In this document: positions 1 to 64,000 of the stretch, one piece after another
How positions within the stretch are numbered: position 1 is the first letter of the stretch
How the letters are laid out: each line of letters starts with the position of its first letter
From: a bacterium
Lineage (GTDB): Bacteria; Zhuqueibacterota; Zhuqueibacteria; Residuimicrobiales; Krinioviventaceae
Direction of reading: 5' to 3'
NCBI GenBank assembly: GCA_963674595.2
Contig: CAXXFV010000023.1
Span: 96,001-160,000, forward strand
DNA: 64,000 bases
Position numbers and translations under genes: made by a program
Notes under the pieces: generated by a model
Databases searched by the model: none
Told to the model about the DNA's origin: nothing
Seen by the model: only the letters and a program-made list of their open reading frames with translations

Positions 1-573
1 TTCATGGTTCGCATCTCTTTTTGATTTCTGTACTGGACGGATTTTCAAGATTTATCGTTCACCATGAATTAAGAACTCATATGCAGGAATATGATGTCGA
101 GATTGTACTGCAAAGAGCTTTGGAAAAATATCCAAATGAAAAACCTCGAATTATTTCCGATAATGGTTCACAGTTTATTGCCAATGACTTTAAATCTTTT
201 TTAAGGTTAAATAATTTGACGCACGTTCGAACTTCGATTAATCATCCACAGTCGAATGGTAAAATTGAAGCTTTTCATAAAATCATTAAAAATGAATGCA
301 CCCGAATTCAAAGTATGATTAATCTGGAGGATGCCAGAAATAAAGTCGTACTTTATATCCATCAATACAACTATAACCGGTTACACAGTGCTATTGGATT
401 TATTACACCATTTGACAAATTATCAGGAAAAGCTGATAGTATTTTCAAAGAACGTGATATGAAACTTGAACAAGCCCGCCAAAGAAGGCAGGAAAACAAT
501 AAAATTATAAAGGCAGCTTAAAACTAACTTATTTCAAATATGCCTTTTCTCAAGTTTACCTTGAACCTTTACA
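1..573 (+). mobile_element. IS3-family-like insertion sequence, right part (left part outside window)
   Basis: Transposase C-terminus followed by ~50 nt ending ...CAAGTTTACCTTGAACCTTTACA (573); IS3 elements end in CA. The KAP ORF loses its family character at this point. Confidence 0.7.
3..521 (+). CDS. IS3-family DDE transposase, integrase core (5' partial)
   Basis: Motifs VLDGFSR, ISDNGSQF, HPQSNGKIEAFHK, YNYNRLHSAIGFITP; frame open to the window edge. Confidence 0.9.
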   Translation, partial: HGSHLFLISVLDGFSRFIVHHELRTHMQEYDVEIVLQRALEKYPNEKPRIISDNGSQFIANDFKSFLRLNNLTHVRTSINHPQSNGKIEAFHKIIKNECTRIQSMINLEDARNKVVLYIHQYNYNRLHSAIGFITPFDKLSGKADSIFKERDMKLEQARQRRQENNKIIKAA

Positions 574-1163
574 ATTTCTTTAAAAATTTCCTCAAATTGT
601 TCTGGTGCAAAAGTTTTTGGTTTAGAAACAGTAACTTTGTATTGAACAAATGTTTCTCTTAACAATGTAGTAATGATGGTCAGAATGATTGATATTATTG
701 TTGTTGTTACTTTCAAGTCTTTTTGTGCGGGAAGCATCCAAATAAGTATTAAAAATAATGGTGATAGAGTTAACCACCACCAAACTGAAAATTTCTTTAC
801 TGCTAATTTATGTTCAATATCTTCACTTCTATCTTCATAAAATGAATTAAATCTATCAGAGACATCTAAACTAAAGTGCTCTTTAAGTTCATATAAAAAT
901 GTTCTCCTAAAAGAATCATTAGCATATTTCCAAGCATCGTATATGAAGACAGCGATTTTTAAATTTTTATCAGTATTGAATTTTTCTTGAATTGTCCGAA
1001 TAATTGAAGATTTTCCTACGCCCCAGCCTCCAAAAAGACCAACAGTAAATGGGGTTTCGCTGGTCATTATAATTTTCTCTAATGTATCTACATAAGGTGC
1101 TGCTCCCAACTGGTCACTTTTATCAATATTAATTTCTTTGTCTTTAATATAATTAATTTTCAT
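534..1163 (-). pseudogene. KAP-family P-loop NTPase truncated by the IS
   Basis: PFTVGLFGGWGVGKSS Walker A, YDAWKY, two TM helices; only 209 aa with no Walker B; the last residues are read from the IS end. Confidence 0.8.
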
Positions 1164-1279
1164 ATTGACCTTTAATTATTGTAATAATTAATTTGCATTA
1201 TGACTTTTTAATCGCAGTGAGATAAGTCGAATTTGTCATTTAACGAACACACTCAACTTTCCCAACAAATATTGATTGT

Positions 1280-1522
1280 GAAACAATAGAAATATGATTA
1301 TCAATCCGACTCAACATTTTTTCGTGTTTATCTAATTCCCGAATTTAAAATAGATGGTAAATCAGCCAAAGGTTAATCAGAAACGCCCGTGCTCACCCAA
1401 TTGTCCCGAAAAACAAAGCTTTATGGCTGATAAAGGAATTATACAAATTATTTAAAAACAGCGCAAGGTGTTTTTAAAAAAAGTATCTCCATAATTTAAT
1501 AAAAAGGTGTTTTCAAAGAGCG
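1280..1522 (-). repeat. Promoter + structured RNA module, copy A
   Basis: ~243-bp near-identical direct repeat of 2518-2761; minus-strand TTGCGC(1466-1461)-N17-TATAAT(1443-1438) followed by a long hairpin (1431-1361). Confidence 0.85.
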
Positions 1523-1767
1523 CTTATTGGTGTCACAATGCCCTTGATTATTTTCATTTTTGGGAATGGTTGATAATCATGATACCTTTTACAATAATCT
1601 TTTATTTTATCTATATCAGAAATACTGGTAAGGATTACTAAATTTGTTCAGTGACCACGCCCGCTATAAAAAAAATGAATTTGTGTTTTGTGGTTAATTA
1701 ATTCATTCTCTCTTTACGTGCAGGGCGCTTTCTTAGCGGCTAAAGCCCGCTATAAAAAACTAAATTT

Positions 1768-1794
1768 GTGTGGCACGCGCCTTTAGGCCGTGCC
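1768..1794 (+). repeat. REP-like hairpin flanking RAYT
   Basis: GTGTGGCACGCGCCTTTAGGCCGTGCC; perfect inverted copy at 2432-2458. Confidence 0.85.
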
Positions 1795-1827
1795 ATTGAA
1801 TTTATGAGAAATAAAAATTTCTAGTTA

Positions 1828-2376
1828 TTAATTCATTAAAACAGGAATGCCCAATTGATCAGGTATTAATCCTTCACCAAACATTTTGGCATGTGCTGAA
1901 GACCAAAGCCAGTCCTGGGCTTTTGGAGCCAAACCTGCACGAACCGGATTTTGTTCTATATAATGAATAGAAGCATGGATCGCTTTTGCCGACCACATGT
2001 TTCTATCATAGCCTCCACCAGCTTGCCAAAAGCGAAAGACCTTTTTGCCTTTGATTTCCAGGCACATTTTTATATATAATTCTGGATTGTTTTCTTTTAA
2101 CAGATTTCTGTACCTTGTTGACATTTTCCCTTTGATTGACTGCATTATTTTAGATATGTTATAATCCTTTTCTATTGGGTAAATTAACAGGTGAACATGT
2201 GTCGGCATTAGCACGTATGCCCAAATATGGAAATGAAACTCTTTTCCGGCTTTTTCTAACTCTTCAATAAATAAGGAACAGCTTGTACTATCAACAAGAT
2301 ATCTATATTGATGATAACATGAAAAAGTTAATTCATGAGCATGGCCTTTAATATTATAGACTCTTTTCGTTTTCAT
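1828..2376 (-). CDS. REP-associated tyrosine transposase (RAYT, HUH Y1)
   Basis: HELTFSC, AYVLMPTHVHLLI (HUH), FWQ, YIEQNPVRAGL, WLWSS motifs; flanked by inverted REPs. Confidence 0.9.
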   Translation of the reverse strand: MKTKRVYNIKGHAHELTFSCYHQYRYLVDSTSCSLFIEELEKAGKEFHFHIWAYVLMPTHVHLLIYPIEKDYNISKIMQSIKGKMSTRYRNLLKENNPELYIKMCLEIKGKKVFRFWQAGGGYDRNMWSAKAIHASIHYIEQNPVRAGLAPKAQDWLWSSAHAKMFGEGLIPDQLGIPVLMN

Positions 2377-2431
2377 TTTTTTTCAGGGTGGTATTTGAGC
2401 TTGTGTTGCTTATTTATAGTTGTTTAGCACG

Positions 2432-2458
2432 GGCACGGCCTAAAGGCGCGTGCCACAC
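2432..2458 (-). repeat. REP-like hairpin flanking RAYT
   Basis: Exact 27-bp reverse complement of 1768-1794. Confidence 0.85.
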
Positions 2459-2517
2459 GTTTTTTAGTTTATTAATTTATTTTTCCGTTACGTGCAGAGC
2501 GCTTTTTTAGCGACTAC

Positions 2518-2761
2518 GAAACAATAAGAATATGATTTTAAATACGACGCAACTCTTCCTCGTATTTGTCTAATTCCCGAATTTAAAATAGATGGTAAAT
2601 CAGCCAAAGGTTAATCAGGAACGCCCGTGCTCACCCAATTGTCCTGAAAAACAAAACTGTTATGACTGATAAATGAATCATACAAATTATTTAAAAACAG
2701 CGCAAGGTGTTTTTAAAAAAAGTATCTCCATAATTTAATAAAAAGGTGTTTTCAAAGAGCG
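2518..2761 (-). repeat. Promoter + structured RNA module, copy B (upstream of RAYT)
   Basis: Direct repeat of copy A; TTGCGC(2705-2700)-N17-TATGAT(2682-2677). Confidence 0.85.
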
Positions 2762-2866
2762 ATATGTTTTGTACTTTCTTATAGTATCATAACACGAAAA
2801 GTGTTTTTTAAAATTCAGGGGACAATATACAATATTAATAAAAATCCTGTTTATAAGGGAGTTGAA

Positions 2867-5800
2867 ATGATCAAGAATGCACCTTTGTATGGGAAAATTT
2901 TATCGTTATTTATTTTTGTTTTAATAGTCGGTTTTATGAGCTGTGGGCCGGATAATGAAAACGGCTGGACCACCTATCGCCACGACGGTTTTCGCAGCGG
3001 TGTAACGACGACTCCGTTGCCGGATAACCTTCAGCCGCAATGGACTTTTAAAACCTCACACGAACCAGTCACGGCCTGGCACAAACCCGGCGAAGAATTA
3101 CCCCGAATGCATTCCGACAACACCTACCATATCACCGCCGCAAACGGCCTCACCTATTTTGGTTCTTCTGTTGATGATAAAGTTTATGCCCTGGATACAT
3201 TTACCGGCAAAATAAAATGGACATTTTTTACAAACGGTCCGGTTCGCTTTGCGCCATCGTTATGGAAGGGCCGTGTTTATGTCGGCTCGGATGACGGACA
3301 TGTTTATTGTTTAAAAGCATCCAGCGGCAAACTGATCTGGAAATACCGGCCGGGACCGTCGGACAAAAAGGTGCTGGGAAACGGACGAATGATTTCCCTG
3401 TGGCCGGTGCGTACCAGTGTTCTGGTTAAGCATGATGTTGTTTATTGTGGCGCCGGTGTTTTTCCCTATGAAGGTATTTATATTTGTGCCCTGAATGCCA
3501 GGAACGGAAATATTCTCTGGAAAAATGATACCATCGGTGACAAGGCCTATGAACTGCAATACGGCGGTATTTCTCCGCACGGGTATTTACTCGGGCTTCA
3601 AAGGACGTTTTATACGTCCCATCCGGTCGGGCCATGCCGGCTGCATTCAACCTTTACAATGGTCAGTTTCTTTACACATTGAGTCCGGGCAGCAAAGTTG
3701 GTGGCACCTGGGGACTCATTAGTGATGATTTGCTGATTGCCGGTGTTGACCGCTCCGGTACGCCCGCCAAGGTGGCTTATGATGTGGAAACCGGACGCCG
3801 TCAGGGCGATGCATTTGTCTCTCTGGACGGTATTGACATGGTGACTACCAAAAATATTTCCTATGTGGTGACGCAAGAGGGAATCCATGCGGTGGACCGT
3901 ATCAAATTTCCCACTATTAAAGACAGAATTGATTCGTTACAAAAAAAGATGTCCGGCATCAATAAATCATTGCGCAAAATGGCCCAGGTCAATCTGGAAT
4001 CCAATATTAAGGCAAACAAAGAATTTAAATCAGCCATTACTGAAATGGAGGGGTTAAAATCTGAAATTGAACAGATTAAAAATTCTGCCATCAAATGGCA
4101 GATCAATAAAAAGGACCTTAATACAATTATTATGGCGGATAACAAACTTGTGGCCGGAGGCAAAGATGCTGTTTTTATACTCGACGCACAGACCGGCAAA
4201 GACCTGCAAAAGCTTGAAATTCAGGGTACGGCCATGGGACTGGCCGTGTCTGACGGTTGTTTGCTGACCACCAATGAAAAGGGTCAAATATTTTGTTTTG
4301 GTAAAAAAAATGTGCCAGATACTGAAATGATTGAGCCAAACCTGACCGCTTCCGGATTTGAAAAGCACAAATTGTCCTCGTTTTATCAAAAAGCAGCGGA
4401 ACAGATTTTGCAAGAAACCGGTGTTAAAAAAGGCTATTGCCTGGTATTGGGTGCCCGGGAAGGCCGACTTGCATACGAACTTGCCCGAAAAAGTGATTTA
4501 AAGGTAATCGGCATTGAAAAAGATGCCGGTAAGATAAAAAAAGCGCGGAAGAATTTGGACAAAGCCGGATTATACGGTTCACGTGTTGTCGTTGAAAACT
4601 GGGACATTTCGAATCTGCCGGACTATTTTGCCAATCTTGTTGTTTCCGATGATTTTCTCTTATCCGGTAAAATAAATACCGATTCAAAAGAGATTTATCG
4701 GGTGCTCAAACCTCTGGGCGGAGTAGCTTGTTTTGGTCAGGCAGAGGATATGGATCATCCGATGCGGGCAATGGACCAGCAGGCTCTTGTCGAACAGATG
4801 CAGCAACTTGATGGAACGTTATCACAAAACAGCAGTAACTGGGTTACTGTGACACGTGGCGCCCTCCAGGGCGCCGGCGGCTGGACGCACCAGTATGCTG
4901 ATCCGGCTAATACGGTATGCTCTGATGATCAGTTGACCAATTATCCTTTTAGCGTGTTGTGGTTCGGTGAACCAGGTCCGGAAAAAATGGTGGAACGTCA
5001 TGCCCGTGCCGCTTCACCGGTTGCCCGGGACGGCCGTATGTTTATTCAGGGCGAAAATGTGATCATGGCTTATGATACTTATAACGGCGTTAAACTATGG
5101 GAGCGGGACATTCCGGGAGCGAACCGGGTGCGCGTGGATGTGGACGGCGGTAACCTGGCCTTGTCCGATTATGGATTGCTGGTGGCGACAGGTAACCAAT
5201 GTTTGCTTCTTGATGTACAGACCGGTCAAACCCTGAAAACATTTGAATTACCGGCTTTAACGCATAGTAAATCCCGGCGTTGGGGGTATATAGCCTGTTC
5301 CGGTTCGACGCTTTATGGATCTGCAGCGAAATCTTTTGCCAACGAATACAATTTTTTGTGGAAAAATATAAGCGGGAAAATAGCGAAAAAAGGTTCGGAA
5401 CAATCAGGCGTATCATCCTACATGGCGTCTCAATTTCAGTCAGAGGAACGGGCCAGAAATGAAATGCAGCAGTCCGGCGCCAAGTGGCATTTTATCACCA
5501 ATTTCCCTGCCTGGGACGGCGGTATCGTTGGTGTGGAACCGGCAACTGAACAAATTATGCGTAGCGATGTCCTGTTTGCTATGGATATTAAAACCGGCAA
5601 AACCAAATGGATATATCAGGGTAAAAAAATCGGACATATAACCATTTCCATAGGTGACGGCAAAATTCATTTTGCAGATAACCAGGTCACCCCGGAACAA
5701 AAGCAAAAAGCGATTCAGGTTCGGAAAAAATATACTCAGGAAGGCATCTGGGAAGACTATGCCGAGCCGGTGAAAAACAATCAGACTGATGTTCGTCTGG

Positions 5801-7875
5801 TAACGGTATTGGACTGTGAAACAGGTGCTAAAATTTGGCAACAGCCGGTTGATCTGTCCGGATGCGGCGGTGATGCGGTTGCATCTGCTTATAAAGACAA
5901 TACCCTGCTTTTCTTTGGCAGTTTTGGTTTACATGATAAATGGCGTTTCCCGGCTGGTGAATTGAAATGGCACCGGGTGACGGCCTTGTCCTCAGATACC
6001 GGACACCTGCTATGGTCCCGGCCGCTTAACTATATGGTCCGTCCGGTTATTATAGACGACACAATTATTGTCGAACCCCGTGCCTGTGATCTGAAAACAG
6101 GGAAAATTAAAACTCGTGTGCATCCAATCACCGGGCAGACTGTTCCATGGGAATATTACCGTCCCGGCCATACCTGCGCTGTAACATCGGCAAGTTCTAC
6201 CTGCCTGTTTTACCGTTCTTATAATGCGGCCTTTTATGATTTGAAAAACGATCAAGGCATTACTTATTACGGCGCTATCCGTCCGGGCTGCTGGATCAAC
6301 ATGGTCCCGGCCAACGGGTTGTTATTGTTTCCGGAAGCAAGCGCGGGCTGTACGTGCTCTTTTCCACTGCGGACTACCATGGTTTTGAAACCCCAGCCTT
6401 ATGACAATAAAAGTGACTGGAGTATTTTTGTCAGCCAGGGACCGGTAACACCGGTTAAACGGCTCGCCATTAATCTGGGTGCGCCCGGTGATAAAAAGGA
6501 TAATGGCGGCAATATCTGGTTTGGTTATCCGCGACCGGGTATAGGTTATGGAATAAAATTTGATCTTAACGAAAAGATCCGGGATAATATGGGTTATTTT
6601 TATTATGATGCCCGGGGTGTGGATATTAAGGGCACGGACAAACCATGGCTATGTACATCCGGGTGTGCCGGTCTTTCCGAATGTACTATTCCATTGATCG
6701 ATGAACTTTGGAATGCAGAACCGGGACGTTATACTGTGAGACTCGGTTTTTTCGCACCTTTAGGGAACCGAACCTTTGATATTAAACTTCAGGATGAAAC
6801 CGTGCTTCAGGATTTTAACCTGACAAAGGAAGCGGGTCGGGACAAACACGTGATTGTCAAAGAATTTAATAATGTACAGGTTACAGGAGACCTTGTACTG
6901 GAACTGGTCCCGAAAAAAGAGACGGTAAACGCCGACCAGGCGCCGGTTATTAATTTTATTGAAATCCTTCGTAAAGATGTTGCCGCTGTTGCCGAATCGG
7001 CTGTTTCAAAAGAGCTGTTGAAAAACAGCAAAGCAAATGAAATGTTAAGAATGGCCCAAAAAGCTTTGGCGGATAATGATGTAAACAAGGCGCTGGACCT
7101 TTTTCATACTGTTTTTAAAACTTCTTCTAAAGCTGCGCAAATAAAAGCGTTGCATGGTATGGAACAAATCGGCAGTCCAAAATCTTTGAACGTCATTGAG
7201 AAATATTTACGATACACAGAACCAATATATTGGGATTACAAGATTCCCACATCAGATTTTATTGATAAAGTTAATGCTGTATATGTCGCTATTGCCCTAA
7301 ACCAGGCTGATACAAATCCGCAAAAGGCAAAAGCCATGCTGGACCAGGCTTCAAGGATAGCCACAGATGTCAAGTTGAAACAGAAAATTTCCGCCGAACT
7401 TTTTAAACTTGGTGATCAATCAACAACGGCAATTTCTGACAATATGGTTCCCGGAATATCCTATGATTTTTACGAAGGTCATTTTACGACGGTCGATGGC
7501 TTGGATCTGTCGCAGCCAAAAAGCAGTGGTGTGATGAACACAATAAAACTTGATGAACCGAAAGGTGTTGACAGTTTTGGTTATCATTTCAAAGGTTACC
7601 TGTCTGTTCCAAAAGACGGCTTTTATACTTTTTTTATAGAATCAAATGACGGCAGCAAACTGTATATTCATGATCGGGAGCTTGTCAATAACGACGGCGC
7701 GCATGGTGTTAAAGAGGAATCCGGCAAGACGTTTTTACAAAAAGGATTGCAGCCTTTTGCTGTAAAATATTTTCAGATGGGCAGCGGTAAGGCCCTGAAA
7801 GTGAGCTGGCAGAGTGATAACTCGGCTAAAAAAGAAATTAGTCAGAAATACTTTTTTCATGAGGTCGCTAAATAA
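2867..7875 (+). CDS. Large lipoprotein: PQQ-like/BamB beta-propellers, SAM-methyltransferase-like domain, malectin-like domain, helical repeats, C-terminal PA14 (one frameshift near 3590)
   Basis: ORFs 2801-3682 and 3634-7875 join as GYLL-ASKDVLYVPSGRAMPAAF; lipobox-like FMSC; WTTYRHDGFRSG and TGKxxW repeats; YCLVLGAREGRL; SNDGSKL/NNDGAHG PA14 motifs. Confidence 0.75.
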
Positions 7876-7948
7876 TCTGGTTTCAGGTGGATAATGTATA
7901 TAGTTGAATAAAATTGTATGCTTGTAAAAAGCATAGTTGTGGATTTTT

Positions 7949-9112
7949 ATGAAATTTTTTGAAAAGCTGTTTTTCCTTTTTATCGCCTCTTGTTTTATTT
8001 ACAGTCCAAACGCCTTGGCTTGTAAATACACGGTGCGTGATATTGGTTTTACAGATCTGGGATCGTCACCGTACCAGCTCTATTTTTATGTTGATGCCGG
8101 CACGCCACAGGACATTATAAACTCCTTTGAACGATTTGCCTATGCGTCATTGCTTGAATCCAATGTAGAAACTCACACTATTCACGTACAACAGCAGAAA
8201 AATCATCAGGCCCTGGCTTTTCTGAATGCACAAAAAAGATCTTTGCCTCTTGTTATTCTTGTTGATGAAAGAGGCAGGACAATTAATTTGCCGCTCAATT
8301 TAACGAACGGTGATGTAAAACAAAATATCTGGCAAACCGTTGAGAGTGCTGTTTCTTCGCACCTGCGTCAAAAAATTGTGGATTTGGTCACCACAACATT
8401 TGGTGTTGTTCTGCTGATTGAAGGAACAGATAATACTGCCAATGATTTGGCAGTATCACGTATCGACAAAGCTGTTGACGATATTTCACAAATCCAACGC
8501 ATTATGCCCAAACCTGTTAAAGGACGGCCCCAGGTTGTAAAACTGTCCCGGAAAGATTTTTTGCAAGAAAAAGTATTACTCTGGAGCCTGGATATCGATA
8601 CGGAAAAAATTACAGGACCCCAGGTTGCGGTGTTATTCGGCAGGGGGCGGCGTATTGGTTCGGTGTTAAGCGGCCAGGACATTACCCGTGAAAACATTTT
8701 TGGCCTGCTGGCTATCATTGGTGCAGACTGCGAGTGTGGTCTGGACAAATCCATAATGCTGGGAAAAATGATTCCGTTGAGATGGGAAAAGCATGTGCAG
8801 ACGATTCTCGTTTCCAGTCTCGGCTTTGATGTGGAAAATCCCATGATCAAAGCAGAAATGGGACAGATTTTGTCCATCGCACCAACAAAACAGGGTAAAA
8901 ATCCTTTAACAGCCTACCAGGAAGGTATTGTTCGGTTTGACAGTGTCATGTCCGTACCCACCATGTCGTCCAACCAATTCAGACCAGTATCATCTAATTC
9001 TTCTCTTGCAAAGGGCTTTTCGTGGTTATCTGTTGGATTTTTAGCAGGAACCGGTTTAATAATCGTTATTTTAGTTTTTTCTGCTGTGATATTTTTCAAA
9101 GTGAAAAAGTAG
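7949..9112 (+). CDS. Secreted hypothetical protein with C-terminal TM anchor
   Basis: Signal peptide, ACKYTVRD and ADCECG cysteine motifs, hydrophobic C-terminus. Confidence 0.65.
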   Translation: MKFFEKLFFLFIASCFIYSPNALACKYTVRDIGFTDLGSSPYQLYFYVDAGTPQDIINSFERFAYASLLESNVETHTIHVQQQKNHQALAFLNAQKRSLPLVILVDERGRTINLPLNLTNGDVKQNIWQTVESAVSSHLRQKIVDLVTTTFGVVLLIEGTDNTANDLAVSRIDKAVDDISQIQRIMPKPVKGRPQVVKLSRKDFLQEKVLLWSLDIDTEKITGPQVAVLFGRGRRIGSVLSGQDITRENIFGLLAIIGADCECGLDKSIMLGKMIPLRWEKHVQTILVSSLGFDVENPMIKAEMGQILSIAPTKQGKNPLTAYQEGIVRFDSVMSVPTMSSNQFRPVSSNSSLAKGFSWLSVGFLAGTGLIIVILVFSAVIFFKVKK

Positions 9113-9117
9113 GGGAG

Positions 9118-9141
9118 AACACCGCTCTAAAGAACGGCGTT
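9118..9141. repeat. Palindromic REP-like element (second family)
   Basis: AACACCGCTCTAAAGAACGGCGTT, related to the perfect palindrome at 25288-25307. Confidence 0.55.
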
Positions 9142-9212
9142 GGGCATTCATTGTCAAGTTCTATTTTTTTGATAATTAAAATGTCGAACTCCGGCCTTTA
9201 ATCCTGTATAAT

Positions 9213-10694
9213 TTAATAAATCTCTGCAAGTTTAGATGCCGCATTTTCAATGCCAGTATTAAATAGAGTTCCCAAATCTCCTTTAACCTCTTCTTTAACT
9301 ATTTTTAAGAGCTCCCCGGTGTTCACTTTATTGCAATGTAATTGGATTGAATAAAAAGAGTCAACTTTACTGACGCTTCCGCTTATAATATGCTGGACGT
9401 TTAATAATTTTCCTATTTCAACCAGATTTGTCGTTGTTATATCACCCAATTGTTTGAATCCGTGCTTTAGAAGTATACTATCTATTTCTTTCCGGTCCAT
9501 TATTTTCATTTTGCCTAAACAAAACAGTTCATATTGTAACCTGTCTGTTAATTCGAGTGTTATATTGTCTGAAATTCCTTCTGTCTTGAGTTTTAAAATG
9601 GCGATCTTTTTTTGGTCCAGGGCAGGGAATTCGTTTTTGTATTTTAATATTATGCTTTCAATATCAATATTTAAGTATCTTTTATTAAAGTCCTGATTTG
9701 GTTCTGACTCCAAATAAAGTTCATAATATTTTAGCGATTGCGATAGATTACCTTTTGTTTCATAACTCAATGCTAGAATTAATTTTGCCCAGGTGAGGTC
9801 TGATTTTGCTTTCAACGCAGCTTTACACGTTTCGATTGCTTTATCGTATGACCCAAGACCATACAGTGCCCATCCGATATTTTCTTGAAATCCTGCAAAA
9901 TTATTTAAATTATATACATTGCGAAAATCCACTAATCCATTTTCATAGTCCTTTTGTGCACAATATAGAATACCTCTCAAGTTTAATGCTTTTTCACTTT
10001 TCGGATTAATACCTAAAGCCATATTGCAGTCTTTAAGTGCAAGTACATAATCACCTTTAATTTCATATACCAAAGCCCTTTGAAAATATGCGTCATCGTT
10101 ATTTGGATCAAGTTGAATCACTTTTGAATAATCACTAATAGATGATTGGAAGTTTTGTGCTTCTTTATAAGCAAATGCCCGCCAAATATATGTTTGCAGA
10201 CTGTCTGAAGAATTTACGAAAAGATGTTTTGTTAAATCCTTTATTGCCAAATCATAGTTACCGATTTTGATAAGGGATATACCCCTTAAATAATATATAT
10301 TTTTAGGAAAATCCTCGTCGCTGGATTTGATATCTAATGCTTGTGATAAATCTTTTACGGCCTCTTGAAATTTTTGTGTATAAAAATATGCAGCACCTCT
10401 GCAATAGTAATTAAGTGGAATATTTTTATTTAATTCGATTGCTTTTGTAAAATCCTTTATTGCCAAGTTTAGATTCATTTTTAGTGAATAAGCTAGTCCC
10501 CTTACCCGATATGACAGGTCATAATTTGGATTATATCTTATTGCCTCTGTGGCTTTAGAGATGGCCTGATCATATTTTTCTTCATCTAAAAGTTGGGATG
10601 CCTGTATAGCTAGCTTTTCTTCCTTTTGGGCCATAGCGGCAGTTATCACAAATAGAATGATATAAATGATTTGCAGATTTTTTGTTTTATTCAT
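9213..10694 (-). CDS. TPR-repeat exported protein with C-terminal CsgG/LpoB-like alpha/beta domain
   Basis: Signal-like N-terminus, about eight TPR repeats, KIAILKL...IMDRKEIDSIL...IGKLLNVQHIISGSVSK. Confidence 0.75.
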   Translation of the reverse strand: MNKTKNLQIIYIILFVITAAMAQKEEKLAIQASQLLDEEKYDQAISKATEAIRYNPNYDLSYRVRGLAYSLKMNLNLAIKDFTKAIELNKNIPLNYYCRGAAYFYTQKFQEAVKDLSQALDIKSSDEDFPKNIYYLRGISLIKIGNYDLAIKDLTKHLFVNSSDSLQTYIWRAFAYKEAQNFQSSISDYSKVIQLDPNNDDAYFQRALVYEIKGDYVLALKDCNMALGINPKSEKALNLRGILYCAQKDYENGLVDFRNVYNLNNFAGFQENIGWALYGLGSYDKAIETCKAALKAKSDLTWAKLILALSYETKGNLSQSLKYYELYLESEPNQDFNKRYLNIDIESIILKYKNEFPALDQKKIAILKLKTEGISDNITLELTDRLQYELFCLGKMKIMDRKEIDSILLKHGFKQLGDITTTNLVEIGKLLNVQHIISGSVSKVDSFYSIQLHCNKVNTGELLKIVKEEVKGDLGTLFNTGIENAASKLAEIY

Positions 10695-10820
10695 CAAAAT
10701 ATCTCCTTTACAACGCAAAAGGCTTTATATTTATAATGGAAAGGGTGTTTAAAGGCTATTTGCACCCAAGATAACATATTTTTAAAAGTGTCCTGTAAGA
10801 AATAATAAATTTGTGTATTT

Positions 10821-11001
10821 GTGTGGCACGTGCCTTTAGGCCGTGTCAGCTTGCTAAAAGCGAAAGACCTTTTTACCTCTGATTTCCAGGCACATCTTTA
10901 TATATAATTCAGGATTGTTTTCTTTTAACAGATTGCTGTACCTTGTTGACATTTTTCCTTTGATTGCCTGCAAAATTACAGATATGTTATAATCTTTTTC
11001 T
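10821..11001 (-). pseudogene. REP hairpin plus internal RAYT remnant
   Basis: REP at 10821-10847; 10847-11001 aligns by eye to RAYT 2019-2173. Confidence 0.85.
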
Positions 11002-11011
11002 CGTAGGTTTT

Positions 11012-11145
11012 TAATCCCGTATTTAAAATAGGTGGAAAACCAGCCAAAGGTTAATCAGGAATGCCCATGTTTACCCAATTATCCTGAAAAACAAAACGTT
11101 GTGCTGATAAAAGAATTATACAAATTATATGAAAACCAAGCAAGT
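11012..11145 (-). repeat. Promoter + structured RNA module, copy C
   Basis: Diverged copy; TTGCTT(11143-11138)-N17-TATAAT(11120-11115); hairpin retained. Confidence 0.8.
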
Positions 11146-11160
11146 GCCAAATCCCACGAT

Positions 11161-13227
11161 TTACTTTTTTTTATCCCAGAATATTGTCAGAAAAACAGGT
11201 TCATGATAGGGAACAGACTTTGTCAGTTGTAACTGAAATGTATCCTTTACTTTTATAATGGAAAAATTTTTACAGGGTTCCCAGTCTCCGGTAGCGGTCA
11301 GCAGTTCTGTTTTTTCAATTGTACGTTTGTCCGAGAACTTAAATTCCACCTTTTCCCAGGGGTCCAGGGACAAATTGAATAATCCCAAAAGTGTTTTATC
11401 ACCCAGGTCTTTGCGGAGTCCCAGCGGATAAACGCCGCCACGCACCAGTAAAGGTACATCGTCCCGACCCAGCCAGCGCACCATGTGCTGTAACTGTTCC
11501 CGGCGGAATGTGTGGTTATAGGCAACGCCGTAAGCTGTTGCCAAATCAAACGCCTGTACGATAATGCGTCCGCCAAGTTGGTTCTCATAAGCATAGGCAC
11601 AAACGTGGTGCCGTTTGGCATCCGGATCGACAATCCGGCTGATAATTTCGGCTTCGTCAACAGGTTCCATAATGCTAAAGTCCGGACGGCCGGTTAAATC
11701 CGGCATGGTGAGGGTCAGAAACTTTTTCTCTGCACCACCAAATTTTGGATTAAAAAATTCTTCGGCTGAAAAGGCTCCCAAATCGTTTAGAAAAACCGGA
11801 GAATTAATTGATTTGAGCCCGATCTCCCCACCAAATCCACGATCAAAAAGGATTTTAGCGGCGACTGCGTCCAGCCATATACCTTTGGATAAAAATCCAT
11901 GAATCTCCGAATCGTTAAAGGCGCGCAATTGCTGCCCGGAACTTGCCAGAATGTGAGAATTTTCATAGATTGTAGGTATACCGTGACTTTCCAGCATTTG
12001 CATCAAACACTCACCGTCTCCGGCGAGTTCTAAAAAATTGGTAGAGCTTTTCAGTTTTTTTTCATAACTGCTTTTTTCATGCACCAATATTTTAACACCG
12101 CGATAGGTGCCTGATTGTTGAGCGCGTCCCGCCAGGGCGTGAAAGAACGGTTTTTTCTCTTTCAGCAATTTCCCAAACATGGATTCACGTTCCATAGGCG
12201 TTCCGGCATGATCAAAAAGATTCAAGGTTACGCCGTCTGCTCCAAAGGCAAAGGAAATGGCCATTTGCAGAAATGTGAACGATGTGCTTTTGGAATATTG
12301 GGTAAAAGGAACGTTTTCAACTTCTGTCTGCTGAATGGTATCTGCGGGCAGCATGTGGCGTGTTAACTTGATAGAATCGTGAGAATAATATAAACCACGC
12401 AAAGTCGCTTCGTGGTAATGGCCCAGCGGCGGACGACTGTAAAGAGGTTTGCCGTCGGCAACAGCGTGCGCAAAATCGTGCCATCGCCGCCCTTCCATAG
12501 CATGACCTCGTACGTCGCTGGACATGAGTCCCAGCCGGGTGTTCGGAGAGGTTTTGTGGACCACTTTGGCTAAAAAATCGACCAATTCAATCATCACGTC
12601 GCCCTGCATGTCCAGAAATTCACTACGCCAGGGATGCGGATCGCCCGGTTTGAGTATCGCTTCAACCAGTGTCTCACGGGTGACTTTTTCGCCGATTCGG
12701 TCGGAAAATCGCTCAATATGCAGGTGACAAAAACAACTATAGCGCACCGGACGGTGAAAAAAAGTCCGTAAATCATCTTCCATCCAAATGACATGCGGTT
12801 TGGTTTCTGCGTACATGGTCCAGATTTTGGCAACATGCTCGCGCCATGCCAAAGACATGGGACAGGCACAGGCCATGCATTCCGTGCCGTCGTGTCCCAC
12901 CATTGTTCGAAGAGCGGGGATATAGGTTCGCGAGTCCCGTCCACGGTCGTTGTGTCCCACGGTAATCCAGGGATTGATTGAAAACACAATCCCCAGTTTG
13001 TCCATTTCCGCCTTTATTTCGAATAAATGCGGTTGATATTTTCTGATCCAGTCCAGCGGCGGCTGACCATGCGAAAACTCTTCGGTATCAACTTTAACAA
13101 TCAGTTCGTCAACACCATATTGCGGCAGATATTCAATTAATTCTTTTAAATTTTCTTCAAAACTCCAGGGCGGCAGTGTACGACGCAACGCATACCAGGC
13201 ATTTGTTTGTTTCTGTGTTAAAGGCAT
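11161..13227 (-). CDS. Hypothetical protein, probable glycoside-hydrolase-like TIM barrel
   Basis: 688-aa ORF, CACP and WMEDD motifs, CFCHLH, C-terminal region resembling a trimerisation domain. Confidence 0.5.
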   Translation of the reverse strand: MPLTQKQTNAWYALRRTLPPWSFEENLKELIEYLPQYGVDELIVKVDTEEFSHGQPPLDWIRKYQPHLFEIKAEMDKLGIVFSINPWITVGHNDRGRDSRTYIPALRTMVGHDGTECMACACPMSLAWREHVAKIWTMYAETKPHVIWMEDDLRTFFHRPVRYSCFCHLHIERFSDRIGEKVTRETLVEAILKPGDPHPWRSEFLDMQGDVMIELVDFLAKVVHKTSPNTRLGLMSSDVRGHAMEGRRWHDFAHAVADGKPLYSRPPLGHYHEATLRGLYYSHDSIKLTRHMLPADTIQQTEVENVPFTQYSKSTSFTFLQMAISFAFGADGVTLNLFDHAGTPMERESMFGKLLKEKKPFFHALAGRAQQSGTYRGVKILVHEKSSYEKKLKSSTNFLELAGDGECLMQMLESHGIPTIYENSHILASSGQQLRAFNDSEIHGFLSKGIWLDAVAAKILFDRGFGGEIGLKSINSPVFLNDLGAFSAEEFFNPKFGGAEKKFLTLTMPDLTGRPDFSIMEPVDEAEIISRIVDPDAKRHHVCAYAYENQLGGRIIVQAFDLATAYGVAYNHTFRREQLQHMVRWLGRDDVPLLVRGGVYPLGLRKDLGDKTLLGLFNLSLDPWEKVEFKFSDKRTIEKTELLTATGDWEPCKNFSIIKVKDTFQLQLTKSVPYHEPVFLTIFWDKKK

Positions 13228-13448
13228 TGGGACAAACTCCGGTTGAAAATAATCGTTGGGAAATATAGATAAAAAATAAATTATAACATTTTAGCTAAAA
13301 TTACTGATTGAATGTTAAAAAGACAATGTTTTATTACCTTTGGTTGCCTCAGATTTGATAATCATGATTTTTTGTAACTTTTAGACTCATAACTTCTATC
13401 CAATATACATTAATTTATTTTTGTAGTTGAAATAAAGCGATAAAAATA

Positions 13449-13476
13449 TTGACTTTTGTAAAAAGTTAATTATATT
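13449..13476 (+). promoter_or_regulatory. sigma70-like promoter just outside the left inverted repeat
   Basis: TTGACT-N16-TATATT. Confidence 0.55.
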
Positions 13477-13497
13477 GGTAATATAGGTTGGCATTAA

Positions 13498-13518
13498 TTA
13501 AAGGATAACTATTTATTA
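13498..13518 (+). repeat. 21-bp inverted repeat, left copy
   Basis: TTAAAGGATAACTATTTATTA; exact reverse complement at 17584-17604. Confidence 0.9.
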
Positions 13519-13523
13519 ACGTA

Positions 13524-14543
13524 TTGATGTACATCAAGCAAATTAAAAACATTGTATTAGTATCTGATTATGTTCAAACACAAAGTGAACAATTAGAATC
13601 AGCTGCAAAGAAACAAGGTGTTATCTTTAGGCAAGCTAGTGCATCTAGTACCGATACATTGCAGAAAGCAATAATACAACGTTTCTCAAACAAAATACTT
13701 CTTTATACCAATGTTGATGAGTTTAAATTGAATATCAATGCACATATTGATGATCTCATTTTTCCATACTGGTTTGGTAAACATTCAAGAAATTCACAAT
13801 CGTTAATACCAGCACTATGTGAATTGTATAATATTAAATATATTGGAGGAGATGCATATACCAGAATAGTTTGTAATGATAAAATACTATCAAAAGAAAT
13901 AGCTGTTCAGGCTGGTTTTAAAACACCAAATTATATTATTATTAGATCATTGAACGAAATTAACTCATCATTTGATGTAATCTCATATCCATCTGTAATT
14001 AAACCTATTTATGAAGGCGCTTCTATCGGAATTACTCAAAGAAACAAAGTTAATAATAAAGATGAAGCTTATGAAATTGCTAAGCATTTGTTTATTGAAT
14101 TTGAACAACCAATCCTAATTGAAGATTTTATACCTGGCAAGGAAGTAAATATTTGTCTTCTTGGATATGGTAAAAATGTTAAACTAATGAATTCGACTGA
14201 ATGGTATTTAAAAGAGGATGAGGAATTCTTTATAAACAATTTAAATACCACACAAGAAAAGAAAAGTGGAAAATATATACATTGTGTCCGAAATGTTTCA
14301 GATAAAATACCAGAATATGTTTTTAACTCTAGCAAACAAATCTTTTCATGGCTTGATAAAGTTGAAATTCTAAGAATTGATGGAAAACTTTTTAATAACG
14401 ATTTTTATCTTATTGAGCTCACATCTATGCCACACTTAGGGATGTCTGAGTACACTCTTTCTCTTATGATGAATAATTACAGCTATGAGGATATAATCGA
14501 AAAAATTATCAAATATGCCGTCTATGGTTATTCAGTCGAATAA
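13524..14543 (+). CDS. ATP-grasp protein, D-Ala-D-Ala-ligase-like
   Basis: NDKILSK, YPSVIKPIYEGASIGI, EDFIPGKEVNI, RIDG, IELTSMPH. Confidence 0.8.
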   Translation: MMYIKQIKNIVLVSDYVQTQSEQLESAAKKQGVIFRQASASSTDTLQKAIIQRFSNKILLYTNVDEFKLNINAHIDDLIFPYWFGKHSRNSQSLIPALCELYNIKYIGGDAYTRIVCNDKILSKEIAVQAGFKTPNYIIIRSLNEINSSFDVISYPSVIKPIYEGASIGITQRNKVNNKDEAYEIAKHLFIEFEQPILIEDFIPGKEVNICLLGYGKNVKLMNSTEWYLKEDEEFFINNLNTTQEKKSGKYIHCVRNVSDKIPEYVFNSSKQIFSWLDKVEILRIDGKLFNNDFYLIELTSMPHLGMSEYTLSLMMNNYSYEDIIEKIIKYAVYGYSVE

Positions 14544-14558
14544 TATAAGAATATTATT

Positions 14559-15230
14559 ATGGAATTTCCTGATGTACTAGACAAAAATCCCTATCCAGGA
14601 AAACTAATTGCACTATGCGGAGTTGATGGGTCAGGTAAAACAACACAATTAGTTTCGATTAGTAATTTTCTCAAAAAAAATGGGTATGATGTTGCTACTA
14701 CTATGCAACATACTGATAGCATGAAAGAATATCCTATAATGAAAAATTTTAATCTTTACCCAAAAATTCGTTCAGAGATTGATTTTAGAGCAATAATATG
14801 CTTATCAATTGGGGATAGATTACAACATTTACATTCAATAATAAAACCTGAACTTAAATCTGGAAAGATCGTTATAACTGATAGATATATCTATTCTTTA
14901 TTAGTATTTATCCTCTCTTTTAATTATCCATTACAGAATTGGATATTGGAGCTATTTTCATTTTTTATTGCGCCAGATATTACCTTTTTATTCACGGCAA
15001 GAATAGATGTTATTTCAAGAAGAATTTTGGAGAGAAATAACGAAGAGGATAGAGATATTAATTATATTTCACTAAAAGTTGAACAAGATTGGTTTTACAA
15101 AATTTCTCAAAATTACAAATTTGAGATTATTGAAACCTCAGAGATGAATAAAGATGATGTTTTCAAGTTTCTTAAACAAAAGCTTATAAATGTTATTCAA
15201 ATAAATGAAGGAAATCGAATGTCCAATTAA
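14559..15230 (+). CDS. Thymidylate-kinase-like P-loop kinase
   Basis: GKLIALCGVDGSGKTT, VITDRY, PDITFLF. Confidence 0.85.
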   Translation: MEFPDVLDKNPYPGKLIALCGVDGSGKTTQLVSISNFLKKNGYDVATTMQHTDSMKEYPIMKNFNLYPKIRSEIDFRAIICLSIGDRLQHLHSIIKPELKSGKIVITDRYIYSLLVFILSFNYPLQNWILELFSFFIAPDITFLFTARIDVISRRILERNNEEDRDINYISLKVEQDWFYKISQNYKFEIIETSEMNKDDVFKFLKQKLINVIQINEGNRMSN

Positions 15231-17584
15231 CAAGGTTTATAGTCTTAAACGATTGAACTTGAGAATCCTTTTTATAGCTAGTATTTCCCAAAAATCTTTC
15301 ATTCCAACAAGCTTGACGTAATATTGATGGAATTTTGGTACCTTTTTTATAATACAAATGAGACAAAGCTTTGTTTTTTATTGATTTGTAAAATAAATAA
15401 GCATTGTAATAAAAAATTTTCACTAACTCATAATCTAATATTTCTCGATTTTTTTCGGTTTCCATCTCCTCAAGAATAAATTCAAACGATGTTTGCTTTT
15501 GGTTTTCAGCATATAGTACTAACAAATTATTTAAGACAATAAAGCGATCTCTAAAGTTTGATATGTTGTTTAGAACTCCCAATAGCTTTTCTTCAATAGA
15601 ATTGAATTCATAATTTCCTTTTCGAATAAAAAGTACAGCAAAATTGTTTTCTACTAGAGAGTATTTATAATAATATTTTGTAGATATTTTTTTTGCTTTA
15701 TTAAGTTCATCTTCAGCTTTTTCAAATACACAATCTTTTAAATAAAATCTAGCTAAAGAAATATGGGTAGACATAACTTGTAGTTCATTTTTACTCTCGC
15801 TAAAACCCTTTAATGATAATTTTAAAAACTTTAATTTATACTTTCTTTCCTTGTCATCATACATGAGAAAATCAGCACATTTATAAAAATAAGGTTCAAT
15901 GTCTGTCCTTTCAAATGTTTTCAAATTTCTATGTTTGTTCCATAACAGCTTTGCTTCTTCAATCATGTTATTGGCTCTGTATGAAGATATCAATGATATA
16001 ATTGCCCCCCTTTTTAGTTTAGCATTATGTGAACTACTAACTATATTCATGCCTATTCGTTTTGCATCATCAATTTTACCATCTAACCCCATGGATGTTA
16101 AATTAATTAAAAGTAATAGAGCATCTTTTTTATACTTATCAGTAATTCCCTTAGCTTTTTTATAATTATAAGTTCTATAATAAATCAAAGGCTAGTTTTT
16201 TATCGAAAGCAGGGATTATTTTACTATCACTTTTTAATAATCGTTCTTTAAGATCTTCTAGATTTTATTATGCATCTTTCAATAGATAATAGTCTGGGGA
16301 TAAGCTTAATAGCTCCATTTAGAATATAATGAAACTCACTTTGATTGGTCACTTTAGACGAGAAAAAAATTAACTGGGTAAGGCAACGGTATTTTGGCAT
16401 ATATATATCATAATCATTGTTAAATAAGGATCGGTAGATATTAAGCCAGATATTAATAGAGATAATACGATATTTTTCTAATGCAGTCTCTTTCAATAAA
16501 AACGAAATTATACTGTCATGCTTAATTTTAAAACTGTCATCCTCTTTATAAATTAAATCTTTTTCTTTTAGTATTCTTTCGACAAGTTCATTCGTATTTA
16601 TAACAGGAGTAGTTGTTGTGAAGTGCCTATGCTTTATAAATAAATCAAGGAGTTCTTCTGAAACATAACCATCATGTAATGCAATTCCGCACATTAACAG
16701 TTGTAATATTTTATTTAAAGAAAAAATTCTAATAGAATCAATTTCATCATATTTAATTCTTTTTTCTTGTTTTATTTTAATATTTTGGAGCATTTGTAAT
16801 TTATGTAGATTTCCTGATGATTCCTCGTAGGATCCTTTTACCAGATTCAGATATTCCTTTGGTGAATTTTGAAATGCGGTTATTATATCAACTAATGGCA
16901 ACTTTTAAGGTTACATTTATGTAAATATATATTATTGCTTATAAAATAACTGCTTAGAGCGTCTATTTCAATACTTACTTCCTCGCTTTTAGTGTACTCC
17001 AATATTAAATAAATCTTGTTTTTAAGTAGAAAACGATAAAAACAATTTAAGGAGTACGAATCAATAATTTGAGAATTATCAACTAACACATAAAAGTATT
17101 GTTCATTAAGAGCATACTCAATATACTTGGTCGCTTCATAAACTACTGAATCACTTGAATAGAATAACGTTTGATTTAATATTTTAGATTCATAGCCTAT
17201 ATCTTTTGTAAGTTGTTCTGATATTTTTTTTAACCTAGTAATATCTGCTACTGCTGCTGATATATACTTTTTAATATCAACCTTCTTGTACTTAATAAAC
17301 TCAACGAATGAAAATAAATTTGAGTCATTTGCATTGGAATAGTCATTAATAGCTATAGCAAGTTGTCTCACAAATAATCCTTCAACATTTGCATTATTTT
17401 TATGTCTTGCAATTTTGACATGTAATTTTGCCAAATTACATTCATCTAATGCTTTCTCAATCAATGAAGATTTACCAATGCCAGATTCTGCTGTTATTAA
17501 TAGTACTCGAGAAGCTCCTTTATAATTTTTAAAATCTTTTATTAAGAAGGCTTTTTCATATATCCTGTTTATAAAAGGAGTCAT
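15193..17584 (-). CDS. P-loop ATPase with C-terminal TPR-like helical repeats (probably one ~800-aa gene split by frameshifts)
   Basis: ORFs 16892-17584 (AESGIGKS Walker A, YVLVDN Walker B), 16248-16901 and 15193-16188 (TPR-like) can be joined by single-base shifts, e.g. an A-run near 16903. Confidence 0.65.
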
Positions 17585-17604
17585 AATAAATAGTTATCCT
17601 TTAA
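17584..17604 (-). repeat. 21-bp inverted repeat, right copy (last base is the A of the ATPase ATG)
   Basis: TAATAAATAGTTATCCTTTAA. Confidence 0.9.
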
Positions 17605-17748
17605 AGCAAATTAATTCATCGTCCAAAACAAGACAAAATTTTGCAATAAAAGGATTTTAAATATCACAGTTATCAAAAAGCAGGATGTGGTGATTTTGTT
17701 GCCTGATTAAGTAATCAAAATTGTTGAAAAATGGATACTTCCCCTGTG

Positions 17749-18684
17749 TCAAGCGGTTAACACAATTTTTTCGCGTGGGTGTTTTTGGGCGAGAATTTGT
17801 TTTTGTTTTTCATTGGTAACATGCGTGTAAATTTGTGTAGTGTGAATACTGCTATGGCCCAACAGATGTTGGATGTATCTCAAATCCACGCCTGCTTCCA
17901 AAAGTTGTGTTGCAAAGCTGTGCCTGAACATGTGTGGTGTTATATTTTTTGTGGACTTTATTTCCGAAACATACTTTTTTATCATAAATCGAACGGACTG
18001 TTCGGACAGGCGGTTGTAATTTCGATTCAGAAAAAAATGATTTGATCTTCTGCTTTCATTATGAAATAACCTGGAATATTCTTTTAGTACGTGAAGGACC
18101 TCTTTGTGGCAAATTTGACTCATTCTTTCCTTTCGGCCTTTGCCCTTAATTTTTAAATCACCTGTACTTAAATGGATATCTAAAGTCTGTAAATTACACA
18201 ACTCAGATACCCGCATCCCTGTTGCATACAATACTTCGAGAACACAAATATCCCGGACAATATTTTGATATGCCTTTCCAGGTTTACACATGTGCTTTTT
18301 CAAGTAAACATGTTTTAATAATTCTTCTATTTCCTTCATAGTAAAAGTTTTGGGTAATGCTTTTTCTTCCTGAATTTTAATCCGTATTTTTCGAAAGGGG
18401 TTAGTCTCGATTATATCTTCATACTCATAATAATTGAGCATAGCTTTGAGGGATGCTATTTTCCTTTTAACTGTTTTGGGTTTATATTGAGACATTATAT
18501 CTTGAAGAAATTGTTTGAGAATGACCCTATCTATTTTTTGAATGGATTCTGGAAAATTTTTCTCCGACAAAAAGGTTTGAAATTGGTACAAATCAATTCG
18601 ATATGCTTTGATAGACTTGGGGTCCAGATTTTTTTCTAATCGACAATATGTCAAAAATTTTTCAATGCAGGTTTCCAGTCGCAT
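17749..18684 (-). CDS. Tyrosine recombinase/integrase (XerC/D-like)
   Basis: [40 protein letters not shown] catalytic motifs. Confidence 0.95.
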
Positions 18685-19436
18685 AACTTACTTTCTCCAT
18701 TCAACAGAATATCGTGGGGATAATAGTCTAATAGTTATTTGTTTTCACAAAGTTATTCAATAATTGGTTGATTTTACAAAAATTATAATAATATATCCTC
18801 TCATCTCTTCGTAGCGCACATTTGGATGGTGCTTTTTCATTGAGTAAAAACCAAATCCAAAATTTTAATCTCCCCAACCGTATAAAAAATACTTGTAACT
18901 TACTATTTGAGTTTAGCATCAAGTCAGAGCTTTTATTGAATTACTCCAATCAATAAAAGATCGTGAGAAACCAGGATTAATTAAATATTATGATGAAAAA
19001 GCAGACAATCTTAGTGGGACTACAAGTGGAATAGGCATGAACTAACTTGTTGAGGAACGATATATCAAAGGGTTATTGTGTCCGATTTTACTATTGTGAT
19101 GAAAAAGATAATATATTACTTTTTAAATTTATGCTTAAATTTTTTTGGTTATATCGAACAAAAAAAATCATTATAACATTATATTGAAAAACAAAAACAC
19201 CTCATATCAATATACACTGATCGTGGTTAAGAATAACAATCATCCGTCAGTTTTTGTTTGCCTATAAATATTCCTTCAATATCAAGTTTTATGACATTTT
19301 AAAACAAAACTTTCACGCTGCTGTGCCACCAATATTCAGGTTTAAAAACAATCCTTTCTTATCAGGATTATAATATATGTTTTCTAATTTTACAAGTAAA
19401 AACTCTGGTATATAAATTATTTTTGATGGCGTTTTT

Positions 19437-21554
19437 TTACTGAATTTTTAACATGGCACATCCACGTTCTAACGGAACATCTAATGCTACGACACCATTT
19501 TTTTCTGTCAATTCTATGGGTTGCCATTCTGTCTTGCCCGGATGGATGATCATTGCGTGAAAAGAATCATTACCGGACTGCTTTTGCAAATGGCGTAACT
19601 CAATTCGGCACGTTTCAGACTTTTCTCCAAAAGTAACCGGTACCACATAACCATCTGCTATGGAAAAGAGATTGGCTTTGGCTGAATTTTCCGCCACAGT
19701 GACGGCATGAGGTTCAAGCACCCACTGCTTTCCACGCAGGGCATCCAACATGGGGCCGTAATCAAAATAAATTTTATCCACATTATCCGAAGGTACGATT
19801 GTGTGATCATTGCCCGGCAGTGGGGCTGTTAAATAAGCACCCATATACAGGTGGCGTTGAAAATAGGCGTCCGGGGTTTGGTCGAGTTCCGGGACCATAA
19901 TTGTCCAGGCCATAATCGGTTTACGCAACGCCAGTAAAGCGCACAGGTTCATACTGTGTCCCATTTGCCCAAACTCATCATAAATACCGTCAATATATTC
20001 CAATAAATCCAATCGACGATAATGCGGATTACAGTAGATCACTTTATCATTTTCATGCATTACCTTACCGATTTTCCGGATAACGTTATACCAGGAGATG
20101 ACCAAAGAACGCGCCGGTTTATTATTGACCCAACTCAGGCCGTCATCAAATTTGGGATTATAAAATTTTAGCCAATCCATGCGGTCAATACAAATACCGG
20201 AACTTGAAGGGAATTTTTCCACATGAAGTTTTGCCTGGTCTGCTAGAAATTGCTGATAAACCGGATCACCCGGGTCCATGGCCACACAGCCTTTCCAGGA
20301 TGGGATGGGTTTATCGTCACCTTCGCGCACAAGTATGGCATCGTTTAACACATTGTAAATATAATCATTGGCGTCTTTCCACAAGTCCTGATCGTTTATC
20401 GCTTTTCGAGGCGGCGGCGGGTATACAATGTCCCTGCCGAATTCTGTTACATTAAAATAACAAAGGACATAAAATCCCATGTTGGTAAAGAAATTTATAT
20501 CTTTTCTCATATTGTTTATCGAGTTGGGTTTTGATTTCATATCAATCCACTCTATTTTGTCATTCTTTACCGGCGGTACAAACATACCCATATAGGGAAA
20601 GTCGAAACTGGCTTTCCAGTTTACTTTGAAGGACATCCGTTTCAAACGTTCTGCATCGAAATCCACGGCATGACTCGAATATGCGCCGCAGCCGGCCATT
20701 TCCTGAACATGAGGATTTGGCGGGTTAAAAAACTGGGGATACTTGTCCACCAGCCACCCCAGGCCACAGCGCCAATCCGCTTCATGTCGGACCAGATCCA
20801 TCGAGAATGTAACAGGCGTTTCTGCTGAAATCCGGTGACAGGTGCGGGAAATTGTCATTTGTCCGGTAGATGTCACATCAAGTTCCATGTCAAAAATGAG
20901 GTCTTGAGGGGACATAACCAGACTGATACCGTTATCCTTTTCAGAATCAAACACAGAAACCAAAGGATGGCAAAACGTTTGAGGAAGGGTGTGTTTACGG
21001 CCTCCGTAAAAAAGGGATGCGTCTGTAAAAGCAATCGGCATTAAGGGGTCCGTCCACCATATTCCGTCGTCAACATCCCCCAGTCGTTTGCCTTCAGCAG
21101 CGTCAGGACGATTGTCTCCCCAGGCTGTCCACCATGAAAGTCCAGCCGTGTTTTGCCATTCCAGTTGGGTTGTGATTGCGGTTGTCCAGGGTGCATCTTT
21201 ACCAATGATTTCAAATTCCCAATGCAGACCGTCTTTTGTCGGTGTAAACCGTTCTATCAATACACATTGTTTGCCATTTTTTTTATGACGGAGGTTTTTA
21301 CGGAATTCCTTTGTGCCGTTATTTAATACCCGGCTTTCGATTTTATCTGTTATAATACAATCGGCAAGTTTGGTTTGTGCCGTTAATCCGGTTATTACGT
21401 TCACATTCGATGATTCATGAACAATCCCCCTGGCATCAACTGAGAATAAATTTGGACCGGCGAAATCGTTAGTTTGGCAGCAAATAAAGGTAAGAAAAAA
21501 AAGGACGATTAAAAATATTTTATCAAGTAAAGGGTTCAATTTTTTCAAGTACAT
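19437..21554 (-). CDS. Exported hypothetical protein, possible glycoside hydrolase
   Basis: 705-aa ORF, signal/lipobox-like FICC, aromatic-rich, GICIDRMD motif. Confidence 0.5.
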   Translation of the reverse strand: MYLKKLNPLLDKIFLIVLFFLTFICCQTNDFAGPNLFSVDARGIVHESSNVNVITGLTAQTKLADCIITDKIESRVLNNGTKEFRKNLRHKKNGKQCVLIERFTPTKDGLHWEFEIIGKDAPWTTAITTQLEWQNTAGLSWWTAWGDNRPDAAEGKRLGDVDDGIWWTDPLMPIAFTDASLFYGGRKHTLPQTFCHPLVSVFDSEKDNGISLVMSPQDLIFDMELDVTSTGQMTISRTCHRISAETPVTFSMDLVRHEADWRCGLGWLVDKYPQFFNPPNPHVQEMAGCGAYSSHAVDFDAERLKRMSFKVNWKASFDFPYMGMFVPPVKNDKIEWIDMKSKPNSINNMRKDINFFTNMGFYVLCYFNVTEFGRDIVYPPPPRKAINDQDLWKDANDYIYNVLNDAILVREGDDKPIPSWKGCVAMDPGDPVYQQFLADQAKLHVEKFPSSSGICIDRMDWLKFYNPKFDDGLSWVNNKPARSLVISWYNVIRKIGKVMHENDKVIYCNPHYRRLDLLEYIDGIYDEFGQMGHSMNLCALLALRKPIMAWTIMVPELDQTPDAYFQRHLYMGAYLTAPLPGNDHTIVPSDNVDKIYFDYGPMLDALRGKQWVLEPHAVTVAENSAKANLFSIADGYVVPVTFGEKSETCRIELRHLQKQSGNDSFHAMIIHPGKTEWQPIELTEKNGVVALDVPLERGCAMLKIQ

Positions 21555-21649
21555 AAAATTTCTCCTTTCGGTTTTCCGACAGCCAGACTAAAGCTCTTTC
21601 AGAGATTCCGTCACCCGGTATATTCAATACTTGGTCATAAATATTTCAG

Positions 21650-23605
21650 TTATTTGGTAGTGAAATTGATTTTTTGAATGTTTTTGGCAATCTCTATCCG
21701 GTTGATAATAGATTCTATAAATATCTCGTACAACCTGTCCTTTAATATAAAGTCTTCAACACCCAAATCAATATTGGGATTATCATTCACTTCAACAACA
21801 TAAACCTTGTCATCAACCATTTTTAAATCAACACCATACAGGCCATCTCCAATTAATAATGATGCTTTTTGGGCTGTCTGCAAAACGTCTCGTGGGACCT
21901 TGTCAATGCTTAATGTTTCCCAATCGCCGGATTTGTCTATTTCATCACTTTTCCAGTTATATATCTGCCAGTGATTTTTTGACATGTAATATTTACAGGC
22001 AAAAAGAGGATTATTATCCAGCATCCCGATTCTCCAGTCAAACTCGGAATAAAGAAATTCCTGACAAATAATCATATCAGACTTTTTGAATAAATGTTTA
22101 ATTGCCGAAACCGCTTCCTCAATATTTTCAGCTTTGGTAACCCCCAGGGAAAAGGCACTATCAGGTTGTTTTAGCACCAGGGGAAAGTTCATCTGTTCTA
22201 AAATTTTTTTATTAAACAGATTTTTTGTGAAAACGGTTGTTTTTGGCGTTAATATTTTATGTTTTTTAAAAATTTCATTCTGATATATTTTATTAGAACA
22301 TTTGAGAATGGACCAGGGATCATCAATAACAACAAGGCCTTCGGCATAGGCCATTTTTGAAATTTCATAGGTGTGGTCATTAACGCTGGTGGTTTCTCTT
22401 ATAAAAAGTGCATCGAATTCGTTTATTTTATCTCTGTCTGCTTTGGTGATAAACTCTGCATAGACACCTTTTTTATTGGCTGCATTTACAAATTTCTGCA
22501 AAGCGTCCGGACAGGATGGAGGAGTATCTTCCTGTGGATTTACAAGTATGGCCAGATCGTATTTAAAGTTTGTTAATTTGGAGATATTGAATCTCTTTTT
22601 ATTGAAATATTTTCTGGCAAACTCATACACGATATCAAAATCGTCTTTAGGTATTTTGTTTAATGTTAAAAAGGAAATATCTTTGATGAGCCATTTATCG
22701 TGCTTGACAAAATCAATTTTAAAAAGTGGCGCTTCGAAAAGTTGGTAAAGTTTTAATGATAAAGCCTTATAAGCTTTTGCATTTGTTTGTCCAAAATAGA
22801 TATTCAAAGAAAAAGAATTACCATTTTCTTTATTTAAGGATTTATTTATCAGTTCATCAATATCATAGGCCGCTGAATGAATGACTTTGAGAATTTTATA
22901 ATCTCTGATTGTAGATGTGCTTGGGATGACACGCTGTCCCCGGGCCGAGGCGAGTAATGAAACATAATAACCATAACTTTGATACCTGTATGAACTGCAC
23001 AGGTTAAATATTCTAAAATCTGAACTATTTTGGTATATAGGATTATTTATGTATTCTTTGACAGTGATTATTGTAGCATTGATTTCCGGCAAATTCCATT
23101 TATAAGGTTGATTAATAACAATGACGTTTCTTGTTTTTTTGGATATTGATATTGCATTGGTTTTATATTCCATTTTCAATGCATTATCACCATTGCTATA
23201 ATAATCCGACAAAATATTCTGTTCGGCAAATCCTCTAGTTTTATACCAATCAACAAGTTTTGTGTTATTGGCATTTACCTCGAGCATTACTTTTTCAATT
23301 TGGTTTCTGTTTGCCAGTTCAAAAACATGCTTAAGCAATACATCCCCAATACCCATATTTTGATGTGCCGGAAGGACGGCAATTGAATAAATTCGGATGG
23401 TTTTTTTATATTTAAATAAAACAACGGCACCAACACCTTCCTTATGTTGCCCGGTTTCGGCAATCAGAATTTCCTGAAATTTGCTATTGATACCATGTTT
23501 TATATTTTGTTTTGAATTTCTTTGAAAAGGGGGGAATGATTCATTTTCCAGTTTCAGCAAGAAATTCAGGTCATTAACCTCAGCTTTCCGAATACTAATA
23601 TTCAT
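21650..23605 (-). CDS. GNAT acetyltransferase + RLAN + RimK-type ATP-grasp fusion
   Basis: RimI-like N-terminus (YSIAV, HQNMGIG), NLCSSYRYQSYGYYVSLLASARG, PLVLKQPDSAFSLGV, YGVDLK, EVNDNPNID. Confidence 0.85.
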   Translation of the reverse strand: MNISIRKAEVNDLNFLLKLENESFPPFQRNSKQNIKHGINSKFQEILIAETGQHKEGVGAVVLFKYKKTIRIYSIAVLPAHQNMGIGDVLLKHVFELANRNQIEKVMLEVNANNTKLVDWYKTRGFAEQNILSDYYSNGDNALKMEYKTNAISISKKTRNVIVINQPYKWNLPEINATIITVKEYINNPIYQNSSDFRIFNLCSSYRYQSYGYYVSLLASARGQRVIPSTSTIRDYKILKVIHSAAYDIDELINKSLNKENGNSFSLNIYFGQTNAKAYKALSLKLYQLFEAPLFKIDFVKHDKWLIKDISFLTLNKIPKDDFDIVYEFARKYFNKKRFNISKLTNFKYDLAILVNPQEDTPPSCPDALQKFVNAANKKGVYAEFITKADRDKINEFDALFIRETTSVNDHTYEISKMAYAEGLVVIDDPWSILKCSNKIYQNEIFKKHKILTPKTTVFTKNLFNKKILEQMNFPLVLKQPDSAFSLGVTKAENIEEAVSAIKHLFKKSDMIICQEFLYSEFDWRIGMLDNNPLFACKYYMSKNHWQIYNWKSDEIDKSGDWETLSIDKVPRDVLQTAQKASLLIGDGLYGVDLKMVDDKVYVVEVNDNPNIDLGVEDFILKDRLYEIFIESIINRIEIAKNIQKINFTTK

Positions 23606-23748
23606 AATCTAAACTAGATTCTTTTTTTAACATCATGAACACCTAAAAGTTTAATGTAACAATAACCGGTTGTTTTGTTTACAAGTTAGTAAAGTTTTAA
23701 TATTAACACTATTACTTTTTAATATTTAGCAAATGAAATTGTTCAGTT

Positions 23749-24117
23749 TTATTTTTTAAACATAAAATAAACAGCCAGGATTAAAAATATAAAGGCAATG
23801 ATATGATTCGTACGGAGTGTTTCCGTTTTAAATACAAGGAGTGTGAAAAGTGAGAAAATAACCAGCGTTATTACTTCCTGGATAACTTTTAAATGCAACA
23901 GTGAAAAAGGTCCGCCGTTTGCCTTGAATCCTATTTTGTTTGCCGGGACCTGAAAAATATATTCAAATAACGCAATCCCCCAACTGATGAGAACGATTGA
24001 TACAAGCCCTAATTTACTGAACCATTTCCATTCGGCAAATTTTAAATGCCCATACCAGGCAACGGTCATAAATGAGTTGCTTAGGACCAATAGCCCAATT
24101 GTCAGGATTCCTTTCAT
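23749..24117 (-). CDS. DMT-family membrane protein (DUF486-like)
   Basis: SNSFMTVAWYGHLK, EYIFQVPANKIG, LKVIQEVITL. Confidence 0.85.
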   Translation of the reverse strand: MKGILTIGLLVLSNSFMTVAWYGHLKFAEWKWFSKLGLVSIVLISWGIALFEYIFQVPANKIGFKANGGPFSLLHLKVIQEVITLVIFSLFTLLVFKTETLRTNHIIAFIFLILAVYFMFKK

Positions 24118-24518
24118 TTTAATTTATCTTCCGTATGTTTGAAATAATACCTTTCTCAATTCATTTTAAAAACACGAAATATAAATAAATGAAAGTTTTA
24201 GAAAAAGAAAAAAATTTTCAATATGTCACGTTGTGCACAAAATCTTGTAATTTTAATATAAAAATCAGGCTTTCCTGGTAAAATTTAAAAGCCGGGATCG
24301 GTCTTTTTATTACCTCTTGTTAAACCAGCTTTTAGAGTCTTTTATTACAAGAATCTTTGTTTAGCTATGATGTTTGTAATTAATTAGAAATTAATAATGG
24401 AAAATATTTAATATAATTTATACCTGTTCTCATTTATGCCGACACAAGATGATGCATTGTGTGAAAAGATTTTGAAAAAAGTCTGTATTTGGTTGTATTT
24501 CAAGACCTTTAATATCAG

Positions 24519-25163
24519 TTAATTATTGATGTTTTGTAATAACGCCGCATAATAATCTCTATGAGCATCCTTAGATTTAGACCATAATTTACTGATTAAA
24601 AGATATTTTTTAGTTTGGTCTTTAATTACCGAACATGACACAATTAATTCTTTAAAATCGATCACTGTATCCAAAATAATTGTACTATAATGATTTCCAT
24701 TTTCAAAGCTTAATGTTCCAATATTCACCGTTGTATCGGATTTAATGATTTTATTTTCAAAGTTATAATTTAAATCTTCCTGAAGATAATTGTACCTGAT
24801 TTTTTCATCTTCAAGATCATTCCATTGAGGTGGTATTTCCGTAAAGAACACCTCAATATATGAGTTAAAGTATTTTGCAAAATCAGGATGATTTAGACTT
24901 GTTTTTGACAAACATAATATTTTTTTATTTTGATGTGAAATGACTGATGCATCAACATCATTAATATTTGGATTGGCAATAACAATACTTTGGCTGTTAT
25001 TATCAATATTAAAAATATACCAATTATCAACTTCCGGTAACTGGAAATAATAATTTTTAAATGATATTGTTCGGTTTTCATAATTATTAGGAAATTCCAA
25101 TATTTGAACGTGACTACAAGATACCATTAAAGTCATGATGATGATTGCTACAAGTTTTTTCAT
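24519..25163 (-). CDS. Hypothetical lipoprotein
   Basis: MKK...MVSC lipobox; AAGGAG RBS upstream. Confidence 0.6.
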   Translation of the reverse strand: MKKLVAIIIMTLMVSCSHVQILEFPNNYENRTISFKNYYFQLPEVDNWYIFNIDNNSQSIVIANPNINDVDASVISHQNKKILCLSKTSLNHPDFAKYFNSYIEVFFTEIPPQWNDLEDEKIRYNYLQEDLNYNFENKIIKSDTTVNIGTLSFENGNHYSTIILDTVIDFKELIVSCSVIKDQTKKYLLISKLWSKSKDAHRDYYAALLQNINN

Positions 25164-25287
25164 TTTTTCTCCTTATTTATTTCTTGTATAGAGTGGTCCC
25201 ATAATTTTATATAGATAGTAAAATTTCCTGGTTGTTGTGGTGGTTTTATTTCAAGGGCTAGAGCCTGGTCGTGATGGGTATGTCATT

Positions 25288-25307
25288 CACCGCTCTTAAG
25301 AGCGGTG
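25288..25307. repeat. Perfect 20-bp palindrome, REP-like
   Basis: CACCGCTCTTAAGAGCGGTG. Confidence 0.65.
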
Positions 25308-25421
25308 TTGATGTTTTTGAGTACTTGATTTAAAAATTTCAGTTTGTTTTGCTTGGTAATAAAGATGTTCAACTTTGGCTTTCAGCGCGTACTATATATT
25401 TTTAAACTTACAAATAGACAA

Positions 25422-26234
25422 TTATTTCCCATCTAATATATTTTGTAAATTTTGTATTATTTCGTTATTTATCAATTGGGTGTAATCATGCGTTATGATG
25501 TTGAATTGTTTAAATACCATAGGTTCATTTTCAGGAATGAATTTGTTATCATTATTACGGTCAATACCAATTTCTATAATTATTTTATCCGAATTTTCCA
25601 ACCGATAAGAGTGGAGTATAAATTCATCTTTTTTGTTAATTCTTTTCATTTCTTTAGAGTATATATCATATGAGTATAATGACAGTAAATCATTTTTATT
25701 TAAATAACCATCATTATTTGAATCATTTTCACATAAAACGAGAAACAGATATTTTTTGTTAGCAATAGAATAAACAATATAATCAATAATACTGACTCTA
25801 CGATCAAATACGGGATATGAAACCTCATCTTTGGAATTAAAGATCAATATATTGTTCATATTTTCATACCCTGAATAGTATCCGTACGAGGAGGAGGAAG
25901 GCGAATATTGTTGGTACGTATCGGGTATATCGATTACTTCCATTTTGAGTGCCTCAGAAATTAACTCAGGCTCTTTAAGGGATTTTTGATATACAGGAAT
26001 AATATATGTTTGTTTTGTAGAGTCAATGAGGTCGATTGTTCTAAAATTGATGAGTTGAGCCCGTTTATTTTCTTTTAAGAGTTTATCAATTTTTTTTTCG
26101 GATAAAACTTGGTTTTTTTGTACTCTTGAAGGAATTATCTCTTTTATGATTTCGTAAAGACCAATTGTCAAGATAATTATAGCTAGAGATAATGTAATTG
26201 ATAGTAGAATTGTGTTAAATTTTTTCAGATTCAT
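25422..26234 (-). CDS. Hypothetical membrane-anchored protein with DxNxDG-type motifs
   Basis: N-terminal TM helix, DSNNDGYLN and DRNNDNKF. Confidence 0.6.
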   Translation of the reverse strand: MNLKKFNTILLSITLSLAIIILTIGLYEIIKEIIPSRVQKNQVLSEKKIDKLLKENKRAQLINFRTIDLIDSTKQTYIIPVYQKSLKEPELISEALKMEVIDIPDTYQQYSPSSSSYGYYSGYENMNNILIFNSKDEVSYPVFDRRVSIIDYIVYSIANKKYLFLVLCENDSNNDGYLNKNDLLSLYSYDIYSKEMKRINKKDEFILHSYRLENSDKIIIEIGIDRNNDNKFIPENEPMVFKQFNIITHDYTQLINNEIIQNLQNILDGK

Positions 26235-26450
26235 TTTTAACTCTTTATTAAATAAATTGTATTATGTTGTGTTCGTGTGGCACAAGCCCCTCAATAAAGT
26301 TGAGGACAAATATTAAATCATTCTAAAAAATATTTATCGACCGGGAACGCTCCATCGTTCTTATAATCAGTTGCGCTGAAAACAGTGAAATGATTATTTA
26401 CAATCTCCGCCTCTTCCTCGTGTCAAAAATAAGATACAAAAATATATTTG

Positions 26451-26672
26451 TTACTTTGCAATTTTTAAAAAGAAATACAAGATAAATATTATTATATAAA
26501 AAAAACACCATAATCCGAAAATAATCATAATAATCCCTATAGATATAGCCCATTTCCCCTCAAATGGTTTCTTCCTGCTAAAGGGATTCGATAAATATTT
26601 TGTTTTAATCGCTATTATTCCGCTAAATGCACCCAGGCACATGCCTATCGAAAGTATTAAAACTCCAATCAT
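26451..26672 (-). CDS. Small hypothetical membrane protein
   Basis: Two hydrophobic segments; start uncertain. Confidence 0.35.
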   Translation of the reverse strand: MIGVLILSIGMCLGAFSGIIAIKTKYLSNPFSRKKPFEGKWAISIGIIMIIFGLWCFFYIIIFILYFFLKIAK

Positions 26673-26757
26673 TATTTTTCCAATAAAAAGTAGAAATTTT
26701 ATTCATTTCAAAAATTTGTGGTTATCCGAATTATAATTTACCAATACGTTAAGCGAG

Positions 26758-28182
26758 TTAGAATTTCCTTCTAAAATGTAAATAATTTTTCCCATCACTC
26801 GATATGGGAAATTTTTTAAGGTTTCTGGCAACATCACCGGCATCAAACATCAAATAAATACGATTATCAACATAAAATTTTATGTCTTTTTCAACATCCA
26901 GAATATGATTCTCTTCCTCTCCGTATTTTTGAACCATTACCGGAATATTTCCTGTATTTTTAACCGTAACCGTATCTTTAACATAGAATCCTTTTATAAA
27001 ATCTCTGACAATAAAGTAGGGATTACTTGTATTTATGTCTTGTTTTAAGAGATTTAATTCTTTGTCTTGGTCAAAAATACTCAGATCCATCAGCAAAGCA
27101 TTGACATTTATATCCGCCTCAAGGTTTATTGCTATATTCTCTCCAAGCTGGTTTGTTGTATTTCCATTCATTGTGAGTTTTGTTGAATTTTGTCCCATAT
27201 TCATAAGGTTTTGCCCTGTACTTCCTGTCCGGCTGGAGCCATGATAGGCCGTTAACTTTAGTATGGAATATTCATCCATATTGTTCAAATTAATCGTGGA
27301 TGTCGGCGGCAACAGGTTGATTGTTTCAGGGTACACTGAAAAGGCCGGATTTTCAACAGAAAGGGTGACGTCCTTTATATCATGATCACCTGTATTGATC
27401 AAAATAAAGAAAAAGTCAGTTGTTTTTCGAATATCGCCTAAATCAAAAGAAAGATTTTGCGTTTGTTTCGTTTCTGATGATGGTTTAAACAACGTATTGG
27501 TGATATTTTCAAGCCACGTTAGCTGAAAACTTCCTGCATTATGGCTTTCTGCGACATCCATGGATACGTTGATATTGGCATTCCCGCCGTTGGTCAATAG
27601 AGATATTATCCCTGAATATTGACCTGCTTGCATATTATTACGATTGACGGTTACCCTGATACGGCTGGAATCTGATAATGTGCTTCCTGCGGACGGTGAG
27701 ACATCAAACCAGTTTTTGTTAAAATTCAGAATCCAGTCAAGTTTTCCTGTACCGGCATTGGAGATTACAAATTCCAGTTCATTTTTCGTGGAATCAAAGT
27801 CTAAAGAAAGATGAGATATGGAAAGAATTGGGTTTTGTCCCACATTTAAAATAATCGCACTTTTGTCGGTGCTGTATGGGTCACTGACTTTGACATTACA
27901 TTGATACTCGCCGACTATTTCCGGGGCCTGCCAGAGGACGGTATCCCCATTGACACCCATTGGAAAAACACCCTGATCAGAACTCCATGTGTATGTCAGT
28001 TTGTCCTTGTCGGGATCGTTTGCAATAACAATTAATGTACATGTTTGTGCTGTTTCAATTTTGAGAGGTTTTGCAAGGATATAGTCTATTTCCGGTTTGT
28101 TATTTTCAGGTTCGGTGACATTTTCTTCACATTGATAAAAAACGAGTAAAAGCAAAACCAATACAAATTTTTTGTGTGCCAT
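26758..28182 (-). CDS. Lipoprotein with Ig-like/PKD and BACON-like domains
   Basis: VFYQC lipobox-like, ANDPDKDKLTYTWS, ISNAGTGKLDW...WFDVSPSAG. Confidence 0.7.
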   Translation of the reverse strand: MAHKKFVLVLLLLVFYQCEENVTEPENNKPEIDYILAKPLKIETAQTCTLIVIANDPDKDKLTYTWSSDQGVFPMGVNGDTVLWQAPEIVGEYQCNVKVSDPYSTDKSAIILNVGQNPILSISHLSLDFDSTKNELEFVISNAGTGKLDWILNFNKNWFDVSPSAGSTLSDSSRIRVTVNRNNMQAGQYSGIISLLTNGGNANINVSMDVAESHNAGSFQLTWLENITNTLFKPSSETKQTQNLSFDLGDIRKTTDFFFILINTGDHDIKDVTLSVENPAFSVYPETINLLPPTSTINLNNMDEYSILKLTAYHGSSRTGSTGQNLMNMGQNSTKLTMNGNTTNQLGENIAINLEADINVNALLMDLSIFDQDKELNLLKQDINTSNPYFIVRDFIKGFYVKDTVTVKNTGNIPVMVQKYGEEENHILDVEKDIKFYVDNRIYLMFDAGDVARNLKKFPISSDGKNYLHFRRKF

Positions 28183-28328
28183 GTTAGCCCCTTTTATTTA
28201 GTCTCATAGATTAACAAGTGACATGTCACCTTGGTCATATTCATTTAACACAGACCTTGTGGTCATGTCATGAGCGAAAAAGTCTTTAGCCAACGTATCA
28301 AGATTTACGAAAAGCTTGACAGGAATTT

Positions 28329-28493
28329 GATTATCGATTCGATACAATCTCTTCCTCGTGCCTAAAATAATACCCGTGTTTAAAAATGGAAAATCAGTGA
28401 GAAACGTTTCAGAATTACCCGTAAATGACCAACCGTTCTGAAAAAGTCACAGACTGATATTTAATGATACAAATTCCAGAGGAACCACGCAAG
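28329..28493 (-). repeat. Promoter + structured RNA module, copy D (most diverged)
   Basis: TTGCGT(28492-28487)-N17-TATCAT(28469-28464); stems ATCAGT/ACTGAT and TCAGAA/TTCTGA; downstream CACGAGGAAGAG as in copy B. Confidence 0.7.
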
Positions 28494-28563
28494 AGATTTT
28501 TATATGAAATTTTAATGGGATTTGTATAGGAAAATCCCCCTTTTGCTATAGGGACTAGTTTTT

Positions 28564-30456
28564 TTATTTAAAAGCCGGTTTTCTTTCCAGCCAGACTGCC
28601 ATTTCTCCGGCACCCCGATGTGACCATGCATAATAGGGAATGGCTGTTAATGTTCTCTTTTCACCGGATTTATCCAATACCTGTCCGGTAATAACATCAA
28701 TTCCGTTTAACATGTCTTTTTGATGTTTTACCTCAAATTCGGCATCATCCGGGATGACAAGATCAAAGACCGTGTTATTGTTATCCATCCATTCAGCACA
28801 ATAAACCAGGGGACCCCGGCCCAGGGCAACTTTGGTTCTATTTCCCGTTACCTTGTCGTGAGAGATAATCCGGCGTACCGGCATGGGCAGGTCCAGCTCG
28901 ATCATGTCTCCTGCTGCCCATTTTCGGTTTATAAGGGCATATCCATTTTCCATTTCAACATGGACCGGCTGGCCGTTCAATTGTATGGTATATTTTTCCG
29001 GGTTTTCATCCAAATAACGATACAGATCAGCGGGCATGGGTTTGTTTAAAGCCCATCCGGGAATACGAACCTTGAGCGAAAATTTTGTATCTGTTTCAGG
29101 ATTTATTTTTATTGTCACCTTGCCTTGCCACGGATAGTCTGTTATCTGTTCTATCGCAATATTGGTATTATTAATTTGGAGGGTTGTTTTACCGGCAATA
29201 AACAGATTGACATATAACACATCGTTTTGATGGGCATAGATATAGCCGGGTATTGAAGGCATAAAACGGCTTACATTTGTGGGACAGCATGAGCAGTCAA
29301 ACCAGGGCTGGCGGGTGAGTGCACCGATGTTAAACTTGAATTTTCCGTCTGATTCCAGACTGTTGGGATAAAAAAACGAATCACCGGACAGTGACACACC
29401 TGAAATCATCCCGTTGTAAAGAATACGTTCCAGGACATCCATATACCTGGCGTGACCGTGAAATAAAAACATTCGATGGGTCCAGTAAATATTGCCGATT
29501 GCTGCGCAGGTCTCATTATAGGCGGTCAGGTTGGATAATTCATAATTTTCACCAAATTTTTCTCCCTCATGCCGTGAACCGATGCCGCCTGTGATGTACA
29601 TTTTTTTTGAAACCATGTTTTCCCAAATTTTATCAACCGCCTTTATATAATCAGCGTTGTTCATTAGCACACCAATGTCGGTCATTGCCGCATACATATA
29701 AACCGCCCGGACAGCATGTCCGACAGCTTGTTCCTGCTCCGTAACCGGCTGATGGTCCTGGCTATAATCGCCATAAAGATTATGGTTTTCCGCGCGTCCC
29801 CGTTGATCAAGAAAAAATTTTGCCATGTCCAGATATTTTTGATGTTTCGTAATGTTGTATAATTTGACAAGACCGGTTTCAATAACCTGGTGCCCGGGTA
29901 CATCGTATTTTTTTCCGGGACCAAAAGTGTCCACAATTAAATCAGCGTTTTTTAGCGCCACATTCAAAAAGTTTGATTTGCCCGTAGCATGATAATGTGC
30001 CGCGGCAGCTTCATACATGTGCCCTGCATTATATAACTCGTGACTGAATCCCAGGTCGTGCCAGCGAGGTCCTGCTTGCAGCCAGGGCGCCGGTGATTTT
30101 TCAGGATGAAGGGTTTTCCATGTACAAAGATATCCGTCGTCTTCCTGTGCGGCGGCAATTTGTTCTATGATCTCGTCAAGATATTTTTTCAGGTCCGGGT
30201 CCGGGTGTGTTTGCAAAGAGTAAGCAGCTCCTTCGATTATTTTATAAACGTCCGAATCATCAAAGGGATTTTTCCCTTCATAGTCTCCGTTCAACAGGCT
30301 GCCTGCTTTTGCAAAATTTTTGATCCGGCCTTCATGCCGGCATTTTTTAAAACCAAAGGGAATTGTAACTGTTCTGTTAATTTCGATACGTTTGTTCCAA
30401 AACAGGTCTGTTAATTTTACATGTGTCATTGCTACAGGTGTAATTGGGTAGGTCAT
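28564..30456 (-). CDS. GH127 beta-L-arabinofuranosidase
   Basis: FDDSDVYK, HELYNAGH, AVGHAVRA, YNETCA, CSCCPTN. Confidence 0.92.
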   Translation of the reverse strand: MTYPITPVAMTHVKLTDLFWNKRIEINRTVTIPFGFKKCRHEGRIKNFAKAGSLLNGDYEGKNPFDDSDVYKIIEGAAYSLQTHPDPDLKKYLDEIIEQIAAAQEDDGYLCTWKTLHPEKSPAPWLQAGPRWHDLGFSHELYNAGHMYEAAAAHYHATGKSNFLNVALKNADLIVDTFGPGKKYDVPGHQVIETGLVKLYNITKHQKYLDMAKFFLDQRGRAENHNLYGDYSQDHQPVTEQEQAVGHAVRAVYMYAAMTDIGVLMNNADYIKAVDKIWENMVSKKMYITGGIGSRHEGEKFGENYELSNLTAYNETCAAIGNIYWTHRMFLFHGHARYMDVLERILYNGMISGVSLSGDSFFYPNSLESDGKFKFNIGALTRQPWFDCSCCPTNVSRFMPSIPGYIYAHQNDVLYVNLFIAGKTTLQINNTNIAIEQITDYPWQGKVTIKINPETDTKFSLKVRIPGWALNKPMPADLYRYLDENPEKYTIQLNGQPVHVEMENGYALINRKWAAGDMIELDLPMPVRRIISHDKVTGNRTKVALGRGPLVYCAEWMDNNNTVFDLVIPDDAEFEVKHQKDMLNGIDVITGQVLDKSGEKRTLTAIPYYAWSHRGAGEMAVWLERKPAFK

Positions 30457-30521
30457 TCTGTTTCCGTTTCGTTTTAAAAGAAGTTATATTATGGTGTTGT
30501 AACCTGGTTTGTTTGTGCCGA

Positions 30522-31583
30522 TTAATAATTCTTGAAAATAAACCCGGCAATTTCCGCCGCTCCTTGTAAAGAGTAACCGGCCCATTTTATTGGTTTTTGT
30601 GCTATATTTTTAAGAGACTGTTCCCACGCTCCGTTTTTAAAATCATCATATAAAAGTTTTTCACTAACACACTCTTTCTGCAAAACATCTTGCAGGACTT
30701 TTTCTTCGGCAAAGTCCTTTCGTGGAATATAAAGTATGGGTGTCTGGTTTATAATCGTTTCCGATACAATTCCGTAGCCGGGTTTGGAAATCACCATATC
30801 ACAGGCATTGAGAATGTCCTGAAAGGGAAGAAGGCCTTCCTGAAAAAATTGGATATTGCTACATTTTATTTTTCGGGAAGAACTGATAAAGGTATAGCCG
30901 GTAATGGATTCGATTTTTTCCCAGTTAACATCGGCCAGGTCCTGTTCACGAAGGGCCAGTAAAACGATTTTTTTGGTATGATTGTGTAATCCCAGTTTTT
31001 GCAGGACACTTGTTTTATCCATTGAAGCTTTGCGGCCTACCAGAGAAACATCCTTAATTTTTGGAAACACGCTCATGTCGCCGTAAAAAGGCAATCGAAG
31101 CAGAATGTCGGCTTTTTTATAAGATTGCTGAATGTCGTCAATGACAAATTTATATTGATGGTACTCTGAAATCCAGGCCTGGTATATCCAGTCCCATGAA
31201 AAATTACCGACGGCAATGGCTGGTATAGTTGTTTCCTTTGCCGCATCAAAGGCAAAGGGAATAATATCGCTGACGACGAGATTGATTTTATTTTCTTTAA
31301 GAAAATTTATCTCCCCGGTTAAAAGCTGGTCTTTGTTGCTTATCAGGTCAGCGTATTTTTCGAGTGTTTGTTGTTTGTCGATGCTAAAGCTGTCCTGCTG
31401 AATTGCCCCAAAATCCAGGTGGTTTTCATAATATCGGATTTTGTTCAAGTCGTTAAACAGCCATTGTGGTGCGCTTGTTCTGACAAATATATTAGTATTT
31501 TTCCCTAAAAGCGCTTTAATAATTTCAATTGAACGGACTGTGTGACCATACCCGTGTCCGGTTATATAATAGACAATATTCAT
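30522..31583 (-). CDS. GT-B fold glycosyltransferase-like protein (resembles L-arabinokinase N-terminal domain)
   Basis: YYITGHGYGH, NFSWDWIY, ISKPGYGIVSE. Confidence 0.75.
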   Translation of the reverse strand: MNIVYYITGHGYGHTVRSIEIIKALLGKNTNIFVRTSAPQWLFNDLNKIRYYENHLDFGAIQQDSFSIDKQQTLEKYADLISNKDQLLTGEINFLKENKINLVVSDIIPFAFDAAKETTIPAIAVGNFSWDWIYQAWISEYHQYKFVIDDIQQSYKKADILLRLPFYGDMSVFPKIKDVSLVGRKASMDKTSVLQKLGLHNHTKKIVLLALREQDLADVNWEKIESITGYTFISSSRKIKCSNIQFFQEGLLPFQDILNACDMVISKPGYGIVSETIINQTPILYIPRKDFAEEKVLQDVLQKECVSEKLLYDDFKNGAWEQSLKNIAQKPIKWAGYSLQGAAEIAGFIFKNY

Positions 31584-31635
31584 GCGTTTCCGTATCTCCG
31601 TAAGTAAAAAGAATTTGCACGAGTCATTTTAAGAT

Positions 31636-31668
31636 AAAAAAAAAGAGTTCTTGAAAGAACTCTTTTTT
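31636..31668. terminator. Intrinsic terminator-like hairpin
   Basis: A-run, GAGTTCTT stem with short loop, AAGAACTC, T-run; downstream of OPT. Confidence 0.7.
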
Positions 31669-31673
31669 AAATA

Positions 31674-33677
31674 CTAGTCGTCTGCTTTCGCCTGTTTTGA
31701 GTCCCAGACCATATAAACACACAGTCCGATAAATAAAGCAAGAGCCAGCAGTTGGCCGGAATGGCTTTCCGCCCATTCTGTTGTAATAAGCGGGGCAATT
31801 ACACCAATTTTATCAAAGTTGATGAATTTCAAAAAGGCGGATAAAACACCCATAATAGCTCCACCGGCTATAAAACCGGAAGCAATCAAAGTACCGCGTT
31901 CACGGCGTTTAGCCTGTAATTTTTCATTTTGTGTGCTTTTGGCAACGAGATGAGCAATAATTCCACCGGCCAATATCGGTGTGTTCAGTTCAAGTGGAAT
32001 ATACATACCCAATGCAAAGGCAAGTGGCGAAACACCAATCATTTCCAAAATACCGGCAAAAAGAGCGCCGATAATATACAACATCCACGGGGCTGGTTGG
32101 TTGGACATGAGGGGTTTAATAACAGCGGCCATCGCGTTTGCCTGAGGAGCAACCAGGGCGCCTTCGCCGACAAAACCATAGGTTTCATTCAACATCATAA
32201 TAACCAAACCGACAGATGCGGCTGCTACCAGTGTTCCCAGAAATTTATACTTTTGTTGATTAACCGGTGTGGTGCCAAGCCAGTAACCGATTTTTAGATC
32301 GGTAATAAATCCTCCGGCCATGGATAGCGCTGTACAAACAACGCCGCCGATAATCAATGCGGAAACCATTCCTGTGGGGCCAGAAAGACCAAATTTTACC
32401 AGAATGACTGAAGAGAGAATCAACGTCATCAGCGTCATACCGGAAACAGGATTGGTGCCGACAATGGCTATAGCCCGCGCGGCAACGGTTGTGAACAAAA
32501 AGGCGATAATCAAAACAATGAGCAAGCCGACAACAGCGTGTCCTAATTGGTCAACAACACCAAATTGAAAAAACAGAAAAATGGCAATGGCGGTTAAAAC
32601 AATTAAAGCACCGACAAGTCCCATGGGCAGGTCTTTGCTTGTACGTGTCGTTTTCTCTTGTTGAGAAGTAATGGCTTTTTTACCGCCGGCAATTTCAGCC
32701 CATGCCAGTTTTAGGGCGCCGCCGATAATTTTGGATGATTTGACAATGCCGATAATTCCGGCGCAGGCAATTCCGCCGATACCGATGTGTCTGACATAAG
32801 TTCCAAAAATTTGTTCGGCGCTCATGTTGGCGATCAGGTCTGTTGCTGTACTGCCGATAACAACGGGTATATGTTGTCCAAAATAGGAGACTAAAGGAAT
32901 AAATACAAACCATGAAACAAAAGAACCGGCAGCTATGATGGCAGCATATTTAAGTCCCACAATATAACCGAGCCCCATAACAGCGGCCCCGACATTTATT
33001 CGGAACACGAGTTTCGCTTCATTGGCTAAATTTGCTAAAAACGGAACGGCCCGGCTTTCAAATACTTCACTCCACCAGTGAAAAGTGCCGATAATAAAAT
33101 CGTAAATACCTCCGATGGCCATGGCTTTTAGTAGGATCTTTGCCTGGTCGCCGCCGGCTTCTCCGGCTACAAGCACTTCGGTCGTGGCTGTTGCTTCCGG
33201 GAACGGGAATTCACCGTGCATTTCCTGAACAAAATATTTTCGGAACGGAATAAGAAAAAGAATTCCTAAAAATCCGCCGAATAAGGAGGCAAGGAATATC
33301 TGATAAAATTTTGCATCTAATTCCAGAATATAAATTGCCGGGATGGTAAAAATAGCTCCGGCCACAACAACACCGGATGCCGCACCAATGGATTGGATGA
33401 TAACATTCTCCGAAAGTGCATTTTTTCTTTTTGTGAAAACCGATGTTCCCACAGCCAGAATGGCAATGGGAATGGCGGCTTCAAAAACCTGCCCGATTTT
33501 TAATCCCAGATAAGCGGCAGCCATGGAAAATATGGCGGCGTAAAACAGCCCCCAGATGAGTGAATAGGGGGTAATCTCTTTTAATGGTTTGTCGGCTGGA
33601 ACAACCGGAATATAAACCTCTCCCTCTTTTAATGGTTTGTAGGCATTTTCCGGAAGCGATGTTTTGGTTGGTTCCAT
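31674..33677 (-). CDS. OPT-family oligopeptide transporter
   Basis: AYLGLKIGQVFEAAIP, PFPEATA, NPVSGMT, APQANAM; many TM helices. Confidence 0.92.
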   Translation of the reverse strand: MEPTKTSLPENAYKPLKEGEVYIPVVPADKPLKEITPYSLIWGLFYAAIFSMAAAYLGLKIGQVFEAAIPIAILAVGTSVFTKRKNALSENVIIQSIGAASGVVVAGAIFTIPAIYILELDAKFYQIFLASLFGGFLGILFLIPFRKYFVQEMHGEFPFPEATATTEVLVAGEAGGDQAKILLKAMAIGGIYDFIIGTFHWWSEVFESRAVPFLANLANEAKLVFRINVGAAVMGLGYIVGLKYAAIIAAGSFVSWFVFIPLVSYFGQHIPVVIGSTATDLIANMSAEQIFGTYVRHIGIGGIACAGIIGIVKSSKIIGGALKLAWAEIAGGKKAITSQQEKTTRTSKDLPMGLVGALIVLTAIAIFLFFQFGVVDQLGHAVVGLLIVLIIAFLFTTVAARAIAIVGTNPVSGMTLMTLILSSVILVKFGLSGPTGMVSALIIGGVVCTALSMAGGFITDLKIGYWLGTTPVNQQKYKFLGTLVAAASVGLVIMMLNETYGFVGEGALVAPQANAMAAVIKPLMSNQPAPWMLYIIGALFAGILEMIGVSPLAFALGMYIPLELNTPILAGGIIAHLVAKSTQNEKLQAKRRERGTLIASGFIAGGAIMGVLSAFLKFINFDKIGVIAPLITTEWAESHSGQLLALALFIGLCVYMVWDSKQAKADD

Positions 33678-33865
33678 TTAAAATCCTCGCAGCGTTTGGT
33701 TTTGCTATCTCTATTAAAATTTTGAAAATATAAACACTATGAAATGATTATGCAAGGAGAAATTGTTTGAAATAATCTTATCTTTGCATTACAGGACTTT
33801 TTTTTTGTAAAAAAAATCTTTACATTCTTGAAATAATTTAAAATGATTTTTAACAGGTATGAATC

Positions 33866-34552
33866 GTGATAAAAAAATTATTGTTATTACTCGTTGTTAT
33901 GGCGGGTTTTTCCTGCTCTACAAAATCGTTACAGGTTACTGTTGATAATATAACAATATCACAGGATGGCCAATCAATTACTGTTCACAAAATATCTTCC
34001 CCTTCGGCTGTTTACCAGGCTGCTATCATACTTGCCGGACAGGGATATGATGCCTGGCAACCCTTTTGTGAAAAAGTGGCGCAAACCTGTTGCGATGTTT
34101 ATTTTGTTTCGGCTTCTGATGCAGACTCTGTTGGAAAAACGGCCGAGCTGTTTCAAACAATTAAAACGGTTGTTGCCGATTCCTTTGATGTTCGTCGTGA
34201 CAAAATAGTTCTTATGGGCAACGGACCGATTTGTATGGGTGCCATAAAAAGTGCCGCAACAGATTCGGTGAAAAATACCGTGATTACCATGACTCCGCAG
34301 TGGCCTGATAGCAGCATATTGATCGACAGTTGGTTGAAAAATATTCAACCGGGACAGTTTGTATTAATAACGAGTGGTAAGGATGCCGCTGTTGCCAAAA
34401 AAAATAATGATCCTTTTTTCAATATGGCATCTGATCCGAAAAGAGTTGTGTGGCTGGACACTGATGACAACGGTGTGCAATTAATTCAATCTGATATGGA
34501 ACCAATTGTCCGAAGAATCGTATTTATGGCGATAGAAAGAATGATGCGCTAA
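33866..34552 (+). CDS. Lipoprotein, degenerate alpha/beta-hydrolase-like fold
   Basis: GFSC lipobox; KIVLMGNG where GxSxG would be expected. Confidence 0.5.
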   Translation: MIKKLLLLLVVMAGFSCSTKSLQVTVDNITISQDGQSITVHKISSPSAVYQAAIILAGQGYDAWQPFCEKVAQTCCDVYFVSASDADSVGKTAELFQTIKTVVADSFDVRRDKIVLMGNGPICMGAIKSAATDSVKNTVITMTPQWPDSSILIDSWLKNIQPGQFVLITSGKDAAVAKKNNDPFFNMASDPKRVVWLDTDDNGVQLIQSDMEPIVRRIVFMAIERMMR

Positions 34553-34572
34553 TTTATGCGGAGGATACAACA

Positions 34573-34941
34573 ATGAGTTTTATCGGTAATCTTTTTTGGA
34601 TAATTTTAGGCGGTTTGTTTGTCGCCCTTGAATATTTAATCGGTGGTATTTTGCTTTGTTTGACAATCATCGGAATCCCTTTTGGTATTCAAACCATAAA
34701 GCTGGGTATTTTGGCTTTACTGCCTTTTGGGCGTGATGTAAAAAGCAGGCCTAATGCGCCGACATTTTTGAGCACTATTTTCAACATTATCTGGATTCTA
34801 ATAGGCGGCATCTGGATTTGTGTGAGCCATCTTGTATTGGCTATTTTATTTGCTATTACACTTGTCGGCATTCCTTTTGCCAAGCAGCACCTTAAACTTG
34901 CCAAGCTTTCTTTAACGCCGTTCGGATATGAAATTGTGTAA
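34573..34941 (+). CDS. YccF-domain inner membrane protein
   Basis: Two GN..W..LGG...IIGIPF...PFG repeats. Confidence 0.9.
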   Translation: MSFIGNLFWIILGGLFVALEYLIGGILLCLTIIGIPFGIQTIKLGILALLPFGRDVKSRPNAPTFLSTIFNIIWILIGGIWICVSHLVLAILFAITLVGIPFAKQHLKLAKLSLTPFGYEIV

Positions 34942-34956
34942 TAACCTTGTTTTGTT

Positions 34957-35847
34957 ATGAAAGTATATATATTTTCAGGTCGTACTGAATTTTTTAAAGA
35001 ACATATTTCCGGGGAACAAATCCGGGCTATCCTGGAACGCGTTGCAAAGGAAACAGATACAACCGACCTGGTTGTTGCTTTGTACTTTGACCGCCGGTGC
35101 ACATGGACCGGCGGTACGGCTTATGTTCGTTCCTGGATGACACCGGACCGTTTTAGAACAGGGAGAGGTAAATGGAAGCTGACAACCAGATTCCCCAAAC
35201 CGGCTGACCTTCCCAAACAATACAAACTAATTCGTATGTACATGCAATGCGATTCGGTCCGTTATCCGTTAACAGAAATGGACCGTTACCATTGGAAACA
35301 CAGCTACCCTTCCATAGAAGCTCATATCGCCCATTTGTTTGCACACGAACTGCATCATTTTCGAAGGTATCATTTGGACCTTCATCCCGGGGAAGGAGAG
35401 AACCGCGCCAATCAGTGGGCAAAAACCATAGCCAATAATTTAGGGTATGCTGTTGAGAGCCAAAAGATTAAGATAAAAGTGAAAAAACGTCGTAAAAAAC
35501 AAAAATCTGTTGATCTGCGGGAAATATTAAATCCGAATGATTTTCTTCATCTTGATGTAGGCGGACCTGTTACTGGATGGGTGCGAATGATGAAGCAGGT
35601 ATTGTTAAATATGACAGCATCCAAGAAGGAAAAGTATGTTCATGATAAAATGCTTCATTTTGAAAAACTTCGTTCTTTACCCGAGGGAAGTGTTTTAAAC
35701 GTGAGCTATGATCCTTCAGAAAAATATTGTGGTCAGAATGTCTCAGTTGTCCGTCCTTTGAAACGTAATTCCTACCGAATTGTCATTCAGACCGGGGACG
35801 GTAAGGTGTGGCGCTGGCCTATGGCATGGTTGAAAATATGCGAATAA
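34957..35847 (+). CDS. Hypothetical protein with HExxH metallopeptidase-like motif
   Basis: LFAHELHH...GEGE; no signal peptide. Confidence 0.55.
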   Translation: MKVYIFSGRTEFFKEHISGEQIRAILERVAKETDTTDLVVALYFDRRCTWTGGTAYVRSWMTPDRFRTGRGKWKLTTRFPKPADLPKQYKLIRMYMQCDSVRYPLTEMDRYHWKHSYPSIEAHIAHLFAHELHHFRRYHLDLHPGEGENRANQWAKTIANNLGYAVESQKIKIKVKKRRKKQKSVDLREILNPNDFLHLDVGGPVTGWVRMMKQVLLNMTASKKEKYVHDKMLHFEKLRSLPEGSVLNVSYDPSEKYCGQNVSVVRPLKRNSYRIVIQTGDGKVWRWPMAWLKICE

Positions 35848-36156
35848 CTTATTAAAATATAATAGTTAAGCAATATAAACCGGGGTTAAATTCCATCTTT
35901 TAAAAAAAATCATCATGTTTACATTTTTTGGCGCAGCTTTTGCGTATTTAAAAGCTGAATTATATAATACTATAATAACTTGGTTATAGTTGATTTTAAG
36001 ATTGCTATAAGCATATAAATAATAAAGCTTTATGTTGTCGGTTTTTGAAAGGTGTTTTCCAGTTGAAAAATAATAAAAAAAAGCCGTCAAAATTATTTAA
36101 CAGGTGACAGTTATTTGTGTCACATTAAATAAAAGAATTTATTAAGGGCAATACTC

Positions 36157-39100
36157 ATGCGCAAAAGTATATTTTTCATATTAGCCTTTCTGGTACTTGG
36201 ATTTATTGTTTTTTGTAACAGTGATGATGAAGAAATTGTTGGATCTGTTTCAAAAATAGAAGTTCAGATACCACAAATCCTTGCTGATGGTATTGCCACA
36301 ACAACAATCGTCGCAACAATTTATGACGATAGTGGGCGTGTGGCTGTGGGATGGACCATTAATTTCAGTGCGACTTTTGGTACTATTTCTGAATCAGCAA
36401 CGACAGATGGGCAGGGTCGTGCCTATGCTGTATTAACAAGTTCTGCCAGTGAAGTAGATTTGACATCCAAAGTTACGGCAACAATTAGCGATACAAGCAG
36501 TTCATTAAGTAAAAAATCGGTACAAGCTTCCAGTATGTATCTTCAGGTTGTCGGCAGTTCAGGAAAAACACCTGTTCCTTCTTTGGCAAAAACCAGTGCC
36601 TCGCAAGCCGATAATTCGGCCAGTGTAAACGTGATGTTTTTGGGTGTAACTTTTAAAGCAGAGCTGGATGCTTCGGCTATTCCGGCTGACGGCAAGTCAA
36701 CAACAAATTTGAATTTTTCCGTTAAAGAAACAACCAGCAAAAAAGCTGTTGATAAGGGTGTTATAACGCTTGCTGCTGCTCTTGGAAATATTACAAACAG
36801 TGTTACGACAAATAATCAGGGCGCTGCTTCCACAAGCATTGTTTCTTATAACAAATCGGCTGTCGATACAATATATGCAGAGTATGGCAGCGGACATAAA
36901 AAGAATTTGATTTTAAATTATGAAGCACCCAAGCTGGTGCTCGACCCGCCAAGTGCTCTATTATTAGCAGATGGCAAAAGCACCAAAAAATTTACGGCAA
37001 CTCTGCTTTCCCAGAAAAACACGCCTGTTACCGGAATTGAGATAAATTTTTCCGCTTCAAACGGTATTTTGGAACCAAGTAAAGGTACAACAAATACGAG
37101 TGGTCAGGTTCAGATTACATTGACCAGTGCAGCACAGGTTGATTCCAATGTTGTTATTATCGCCCAATCCAATGAACTGAGTGATACGGCAAAAGTTCAG
37201 TTTATTCAACCTGTTCTAAGTTTAACGGCGCCACAAAACATTCTGCCGGCAGATGGTCTAAGTCAGTTAGAAATTACTGCCAATTTGTTCTTGCCGGACA
37301 ATACCCCTGTTTCTGATGCTGAAATTACCTTTTCAAGTACTCACGGAACCATTAACCCGTTAAAAGCTGTAACAAACAGTGAAGGCCAGGCTGTTGTGAC
37401 TTTAAAGAGTGGTAATACTACTGCTGAAAATGTTGTTGTTACGGCAAAATTTCAAGAACTTGTTCAAACTTTTACACTAGCTTTTGATACACCCAAACTT
37501 ACTATTTCGCCAAAAACAGCAAAATTGCCGGCTGACGGGCTAAGTAAACAAACTTTTTATGCTACGTTACTATCATCAACCAATAGCCCTATTGTTGATG
37601 CTCCGGTCCAGTTTTATACTTCCAAAGGAACCATCACTGTTTTGTCAAGTACCACAAACTCTGAAGGCAAAGCAACAGCCGAATTAAAGAGCGGTTCTGA
37701 AACGGATGATAATGTTATTGTATATGCAAAGTTTAATGAACTGGCAGATTCAGCCCAGGTGCAGTTTGTTTCGACTTCTTATTCAAGAGGATTAAAACTT
37801 GATGGTGACAGCGAGACATTAAGAGATGGCTTGTCTTCTTTTGAGATAGCTGCTATTGTCATGGATGAAAATAATAGCCCGGTAAATGGCGCCAGTGTAT
37901 TTTTTACTTCTACCTATGGTGAAGTAGAGGAAATGGCCACAACAGATGCCAGTGGATATGCTTCTGTTACATATACGCCGGATACCGGAACAAATGATGC
38001 TGTTGATACCATTGTTGCCACAATGGGAGCAATTACTGTTCGTCATGAGGTGAATTTGATTGGTTTAACTATGCAAATGTTTGCCATTCCCGATTCTATT
38101 CCAGCCGACGGTGATGCTTCTTCACAAATATCTGTTAATTTAAAACGAACTTTAACTCAGCAGGTTTTACCCGGATTAGAAGTTAATTTCAGTTCGGATA
38201 TAGGATACCTGGAACCTGTCGCAACAACCAATAATCAGGGTGTTGCCGGTTTGGCGTTAACATCTGCTGTTACACCTGGTGTGGCAACGGTCACCGCAAG
38301 ATATGGTGGTTTTAGCAAACAGGTACAGGTACAGTTCTATCAAAATTCCCCACAGAGTTTATTGTTATCTGCTGAACCTAATTATATTTGGGTCAAAGAA
38401 ACCGGAAATTTAGAACAAACCATGGTAACAGCAACCGTTTTAGGACTGCAAAACCAGCCTATCGGACATGATGTTTATGTTCAATTCTTTGTGCAAAACG
38501 GACCTAATGGCGGTGAAGGTTTTGTTGTAGAAGATGGAGAGTCTTCTACTCAGTCCGAGCCTATTAAAACAGTTGACGGTAAAGCTGTTATTGGTTTCCG
38601 TGCAGGTACACGATCCGGAACTGCTGAAATTCGTGCTCAAGTTGTTGGTGAATCAGTACCTATGGCACGTACGACAAATATTATTGTTCGTTCCGGTCCT
38701 CCATATATTTGGGTGGATCCCGATAATAAAAACAACGTTGTTCCACACATGACACTGGCTTTTGATATTTTTAACCAGGAAGGTTGGAACCATGTTAGAA
38801 CATATACGCCTACTGTCTATATTGGAGATAAATACAACAATCCTGTAGAGCTTGGAACAGCCGTTTACTTTACCACCACTGGTGGAATAGTAACGACAGA
38901 TGTTTTGACGGATGAAAAGGGCATTGGAAGTGTTGAACTCTTAAGCGCCAATCCAAGACCGTATTTGCAACCGGTTGACGGAACAGCTTTGTCTCCGCAT
39001 AATATTGAAAATCCGAATGATCCAAGCATTAATTTGCCAATCATTGTACCTGATTTTGAAGGTAGTGAGGTTTTGAACAGCGAAGGAAATTATGGTGAAA

Positions 39101-39540
39101 ATGATGGAATGACTTTTGTCGTTGCAACAACGCATGGCCGTGACCAATATGGAAATGACGCTGTTGTCTATGCAACAGGAGGCGTTATTTTCAGCGGTCC
39201 GATTGCTGTCTTTACGGCCCAGGCTGAAAGTAACAGTTTGGCTTTAGGTGAAGCAACAACTGTTTATCTAAGAGTTTATGATATTAACGGTAATCCTCCG
39301 GCTGCCGGTTCAACGTTAATACCTGAGACAACGGCCGGATCAGTTACTCCGGATAATTTGATGGCGGCAAAAGAAGACTATGGTTATGGTACTACATATT
39401 ATACTGCTACAGTTATAAATAACCGGGTTCCGGATGCAGATGGAAATCTGTTTCCGACAACAGCGGCTGTTACATTTAAATTAAAAAGTCCTAACGGCAG
39501 CGGCGCTGTTACAGTTAATATTTTTATGGACAATAAATAG
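36157..39540 (+). CDS. Invasin/intimin-like lipoprotein with tandem bacterial Ig-like (Big_1) domains
   Basis: Repeated ADG.S...TA...V.F....G......T...G.A units; IVFC lipobox-like. Confidence 0.8.
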   Translation: MRKSIFFILAFLVLGFIVFCNSDDEEIVGSVSKIEVQIPQILADGIATTTIVATIYDDSGRVAVGWTINFSATFGTISESATTDGQGRAYAVLTSSASEVDLTSKVTATISDTSSSLSKKSVQASSMYLQVVGSSGKTPVPSLAKTSASQADNSASVNVMFLGVTFKAELDASAIPADGKSTTNLNFSVKETTSKKAVDKGVITLAAALGNITNSVTTNNQGAASTSIVSYNKSAVDTIYAEYGSGHKKNLILNYEAPKLVLDPPSALLLADGKSTKKFTATLLSQKNTPVTGIEINFSASNGILEPSKGTTNTSGQVQITLTSAAQVDSNVVIIAQSNELSDTAKVQFIQPVLSLTAPQNILPADGLSQLEITANLFLPDNTPVSDAEITFSSTHGTINPLKAVTNSEGQAVVTLKSGNTTAENVVVTAKFQELVQTFTLAFDTPKLTISPKTAKLPADGLSKQTFYATLLSSTNSPIVDAPVQFYTSKGTITVLSSTTNSEGKATAELKSGSETDDNVIVYAKFNELADSAQVQFVSTSYSRGLKLDGDSETLRDGLSSFEIAAIVMDENNSPVNGASVFFTSTYGEVEEMATTDASGYASVTYTPDTGTNDAVDTIVATMGAITVRHEVNLIGLTMQMFAIPDSIPADGDASSQISVNLKRTLTQQVLPGLEVNFSSDIGYLEPVATTNNQGVAGLALTSAVTPGVATVTARYGGFSKQVQVQFYQNSPQSLLLSAEPNYIWVKETGNLEQTMVTATVLGLQNQPIGHDVYVQFFVQNGPNGGEGFVVEDGESSTQSEPIKTVDGKAVIGFRAGTRSGTAEIRAQVVGESVPMARTTNIIVRSGPPYIWVDPDNKNNVVPHMTLAFDIFNQEGWNHVRTYTPTVYIGDKYNNPVELGTAVYFTTTGGIVTTDVLTDEKGIGSVELLSANPRPYLQPVDGTALSPHNIENPNDPSINLPIIVPDFEGSEVLNSEGNYGENDGMTFVVATTHGRDQYGNDAVVYATGGVIFSGPIAVFTAQAESNSLALGEATTVYLRVYDINGNPPAAGSTLIPETTAGSVTPDNLMAAKEDYGYGTTYYTATVINNRVPDADGNLFPTTAAVTFKLKSPNGSGAVTVNIFMDNK

Positions 39541-39568
39541 AATTTTTTTTCAACCCTCCACACCCACG

Positions 39569-39604
39569 AAAGCGTCTACGCAGTTTTTCGCGTGGGCGCT
39601 TTTA
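39569..39604 (+). terminator. Intrinsic terminator after the Ig-like protein
   Basis: AGCGTCTACGC/GCGTGGGCGCT stem followed by a T-run. Confidence 0.6.
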
Positions 39605-39749
39605 TTAATTTATGTGGACTATCGTATAATGGTTACATCATGTCTTAAATACATGACAAATAACCAAAGGTGTTTTTTACCATGCTTTTTTAGGTTTACC
39701 TAAGTATAATAAAATTAAATGTTATTTTTTAAGATTTTTCCAAATTGCG

Positions 39750-39765
39750 CGGCACATTCTCTGCA
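39750..39765 (+). promoter_or_regulatory. sigma54 (-24/-12) promoter
   Basis: CGGCAC-ATTCT-CTGCA, GG-N10-GC. Confidence 0.65.
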
Positions 39766-39813
39766 ACATTATAAACTGGAAAAAAGTGTGTTTTACTAAA
39801 ATTGAGGCTGGTT

Positions 39814-40296
39814 ATGAATAGTGGACATATGATGCTCGTTATCGGCAGTATTGTTCTCTTTTCCTTTCTGACAATAAATGCTCATAGAACAATATTAAAT
39901 TCTACAGAGTTGACACTCTATGCGGAATACTTTTCAACAGCGACTTCCGTCGCTTCGAACCTGGTCACAGAAATTACAACAAAATCTTTTGATGAAAAGA
40001 CAATTACCAGTGAAGTAAGTTCTGCTGATTCGTTGACCAGTTCAGAAAGTCTTGGCCCGGATTCCGGAGAAAGTTATCCGAATTTTGATGATATTGACGA
40101 CTATGATAACTATCAAACCGTTGTCAGTACACCAAGGTCAGGTAACTTTACGGCAGTGGTTGATGTCAGCTATGTAAATGAAAGTACGCCCGATAATGTT
40201 GTTAATTCACAAACAAGGATGAAGAGAATAAAGGTCGATGTTACCGGCGCTACGGTAACGAGTCCGGTTTCATTATATTATTATGCAAGTTATTGA
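39814..40296 (+). CDS. Minor pilin/pseudopilin-like protein
   Basis: Short leader + hydrophobic helix; FDDIDDY and KRIKVDV, MshD/PilV-like. Confidence 0.6.
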   Translation: MNSGHMMLVIGSIVLFSFLTINAHRTILNSTELTLYAEYFSTATSVASNLVTEITTKSFDEKTITSEVSSADSLTSSESLGPDSGESYPNFDDIDDYDNYQTVVSTPRSGNFTAVVDVSYVNESTPDNVVNSQTRMKRIKVDVTGATVTSPVSLYYYASY

Positions 40297-40304
40297 GGTA
40301 ATTT

Positions 40305-40835
40305 ATGAGTCAGCTTGATTTAGTGGGGTCTTTTATTGTTGGAGGACTGGTTCTGTTTGCGATTGTAGCGTTTCAGCTACAATTTGACAGTATTGCCCAA
40401 TCAAATGCTTTTACTGAATCAACCCAACTTACAGCAACAGAATTCGGACGGGTTATCGAATATGATTTTAATAAAATCGGCTACCGTGTGACAAGTGGAT
40501 CTAAGATATTTAGCCTTGGTACTTCAAATATTTCATTCCTGGCTGATTTAAATAATGATGGAACAATTGACAGTGTTCTTTATTATACAAACAATTCACA
40601 ACAAAATTTAAAGCTTTTTCGACATACAAGTCTGGATAATGGTAATAGTTTTAACATGGATATCGGGTCTTTTACGATTCAGGCCTATGACTCTCTGGGT
40701 ACTGCGACGGCATCGGCGTCGGCAGTCCATAGTATTAAAGTCGATTTGTTACTGCAGCAAAATTTCAACTTGACAGATAAAGTAGAAAGAATCGGTGCAT
40801 ATTGGTCGCGCCGGTTATACCCCAGGAATTTATAA
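40305..40835 (+). CDS. Minor pilin-like protein (PilW-like)
   Basis: Hydrophobic N-helix, EYDFNKIGY, ADLNNDG, C-terminal PRNL. Confidence 0.6.
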   Translation: MSQLDLVGSFIVGGLVLFAIVAFQLQFDSIAQSNAFTESTQLTATEFGRVIEYDFNKIGYRVTSGSKIFSLGTSNISFLADLNNDGTIDSVLYYTNNSQQNLKLFRHTSLDNGNSFNMDIGSFTIQAYDSLGTATASASAVHSIKVDLLLQQNFNLTDKVERIGAYWSRRLYPRNL

Positions 40836-40852
40836 ATTAGAAAGAGGTTGAG

Positions 40853-41989
40853 ATGGGTAAAATGTTGATTATCATCATAATTGCTCTCGCCGCTATAACG
40901 GGGTTGGTATCTGTGAATATGATGAAGAGTGATGCAAACATGCTGGTAAACTCTGTTGACGAACGCAGTCGTCTTCAGGCCAAAGAGATAGCAAAAAGTG
41001 GTATTGAATTAGGCATTAAAAAAATATATGAAGATACAACATGGAATGATGGAATATCAAGGCTGTCAATCGGCAGCGGCGTGCTGGATTTAACTGTAAC
41101 AAACAGCACCAGTCTTTATCCCAGTGGGCCTTCAGCAGGCACCTTTGGAAGAGAATTAACCTCCACAGGGACCGTAAGCGGACAGACCTATACGATTCGT
41201 ACGATTATAAACATACCAACCACGCCGGGAACGCCTCCTTTTCTGGATTATGCTCTGGCATCCGATGGTGACCTGCAGCTTTTGGGAACAGTGGATGTTT
41301 TGGATGTGCAGGGTGGTGCAACGGGTGTGAACTCTAATATTCATACAAACAGTGATTTGTATGTTCAGGGAAACACAACCGTCACCGGATATGGCACCTA
41401 TTCCGGAAATAGTTATCTAAATCCATCAGACCCGTCGCGTTTTTTCCATCCTTATGATGTAGAAGCCGGACAATCACTGGTTGCTGAATCTGATCCTATT
41501 TCAATTCCTGCTTATAATCCTACGGATTATAGAGATGCCGCGACCCAAATCATTAGCGGCAGCACAACTTTTACAGGAAGCGAAACATTGGGCAGTGAGG
41601 AAAGTCCTGAAATTATTTTTGTTGATGGTAATATAACCATTAGTGGTAATTTTACCGGTTGGGCGGTATTCATTTGTACAGGAAGTGTTACAATAACAGG
41701 TAATATCTCTTTAGACGCTGAAAGTCCGCTTTCCAATCAACTTGGAATAATAGCTGCCGGAGATATTGATATCGGTGGTAATGTTGATGTTGAAGCTCAA
41801 CTATTTGCCGGTGGTAATATAGAATTTAATGGTAATAATGAATTGTATGGTATTGCAACGGCAAAGGGCCAGATTGATTTTCGTGGAAATGTTAACGTGC
41901 GATACCGTCAAGCATCAAATAACTTAACTGGACCAATATGGGATTATGCCGATGTATTACGTCCTGTAATTGTTTCATATTTGGAATAG
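40853..41989 (+). CDS. PilX-like protein with beta-helix-like repeats, paralog 1
   Basis: QAKEIAKSGIE, FLDYALAS, NIHTNSDL, G-x-I/V repeats, C-terminal VSYLE. Confidence 0.7.
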   Translation: MGKMLIIIIIALAAITGLVSVNMMKSDANMLVNSVDERSRLQAKEIAKSGIELGIKKIYEDTTWNDGISRLSIGSGVLDLTVTNSTSLYPSGPSAGTFGRELTSTGTVSGQTYTIRTIINIPTTPGTPPFLDYALASDGDLQLLGTVDVLDVQGGATGVNSNIHTNSDLYVQGNTTVTGYGTYSGNSYLNPSDPSRFFHPYDVEAGQSLVAESDPISIPAYNPTDYRDAATQIISGSTTFTGSETLGSEESPEIIFVDGNITISGNFTGWAVFICTGSVTITGNISLDAESPLSNQLGIIAAGDIDIGGNVDVEAQLFAGGNIEFNGNNELYGIATAKGQIDFRGNVNVRYRQASNNLTGPIWDYADVLRPVIVSYLE

Positions 41990-42017
41990 TTGGAACTTTA
42001 TACGAAAAGGGTTAGAA

Positions 42018-42896
42018 ATGTCAGTCGATGTCAAATTAGAACAGTACTTGGATAAAGTTGATCATCTGCCTACTCTGCCCGTTGTTTTGGTACAGATTTT
42101 AAAAAAGCTAGAAGATCCTGATTTTGAAATGAATGAAATTGTGGATTTGATTCTTATGGATCAGGTCCTTACTGCAAAAACCATTCGAATGGTTAATTCA
42201 GCTCATTTTGGATTAAACAGACAAGTTGAATCTTTAAGAAAAGCTGTGCTTGTACTTGGTGCAAAAGAAATTCGAAATTTGGTTTTAACAACTTCCTTGT
42301 TGGATCTGTTTCCGGGAAATCAAAAAACAGAATTTACAAAAACTTTTTGGGAACACTCTTTTGCCAGTGCGTTATTCAGCACAATTCTGGCCAAGTGTGT
42401 TGGATATAAAAATCGAGAAAGATCTTATCTGGCTGGTTTACTTCATGATATCGGAGAAATTATCCTTATAGTGAATTTTCCGGACGAGTTTGAAAAGGTG
42501 GTGCAGGAAAGTAAAAATACAAAATATGATTTTCATGAAGCCGAACAAAGAGTGCTTGGTATTAGTCATATTAATTTTGGTCCTTTATTGCTGGAAAAGT
42601 GGAGTTTCGGTGGAGAGTTGTCACATGTCGTTTCGCGGCATCATCATCCTGAAACAGCGCTGATTGATCCTGTGTTGGTTGCTATTGTCAGACTTGCTGA
42701 TTTGTTTGCACGTAAAAATGGTTTTGGTATTGGAAACCATGATAAAGTTTCCGTCGAATTTGAAAATGATATAGCATGGGATATTTTAAAGAAAAAGTTT
42801 TCAAATTCCAACGGATTTAATCCTCAGGAAATAATTCAGACCCTGGATGATAACGTTGTAAAAGTTGATGAGTTCATTAGTATGAATTATAATTAA
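42018..42896 (+). CDS. HDOD-domain protein 1
   Basis: LPTLP, DQVLTAK...VNSA, FWEHS, AGLLHDIGE. Confidence 0.9.
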   Translation: MSVDVKLEQYLDKVDHLPTLPVVLVQILKKLEDPDFEMNEIVDLILMDQVLTAKTIRMVNSAHFGLNRQVESLRKAVLVLGAKEIRNLVLTTSLLDLFPGNQKTEFTKTFWEHSFASALFSTILAKCVGYKNRERSYLAGLLHDIGEIILIVNFPDEFEKVVQESKNTKYDFHEAEQRVLGISHINFGPLLLEKWSFGGELSHVVSRHHHPETALIDPVLVAIVRLADLFARKNGFGIGNHDKVSVEFENDIAWDILKKKFSNSNGFNPQEIIQTLDDNVVKVDEFISMNYN

Positions 42897-42905
42897 GGAA
42901 AAATT

Positions 42906-44033
42906 ATGGGAAGAATGTTGATACTTCTCGTACTCGGAACTTCTATTATTTTTGGTATGACAACCTTAAATATGAACAATAGTAATACGAGAATGCTCAA
43001 CGCTACAGTAGAAGACTATGAAACACAGCAGGCCAGAAATCTGGCTAAAAGTGGAATTGACTTGGCCGTTAGTAAAATTTTTCAGGATACAACATGGACG
43101 GGCGTTTCTAATCTTCAAGTGGCGGGTGGTAAACTTGATGTTTCAATCAATTCAACAACAAGCCTGTATCCGAATGGTGAGGATATGGGAGAGAATGGTC
43201 GAGAAGTCAGTGCCGTTGGTACTGTGGCAGGCCATTCTGTTACTGTAAAGGCCGTATTGCAGTTGCCCCAGGGAAGTGGTGTGCCGCCATTTTTTAATTA
43301 TGCTCTGTTATCAGAAGAGGATCTGGCGCTTACCGGAAATATCAGCATACGGGATGCAAATGCCTCAGGAATTAATTCAAATATTCATACAAATGAAGAT
43401 TTAACTGTAAGAGGTAACGCAAGTATTAAAGGTTTTGGGAGCTATGCCGGCTCTGCTAGTTTTCAACCAAATAATCCTTCACGTTTTTTTAATCCCAATG
43501 ATAATCCTGAAAGTTTGCCTGTTACGGCACAAACATCAGCCATTACCATACCCGAGTTTGACCCAAGCGAATATGTTGGTATTGCTACGGATACATATTC
43601 AGGTACCTTGACTCTTGCAGGAAACCATAGTTTGGGTACAAAAGAAAATCCGAAAATTTGGTATGTAGACGGTGATCTTCATATCAGTGGAAATTTTTCC
43701 GGGTATGGTGTTTTTATTGTAACCGGTAATATACATTTAACGGGAAATTCTTCTGTTATTGCTGCTGATCCGCTTGGTAATAATCTCGGTTTTTATTCAG
43801 GTGGTGATATTTTAATGACTGGTAATACAACAATTGACGCACAGATATTTTCAAATAACAATATTTCAATGCGGGGTAATATCCGCTTAAATGGCCTTGC
43901 AACTGCAAGAAACACAATTGACCTTTATGGAAATGTGGCTGTTTACTATAAACCTGCTGCACAAAACTTGACAGCCCCTTTTTGGAGCGGTTCCGAAATG
44001 GGCAAACCCGTCGTGGTATCATATTATGAATAG
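42906..44033 (+). CDS. PilX-like protein, paralog 2
   Basis: QARNLAKSGID, FFNYALLS, NIHTNEDL, VSYYE; colinear with 40853-41989. Confidence 0.7.
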   Translation: MGRMLILLVLGTSIIFGMTTLNMNNSNTRMLNATVEDYETQQARNLAKSGIDLAVSKIFQDTTWTGVSNLQVAGGKLDVSINSTTSLYPNGEDMGENGREVSAVGTVAGHSVTVKAVLQLPQGSGVPPFFNYALLSEEDLALTGNISIRDANASGINSNIHTNEDLTVRGNASIKGFGSYAGSASFQPNNPSRFFNPNDNPESLPVTAQTSAITIPEFDPSEYVGIATDTYSGTLTLAGNHSLGTKENPKIWYVDGDLHISGNFSGYGVFIVTGNIHLTGNSSVIAADPLGNNLGFYSGGDILMTGNTTIDAQIFSNNNISMRGNIRLNGLATARNTIDLYGNVAVYYKPAAQNLTAPFWSGSEMGKPVVVSYYE

Positions 44034-44072
44034 TGGATAAAAATTTACAAAGGTGTGAGAGGTTAACTGGAA

Positions 44073-44951
44073 ATGGATGAAAAACAAGAAAAATTACACT
44101 ATTATACGGAACACTTGGAGGAGCTTCCGACATTACCTTCAGTCGCTACGCGTATTTTAGAAAAACTGCAAGACCCTGATTATGATATTAATGAAATTGT
44201 GGATTTGATATTGATGGATCAGGTTTTAACCGCCAAAACATTTGGTTTGGTAAATTCAGCCTATCTCGGCCTGGGCCGAAAGGTTGAATCTGTAAGACAA
44301 GCAATTTTGTATCTGGGAACAAAGGAAATACGTAATGTTGTTCTGACAACGTCGTTAATGAAACTTTTTCAAGGTGCAGAAGAATCAGGTTTTGTCAAGT
44401 CATTTTGGGAACACTCTTTTGCTTGTGGTTTGTTTAGCAGTATTCTGGCAAAGAGTGTCGGATTTCGGGATATTGAAAGAGCATATTTGGGTGGATTGCT
44501 GCATGATATTGGTGAGGCCATTTTTATCCTTAAATTTCAGGATGATTTTGATAAAGTCCGGGCAGAGGCAGAAAATTGTAGTTGGGATTTTCACAAGTCG
44601 GAACAAAAAGTATTAGGCATTAGCCATACAGATATCGGACCCTGGTTGTTGGAACGCTGGAACCTGAATTTTGAAATTGGTATTGTTGTAACATGCCATC
44701 ATGCTCCAGAGATGTCTGTTACAGAGGCTGCGTTGGTTTCCATTGTAAATTTGGCAGATCTATATTGCCGTAAAAAAGGATTTAGTTTGGGCGGTAAAAT
44801 TGATTTTCAAACAAATTTATACACTCAACCTGCATGGAAAATCATTGCCAAAGAATTGAAACTTGCTGAAGACTTTGATCCTCAACTGCATATCGATGTG
44901 CTTGATAAAAATTTTGAGGAAGCAAAAGAATTTATAAATATGATCTATTAA
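44073..44951 (+). CDS. HDOD-domain protein 2
   Basis: LPTLP, FWEHS, GLLHDIGE. Confidence 0.9.
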   Translation: MDEKQEKLHYYTEHLEELPTLPSVATRILEKLQDPDYDINEIVDLILMDQVLTAKTFGLVNSAYLGLGRKVESVRQAILYLGTKEIRNVVLTTSLMKLFQGAEESGFVKSFWEHSFACGLFSSILAKSVGFRDIERAYLGGLLHDIGEAIFILKFQDDFDKVRAEAENCSWDFHKSEQKVLGISHTDIGPWLLERWNLNFEIGIVVTCHHAPEMSVTEAALVSIVNLADLYCRKKGFSLGGKIDFQTNLYTQPAWKIIAKELKLAEDFDPQLHIDVLDKNFEEAKEFINMIY

Positions 44952-44967
44952 TTTTATATTTGCTTTA

Positions 44968-45891
44968 ATGGAGGTTTTGATGGGCTTTCCCGACAAAGTT
45001 TACGCACCAAAGACAGAAAAGCAGGCACGGTTAGCCTTTTATGTCGAACGAATTGAAAATATACCAACTCTTCCTACTATAGCTTTTAGTGTTTTACGAA
45101 AAACCGAACAGCAGGATTATGATATTGATGAGTTGGTTGATTTAATTCTAATGGACCAGGTATTGGCAGCCAAAACCTTAAGAATTGTTAATTCGGCTTT
45201 TATGGGATTATCGCGGCAGGTACAAACATTACGCCAGGCATTAGTTGTTTTAGGTGCAAGAGAAATTCGTAATTTGGTATTAGCCACTTCTTTACTGCAG
45301 TTATTGGATGATTCTAAAAACAATTCCCTGGTTCAGTCTTTTTGGGAACATTCATTTGCCTGTGGCATCTTTAGTATTATGCTGGCAAAAAACATTGGTT
45401 ATCGTAACACGGAACGCGCCTATCTTGCAGGATTATTACATGATATTGGTGAGGTGATTCTTATTGCCAATTTCCCTAATGAAGTTAATGATATTGTCGA
45501 CATTGTGCCCCAATATAATTGGGATTTTAACAAGGCAGAAGCAGAAGTGTTGGGCATAAGCCATGTTGATTTTGGTCCCTGGTTGTTGGAGCGCTGGAAC
45601 ATTGGCGGCGATATTGCCCATGTTGTGGCCAGGCACCATGAACCTGAAAATGCTTTGGTTGACCCCCCACTTGTAGCTATTGTCAATATGGCCGATCTTT
45701 ATTGCCGTTCCCGTGGTTTATATATGGGGTCTCGATTTAATGTGAAAATCGATTTGGAAAATCAGATCGCCTGGAAAATTATGGATAAAAAGTACCCCAT
45801 TTATGGCGGTTTTGAACCAAAATTTCATCTGGAGTTTCTGGACAGTAATCTCAAAGATGTGCAGGATGCAATTAAAACTGTTTTTAAATAA
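44968..45891 (+). CDS. HDOD-domain protein 3
   Basis: IPTLP, FWEHS, AGLLHDIGE. Confidence 0.9.
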   Translation: MEVLMGFPDKVYAPKTEKQARLAFYVERIENIPTLPTIAFSVLRKTEQQDYDIDELVDLILMDQVLAAKTLRIVNSAFMGLSRQVQTLRQALVVLGAREIRNLVLATSLLQLLDDSKNNSLVQSFWEHSFACGIFSIMLAKNIGYRNTERAYLAGLLHDIGEVILIANFPNEVNDIVDIVPQYNWDFNKAEAEVLGISHVDFGPWLLERWNIGGDIAHVVARHHEPENALVDPPLVAIVNMADLYCRSRGLYMGSRFNVKIDLENQIAWKIMDKKYPIYGGFEPKFHLEFLDSNLKDVQDAIKTVFK

Positions 45892-45895
45892 CTAA

Positions 45896-46900
45896 TTATA
45901 CCTTAACATAAGACATGTTTTTATCAGCGGATGATTGTAATAATAAACTCGTATGGGTTGCTTTTAAAACATCCGCTGTTTTTAAATCATCTTGATTCGT
46001 TTTTTCGTAAATATCGCGAATAAACGAATCGAGATATCCTCCGGGGTTGCCCGCTGATAATGGTTTGTTTTTCGGTTTTTTCTCACCGTTTTTATAAATT
46101 GAAATGTATTCCTGGTTTATCCCGGCTTCTAAAATTCCCTTATCTCCCCATATTGTTGTACGCCAGTATTGAGGGACAGAGTATTCAAAAGAATCCGGTA
46201 CCAGGTAGGAAAAATCACAAACAATTCCTGCATCATTTGACATTTCCAGCATGCCCTGTCCGCATTCTTTAAAATAGGGGAACTGCGGCAACCGCGCGTT
46301 CCAGCAGCGAGCGGATACTATTTGTTTAATTTCTAGTCCGGTTATCCAGGGCAGGATATCTATAGCGTGAATGCCGATATCATTTAATGTTCCCCCATGT
46401 TTGCCTTTTTCAAAATACCAGTGAGGACGTTTGGATAATAAAAGCGGATGTTGTCCTCCTATTTGAACAGCATTAACCTCTCCAATTTCATCACCTGATA
46501 TTAAATCTCGTAAACCGATAAAAACAGGCGAATCTCTTAAATCCAGCATACAGCCGATTTTTTTGTTTTTAACCAGGTTTTTAATTATTTCCAATTCTTC
46601 CAGTGATGTACAAGCTGGTTTGTCGCTGATCACATGTTTGCCTGCCTGCAGGGCTTGAATAATTCGTTCGCCTCGAATACTGTAATAATCTCCGACAGCA
46701 ATAGCGTTACAGTTTATTGTCGACAACATTTCTTTGTAACAGTTATGGGTAATTTTTATGTTGGTATTCGCCAACTCTTGTAAACAACTGTTGTCCTCTT
46801 CACATGCTGCTGTTATTTCTATATCATCTCTTTCAACACACCTGTTGTAAAGATCAAAAATATGCGGGTGACGAAATCCAATGAATGCAATTTTTATCAT
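45896..46900 (-). CDS. Gfo/Idh/MocA oxidoreductase
   Basis: KIAFIG, GKHVISDKP, GGTLNDIGIHAID. Confidence 0.88.
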   Translation of the reverse strand: MIKIAFIGFRHPHIFDLYNRCVERDDIEITAACEEDNSCLQELANTNIKITHNCYKEMLSTINCNAIAVGDYYSIRGERIIQALQAGKHVISDKPACTSLEELEIIKNLVKNKKIGCMLDLRDSPVFIGLRDLISGDEIGEVNAVQIGGQHPLLLSKRPHWYFEKGKHGGTLNDIGIHAIDILPWITGLEIKQIVSARCWNARLPQFPYFKECGQGMLEMSNDAGIVCDFSYLVPDSFEYSVPQYWRTTIWGDKGILEAGINQEYISIYKNGEKKPKNKPLSAGNPGGYLDSFIRDIYEKTNQDDLKTADVLKATHTSLLLQSSADKNMSYVKV

Positions 46901-46923
46901 ATTTTTAACTTTTTAGTACTTGA

Positions 46924-47235
46924 TTAATTTTCTCTGACGGGTAGTTTTATTCTTCTTTTTTCCGGTTCCGGATTTTCACGGTACAAAATAGCCACATGAC
47001 CAATTATTCCTGCCAAATGACATTGACACTTTTCAGCCATTTCGGCGCTCAATTCTTTTCTCTCTTCTTTAAATTCGATAAATTTTACTTTAATCAATTC
47101 ATGGGCATCCAGCGCTTCATTAACAGCATCAATAAGGTCTGTGTTCAATCCGTTTTTCCCGATTTGAACGACTGGTTTTAGGGGATTAGCAAGTCCCCTT
47201 AAAAATCTTTTTTGAAATCCTTGTAAAGTATTCAT
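46924..47235 (-). CDS. yhbY: YhbY RNA-binding (CRM domain) protein
   Basis: LKPVVQIGKNGL, ALDAHELIKVK, IGHVAILYR. Confidence 0.92.
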   Translation of the reverse strand: MNTLQGFQKRFLRGLANPLKPVVQIGKNGLNTDLIDAVNEALDAHELIKVKFIEFKEERKELSAEMAEKCQCHLAGIIGHVAILYRENPEPEKRRIKLPVREN

Positions 47236-47247
47236 TTTTACTCCAAT

Positions 47248-48513
47248 TTAGTTACGTAAATGGCCGTGACCATGAACGATCCATTTGTAAGTTGTTAATT
47301 CCTGCGGCCCTACCGGTCCTCGTGCGTGTAATTTATCGGTACTAATCCCAACAACGGCCCCGAGGCCATAGTCTCCTCCACCGGAAAGGCGTGTTGATGC
47401 ATTTACTAAAACAGAAGCGCTGTCAACGCAATTAACAAATTTATCTGCCAAGGCCAGGCTTTCTGTAATAATGCTGTCTGTATGACCGGAACCATAATAA
47501 TTGATATGCCGGATGGCTTCATCAATGTCTTTAACGATTTTTATGGATAATATCGGTGCAAGATATTCCGTCATCCAGTCCTCTTCAGAGGCGTGTTCAA
47601 GCGAAGGGGCCAGTTTTATCGTTTCGTGACAGCCTAAAAGTTTGATGTTATTTTGCTTAAAAGCTGAAACAATTTTTGGCAAAATAGCGGGAGCTATTTT
47701 TTGATCAATTAACAGGGTTTCCAGTGCATTGCACACTTCAACTCTTTGGCATTTTGAATTAACGGCCACATCGATTGCCATTTCCAAATCAGCATCTTTT
47801 GCAATATACAAATGGCATATTCCTTCATAATGTTTAATGACAGGAATGTTGGTTCCCTGGGCAATTTTTTTAATCAGCTCTTTTCCCCCTCTGGGTATAA
47901 GTACATCAATGTACTCATTCATTCGTAACAGTTCTGAAACGGCCTCGTGACCGGGGGTGCGAAGAATTTGAATAGCGTGTTTTGGAGCATTGTATTCTTC
48001 AAGTGCGGCTATCATGGCCTCTGCCAGAACTATATTTGTTTCAATTGATTCTGAACCGCCGCGCAAAATAACGGCATTGCCGCTCTTTAAACAAACAGAT
48101 GCGGCATCGGTCGTAACATTTGGTCTGGATTCATAAATAATTCCAATAACACCGATTGGAACGCTGACTTTTTTAACTTGCAGTCCGTCCGGACGTGTGT
48201 GACCTTCCAGGATTTTATCGACAGGATCGGGCATGGATGCTACTTTTTTTAACCTGTTTAACATATATTGGTATATTTTTTCCGTAATTTCCAGCCTTTT
48301 AATAAAAGGTTCAGAAAGACCGGCTTTTCGGGCCTTTTTCAGGTCACGCTGGTTTGCCAGAAACAAGTCTTTTTTTATAGATTCGAGTTTTTCCGGCATT
48401 AATGCCAAAATGTTTTGCCGTGCCGATCCTGATAAAGTTTTTAATTCAAGAGCAGCCATTTTTGCATTTTTCCCCATTTCTTCTATATCCGGGGAAATTT
48501 TATTGTTTAACAT
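47248..48513 (-). CDS. proA: Gamma-glutamyl phosphate reductase
   Basis: IIYESRPNVT, RGGSE, CNALETLL, GISTDKLHARGP. Confidence 0.95.
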   Translation of the reverse strand: MLNNKISPDIEEMGKNAKMAALELKTLSGSARQNILALMPEKLESIKKDLFLANQRDLKKARKAGLSEPFIKRLEITEKIYQYMLNRLKKVASMPDPVDKILEGHTRPDGLQVKKVSVPIGVIGIIYESRPNVTTDAASVCLKSGNAVILRGGSESIETNIVLAEAMIAALEEYNAPKHAIQILRTPGHEAVSELLRMNEYIDVLIPRGGKELIKKIAQGTNIPVIKHYEGICHLYIAKDADLEMAIDVAVNSKCQRVEVCNALETLLIDQKIAPAILPKIVSAFKQNNIKLLGCHETIKLAPSLEHASEEDWMTEYLAPILSIKIVKDIDEAIRHINYYGSGHTDSIITESLALADKFVNCVDSASVLVNASTRLSGGGDYGLGAVVGISTDKLHARGPVGPQELTTYKWIVHGHGHLRN

Positions 48514-48655
48514 GAAAAACTCCAAGTGTACTATTTTTTTTAAAATATACGAAATTTTTTTATCAAACAAATGTGTTTTATAGCGTGTAAAATTATCATG
48601 CGATATTTTAGAAAAGAAATAAATGTATATTCATCATGCAAAAAGGAATTCGCCT

Positions 48656-49192
48656 ATGAATTTGTGGAGAGAGCTGCCTCCGGGCCCTGATGTGCCAAAT
48701 GTTATTTATGTTGTTGTAGAAATTCCAAAACGTTCTCGTAATAAATACGAATATGATGAAGGTGGCGGATTTATTAAGCTGGACCGGGTCCTTTCATCCT
48801 CATTACACTATCCCGGGGATTATGGATTTATTCCGCGAACAATGCATGATGACGGTGACCCGCTGGACGCCATTGTTTTAACGAATGAACCTACATTTTC
48901 AGGCTGTGTTATTGAGGCAAGGCCTTTGGGTGTTTTCCATCTCATTGACCGCGACCAGGCTGATGATAAAATTTTAGCTGTTCCTAATACCGACCCTCTT
49001 TTTAATCATTACCGTACTTTGGATGATGTTCCGCCTCATTTTTTAAAAGAAGTGAGTCATTTTTTTAGCGTTTATAAAGACCTGGAGCAGGTTAAAATGC
49101 AGGCAAAAGGGTGGGAAGGAATAGAACGGGCCCGTGAAGAAATTGAACGCGGTTTGGATTTATATGTTAAAATGTTAAGATCCACCCGCTGA
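48656..49192 (+). CDS. ppa: Family I inorganic pyrophosphatase
   Basis: YPGDYGFIP, DDGDPLD, DDKILAV. Confidence 0.95.
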   Translation: MNLWRELPPGPDVPNVIYVVVEIPKRSRNKYEYDEGGGFIKLDRVLSSSLHYPGDYGFIPRTMHDDGDPLDAIVLTNEPTFSGCVIEARPLGVFHLIDRDQADDKILAVPNTDPLFNHYRTLDDVPPHFLKEVSHFFSVYKDLEQVKMQAKGWEGIERAREEIERGLDLYVKMLRSTR

Positions 49193-49194
49193 GA

Positions 49195-49824
49195 TTAAAT
49201 GTCGTTCCATGTATTTGTGATGTTATCAACGACAATGTTGATATTGAAAGTTTGGGTGAAAAAGTCTGATTTTTTTTCAAATCCATAAATTTCCGCACTT
49301 ATTTCACCCCGGCAGAAAATATGCAAATGAACACAATCGGCATCTAATTCTGCCTGAATTTTTTTTACACAATTTGTATGGGATCGGTCCAGGCCGTCTG
49401 CTATTCTTAAAAGAGATGCCAGAGATTTTACTCTTTCCTGGTTTTCTTTATCAAGTTTGTCAAAATTTTTATGCTTTAAACTTGGAAATGATTTTCTATG
49501 GTACCTGGCAATATTGGCGATAAGCAGCTTTTCCTTTTCATCCCATCCGGGCAATTCATTTAAAAGTATCATTTTCATACTATTTTTATGATGACCTTTT
49601 GGGCCTTTTGACCAGCCAATATCGTGTAACAGGGCAGCCGCTTCCAATAATTCTCTGTCTTTTTGGTTCATTCCATGTAATATTGATAATTCATCAAACA
49701 ATTGAAGCGCCAATGTTGAAACCTGTATGGCGTGCGATGGCTCCCGGTCAAACTCTTTCATCAAATTTTCAGCAGTTTTTATTTTTAAAGAAATTGGTTT
49801 ATTCAATATTTTTATATTCCTCAA
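49195..49824 (-). CDS. HD-domain protein (Ppx/GppA C-terminal domain)
   Basis: AALLHDIGW, HHKNS, ARYHRK, LLRIADGLDRS. Confidence 0.88.
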   Translation of the reverse strand: MRNIKILNKPISLKIKTAENLMKEFDREPSHAIQVSTLALQLFDELSILHGMNQKDRELLEAAALLHDIGWSKGPKGHHKNSMKMILLNELPGWDEKEKLLIANIARYHRKSFPSLKHKNFDKLDKENQERVKSLASLLRIADGLDRSHTNCVKKIQAELDADCVHLHIFCRGEISAEIYGFEKKSDFFTQTFNINIVVDNITNTWNDI

Positions 49825-50713
49825 TTAATACTCCAAACATCAAATCTTTCAAGCTTGTTAATGTTGATGTCAGGTTAAAAAATTTCATTATTGTTTTTGT
49901 GACAAGAGCACCTGTTATAATAACATCTGCCCGTTCCGGGACAAGCCCTGTTATTTTTTGTCGGTTAGGATAATCAAGACTTTTAAGCTTGTCTATCATT
50001 GGACCGAGTTTCTTATATTTCAGTTTGTAATGATGTATTTTTTCTGCCTGAGAAATGTCAATATTGGCGTCAATCATGGCAATGGTTGTTGCGGTCCCGC
50101 CTGTGAAAACTGAATGTTCGATTTTTGGGGGAATATGCGGAAGACCTTTTAACAGGTGCAAAATATGCTGTTCGACTTTAATAATTGACTGATCAGAAAA
50201 TAAAAGTTCGGGGAAAAATTTTGTAGTTAACCGTCGGCTGCCGATTGGCAAACTATGTTTTAATATTATTTCGTTTCTATTGCCATATACAAGTTCGGTA
50301 CTGCCCCCGCCGATATCACAAACTAAAAAGTCATTTTGATCGAGATCACTGGTAGCGCCTAAAAAGGACAGATAGGCTTCTTCTTTACCGCTGATAACCC
50401 GGCCTGAAATTTGGTTTTGTTTTTGAAAGAGATTTAATAATTGGTCCTTGTTTTTGGCCTCTCTCGCAGCACTTGTTGCTATCAGGTGGATTTTTTTTGT
50501 ATCGGATTTTTTGCAAATCTCCTGATAACCGGCCACCGCCTGGCTGACACGCTGCATGGCTTGTTCGGATAACATTTTATCTTTTGTCATTCCATAGCCA
50601 AGACGCGTTATTTGTTCCCGCATGAGGTGTGTTCTAATACAACCGGAAGGATCAATATCTGCAATGAGCAGACGTGTGGCATTTGTTCCAATATCAATAA
50701 CTGCTATACGCAT
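49799..50713 (-). CDS. ppx: Ppx/GppA exopolyphosphatase, ASKHA domains
   Basis: IDIGTN, ATSAAREA, ISGKEEA, DIGGGSTE, RADVI. Confidence 0.9.
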   Translation of the reverse strand: MRIAVIDIGTNATRLLIADIDPSGCIRTHLMREQITRLGYGMTKDKMLSEQAMQRVSQAVAGYQEICKKSDTKKIHLIATSAAREAKNKDQLLNLFQKQNQISGRVISGKEEAYLSFLGATSDLDQNDFLVCDIGGGSTELVYGNRNEIILKHSLPIGSRRLTTKFFPELLFSDQSIIKVEQHILHLLKGLPHIPPKIEHSVFTGGTATTIAMIDANIDISQAEKIHHYKLKYKKLGPMIDKLKSLDYPNRQKITGLVPERADVIITGALVTKTIMKFFNLTSTLTSLKDLMFGVLIEEYKNIE

Positions 50714-50719
50714 GAGATG

Positions 50720-51028
50720 CTAGTATTCGCCCAGTTTTGTTGAAAGTAATTTAGTAATATCGTCAATTCGTCGTATATCCTTGAGGCGCCCTTTGTGAGA
50801 TTTGATTTTAAGGTTTTTGATGGCCTTAATCATTAAATTCAACTGAGCTTCATCCTGAGCGGCTGCAGGAATTTCCTCGTCTTCAGGGAGTGATAAGCCA
50901 TTTATACACCAAATCATTTCAGATTCCAGGTTGGCCTGATAGTTTGTCACACTTTTTCTAAATTCTTTTCTTAAATTTCCAATTTCTGATAAAAGTTCCT
51001 TACGTAGTTCGCTTTTTGTTTTTTTCAT
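50720..51028 (-). CDS. Small helical hypothetical protein
   Basis: 102-aa ORF tightly packed in the operon. Confidence 0.6.
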   Translation of the reverse strand: MKKTKSELRKELLSEIGNLRKEFRKSVTNYQANLESEMIWCINGLSLPEDEEIPAAAQDEAQLNLMIKAIKNLKIKSHKGRLKDIRRIDDITKLLSTKLGEY

Positions 51029-51051
51029 AGAATCGTCTTTGTTCCCGATTT

Positions 51052-51734
51052 TTATTGTAATATTTTTTCGATTTTTTTCTGCAACTCGGCAGAGATGGCC
51101 CGTGGTGACCGATTGCCGTTTATCAATTCAAAATTATATTTTTCATGCAAAAGTTTAAATTGATTTTTCACTTTACGTTGATATTTGATAAAGCTGTCAA
51201 AGATGTCTCTTGAAAGCCGAATATCCATACCTGATTCCCAATAATCAAGGGTTGTATCTTTTTGAAAATTTCGTTCAATCAGAAAGCGGGGTGCGACATC
51301 TAGGTAAAAAACAGCATCCGGTACCAGTGCAATTTCGCTGTATAGCCTTTCCAGCCATTGCGAATCAGCACCTCTGATAATATCTCTTACCATTAAAGTA
51401 TATATATATCGGTCTGCCAATACTATAAATCCTGCTTTGAGTGCGGGAATAATTTGATTGACCAACTGGTCTGCAAAGTCGGTTGCATAAAACAAAGAAA
51501 GTGTTACAGGGCTTAGAATATTTCCCTGCATTGCTTCTTCCAACTGTCTGCTTACAAGGGTAGAACGTTTTAAACCAACGTTTACAGTTGCATGTCCCCG
51601 GCCTTCAAGCCAGTCCGTTAGCAGGCGGATCTGAGTTGATCTGCCGGAACCATCTGCACCTTCAACAACAATCAGTTTGCCAGTCAATTCCTCTACATTT
51701 TTACACTAGGTAATCCTTTGCCATAAAATTTCAT
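51052..51734 (-). CDS. Thymidylate-kinase-like protein B (frameshift near 51700)
   Basis: EGADGSGRST, ADRY, YWESGMD; likely start MKFYGKGLP overlaps the upstream stop (ATGA). Confidence 0.8.
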
Positions 51735-52423
51735 GACTTGCTCCTGATTTTTAATTTAAATGCTGGTAAATCAATTTTTTGTCCAACAATTTTTCGAACT
51801 CGGCGTTGTTGAATATCGGCACTTTGAGCCGCCTCGATTGTCGTGAAATTAAAAACATCAATCATATTTTCATAGGCTTTATGTACCATCCCCTGAAATA
51901 TCCTGAAACTTTCATAAGGGTCTTTGGATAAATTCAGGTCCATTCCCGCTTCGTGATATTTTAGTGTTGGTCTGCCTTCTAAAATTCGATCGATTGCAAT
52001 AGTTGGATCTACTCGAAAATAAAATGTAATGTCCGGAACTGTTGCAAAGCTGTAGGAATTTTTAACCCACTCTAAATCACAACCTCGTGCTACATCTCTG
52101 GCAAAGGCCGTAAAATAATACCGGTCCGCCAGAACAATGTACCCTGCACGTAAAAGCGGCCATATTTGTCGTTCATAACGGTCGGCAAAATCAGTACAAT
52201 GGATGAGAGAGAATGTTGCCGGTGTCAGCAAGTTTCTTTTTTTTGCCTTTTTTGTGGCGCTTTTTACCAACAGAGAGGAATTCCATTCGGTAAAAAAAAC
52301 TTTATGGCCTTCCAGTTCCAGCCATCTTTTTAAAAGGTATATTTGTGTGGATTTCCCTGAGCCGTCCAGACCTTCAACGGCAATAAGGCGACCCGGACAA
52401 TTGTGTTTTTTCATTTCGACCAT
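51731..52423 (-). CDS. Thymidylate-kinase-like protein A
   Basis: EGLDGSGKST, ADRY, YHEAGMD. Confidence 0.85.
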   Translation of the reverse strand: MVEMKKHNCPGRLIAVEGLDGSGKSTQIYLLKRWLELEGHKVFFTEWNSSLLVKSATKKAKKRNLLTPATFSLIHCTDFADRYERQIWPLLRAGYIVLADRYYFTAFARDVARGCDLEWVKNSYSFATVPDITFYFRVDPTIAIDRILEGRPTLKYHEAGMDLNLSKDPYESFRIFQGMVHKAYENMIDVFNFTTIEAAQSADIQQRRVRKIVGQKIDLPAFKLKIRSKS

Positions 52424-52465
52424 TTTTAAAATACCTGTAATTGTATTTATATTATTTGGAATTAT

Positions 52466-53302
52466 TCATTCCAGAATTTCTTTTTAAAGCTGTTTAAAAG
52501 TTGAACCGCTTTTTCTATATCTTTAATTTGTTGTTCTCCGGATATTTCACGCTCTATTGTTAACGGCCCTTCATATCCTATCTCTTTTAAACGTTTTTAT
52601 AAAGTTTTCCATTCCCACATCTCCCTCTCCAAGAGGCATTTCCTGGCCCCAGGTTATGCCTGGTTTTTCCGACCATAGGGCATCTTTACAATGGGCGCTT
52701 TTAACGTATTTTCCTACTTTTTCAAGTGCCTCAATGGGTTCTCCCGAACCATATAAAATCATATTTGCCGGATCAAAGTTAACGGCAAGATTGTCTCTGT
52801 TTACAGCATGAATAAACTGTAAAAGCCCGTCGGCTGTCTCCTGACCTGTTTCCAGGTGCAAACGTTGACCATTTGATTTACAATAATCACAAAGTTCCTG
52901 GGTCATGGAAACGAGTTGATCAAAATCGAGACCATGTGCCTTTTCAGGGATAAAACCAAGATGAAGGGCTGTTGCTTCCACACCGAGTTGTTTGGTAAAA
53001 TCCGAAATCGATTTTGCTTCTGCCAGTCGCTCTGCCCGGGTTTTAAGAGGAACAAGACCGACTGTTTGTTTTACTGTTGGAATATCGGCATAACTTTCCC
53101 CTGTAAAGCCGCAAAATACAACTGTAATTTTTATGCCGGCGTTTTTAAAAATAGATTTCAATTCTGAAATTTTTTCCGAACTTCTTTCAGTCTGTGGTGG
53201 AGCCAAAATTTGGGCTGTTGGAATACCCAATTTAACAGCAGCTTCAATGCGGTTGTTTAGTTCATGGTCAATTACTATAAATGCGCCGATAGGATGAGTC
53301 AT
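52466..53302 (-). CDS. Sugar phosphate isomerase/epimerase (xylose-isomerase-like TIM barrel), C-terminal frameshift
   Basis: ETGQE, NFDPAN, HCKDA, LGEGDV; continues GYEGPLTIEREI in another frame. Confidence 0.85.
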
Positions 53303-53495
53303 TACAAAATTCCAATCTGGTTTTGATGATGTTTGTTTATTTAAAACTCAAATATACTACTTTGATGATGGTTTGTCAAGCTGTTTCAATTTTCATTTTT
53401 AAAAATAAATACAATTCTTTTATTTTAATTGAAAATGTTTTACATTCTTTTTTAATTATATTATTGAAAATAAAAGCCGGAGATACACTAAGAGA

Positions 53496-54512
53496 ATGGG
53501 AACGAAAAAATTATTTGCCGATTGGAAAGTAATAGCAGGTATTTTGCTGAGTATATTTTTTCTTTATATCGCGTTCAGCCATGTTCAATTTAAACTAATG
53601 TGGGAAGCTTTTAAAAGCGCGAATTATTGGTATATTATTCCGGCTGTGTTGCTCATGTTTTTTAAGCCATTGGTGGCGTTCGGTACGCTGGCGGTTTTTA
53701 ATGGAACCTGTGCAGTATGTGGAAACCAGAGTTTTGTTTTCTGCGCTGCTTGTCGGATATATGGCAAATACCTTTCTTCCTGCTCATTTGGGTGAATTTC
53801 TGCGTGCTTATATGGTTGGTAAAAAACGTTCTGTTTCGTCAAGTGCTGTTTTTGCAACGATTGTTGTTGAAAGACTGATTGATGTTTTTACATTACTGGT
53901 GCTGATGGCATTAACCATTATTGTCTTTCCTTTTCCAGATTGGGTGAAAACAAGTGGCTATTTGAGTCTTGTTGGTGTATTTGTTTTGTTTGGTATGCTT
54001 GTTTTAATGAAAAGGAACAGAGAAAAAAACGTTAGAGTTGATCTCTAAAATTATGAAGCCATTTCCTGATAAATGGAGCCAAAAACTCCATCATCTTGTA
54101 TATTCCTTTCTGGACGGGATTGTTCCGTTAAAAACGAAAATCAGATTATTTCTGGGTAACAGTGCTCTCTATATTAATTTGGGCATGTTATATGTTTATT
54201 TTTCAGGTTTCCTTTTATGCTTTTGATTTTATCAACTTGTATCACCTGCCCTGGACCGCTGCTCTGGTACTTTTGGTTATAACCACCATCAGTGTGTTGG
54301 TACCTTCTTCGCCGGGATATGTCGGCACATACCATTATTTATGTCAATTATCTTTGGGGCTGTTTGCTGTTCCTGAAAGCCCGGCATTGACGTTTGCTTT
54401 TGTGGTACATGGAATAAACTTTTTGCCGATTTTAATTGTCGGGTTGATTATTCTTTCAAAGGAAGGTATGAATATCAAATCTTTACAAAGCCAATCCCGT
54501 GATTTAAAATAG
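53496..54512 (+). CDS. Lysylphosphatidylglycerol-synthase-TM / UPF0104 flippase-like membrane protein (frameshifted)
   Basis: Pieces contain ANTFLPAHLGE, VERLID, PSSPGYVG. Confidence 0.8.
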
Positions 54513-54514
54513 GT

Positions 54515-56921
54515 TTAAACCAAAAGGGCCTGGCTGTAATTGGGATCGCTTTGCTCGACCTGAACGATGACCGGAAGCATATCTTTTATTTGTTCAATGT
54601 GAGTAATGAGAAATATTTGACGGAATTGGGTTGACATTTTTTCCAGGGCGTTGAGAATCAGTGAACGGCGCTCTGTATCCTGTGAACCGAAAATTTCATC
54701 CAGCACGATAAAATTAATGGGGGAACCGCCCTGTCTTTCGGTAACAACGTGACTAATAGCAATTCGTAAACATAAATTAACCAGGTCCTGTTCGCCGCCG
54801 GAAAATCTGGCAAGCGGAAACGACTCATTGCCGTCATAAAGAAAAATATTATAATCCGCGTCCAGCTCTAAAATGCTGTATCGGGAATTTGTGGTTAGAG
54901 CAACAAGCTCCGATGCCTCGATAGGCAATAAGCGGGCGAATGCGGCCTGCCAGTTCAAGCCGAAATTTCCCCAAGTATTCGTCCAATGCATTTAAATAAC
55001 AAAGTTTTTCTTCTATACCCTCAATTTCTTTTCTTAATTCTTTTTGTTTTTTTATATCGTTTTCTATCTGGTTTATAGAGCCGGTCACGATTGCTAATTC
55101 TTCCCGAAGGTTGCTGTGCTGGTCTCTTAAATCATGTAAAATTTTATTATTTACTTCATAATCCTGCTTTAATTTTTGATAAATATCCTGATCAAATTTT
55201 AACTCTTTTTGTTTTTGTATGCTTTCCTGTTTATCTGTTTCAAGTGTTTGGATTTTTTCATTGTATTCCGTAATTTCTTTGACTATTTGTGTTTTTCGAC
55301 AAGCACGTTCTTTTAACTGCACTGCTTTTTGCTGGAAATTATATAATTCGTTCAGCCTGGATTTTAATTTTTGGTGTTCGGATTCGTTATAACTTATGTG
55401 GTTGTGTTTGCTGATATAATCATCAAGTTGTTTAATATTTTGATTATATTCCTCAATGGCCGATTGAATATTTGCGTATGTTTTTACAGCTTCTGCTGCC
55501 AGGCTGTTCTGCTTTATCAGTTTTTCTTTTTCAGAACGTAATTCGGAAATTTCCTTTTCACCGGTTTTACGTTCTTTGTCTGCGTCTGTAAACAGCTCCT
55601 TCATTGAGCGATATTGTTCTCTTAATTTTTCCAGTTTTAAATTTTGTTCGTCAACAGCCTGATTATAATGATCTCCCAAAATTTGTCCGCATTCCGGGCA
55701 TTGTCCCTGTGGCCCCAGTTTTTTAATATTTAAAAGCTTTTCTTTAACTTCTTTACCGGATTGTTCTGAAGATAAAAGTTGTGCCTGATATTTGTTTGCT
55801 TTTTGCTGCAAAGTCTGGATTTTTTCAGAGAGTTTTTTTTCATCGGATGTAAATTGTGATAAACGCAATTGCAAGTCGGTGGCCTGGTCGGCACGGATTT
55901 TATATTCTGTTTGCCGGTGTTGCTCTTTGGCAACAGTTTGGTCCAGTAATTTTTTTTCGTTTATTTTTCCATCCAGTGCCGCCTTTTGGGTTGCCAAAGC
56001 ATCATAGTTTTCTTTTTCTGTTTTTACGTTGTCAAATTCTTTCAGAAAAGGCTCCAGCTCCTCCAGGTCCTTTTCCGATTTAACGGCCTGGCTTTTCTCC
56101 TCATTTAATTTATCAATCGTTTTATTTGTTTCATTGTGCAATGATTCCAGTTTTTCCAAATGGGCCTGCCAGTGCAAAAACAAATCTCTGGTTTTTTCCG
56201 CATCCTGCAAATCTTTGTTTAGTTGATTGTTATGACTGGTTTTTTCTTTTATTTCGCTGGAAATTATCTCTGTTTGCTGTTGCCAGCTCTTTTTGTCGGG
56301 GTAAAAGTTTTTCTTTTTGTGCCTTTAATTCCGGAATGTCTTTTATATTAGATTTTTTCCCATTTAAAAAGGCTGTTTGTTCGTTTTTATCCCGACGCAC
56401 CTTATCACGCGCTTTATCGATTTGGTCGATGTTGATGAGCCGGTTAATACTTTGCCGTCGTTCTTCCGGCTGAAATGAAGATAGTTTGGCCAATTCTTTT
56501 TGTTGTGCAAAAACAGATGTTGTAAAGGACCGATAATCCAACTGTAACAAATCTTCAACAAACTGATTTACTCCCCGGTCTTGTACTGCTTCGGGTTCGG
56601 TCCCAATTTGTCGCGGTAAATAGCGGCTTCGGAAATGGCATTTTTGCCTTTTAATTTTCGGACAGCGCAATATTCGTGACCGCCATATTCAAAAATCATT
56701 TCAACCGTGCAAGCCTGGTTTTCTTTAACGCCCTGTGTGCGGATGTCACTTTTATCGGTACGAACAAACCGGTTACCGTATAATACCCAGCCGATTGCTT
56801 CAATAAGAGAGGATTTCCCTGCGCCGTTTTCTCCGATGATGCCGATTACGTTTTCAGGGAATTCAATATCCACTTTTTGAAAACGGCGAAAATTATTTAT
56901 TTTTAACGATTTTATTATCAT
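54515..56921 (-). CDS. sbcC: SbcC/Rad50 SMC-like ATPase (frameshifted into four ORFs)
   Basis: GENGAGKS, coiled coil, CPECGQ zinc hook, FSGGE signature, LDE, ITH. Confidence 0.88.
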
Positions 56922-56927
56922 TTGTTG

Positions 56928-58039
56928 TTATAGGCTTTCAAGATAATCAATACCTGTTTTAATCAGACGTTCCGGGTCCAACTCTTTTAAATTTAAAGAC
57001 TGAATAAATCGGTTAAATTCTACAGGCAATGCATCCAGAAAAGTTGAACATTCCTGAGATGATGAATTTGTTATTGTCCGTTTGAGCTGTTTTTCCAGAT
57101 ACAGCGCTTTGTTAAACATTTGTGAAATTTTATTGCTGTCCAGTTTGAAAAAAGTATCCACATCAAGATTATTAAGGGTGAGGCTGACCAGGGTTTGATT
57201 TATATTATCATCACAAAACGGTTCCAGTTTTTGATAAATAGCTGACACTGTTAGTTTCTCACAGTCTATCGGCGGAATTTTAATCATCTGCCTGGTTTTA
57301 ATTTCTTTATATTCCACTGAAAAGGGTGACAGGTCAACCTGTAAAAATCCGCAGGAAGAATCATGCTCGTTAAAGCTGGTTCGTTCCGTAGAACCACAAT
57401 ACCAGGCATGGTCTTTTACCGGAATGGGTCTGTGGTAATGACCAAGGGCAATATAATCAAAATTTATATTTAACAACGATTCAAAATCGGGAAGCCGTAG
57501 TTCGTTAAATTCACCCATGCTGAATTTACTGCTGCCTGTCCAGGCACCGTGACTGACCAGAATATTGTAATCAATATCAGAATCAAGTTTTATATTATCA
57601 ATAGCTTGTTGCAGTTCTTCCTCTGTGGCGCAATGCGGAATACAGTGGAAATCAATGTTTTTAATACGACATTTTTTTTAAGGAATTATAAACGGCATAA
57701 ACATTGTCAAACAAGTCAATGGATTCGAATATGGAACCGGTGGTTTTTATTCGTGGTGTTTCATGGTTTCCGGCAACAAGAACAAGGGGGATGTCGGCAA
57801 AACTAAGTTTTTGTATCCCTTCCAGTGCTGTTTTTATCGCGCGGTTACTGGGTCGTGGTGTATGAAACAGATCACCGGCATGTATAACGACGTCCGGTGA
57901 AATGTTTAAAATGTTTTCTATAACCTGGTTCCAGGCGTCATAAAAAGTCTTGCTCTCTGGCGTTTAATCCTGTTACCGCAGAGAGTTTGTTGTACTCTGA
58001 ATAACCCAAGTGTGTATCTGAAAAATGGACAAGTTTCAT
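56928..58039 (-). CDS. sbcD: SbcD/Mre11 nuclease (frameshifted)
   Basis: HFSDTHLG, HAGDLFH, YIALGHYH, YCGSTER. Confidence 0.88.
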
Positions 58040-58257
58040 GCTAACCTTTGCAATTTGAATATTTTTCTTGGCAATATACATAGTAAAATTTGATTTGTCA
58101 AGATTGCAATGGTGTTGTTTACTTTGTGTCACACTTTGATTGCGTTAGTTAAAAATTTTTTATAATGTGGCTTTTTGTATACATGTGATGAAGTTAGGAA
58201 ACAATAAAACATAGGGTGTCAAATATTTATGGTGTTGCTTAAAGTGTTTGTTTTATT

Positions 58258-59766
58258 GTGTTTATAATTTTTTTTGTAAAAACTAATTTTGGGCATAGTG
58301 TTTGCCAATTTGCAGGTGAAGGTAAGAATGCCGTTGTAAAAATAGAATGTCAAGGAAACGGAATTAATGAAAAAACTCTTCTAGTTATCGATAGAGATGA
58401 AACCCTGCGAAGGTTATACTCTAAAATTTTTGATACCGGCCATATGCAGGTTATCGAAGCTTTGGAGTTGAGCGAGGGTATCAACCTTATTCGTGAAGAG
58501 GGAGAAATTGATGCCGTGGTTGTTGATTATTATTATTTGGAAAGCAACGGTCTTGATACACTTTCTGAAATCAAAGCTATTCGACCTTCAATTGGACTAC
58601 TGGTAACAGGGCAGGTTGCAACTCCCAAAGTCATCGAATGTATCCAAAATGGAGCTGATAACTTTGTAGAAAAGCCTTTTACAGATTTGGAAGTATTAAA
58701 AACTTCAATCGAGAGTTTGTTTCAAAGGTTTCCAAATGATACAAGTTCAGATGTAGAGAAAAACTTTCCTCATTTGTCACATGAAGCAAACAGGCTCGTG
58801 GGGCAGAGTAAGAGCATAATGGAACTGAAAAGACTGGCCTACAAAGTCGCACCGTTGGATTCTACCGTCCTGATTTTAGGAGAAACCGGAACCGGTAAAG
58901 AAGTTCTTTCAAGAATGATTCATTCTATGAGTCCGCAAAAAGACCAGAATTTTGTGGCCGTGCATTGTGGTGGAATTCCGGATACATTGCTGGAAAGTGC
59001 ATTATTCGGGCATGAGAAGGGTTCTTTTACAGGAGCCTACAGAACACAAAAAGGATATTTTGAAATTGCAGATGGCGGAACAATTTTATTGGATGAAATA
59101 GGTGATACAACCTCTTCTATGCAGGTAAAAATGTTGCGTATTTTGCAAAACAAACAATATCGTCGCGTTGGTGGAACAGCAACATTAAACTCTCGTGCAA
59201 GAATTATTGCCGCTACAAATCGTGATCTGCATAAAATGGTGGATGAAGAAACATTCCGTCGGGATTTATTCTATCGCTTAAATGTTGTTACATTAAAAAT
59301 TCCATCATTAAGAGAACGACCGGAAGATATACCGTTGTTGATTCGTTATTTTATGAGTATTTATACGAAAAAACATAACAAGGTTGGAGTTTATTTAAAA
59401 AATGAAACAATTGAAATACTCCAGCACCAGCCATGGTATGGTAATGTACGTGAACTTGAGAATGAGATTGAAAGATTAGTGGCTTTAACCGATTCTGACT
59501 GGATTGGACCGGATGAATTACCGCAAGAGTATCTGGATGTAAGTGAGTCTGATTATTTTAAACAATTACCATTTTTACCCTATTCAGATGCAAAATCATT
59601 GTTTGAAAAAGAATATATAAGCAGACTTTTAAGTAAAACAGACGGTAATATTTCTCAGGCCGCCAGATTGGCAGGTATGCCCAGGCAAAATCTTCATCAG
59701 AAAATTAAAAAGCATAATTTAAAGCCGAAGAAAAGTTACCAGGCAGCACCTGTTTCTGAAAATTAA
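58258..59766 (+). CDS. sigma54-dependent response regulator (REC-AAA-Fis HTH), PilR-like; true start probably ATG at ~58367
   Basis: GETGTGKE, ESALFGHEKGSFTGA, DLFYRLNV, WYGNVRELEN, C-terminal HTH. Confidence 0.9.
   Translation: MFIIFFVKTNFGHSVCQFAGEGKNAVVKIECQGNGINEKTLLVIDRDETLRRLYSKIFDTGHMQVIEALELSEGINLIREEGEIDAVVVDYYYLESNGLDTLSEIKAIRPSIGLLVTGQVATPKVIECIQNGADNFVEKPFTDLEVLKTSIESLFQRFPNDTSSDVEKNFPHLSHEANRLVGQSKSIMELKRLAYKVAPLDSTVLILGETGTGKEVLSRMIHSMSPQKDQNFVAVHCGGIPDTLLESALFGHEKGSFTGAYRTQKGYFEIADGGTILLDEIGDTTSSMQVKMLRILQNKQYRRVGGTATLNSRARIIAATNRDLHKMVDEETFRRDLFYRLNVVTLKIPSLRERPEDIPLLIRYFMSIYTKKHNKVGVYLKNETIEILQHQPWYGNVRELENEIERLVALTDSDWIGPDELPQEYLDVSESDYFKQLPFLPYSDAKSLFEKEYISRLLSKTDGNISQAARLAGMPRQNLHQKIKKHNLKPKKSYQAAPVSEN
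58291..58306 (+). promoter_or_regulatory. sigma54-like promoter
   Basis: GGGCATAGTGTTTGCC, GG-N10-GC. Confidence 0.5.
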
Positions 59767-59955
59767 ATTGTCTTAAATTATTGACGAGTTTTATGTGAAA
59801 AATGACATGCGATACTCTTTTGTGACAAAGATTCCCCTTGGCTGTAATTTAGCGATGACAAAAGAGGACAATACCCTTGTGATGAAAAATTGTGATAATT
59901 CACTTAACTGTAATAAAATTAGTCATTTTTGTTAAAAGTTGACAAATTTAATTTT

Positions 59956-59971
59956 TGGAATAGGATTTGCT
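59956..59971 (+). promoter_or_regulatory. sigma54 promoter of the major pilin-like gene
   Basis: TGGAAT-AGGAT-TTGCT, GG-N10-GC. Confidence 0.7.
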
Positions 59972-60061
59972 TAAAAATAAGTAGTAAAATTGTAAAGGTT
60001 AAAAACAAACAAAAAGAAATATAAATTAACCCTTCATCATTAATTATTTAAGGAGTTCGAA

Positions 60062-60475
60062 ATGGGACAACAGCAACTTTTACTTATCGTTCTTAGTGTT
60101 ATCATCGTTGGTATCGCTGTCGTAGTTGGTATTCAGATGTTTGGCGCATCCGCCGCATCATCCAACCTGGAAGCTGTAACGAGCGATTTATTACACTTGG
60201 CTGCTCGTGCACAGCAATTTTATGTAAAACCTGCCGGTATGGGCGGTGGCGGCAACAGTTTTGCTGATTTAACTGCTGATGCTGCTGGTATTCAGAAACT
60301 AACCGCACGCACAGAAAATGAAAATGGTACATATTCTATCTCTGGTGCTGGTACAGGAACATCAGTTACTGTTCAGGGTATCGGAAAGCAGGATGGCGAC
60401 GGTGATGGAACAAATTGTACAATCCAAATCACTGTTTTTTCCGATAGTATTGCAACGACTGTTGTAAATCGATAA
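60062..60475 (+). CDS. Major pilin-like protein
   Basis: MGQQQLLLIVLSVIIVGIAVVVGI; strong AAGGAG RBS; located before pilC and pilB. Confidence 0.75.
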   Translation: MGQQQLLLIVLSVIIVGIAVVVGIQMFGASAASSNLEAVTSDLLHLAARAQQFYVKPAGMGGGGNSFADLTADAAGIQKLTARTENENGTYSISGAGTGTSVTVQGIGKQDGDGDGTNCTIQITVFSDSIATTVVNR

Positions 60476-60647
60476 ATTTTATCAAGTAGACAATGCGTTA
60501 TATAAGGAAAAAACGGGTCTAAAGATTAAAAAATGATCTTAATTTTGGTTAGTCAAAATCACATGTGTGATGATGTTGAAGATGGGCTGTGTACATCCGC
60601 GAAAGGATGAAGTGATGTGTCGCTACCAGAAATATTTTAAAGAAAAT

Positions 60648-60682
60648 GACAGGCCCAAATTTAAGATGGGCCTGTTTTGTTT
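60648..60682 (+). terminator. Intrinsic terminator between pilin and pilC
   Basis: ACAGGCCCA...TGGGCCTGT followed by TTTGTTT. Confidence 0.7.
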
Positions 60683-60711
60683 CTGGATCAAACAAGTTTA
60701 AGGATTTTAAA

Positions 60712-62051
60712 ATGGCTGAATTTCGCTATACAGGTGTTATGCCTGATAAAAGAAGGGTGACAGGTTATCTTGAGGCCAAAAATAAAAAAGTGGTCAAGGA
60801 AAAGATTGACAAGATAACAAAGCAGCATGGTTTTACCCTTCATTCTATTCAGCGTAAATATATTTATGATTATAAGGTTAAGAACAAAAACGGCGAAATT
60901 GTCCGTGGTGAACAAGAGGCTTTTTCAAAGATGAAGTAGAGTTAGCACTTCGTAAAATGGGATTTGAGCAGGTAAGCGTTCAGCAGAGAATTCTTGATTT
61001 TCGGTTTAAACCACCTCATGCTGATGTTATAACTTTTATCCGGTTGTCTGCTGACCTGTTACGAGAACGATTACCGTTTGACGAAATACTATCTTTATTA
61101 GAAAATGATATTGATAACAAAGCCATGAAGCGTGTCATTAAAGAAATTCACGCGGACCTGAAAGAAGGTAAAGACGGAGAAGAAGTATTTAAAAAACAAA
61201 TTAGTTCTCTCGGCAAATTTTCTTCCAAAATGTTGGGTGTTGCTTCCAAGAGTGGAAATATGGCAGAAATGTATGAAAGTACAGCCAAATTTTTGGAACG
61301 CAACATGGAGTTTAAAAAGAGTATCCGAAGTGCTATGCTGATGCCGGCCATTACATTACTGGTGTTGGCTGCTGCTGTTATCTTTTATGTCGGTTATATT
61401 TTCCCAAAAACTGCAGAGATGTTTGCCAAGCTGGGCGCCGAACTGCCTCCGATGACTGATTTTAGCTTGCAAATGAGTATATTTTTACGTGAAAACATTA
61501 TTTTAATAATACTTGCTATGATTGTGCCGCCGATTTTGTTTTTTCAATTTTCTATGACAGAAAAGGGACAAATGTTTATAGGCAAATATTCAATCAAATT
61601 GCCTATTGTTGGACAATTAGTTCATAAAGGAGCCATTGAAATCTTTTGTAGGGTATTTTATTCCATGTATAGTGGTTCCGGAGAAAATATTGAAGTTATT
61701 CGTACGGCTGCTGAGGCGTGTCGTAATAAATATATGGAAAAGCAGATAAAAGAAATTACAATCCCACTCATGGTCCGTGAGGGGCGAAGTTTTGTTTATG
61801 GGCTCAAAAAGGCCGATATTTTTACTGAAAATGCATTAACACGATTAAATACAGGTGCAGAATCCGGTACCCTTAAAAAAGTAGCATTGCAGATAGCAGA
61901 ATATTATGAACGTGAAACAACCTACCGAATGAAGGGAATTATTGACTGGATCCAGGTTGCTGTAGCGTTTATCATTATGATTGTTATGACACTTTTAACT
62001 GTTGTTTCAGCAGAAACTGCTGTGGTTCAACCAAAAATGCCGGGTATGTAA
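60712..62051 (+). CDS. pilC: Type IV pilus/T2SS F-family inner membrane platform protein (frameshift near 60930)
   Basis: ELPPMT, GAESGTL, two T2SSF domains. Confidence 0.85.
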
Positions 62052-62052
62052 G

Positions 62053-63848
62053 ATGATGAAGACGCAATCAAGATTTCCGAACGTCATTGGTGAACTGCTT
62101 TGGGAAGAACGAATTATCAGCAAAGAATCGTTCACCAAGGCGATGGATATTCTTGCAAAAAACGGTCAAAATAAAAGTTTGGGTGATATTCTTGTTCAAG
62201 AACTCGGATATGACCGTCATAAAATATATCGAGCTATTTCCCGTATCTATGCTTTTAGGGAAATTGATCTCAGCCGTATTACAATTTCCGACGGTTGGGC
62301 CAAGTTTATTCAAAAGTTTTATCGATCTTTGGAACTTCGGTATCGTAAAGAATTTGTAAATAAAAAACTAGTTCCTTTTGGCTATAGTGAAAAAAATAAA
62401 AACCTTTTGTTGTTTTTAACTCCAGACCCAACAGACAGAAAAAATGAAGAGGTCCTTCGACAGGCAGGATTTAAAAAATTTGAACTGGCTTATGCGAAAC
62501 TTGAAGCTATAACTGAACTGATCAACCGCACCATTCCAAAAGAAAATGAGTTTCTTGAGGTTGTTAAAGAAGCCAGTGAAGTTAAAACCATTGAAGAAGA
62601 AGAAACCGAAGAAAATTCCGGACTCGATGAAGATGAATTGAATGCTTCTATCAATCAAAGTGTATTGATAAACCTGTTTGAAGGATGTCTTATAGAGGCT
62701 GTGCGAAAAGGTGCAAGTGATATTCATATCATCCCTAAAGAGGGAAATATTACTGAAATTCATTTTAGAATAAACGGGCGTTTAACCATTTGGCATATTC
62801 AGGAAGGTACCAAACCGGAAGCTTTACTTGCCGTAGCAAAAGACAGAACTAAAAATGTTGACCGTTTTGAATGGGAAAAAGCCCAGGACGGTTTTATTCA
62901 GCGTGAAATTGATAACTATCTTATTCGTTTTTCGTGGTTTCTATCGTACCGATCGTATCTTCTGCTTTTACCAGAAAATATGAAAGCGTTGTTATTCGTG
63001 TGCTGGATGACCGTAAAGTTATAACCGATCTTGATAAACTTGGGTTGGATGAATTTTCCAAAAAAGAATTTTTAAGTGCTATAAAAAGACCACAAGGTAT
63101 GGTTATTTTAACAGGACCGACCGGAAGTGGAAAAAGTACAACCCTGGTTGCAGCGTTAAATTATGTAATTTCGCCGGAAGTTAATGTGCTTACTGTTGAA
63201 GATCCGGTGGAATATAACATTAAAGGTGCAAGACAGCTTAAAATAAGTTCGAAAATGGGATTTGATGAAGCTATTCGGGCTATTTTACGGCATGACCCGG
63301 ATGTTGTAATGGTAGGTGAAATTCGAGATCCGAAAACTGCTGATATCGGTATAAAGTTGGCAAATACGGGTCACCTCACTTTTTCTACCCTGCACACTAA
63401 TGATGCTGCCAGCGTTATATCACGACTTTATAAAATGGGCATTGAACCTTTTTTAATTGCAAATGCCATTAATCTGGTCGTTGCACAACGATTGATCCGT
63501 ACATTATGCAATTCCTGTAAAAGGGTTGTAAAAAACATGGATGTAAATATACCGCTCAGTTTGGGTTTTACGCGTGAAGAGCTGGCTGGCGCAAAATTTT
63601 ATGAACCGGTTGGTTGTGAAGAATGCCGCAATGGATATGCCGGACGAATGGGTATACATGAGGCATTACCTTTTACGCCGGAAATTAAACGAATAATATT
63701 AGATGCTTCTACGGATTTGGATGAAGATGCCTGTAAAGACGCCGCAATAAAATATGGCATGTCTACATTACGTGAGGCAGCTCGAAAACGAGCGTTGGAA
63801 GGGCGAACGAGTTTGGATGAAGTAGCAAGCGTAACAATGGATTCATAG
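62053..63848 (+). CDS. pilB: Type IV pilus assembly ATPase, GspE/PulE family (frameshift near 62930)
   Basis: ASDIHI, GPTGSGKST, TVEDPVEY, LRHDPD, GEIRD, TLHTN, two CxxC motifs. Confidence 0.9.
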
Positions 63849-63896
63849 AATAAATAATAATTAATAATTTTATTGATAAGCATCTCGGAGAAAATT

Positions 63897-64000
63897 ATGG
63901 CACACATACTTGTAATCGACGATGAAAAAGAAATTCGTGATATTTGCGCTGATTTGTTAGAGTGCGAAGGTCACACTGTCGAAAAAGCTGCCGATAGTGT
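63897..64000 (+). CDS. Response regulator receiver domain (3' partial)
   Basis: MAHILVIDDEKEIRD. Confidence 0.75.
   Translation, partial: MAHILVIDDEKEIRDICADLLECEGHTVEKAADS

Follow-up and report, generated by a model that had tools for sequence, protein, structure and literature searches.

Positions 13498-17604 (4,107 bp) of the 64,000-nucleotide stretch of DNA analysed here, termed the window, most likely constitute a cassette that is inverted by an adjacent Xer-like tyrosine recombinase at two dif-like sites, with each flip exchanging the unit that is fused to a given flank. Both sites and an intact recombinase are present, the cassette occurs in both orientations, in the sample as well as among relatives, and the arrangement is conserved family-wide. 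The flip cassette looks like a widespread, apparently undescribed genetic switch.

According to the proposed mechanism, the recombinase (18684..17749) would recombine two inverted sites, each consisting of an outer arm ending in AAAG-GATAA, an asymmetric 7-nt spacer and an inner arm TTAT, and each placed around the translation start of one of two convergent units with overlapping 3' ends. Unit 1 would comprise an ATP-grasp ligase and a dTMP-kinase-like gene, unit 2 a STAND-like NTPase. The crossover would occur a few bases ahead of the start codons; consequently, the promoter and the Shine-Dalgarno (SD)-like sequence would be contributed by the fixed flanks, and the start codon and coding region by the cassette. 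A flip would thus exchange the unit fused to the recombinase-side flank, where read-through is envisaged, with the unit on the far flank, and two alternative cell states, "NTPase" and "ligase/kinase", would result. Tentatively, the cassette may be regarded as one member of an undescribed and widely distributed class of switches that swap genes in a binary manner, each cell producing a Ddl-like ligase (in the present case with a nucleotide kinase) or else a STAND NTPase but not the two together, the same type of recombinase and site serving other convergent pairs in arrays, as a portable either/or device for conflict- or defence-type genes.

Recombination sites and orientation in the sample

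The perfect 21-bp inverted repeat noticed in the initial annotation, TTAAAGGATAACTATTTATTA, is found at 13498-13518 (+) and 17584-17604 (-) with no mismatch between the copies. In the genome of 6.6 Mb it is the sole such pair, accompanied, at up to three mismatches, by a single unrelated three-mismatch site; two or more matches to it were obtained in 0 of 100 shuffles. At 21 nt, it is also longer than every other exact inverted repeat of the window whose arms are spaced by 1.5-7 kb (the runner-up has 15 nt), and it exceeds all 60 block-shuffles, in which the longest inverted repeat measured 13-18 nt. The palindrome GATAA-N7-TTATC, counted genome-wide, is uninformative alone (18 sites, corresponding to 36 strand matches, versus 12 for a backward control).

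The left site (13498..13518, +), delimited by the repeat match and by contigs of sequencing run X1 that end at 13518 and start at 13498, is composed of the outer arm TTAAAG with the SD-like AAGGA, the core GATAA and the 7-nt spacer CTATTTA. Its inner arm reads TTAA versus TTAT in the family, the one exception among 50 sites, and this non-consensus site no longer contains the start codon that the ATP-grasp gene has elsewhere in the family. The right site (17584..17604, -) is the inverted copy of the left one and is marked by contig ends and hybrid 39-mers at 17575-17613; its inner arm, TTAT-G, provides the start codon of the NTPase gene, a minus-strand ATG at 17584-17582 that overlaps the repeat copy. 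The sites in the window end 0-9 nt ahead of the two ORF starts, and those of relatives lie at or across the starts, which bears out the earlier observation that each repeat copy is placed directly 5' of one convergent unit.

The sequence data available for the orientation in the sample are short-read contigs rather than raw reads, probably from the very sample from which the window was assembled. In run X1, one contig ends at 13518, and a contig of 4,106 nt covers exactly 13498-17604. The reference junctions are represented by 39-nt unitigs at 13489-13527 (depth 5) and 17575-17613 (depth 4). Two extra 39-nt unitigs, with a depth of only 2 each, match the right junction over just 30 nt (17575-17604 in one, 17584-17613 in the other), and the run summary gives exactly two records fitting two places of the stretch. 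The extra unitigs are taken as the inverted junctions on account of their length, their placement and this count, their nine final letters being unseen. Such a graph is the one expected at k = 31 if both orientations are present. In run X2, contig boundaries fall at 17613 (an end) and at 17584 (the start of a different contig); run X3, with 0.04 of the words, yielded only short pieces, over the recombinase side. The mixed orientations anticipated for an invertible segment are thus encountered in the sample itself, as contig breaks at the repeat and two depth-2 hybrid unitigs. Co-existing strains, instead of frequent switching, could account for the differences in orientation. A switch of this kind explains contig breaks and apparent misassemblies at such loci in metagenomes.

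Conservation and inversion among relatives

A convergent NTPase gene is present at 30 of 46 ATP-grasp loci, the window included. Twenty-six of these 30 are bracketed by a perfect inverted repeat of 16-42 nt, and at the other four the contig ends within the NTPase gene, so that every complete gene pair (26 of 26) carries the repeat, as had been predicted for homologous loci. On one contig, the bracketing repeat extends to 80 nt, since the entire flank is duplicated. Common to the repeats is the dif-like core GATAA-N7-TTAT: among 50 sites from 25 loci, the initial G is found in 48, ATAA in all 50, A at position +11 in 48, and, in the inner arm, TTA in all 50 with the final T in 49, while the 7-nt spacers vary from locus to locus. 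Eight contigs end exactly at a site (site lengths 21-42 nt). Complete pairs span at least five phyla, the carriers being Bacillota, Bacteroidota, Desulfobacterota, Campylobacterota, Pseudomonadota and a Mollicute-labelled genome, as well as plasmids. Ruminococcus sp. Marseille-P6503 and, on a plasmid, the type strain of Aliarcobacter cryaerophilus are cultured carriers. Within the DNA fetched, an Xer-like recombinase gene adjoins the cassette at 19 of the 26 loci, on the ATP-grasp side or on the NTPase side depending on the locus, and it lies outside the repeats in all 19, in the window and on both plasmids described below.

Direct evidence of inversion comes from two pairs of relatives. The metagenome contigs L025 and L026 share 99.94% identity across 7,017 bp, with the ATP-grasp end joined to opposite flanks and the switch located at a 17-nt site. 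In the Aliarcobacter cryaerophilus plasmids pACRY43158 and pM830MA, the flanks are 99.9% identical and the 3,458-bp cassette is inverted, again with breakpoints at the site. In both cases the breakpoints fall at the core. The central proposal of the initial annotation, a cassette invertible by a tyrosine recombinase, is therefore upheld by the junctions in the sample, the repeats at 26 loci and the two direct flips; the two alternatives it had offered, a shared operator and integration scars, would both leave the flipped copies unexplained.

The first of these alternatives would hold that there is no programmed inversion, the repeat being a shared operator or translation leader and the flips being rare rearrangements or assembly artefacts. 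The presence of an SD-like motif in the repeat and its location at both start codons would suit such a role, and the support from the sample is of low depth and derived from contigs; yet the core, a dyad with an asymmetric spacer, has the form of a tyrosine recombinase site and is invariant across phyla while the spacer varies, a dedicated recombinase accompanies 19 of 26 loci, eight contigs terminate exactly at sites of 21-42 nt, and the two near-identical element pairs have a clean flip at the core as their sole difference. Repeats of 17-34 nt are, moreover, short for RecA-dependent recombination, and this explanation is regarded as highly improbable.

The least probable of the readings considered, and a scarcely credible one, is that the repeats represent termini or attachment scars left by a mobile element, with the recombinase as its integrase and mobility rather than switching as the function. 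This reading would be in keeping with the GC content of the region from 13 to 19 kb (26-32% versus about 39% elsewhere), with its DNA not being found in the 40 relatives searched, four of which gave short weak matches of 52-108 nt, and with the distribution of the module over many phyla and on plasmids. Against this, the recombinase is outside the repeats at all 19 loci where it is seen, inverted sites lead to inversion instead of excision, and the flanks stay fixed as the cassette flips.

Gene content and expression signals

The first gene of the plus-strand unit (13524..14543, 338-339 aa) encodes an ATP-grasp ligase of the D-Ala-D-Ala ligase family (Dala_Dala_lig_C, 3e-17). Translation begins at either TTG 13524 or ATG 13527; the start codon typical of the family, which has been lost here, would be in the same frame and extend into the site. 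The best relatives of solved structure are Ddl/VanA (1e-31). Assignment as Ddl proper was rejected, because the score on TIGR01205 is 98.1 bits with a cut-off of 245.65 and the Pfam search detected the C-terminal Ddl domain alone and not the N-terminal one; the protein belongs to the family only in a broad sense. ATP-grasp homologues that are not paired with an NTPase (L010, L011 and L019) occur in unrelated gene contexts. The second gene of the unit (14559..15230, +) encodes a dTMP-kinase-like P-loop kinase of 223 aa (PF02223, 7e-20; TIGR00041, 79.9 bits with a cut-off of 83.25). Most relatives lack this accessory gene of the ATP-grasp arm, which at its 3' end shares 38 nt with the NTPase gene.

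The minus-strand unit (15193..17584), previously described as an ATPase with TPR, does encode a P-loop NTPase with C-terminal TPR-like repeats, but it is one gene of 796 aa. In the window it appears as three ORFs; short-read contigs from two runs differ by three 1-nt indels exactly at the breaks, which identifies the split as a product of assembly indels, and applying the short-read indels restores the single ORF. The Walker A motif G-x-G-K is invariant in the family (21 of 21). AAA_16 scores 25.7 bits in the window NTPase piece (cut-off 32.6) and 32.8 bits in the homologue of locus L009; the TPR region matches kinesin-light-chain TPR at 1e-7, and the look-alikes in the Atlas are AAA_16 plus TPR_12 proteins, some with GerE or BTAD domains. 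The succession of P-loop NTPase module, helical arm and TPR sensor is that of STAND proteins, and an effector domain is lacking. The family comprises 416 representatives at 50% identity (E up to 1e-30).

A search of PADLOC-DB 2.0 gave no match for the ATP-grasp protein, the NTPase or the recombinase, either from the window or from relatives, and a match of the kinase alone to the candidate model PDC-M51B (2e-9), by which assignment to an anti-phage defence system known to that database was rejected. The cargo may nevertheless represent a conflict or defence-type module.

The recombinase (17749..18684, -; 311 aa) is of the tyrosine type, containing the Phage_integrase domain (PF00589, 1e-41), an N-terminal SAM-like domain (PF02899, 3e-12) and the complete catalytic set R158, K182, H251, R254, H277 and Y286, the columns of which (R-K-H-R-H-Y) are invariant in 17 of 17 aligned recombinases. 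With 255.6 bits on the XerD model TIGR02225 (cut-off 329.6) and 250.8 bits on the XerC model TIGR02224 (cut-off 335.15), it was rejected as an equivalog of either; two further Xer paralogues in the genome are 36% and 33% identical. The gene is intact and situated 144 bp outside the right repeat copy, just where the initial annotation had placed it, and the enzyme would be the invertase of the cassette. Both arms of the site are alike, which suggests that a single recombinase is involved.

In the surroundings of the cassette, the Rfam scan of 12500-20000 returned nothing near threshold, and the tRNA scan found none in the window. The 688-aa flanking gene has relatives of only 25-27% identity, in 4 of 40 related genomes; the idea that it and the 705-aa flanking gene are paralogues was discarded (best BLASTP match 28.9 bits). 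A 30-nt direct repeat of 77% identity at 13271 and 19161 may be att-like or due to chance.

Concerning the signals outside the cassette, transcripts of the recombinase gene would cross the 144-bp spacer between its stop codon and the right site (17605..17748, -) into the cassette; co-directional recombinase genes of relatives are separated from the cassette by 5-135 nt. On the flank far from the recombinase, the sigma-70 promoter reported earlier does exist as a promoter-like site, TTGACT-16-TATATT (13449..13476, +), with 10 of 12 matches, but the region contains no excess of such sites (40 versus 43.1 +/- 6.6 in shuffles), and its occurrence is thus not above chance. It is possible that it drives whichever gene faces the far flank. 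Likewise, the third copy of the 9-mer ATAACTATT is indeed present at 18730-18738, but its proposed autoregulatory function is unsupported, the number of matches in the window (4, two of which are the repeat itself, versus 1.13 expected) being at chance level.

In 21 of 23 pairs, the convergent ORFs share 30-65 nt, and a terminator scan of the window cassette found no site between the convergent genes. With such a 3' overlap and no terminator, the unit that is driven more strongly would be expected to be expressed, with antisense transcription through the other. On these grounds, we infer that flipping alters which unit is expressed, and expression of the two units would alternate.

A different purpose of the inversion was also weighed, namely that both flanks possess promoters and that the NTPase as sensor and the ligase as effector cooperate, the flip merely shifting their ratio or the co-regulation with the recombinase. 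The SD-like AAGGA is kept in both outer arms, so that both genes may be made in both states, and several far flanks contain good -10-like boxes by inspection; the strict pairing, seen at 30 of 46 ATP-grasp loci and in all complete cassettes, would point in the same direction, as would the fact that STAND NTPases normally work with an effector, which the NTPase at hand does not carry as a domain. However, convergent genes overlapping at their 3' ends without a terminator are a poor design for co-expression, and the recombinase-distant flanks differ between loci without conservation, which implies that no dedicated second promoter travels with the module. Cooperation is considered rather unlikely, and alternating expression is retained as the working model.

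Comparison with known inversion systems

The literature search found no paper describing the cassette family, joining an inverton with ATP-grasp, or joining an invertible D-alanine-D-alanine ligase with a recombinase and inverted repeat. The main text of Milman et al. 2023 (PMC9881135) does not contain the term "ATP-grasp", and supplements of inverton surveys could list such loci; the main text of the Arcobacter plasmid paper (PMC9535334) contains neither "inversion" nor "recombinase". If expression alternates, the cassette would add a compact natural two-state gene selector to phase variation, offer a handle on the role of the conserved ATP-grasp/STAND pair and, with its small recombinase and a pair of 16-nt sites, be a possible tool.

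In outline, the cassette resembles the G segment of phage Mu and the C segment of P1, which are invertible segments of 3-4 kb in which two alternative gene sets converge; the gene for the invertase directly adjoins one repeat on the outside, and the expression signals lie beyond the other. Those phage-borne segments are inverted by the serine invertases Gin and Cin with the aid of an enhancer and Fis, and their cargo consists of tail-fibre variants sharing a constant N-terminal part. The only recombinase of the cassette, in contrast, is of the tyrosine type, and a search of viral contigs and phage records revealed no relative of the module.

The promoter invertons fimS of E. coli (with FimB/FimE) and flg and cwpV of C. 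difficile (with RecV) likewise depend on inversion by tyrosine recombinases at short inverted repeats and bring about phase variation. There, a promoter or leader segment of a few hundred bp flips; the signals move and the genes are fixed, whereas in the present cassette the genes flip and the expression signals are fixed.

The recombinase scores of 251-256 bits on XerC/XerD and the core ATAA-spacer-TTAT, which resembles the centre of the dif motif, are reminiscent of the Xer/dif system. Differences are the scores below the equivalog cut-offs, the 7-nt spacer, the two inverted sites flanking genes and the likeness of both arms.

In hsdS invertons, such as the pneumococcal one with PsrA, coding DNA is inverted by a tyrosine recombinase, creating subpopulations (PMC7672463, PMC7096588). 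Their sites are inside homologous hsdS genes, the domains of which are shuffled, while here the sites precede the start codons and whole unrelated genes are swapped.

In the vpma locus of Mycoplasma agalactiae and the vsp locus of M. bovis, the tyrosine recombinases Xer1 and Mbr carry out inversions that link a silent ORF to an outside promoter; the Xer-like recombinase is encoded beside the locus, and each gene carries a site in its 5' untranslated region (PMC2268961). In the cassette, too, both switchable units have a site in the 5' leader. The vpma and vsp loci comprise several genes of a homologous surface lipoprotein family and one unique promoter, whereas here two unrelated cytoplasmic-type enzymes form one compact convergent pair, and the short site (16-34 nt) doubles as ribosome-binding and start region. 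An interpretation of the cargo as homologous variable surface lipoproteins is ruled out by its identity as ATP-grasp ligase, kinase and P-loop NTPase.

The inversion switches known so far act by flipping a promoter or by reshuffling homologous variants, be it of surface antigens, tail fibres or restriction specificity subunits. The novelty of the present cassette lies in whole unrelated genes being swapped behind fixed signals, with the recombination site built into the translation-start region.

Inverted Repeat, Cassette Genes, and Recombinase

The cassette at 13498-17604 is bounded by two inverted sites of recombinase type, and a dedicated recombinase, intact in sequence, is encoded beside it; both orientations of the cassette occur, and the arrangement is conserved throughout its family. 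Its boundaries are the perfect 21-bp inverted repeat of the initial annotation, TTAAAGGATAACTATTTATTA, at 13498-13518 (+) and 17584-17604 (-), with 0 mismatches; at up to 3 mismatches, the 6.6-Mb assembly contains a single further match, which is an unrelated 3-mismatch site. It is the longest exact inverted repeat of the window (arms 1.5-7 kb apart), the runner-up being 15 nt long, and the longest ones in 60 block-shuffles measured 13-18 nt. The copies lie, as had been noted, at the 5′ ends of the two convergent units, each abutting an ORF start: the minus-strand ATG 17584-17582 overlaps the right copy, and the plus-strand ORF starts at TTG 13524 or ATG 13527, beside the left copy.

The plus arm encodes an ATP-grasp enzyme of the D-Ala-D-Ala-ligase family (Pfam Dala_Dala_lig_C, 3e-17; TIGR01205, 98 bits, far under the cut-off of 245), the best solved relatives of which are Ddl/VanA (1e-31), and a dTMP-kinase-like protein (PF02223, 7e-20; TIGR00041, 79.9 bits versus a cut-off of 83.25). 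On the minus arm, the NTPase gene is split in the window into three ORFs of 230, 217, and 331 aa. This split is an assembly artefact, because three 1-nt indels (16188/16189, 16267, and 16902) distinguish the window from the short-read contigs of two runs; they coincide exactly with the ORF breaks, all in short homopolymer runs, and their correction restores one ORF of 796 aa. The annotated ATPase-TPR unit is, in corrected form, this single gene; further apparent frameshifts in the window's assembly may have a similar origin. The NTPase combines an N-terminal P-loop with TPR-like repeats in its C-terminal part, and its relatives, of about 770-850 aa, can be aligned over their entire length. Proteins resembling it are STAND NTPases with an AAA_16 + TPR build; some of these carry GerE or BTAD DNA-binding domains, of which the cassette family is devoid. 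In two intervals, 16452-16698 and 17193-17439, the summed depth of the contigs is raised 2-6 fold in both runs, and loose ends occur at 16566, 16569, and 17200; parts of the NTPase gene, short in extent, recur in other contigs of the sample and could stem from related elements in other organisms or from repeats.

The tyrosine recombinase annotated outside the right copy is indeed intact, with all six catalytic residues. This Xer-like protein of 311 aa (18684..17749, minus strand) is encoded 144 bp outside the repeat, co-directionally with the NTPase gene, scores under the XerC and XerD equivalog cut-offs, and has two more Xer paralogues in the genome (36% and 33% identity). A third copy of ATAACTATT upstream of its gene, suggested to be autoregulatory, is at chance level.

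The cassette is part of an island of low GC content (26-32% over 13-19 kb versus ~39% in most of the window), which was not found by DNA search among 40 related genomes; short weak matches (52-108 nt) occur in four of them, three of these being to the recombinase gene. A 30-nt direct repeat of 77% identity (13271-13300 / 19161-19190) brackets the island, enclosing the cassette, the recombinase gene, and 480 bp; this repeat could be the scar of an insertion or a product of chance in AT-rich DNA. At a distance of 3 kb, 21650-23605 (-) encodes a 651-aa fusion of a GNAT acetyltransferase, an RLAN domain, and a RimK-like ATP-grasp, which is a second ATP-grasp enzyme unrelated to that of the cassette and adjoins a low-GC stretch at 22-27 kb (28-34% GC).

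The Cassette Family and Its Recombination Site

According to a word-indexed search, the ATP-grasp family is small, with 13 clusters beyond the window's own (E up to 1e-36, 33-39% identity); scans with a six-member alignment yielded 16 genome and 29 metagenome loci. An NTPase gene is convergent with the ATP-grasp gene in 30 of 46 loci, the window counted. In 26 of these 30, a perfect inverted repeat of 16-42 nt, in one case of 80 nt, brackets the pair at both 5′ ends; the other four (L015, L021, L028, L032) are short contigs that cut off the NTPase gene. The cassette measures 3.4-3.6 kb in most loci and 4.1-4.9 kb in those with an additional gene, namely, the dTMP-kinase-like gene of the window, an NT5C-like gene (locus L016), or a TPR gene (locus L034). 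Named records are labelled Desulfobacterota, Bacteroidota, Bacillota, Anaeroplasma, and Pseudomonadota, to which two Aliarcobacter plasmids add Campylobacterota.

Read towards the cassette, the consensus of 50 sites from 25 loci is (t)GAAtAAAG-GATAA-CTnnnnA-TTAT-(C/G), with conservation of G in 48/50, ATAA in 50/50, A at +11 in 48/50, TTA in 50/50, and the final T in 49/50 sites, the sole exception being the left site of the window (TTAA). A short dyad, GATAA / TTATC, surrounds an asymmetric 7-nt spacer; such a layout is that of the core site of a tyrosine recombinase, and its centre presumably resembles dif. The spacer varies between loci and also between two cassettes of a single locus, L039, and such differences would prevent cross-reaction between site pairs. 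The SD-like motif noted in the repeat is confirmed as AAGGA within the outer arm. A G follows TTAT in 21 of the 50 sites, creating across the inner arm an ATG that in the window is the NTPase start; the left site of the window is without it, and the ATP-grasp ORF, still in frame, begins 6-9 nt downstream. The crossover region is accordingly situated between SD-like motif and start codon; the fixed flanks contribute promoter and SD, and the cassette contributes start codon and gene.

Further cassettes with the same core were encountered. In L039 (3542-5637), a second invertible cassette with another spacer sits immediately between the first cassette and the recombinase gene, its cargo being a 337-aa protein of unknown kind convergent with a FabH-like protein of 349 aa; this suggests arrays of cassettes that flip independently of each other. 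Upstream of the ATP-grasp homologue of L043, another cassette (131-3167) has as its convergent pair the genes of a 602-aa pentapeptide-repeat protein and a 415-aa ATP-grasp_3 protein, with long imperfect inverted flanks as far as the contig end. Locus L035 possesses a third core-type site, GATAA-CTTAACA-TTATC, of different spacer ~65 nt outside the far site, possibly the border of an adjacent cassette.

Both Orientations of the Cassette

Two runs of one sample, X1 and X2, contain the window as Logan contigs at a depth of ~5-6; they probably derive from the assembly's own source sample and are, hence, not independent of it. In X1, the contig graph is broken exactly at the repeat, with a 9.9-kb contig ending at 13518 and a 4,106-nt contig covering 13498-17604. 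The reference junctions are present as 39-nt unitigs (13489-13527, depth 5; 17575-17613, depth 4), accompanied by two further 39-nt unitigs of depth 2 each, with just 30 nt matching at the right junction; one consists of the inner 9 nt plus the repeat, the other of the repeat plus the outer 9 nt. The number of X1 records fitting two places of the window is exactly two. Judged by length, placement, and this count, these low-depth hybrids would be the flank-swapped junctions. Since a 21-nt repeat branches a 31-mer graph only if both flank combinations occur, the four junction unitigs argue for inversion polymorphism, the flipped form making up, by unitig depth, roughly one third of the population. 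In the otherwise fragmentary X2, one contig ends at 17613 and another begins at 17584. A second sample of the same study, X3, yields short contigs in 17579-18266 that cover the right site together with the spacer and portions of the recombinase gene, the cassette itself being nearly absent; this may reflect a relative that has this recombinase beside different cargo, or simply low coverage.

Among the relatives, eight contigs terminate precisely at a site, L018 and L037 doing so at both ends; this is the usual mark of a segment occurring in both orientations. The metagenome contigs L025 and L026 share 99.94% identity over 7,017 bp; in L026, the ATP-grasp end adjoins the recombinase flank, and in L025, the far flank, the switch point being the 17-nt site. 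The 80-nt "repeat" of L025 is explained by the far flank standing at both ends of its contig. Likewise, the Aliarcobacter cryaerophilus plasmids pACRY43158 and pM830MA have recombinase, DUF4172, and AAA-ATPase proteins identical by accession and flanks of 99.9% identity, between which the 3,458-bp cassette (99.9% identity) is inverted with breakpoints at the site. With flips at the core in two near-identical pairs and a bracketing repeat in all loci with the complete convergent pair, the earlier reading as an invertible switch is supported. The NTPase gene of pM830MA (1937-4407) is annotated as two CDS and that of pACRY43158, at 99.9% DNA identity, as one, a difference due to a frameshift or else to an error of sequencing in one record.

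Across loci, the recombinase gene is found on either side of the cassette. Beside the ATP-grasp gene, it is co-directional with its neighbour in seven loci and divergent in two; beside the NTPase gene, it is co-directional in four, plus one with a second cassette in between, and divergent in five. Its stop codon in co-directional loci is 5-135 nt from the adjacent gene (in the window, 144 nt from the site).

Proposed Working, Cargo, and Related Systems

The adjacent recombinase alone would catalyze inversion, as both site arms are alike. A flip would exchange the unit read from the recombinase side with that read from the far flank. Far flanks show no conservation between loci, so that the recombinase side would be the only expression port travelling with the module. 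Given that the two units are convergent, with an overlap of 30-65 nt in 21 of 23 pairs, and that a terminator scan of the window returned no site between them, the better-driven unit should silence the other by antisense transcription, resulting in two states. As assembled, the NTPase gene lies behind the recombinase, and ligase and kinase genes face the far flank. The site annotated as a sigma70 promoter outside the left copy, TTGACT-16-TATATT, is present and plausible; such sites are not above chance in number (40 versus 43.1 expected).

Weak leads to a conflict or defence role of the cargo are the STAND NTPase, the match of the kinase to the PADLOC candidate model PDC-M51B (2e-9), and the horizontal spread of the module including plasmids. 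In Ruminococcus sp. Marseille-P6503 (L017, 7228-9925), the cassette adjoins SIR2_2 and HerA (DUF87) domain genes, which look like the known defence pair SIR2-HerA, and a neighbour in L038 is an nSTAND1 NTPase; these are two of the five loci whose neighbours were scanned. A cell-wall role of the Ddl-like enzyme is doubtful, because one cassette is on a contig labelled Anaeroplasma, a wall-less group, a label that rests on binning of a 4-kb contig and may be wrong. As a guess, the extra genes of the ligase arm (dTMP-kinase-like, NT5C-like) point to nucleotides rather than peptidoglycan.

A published description of the cassette was not found in the literature; supplementary tables of surveys could list such loci. 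Its architecture is akin to that of the Mu G and P1 C segments. The nearest described systems in mechanism are the vpma and vsp loci of Mycoplasma, where Xer-like recombinases act on sites in 5′ leaders and inversion joins a silent ORF to an outside promoter (PMC2268961). In contrast to all of these, the cassette exchanges unrelated genes, has its site merged with the translation-start region, and is spread across phyla.
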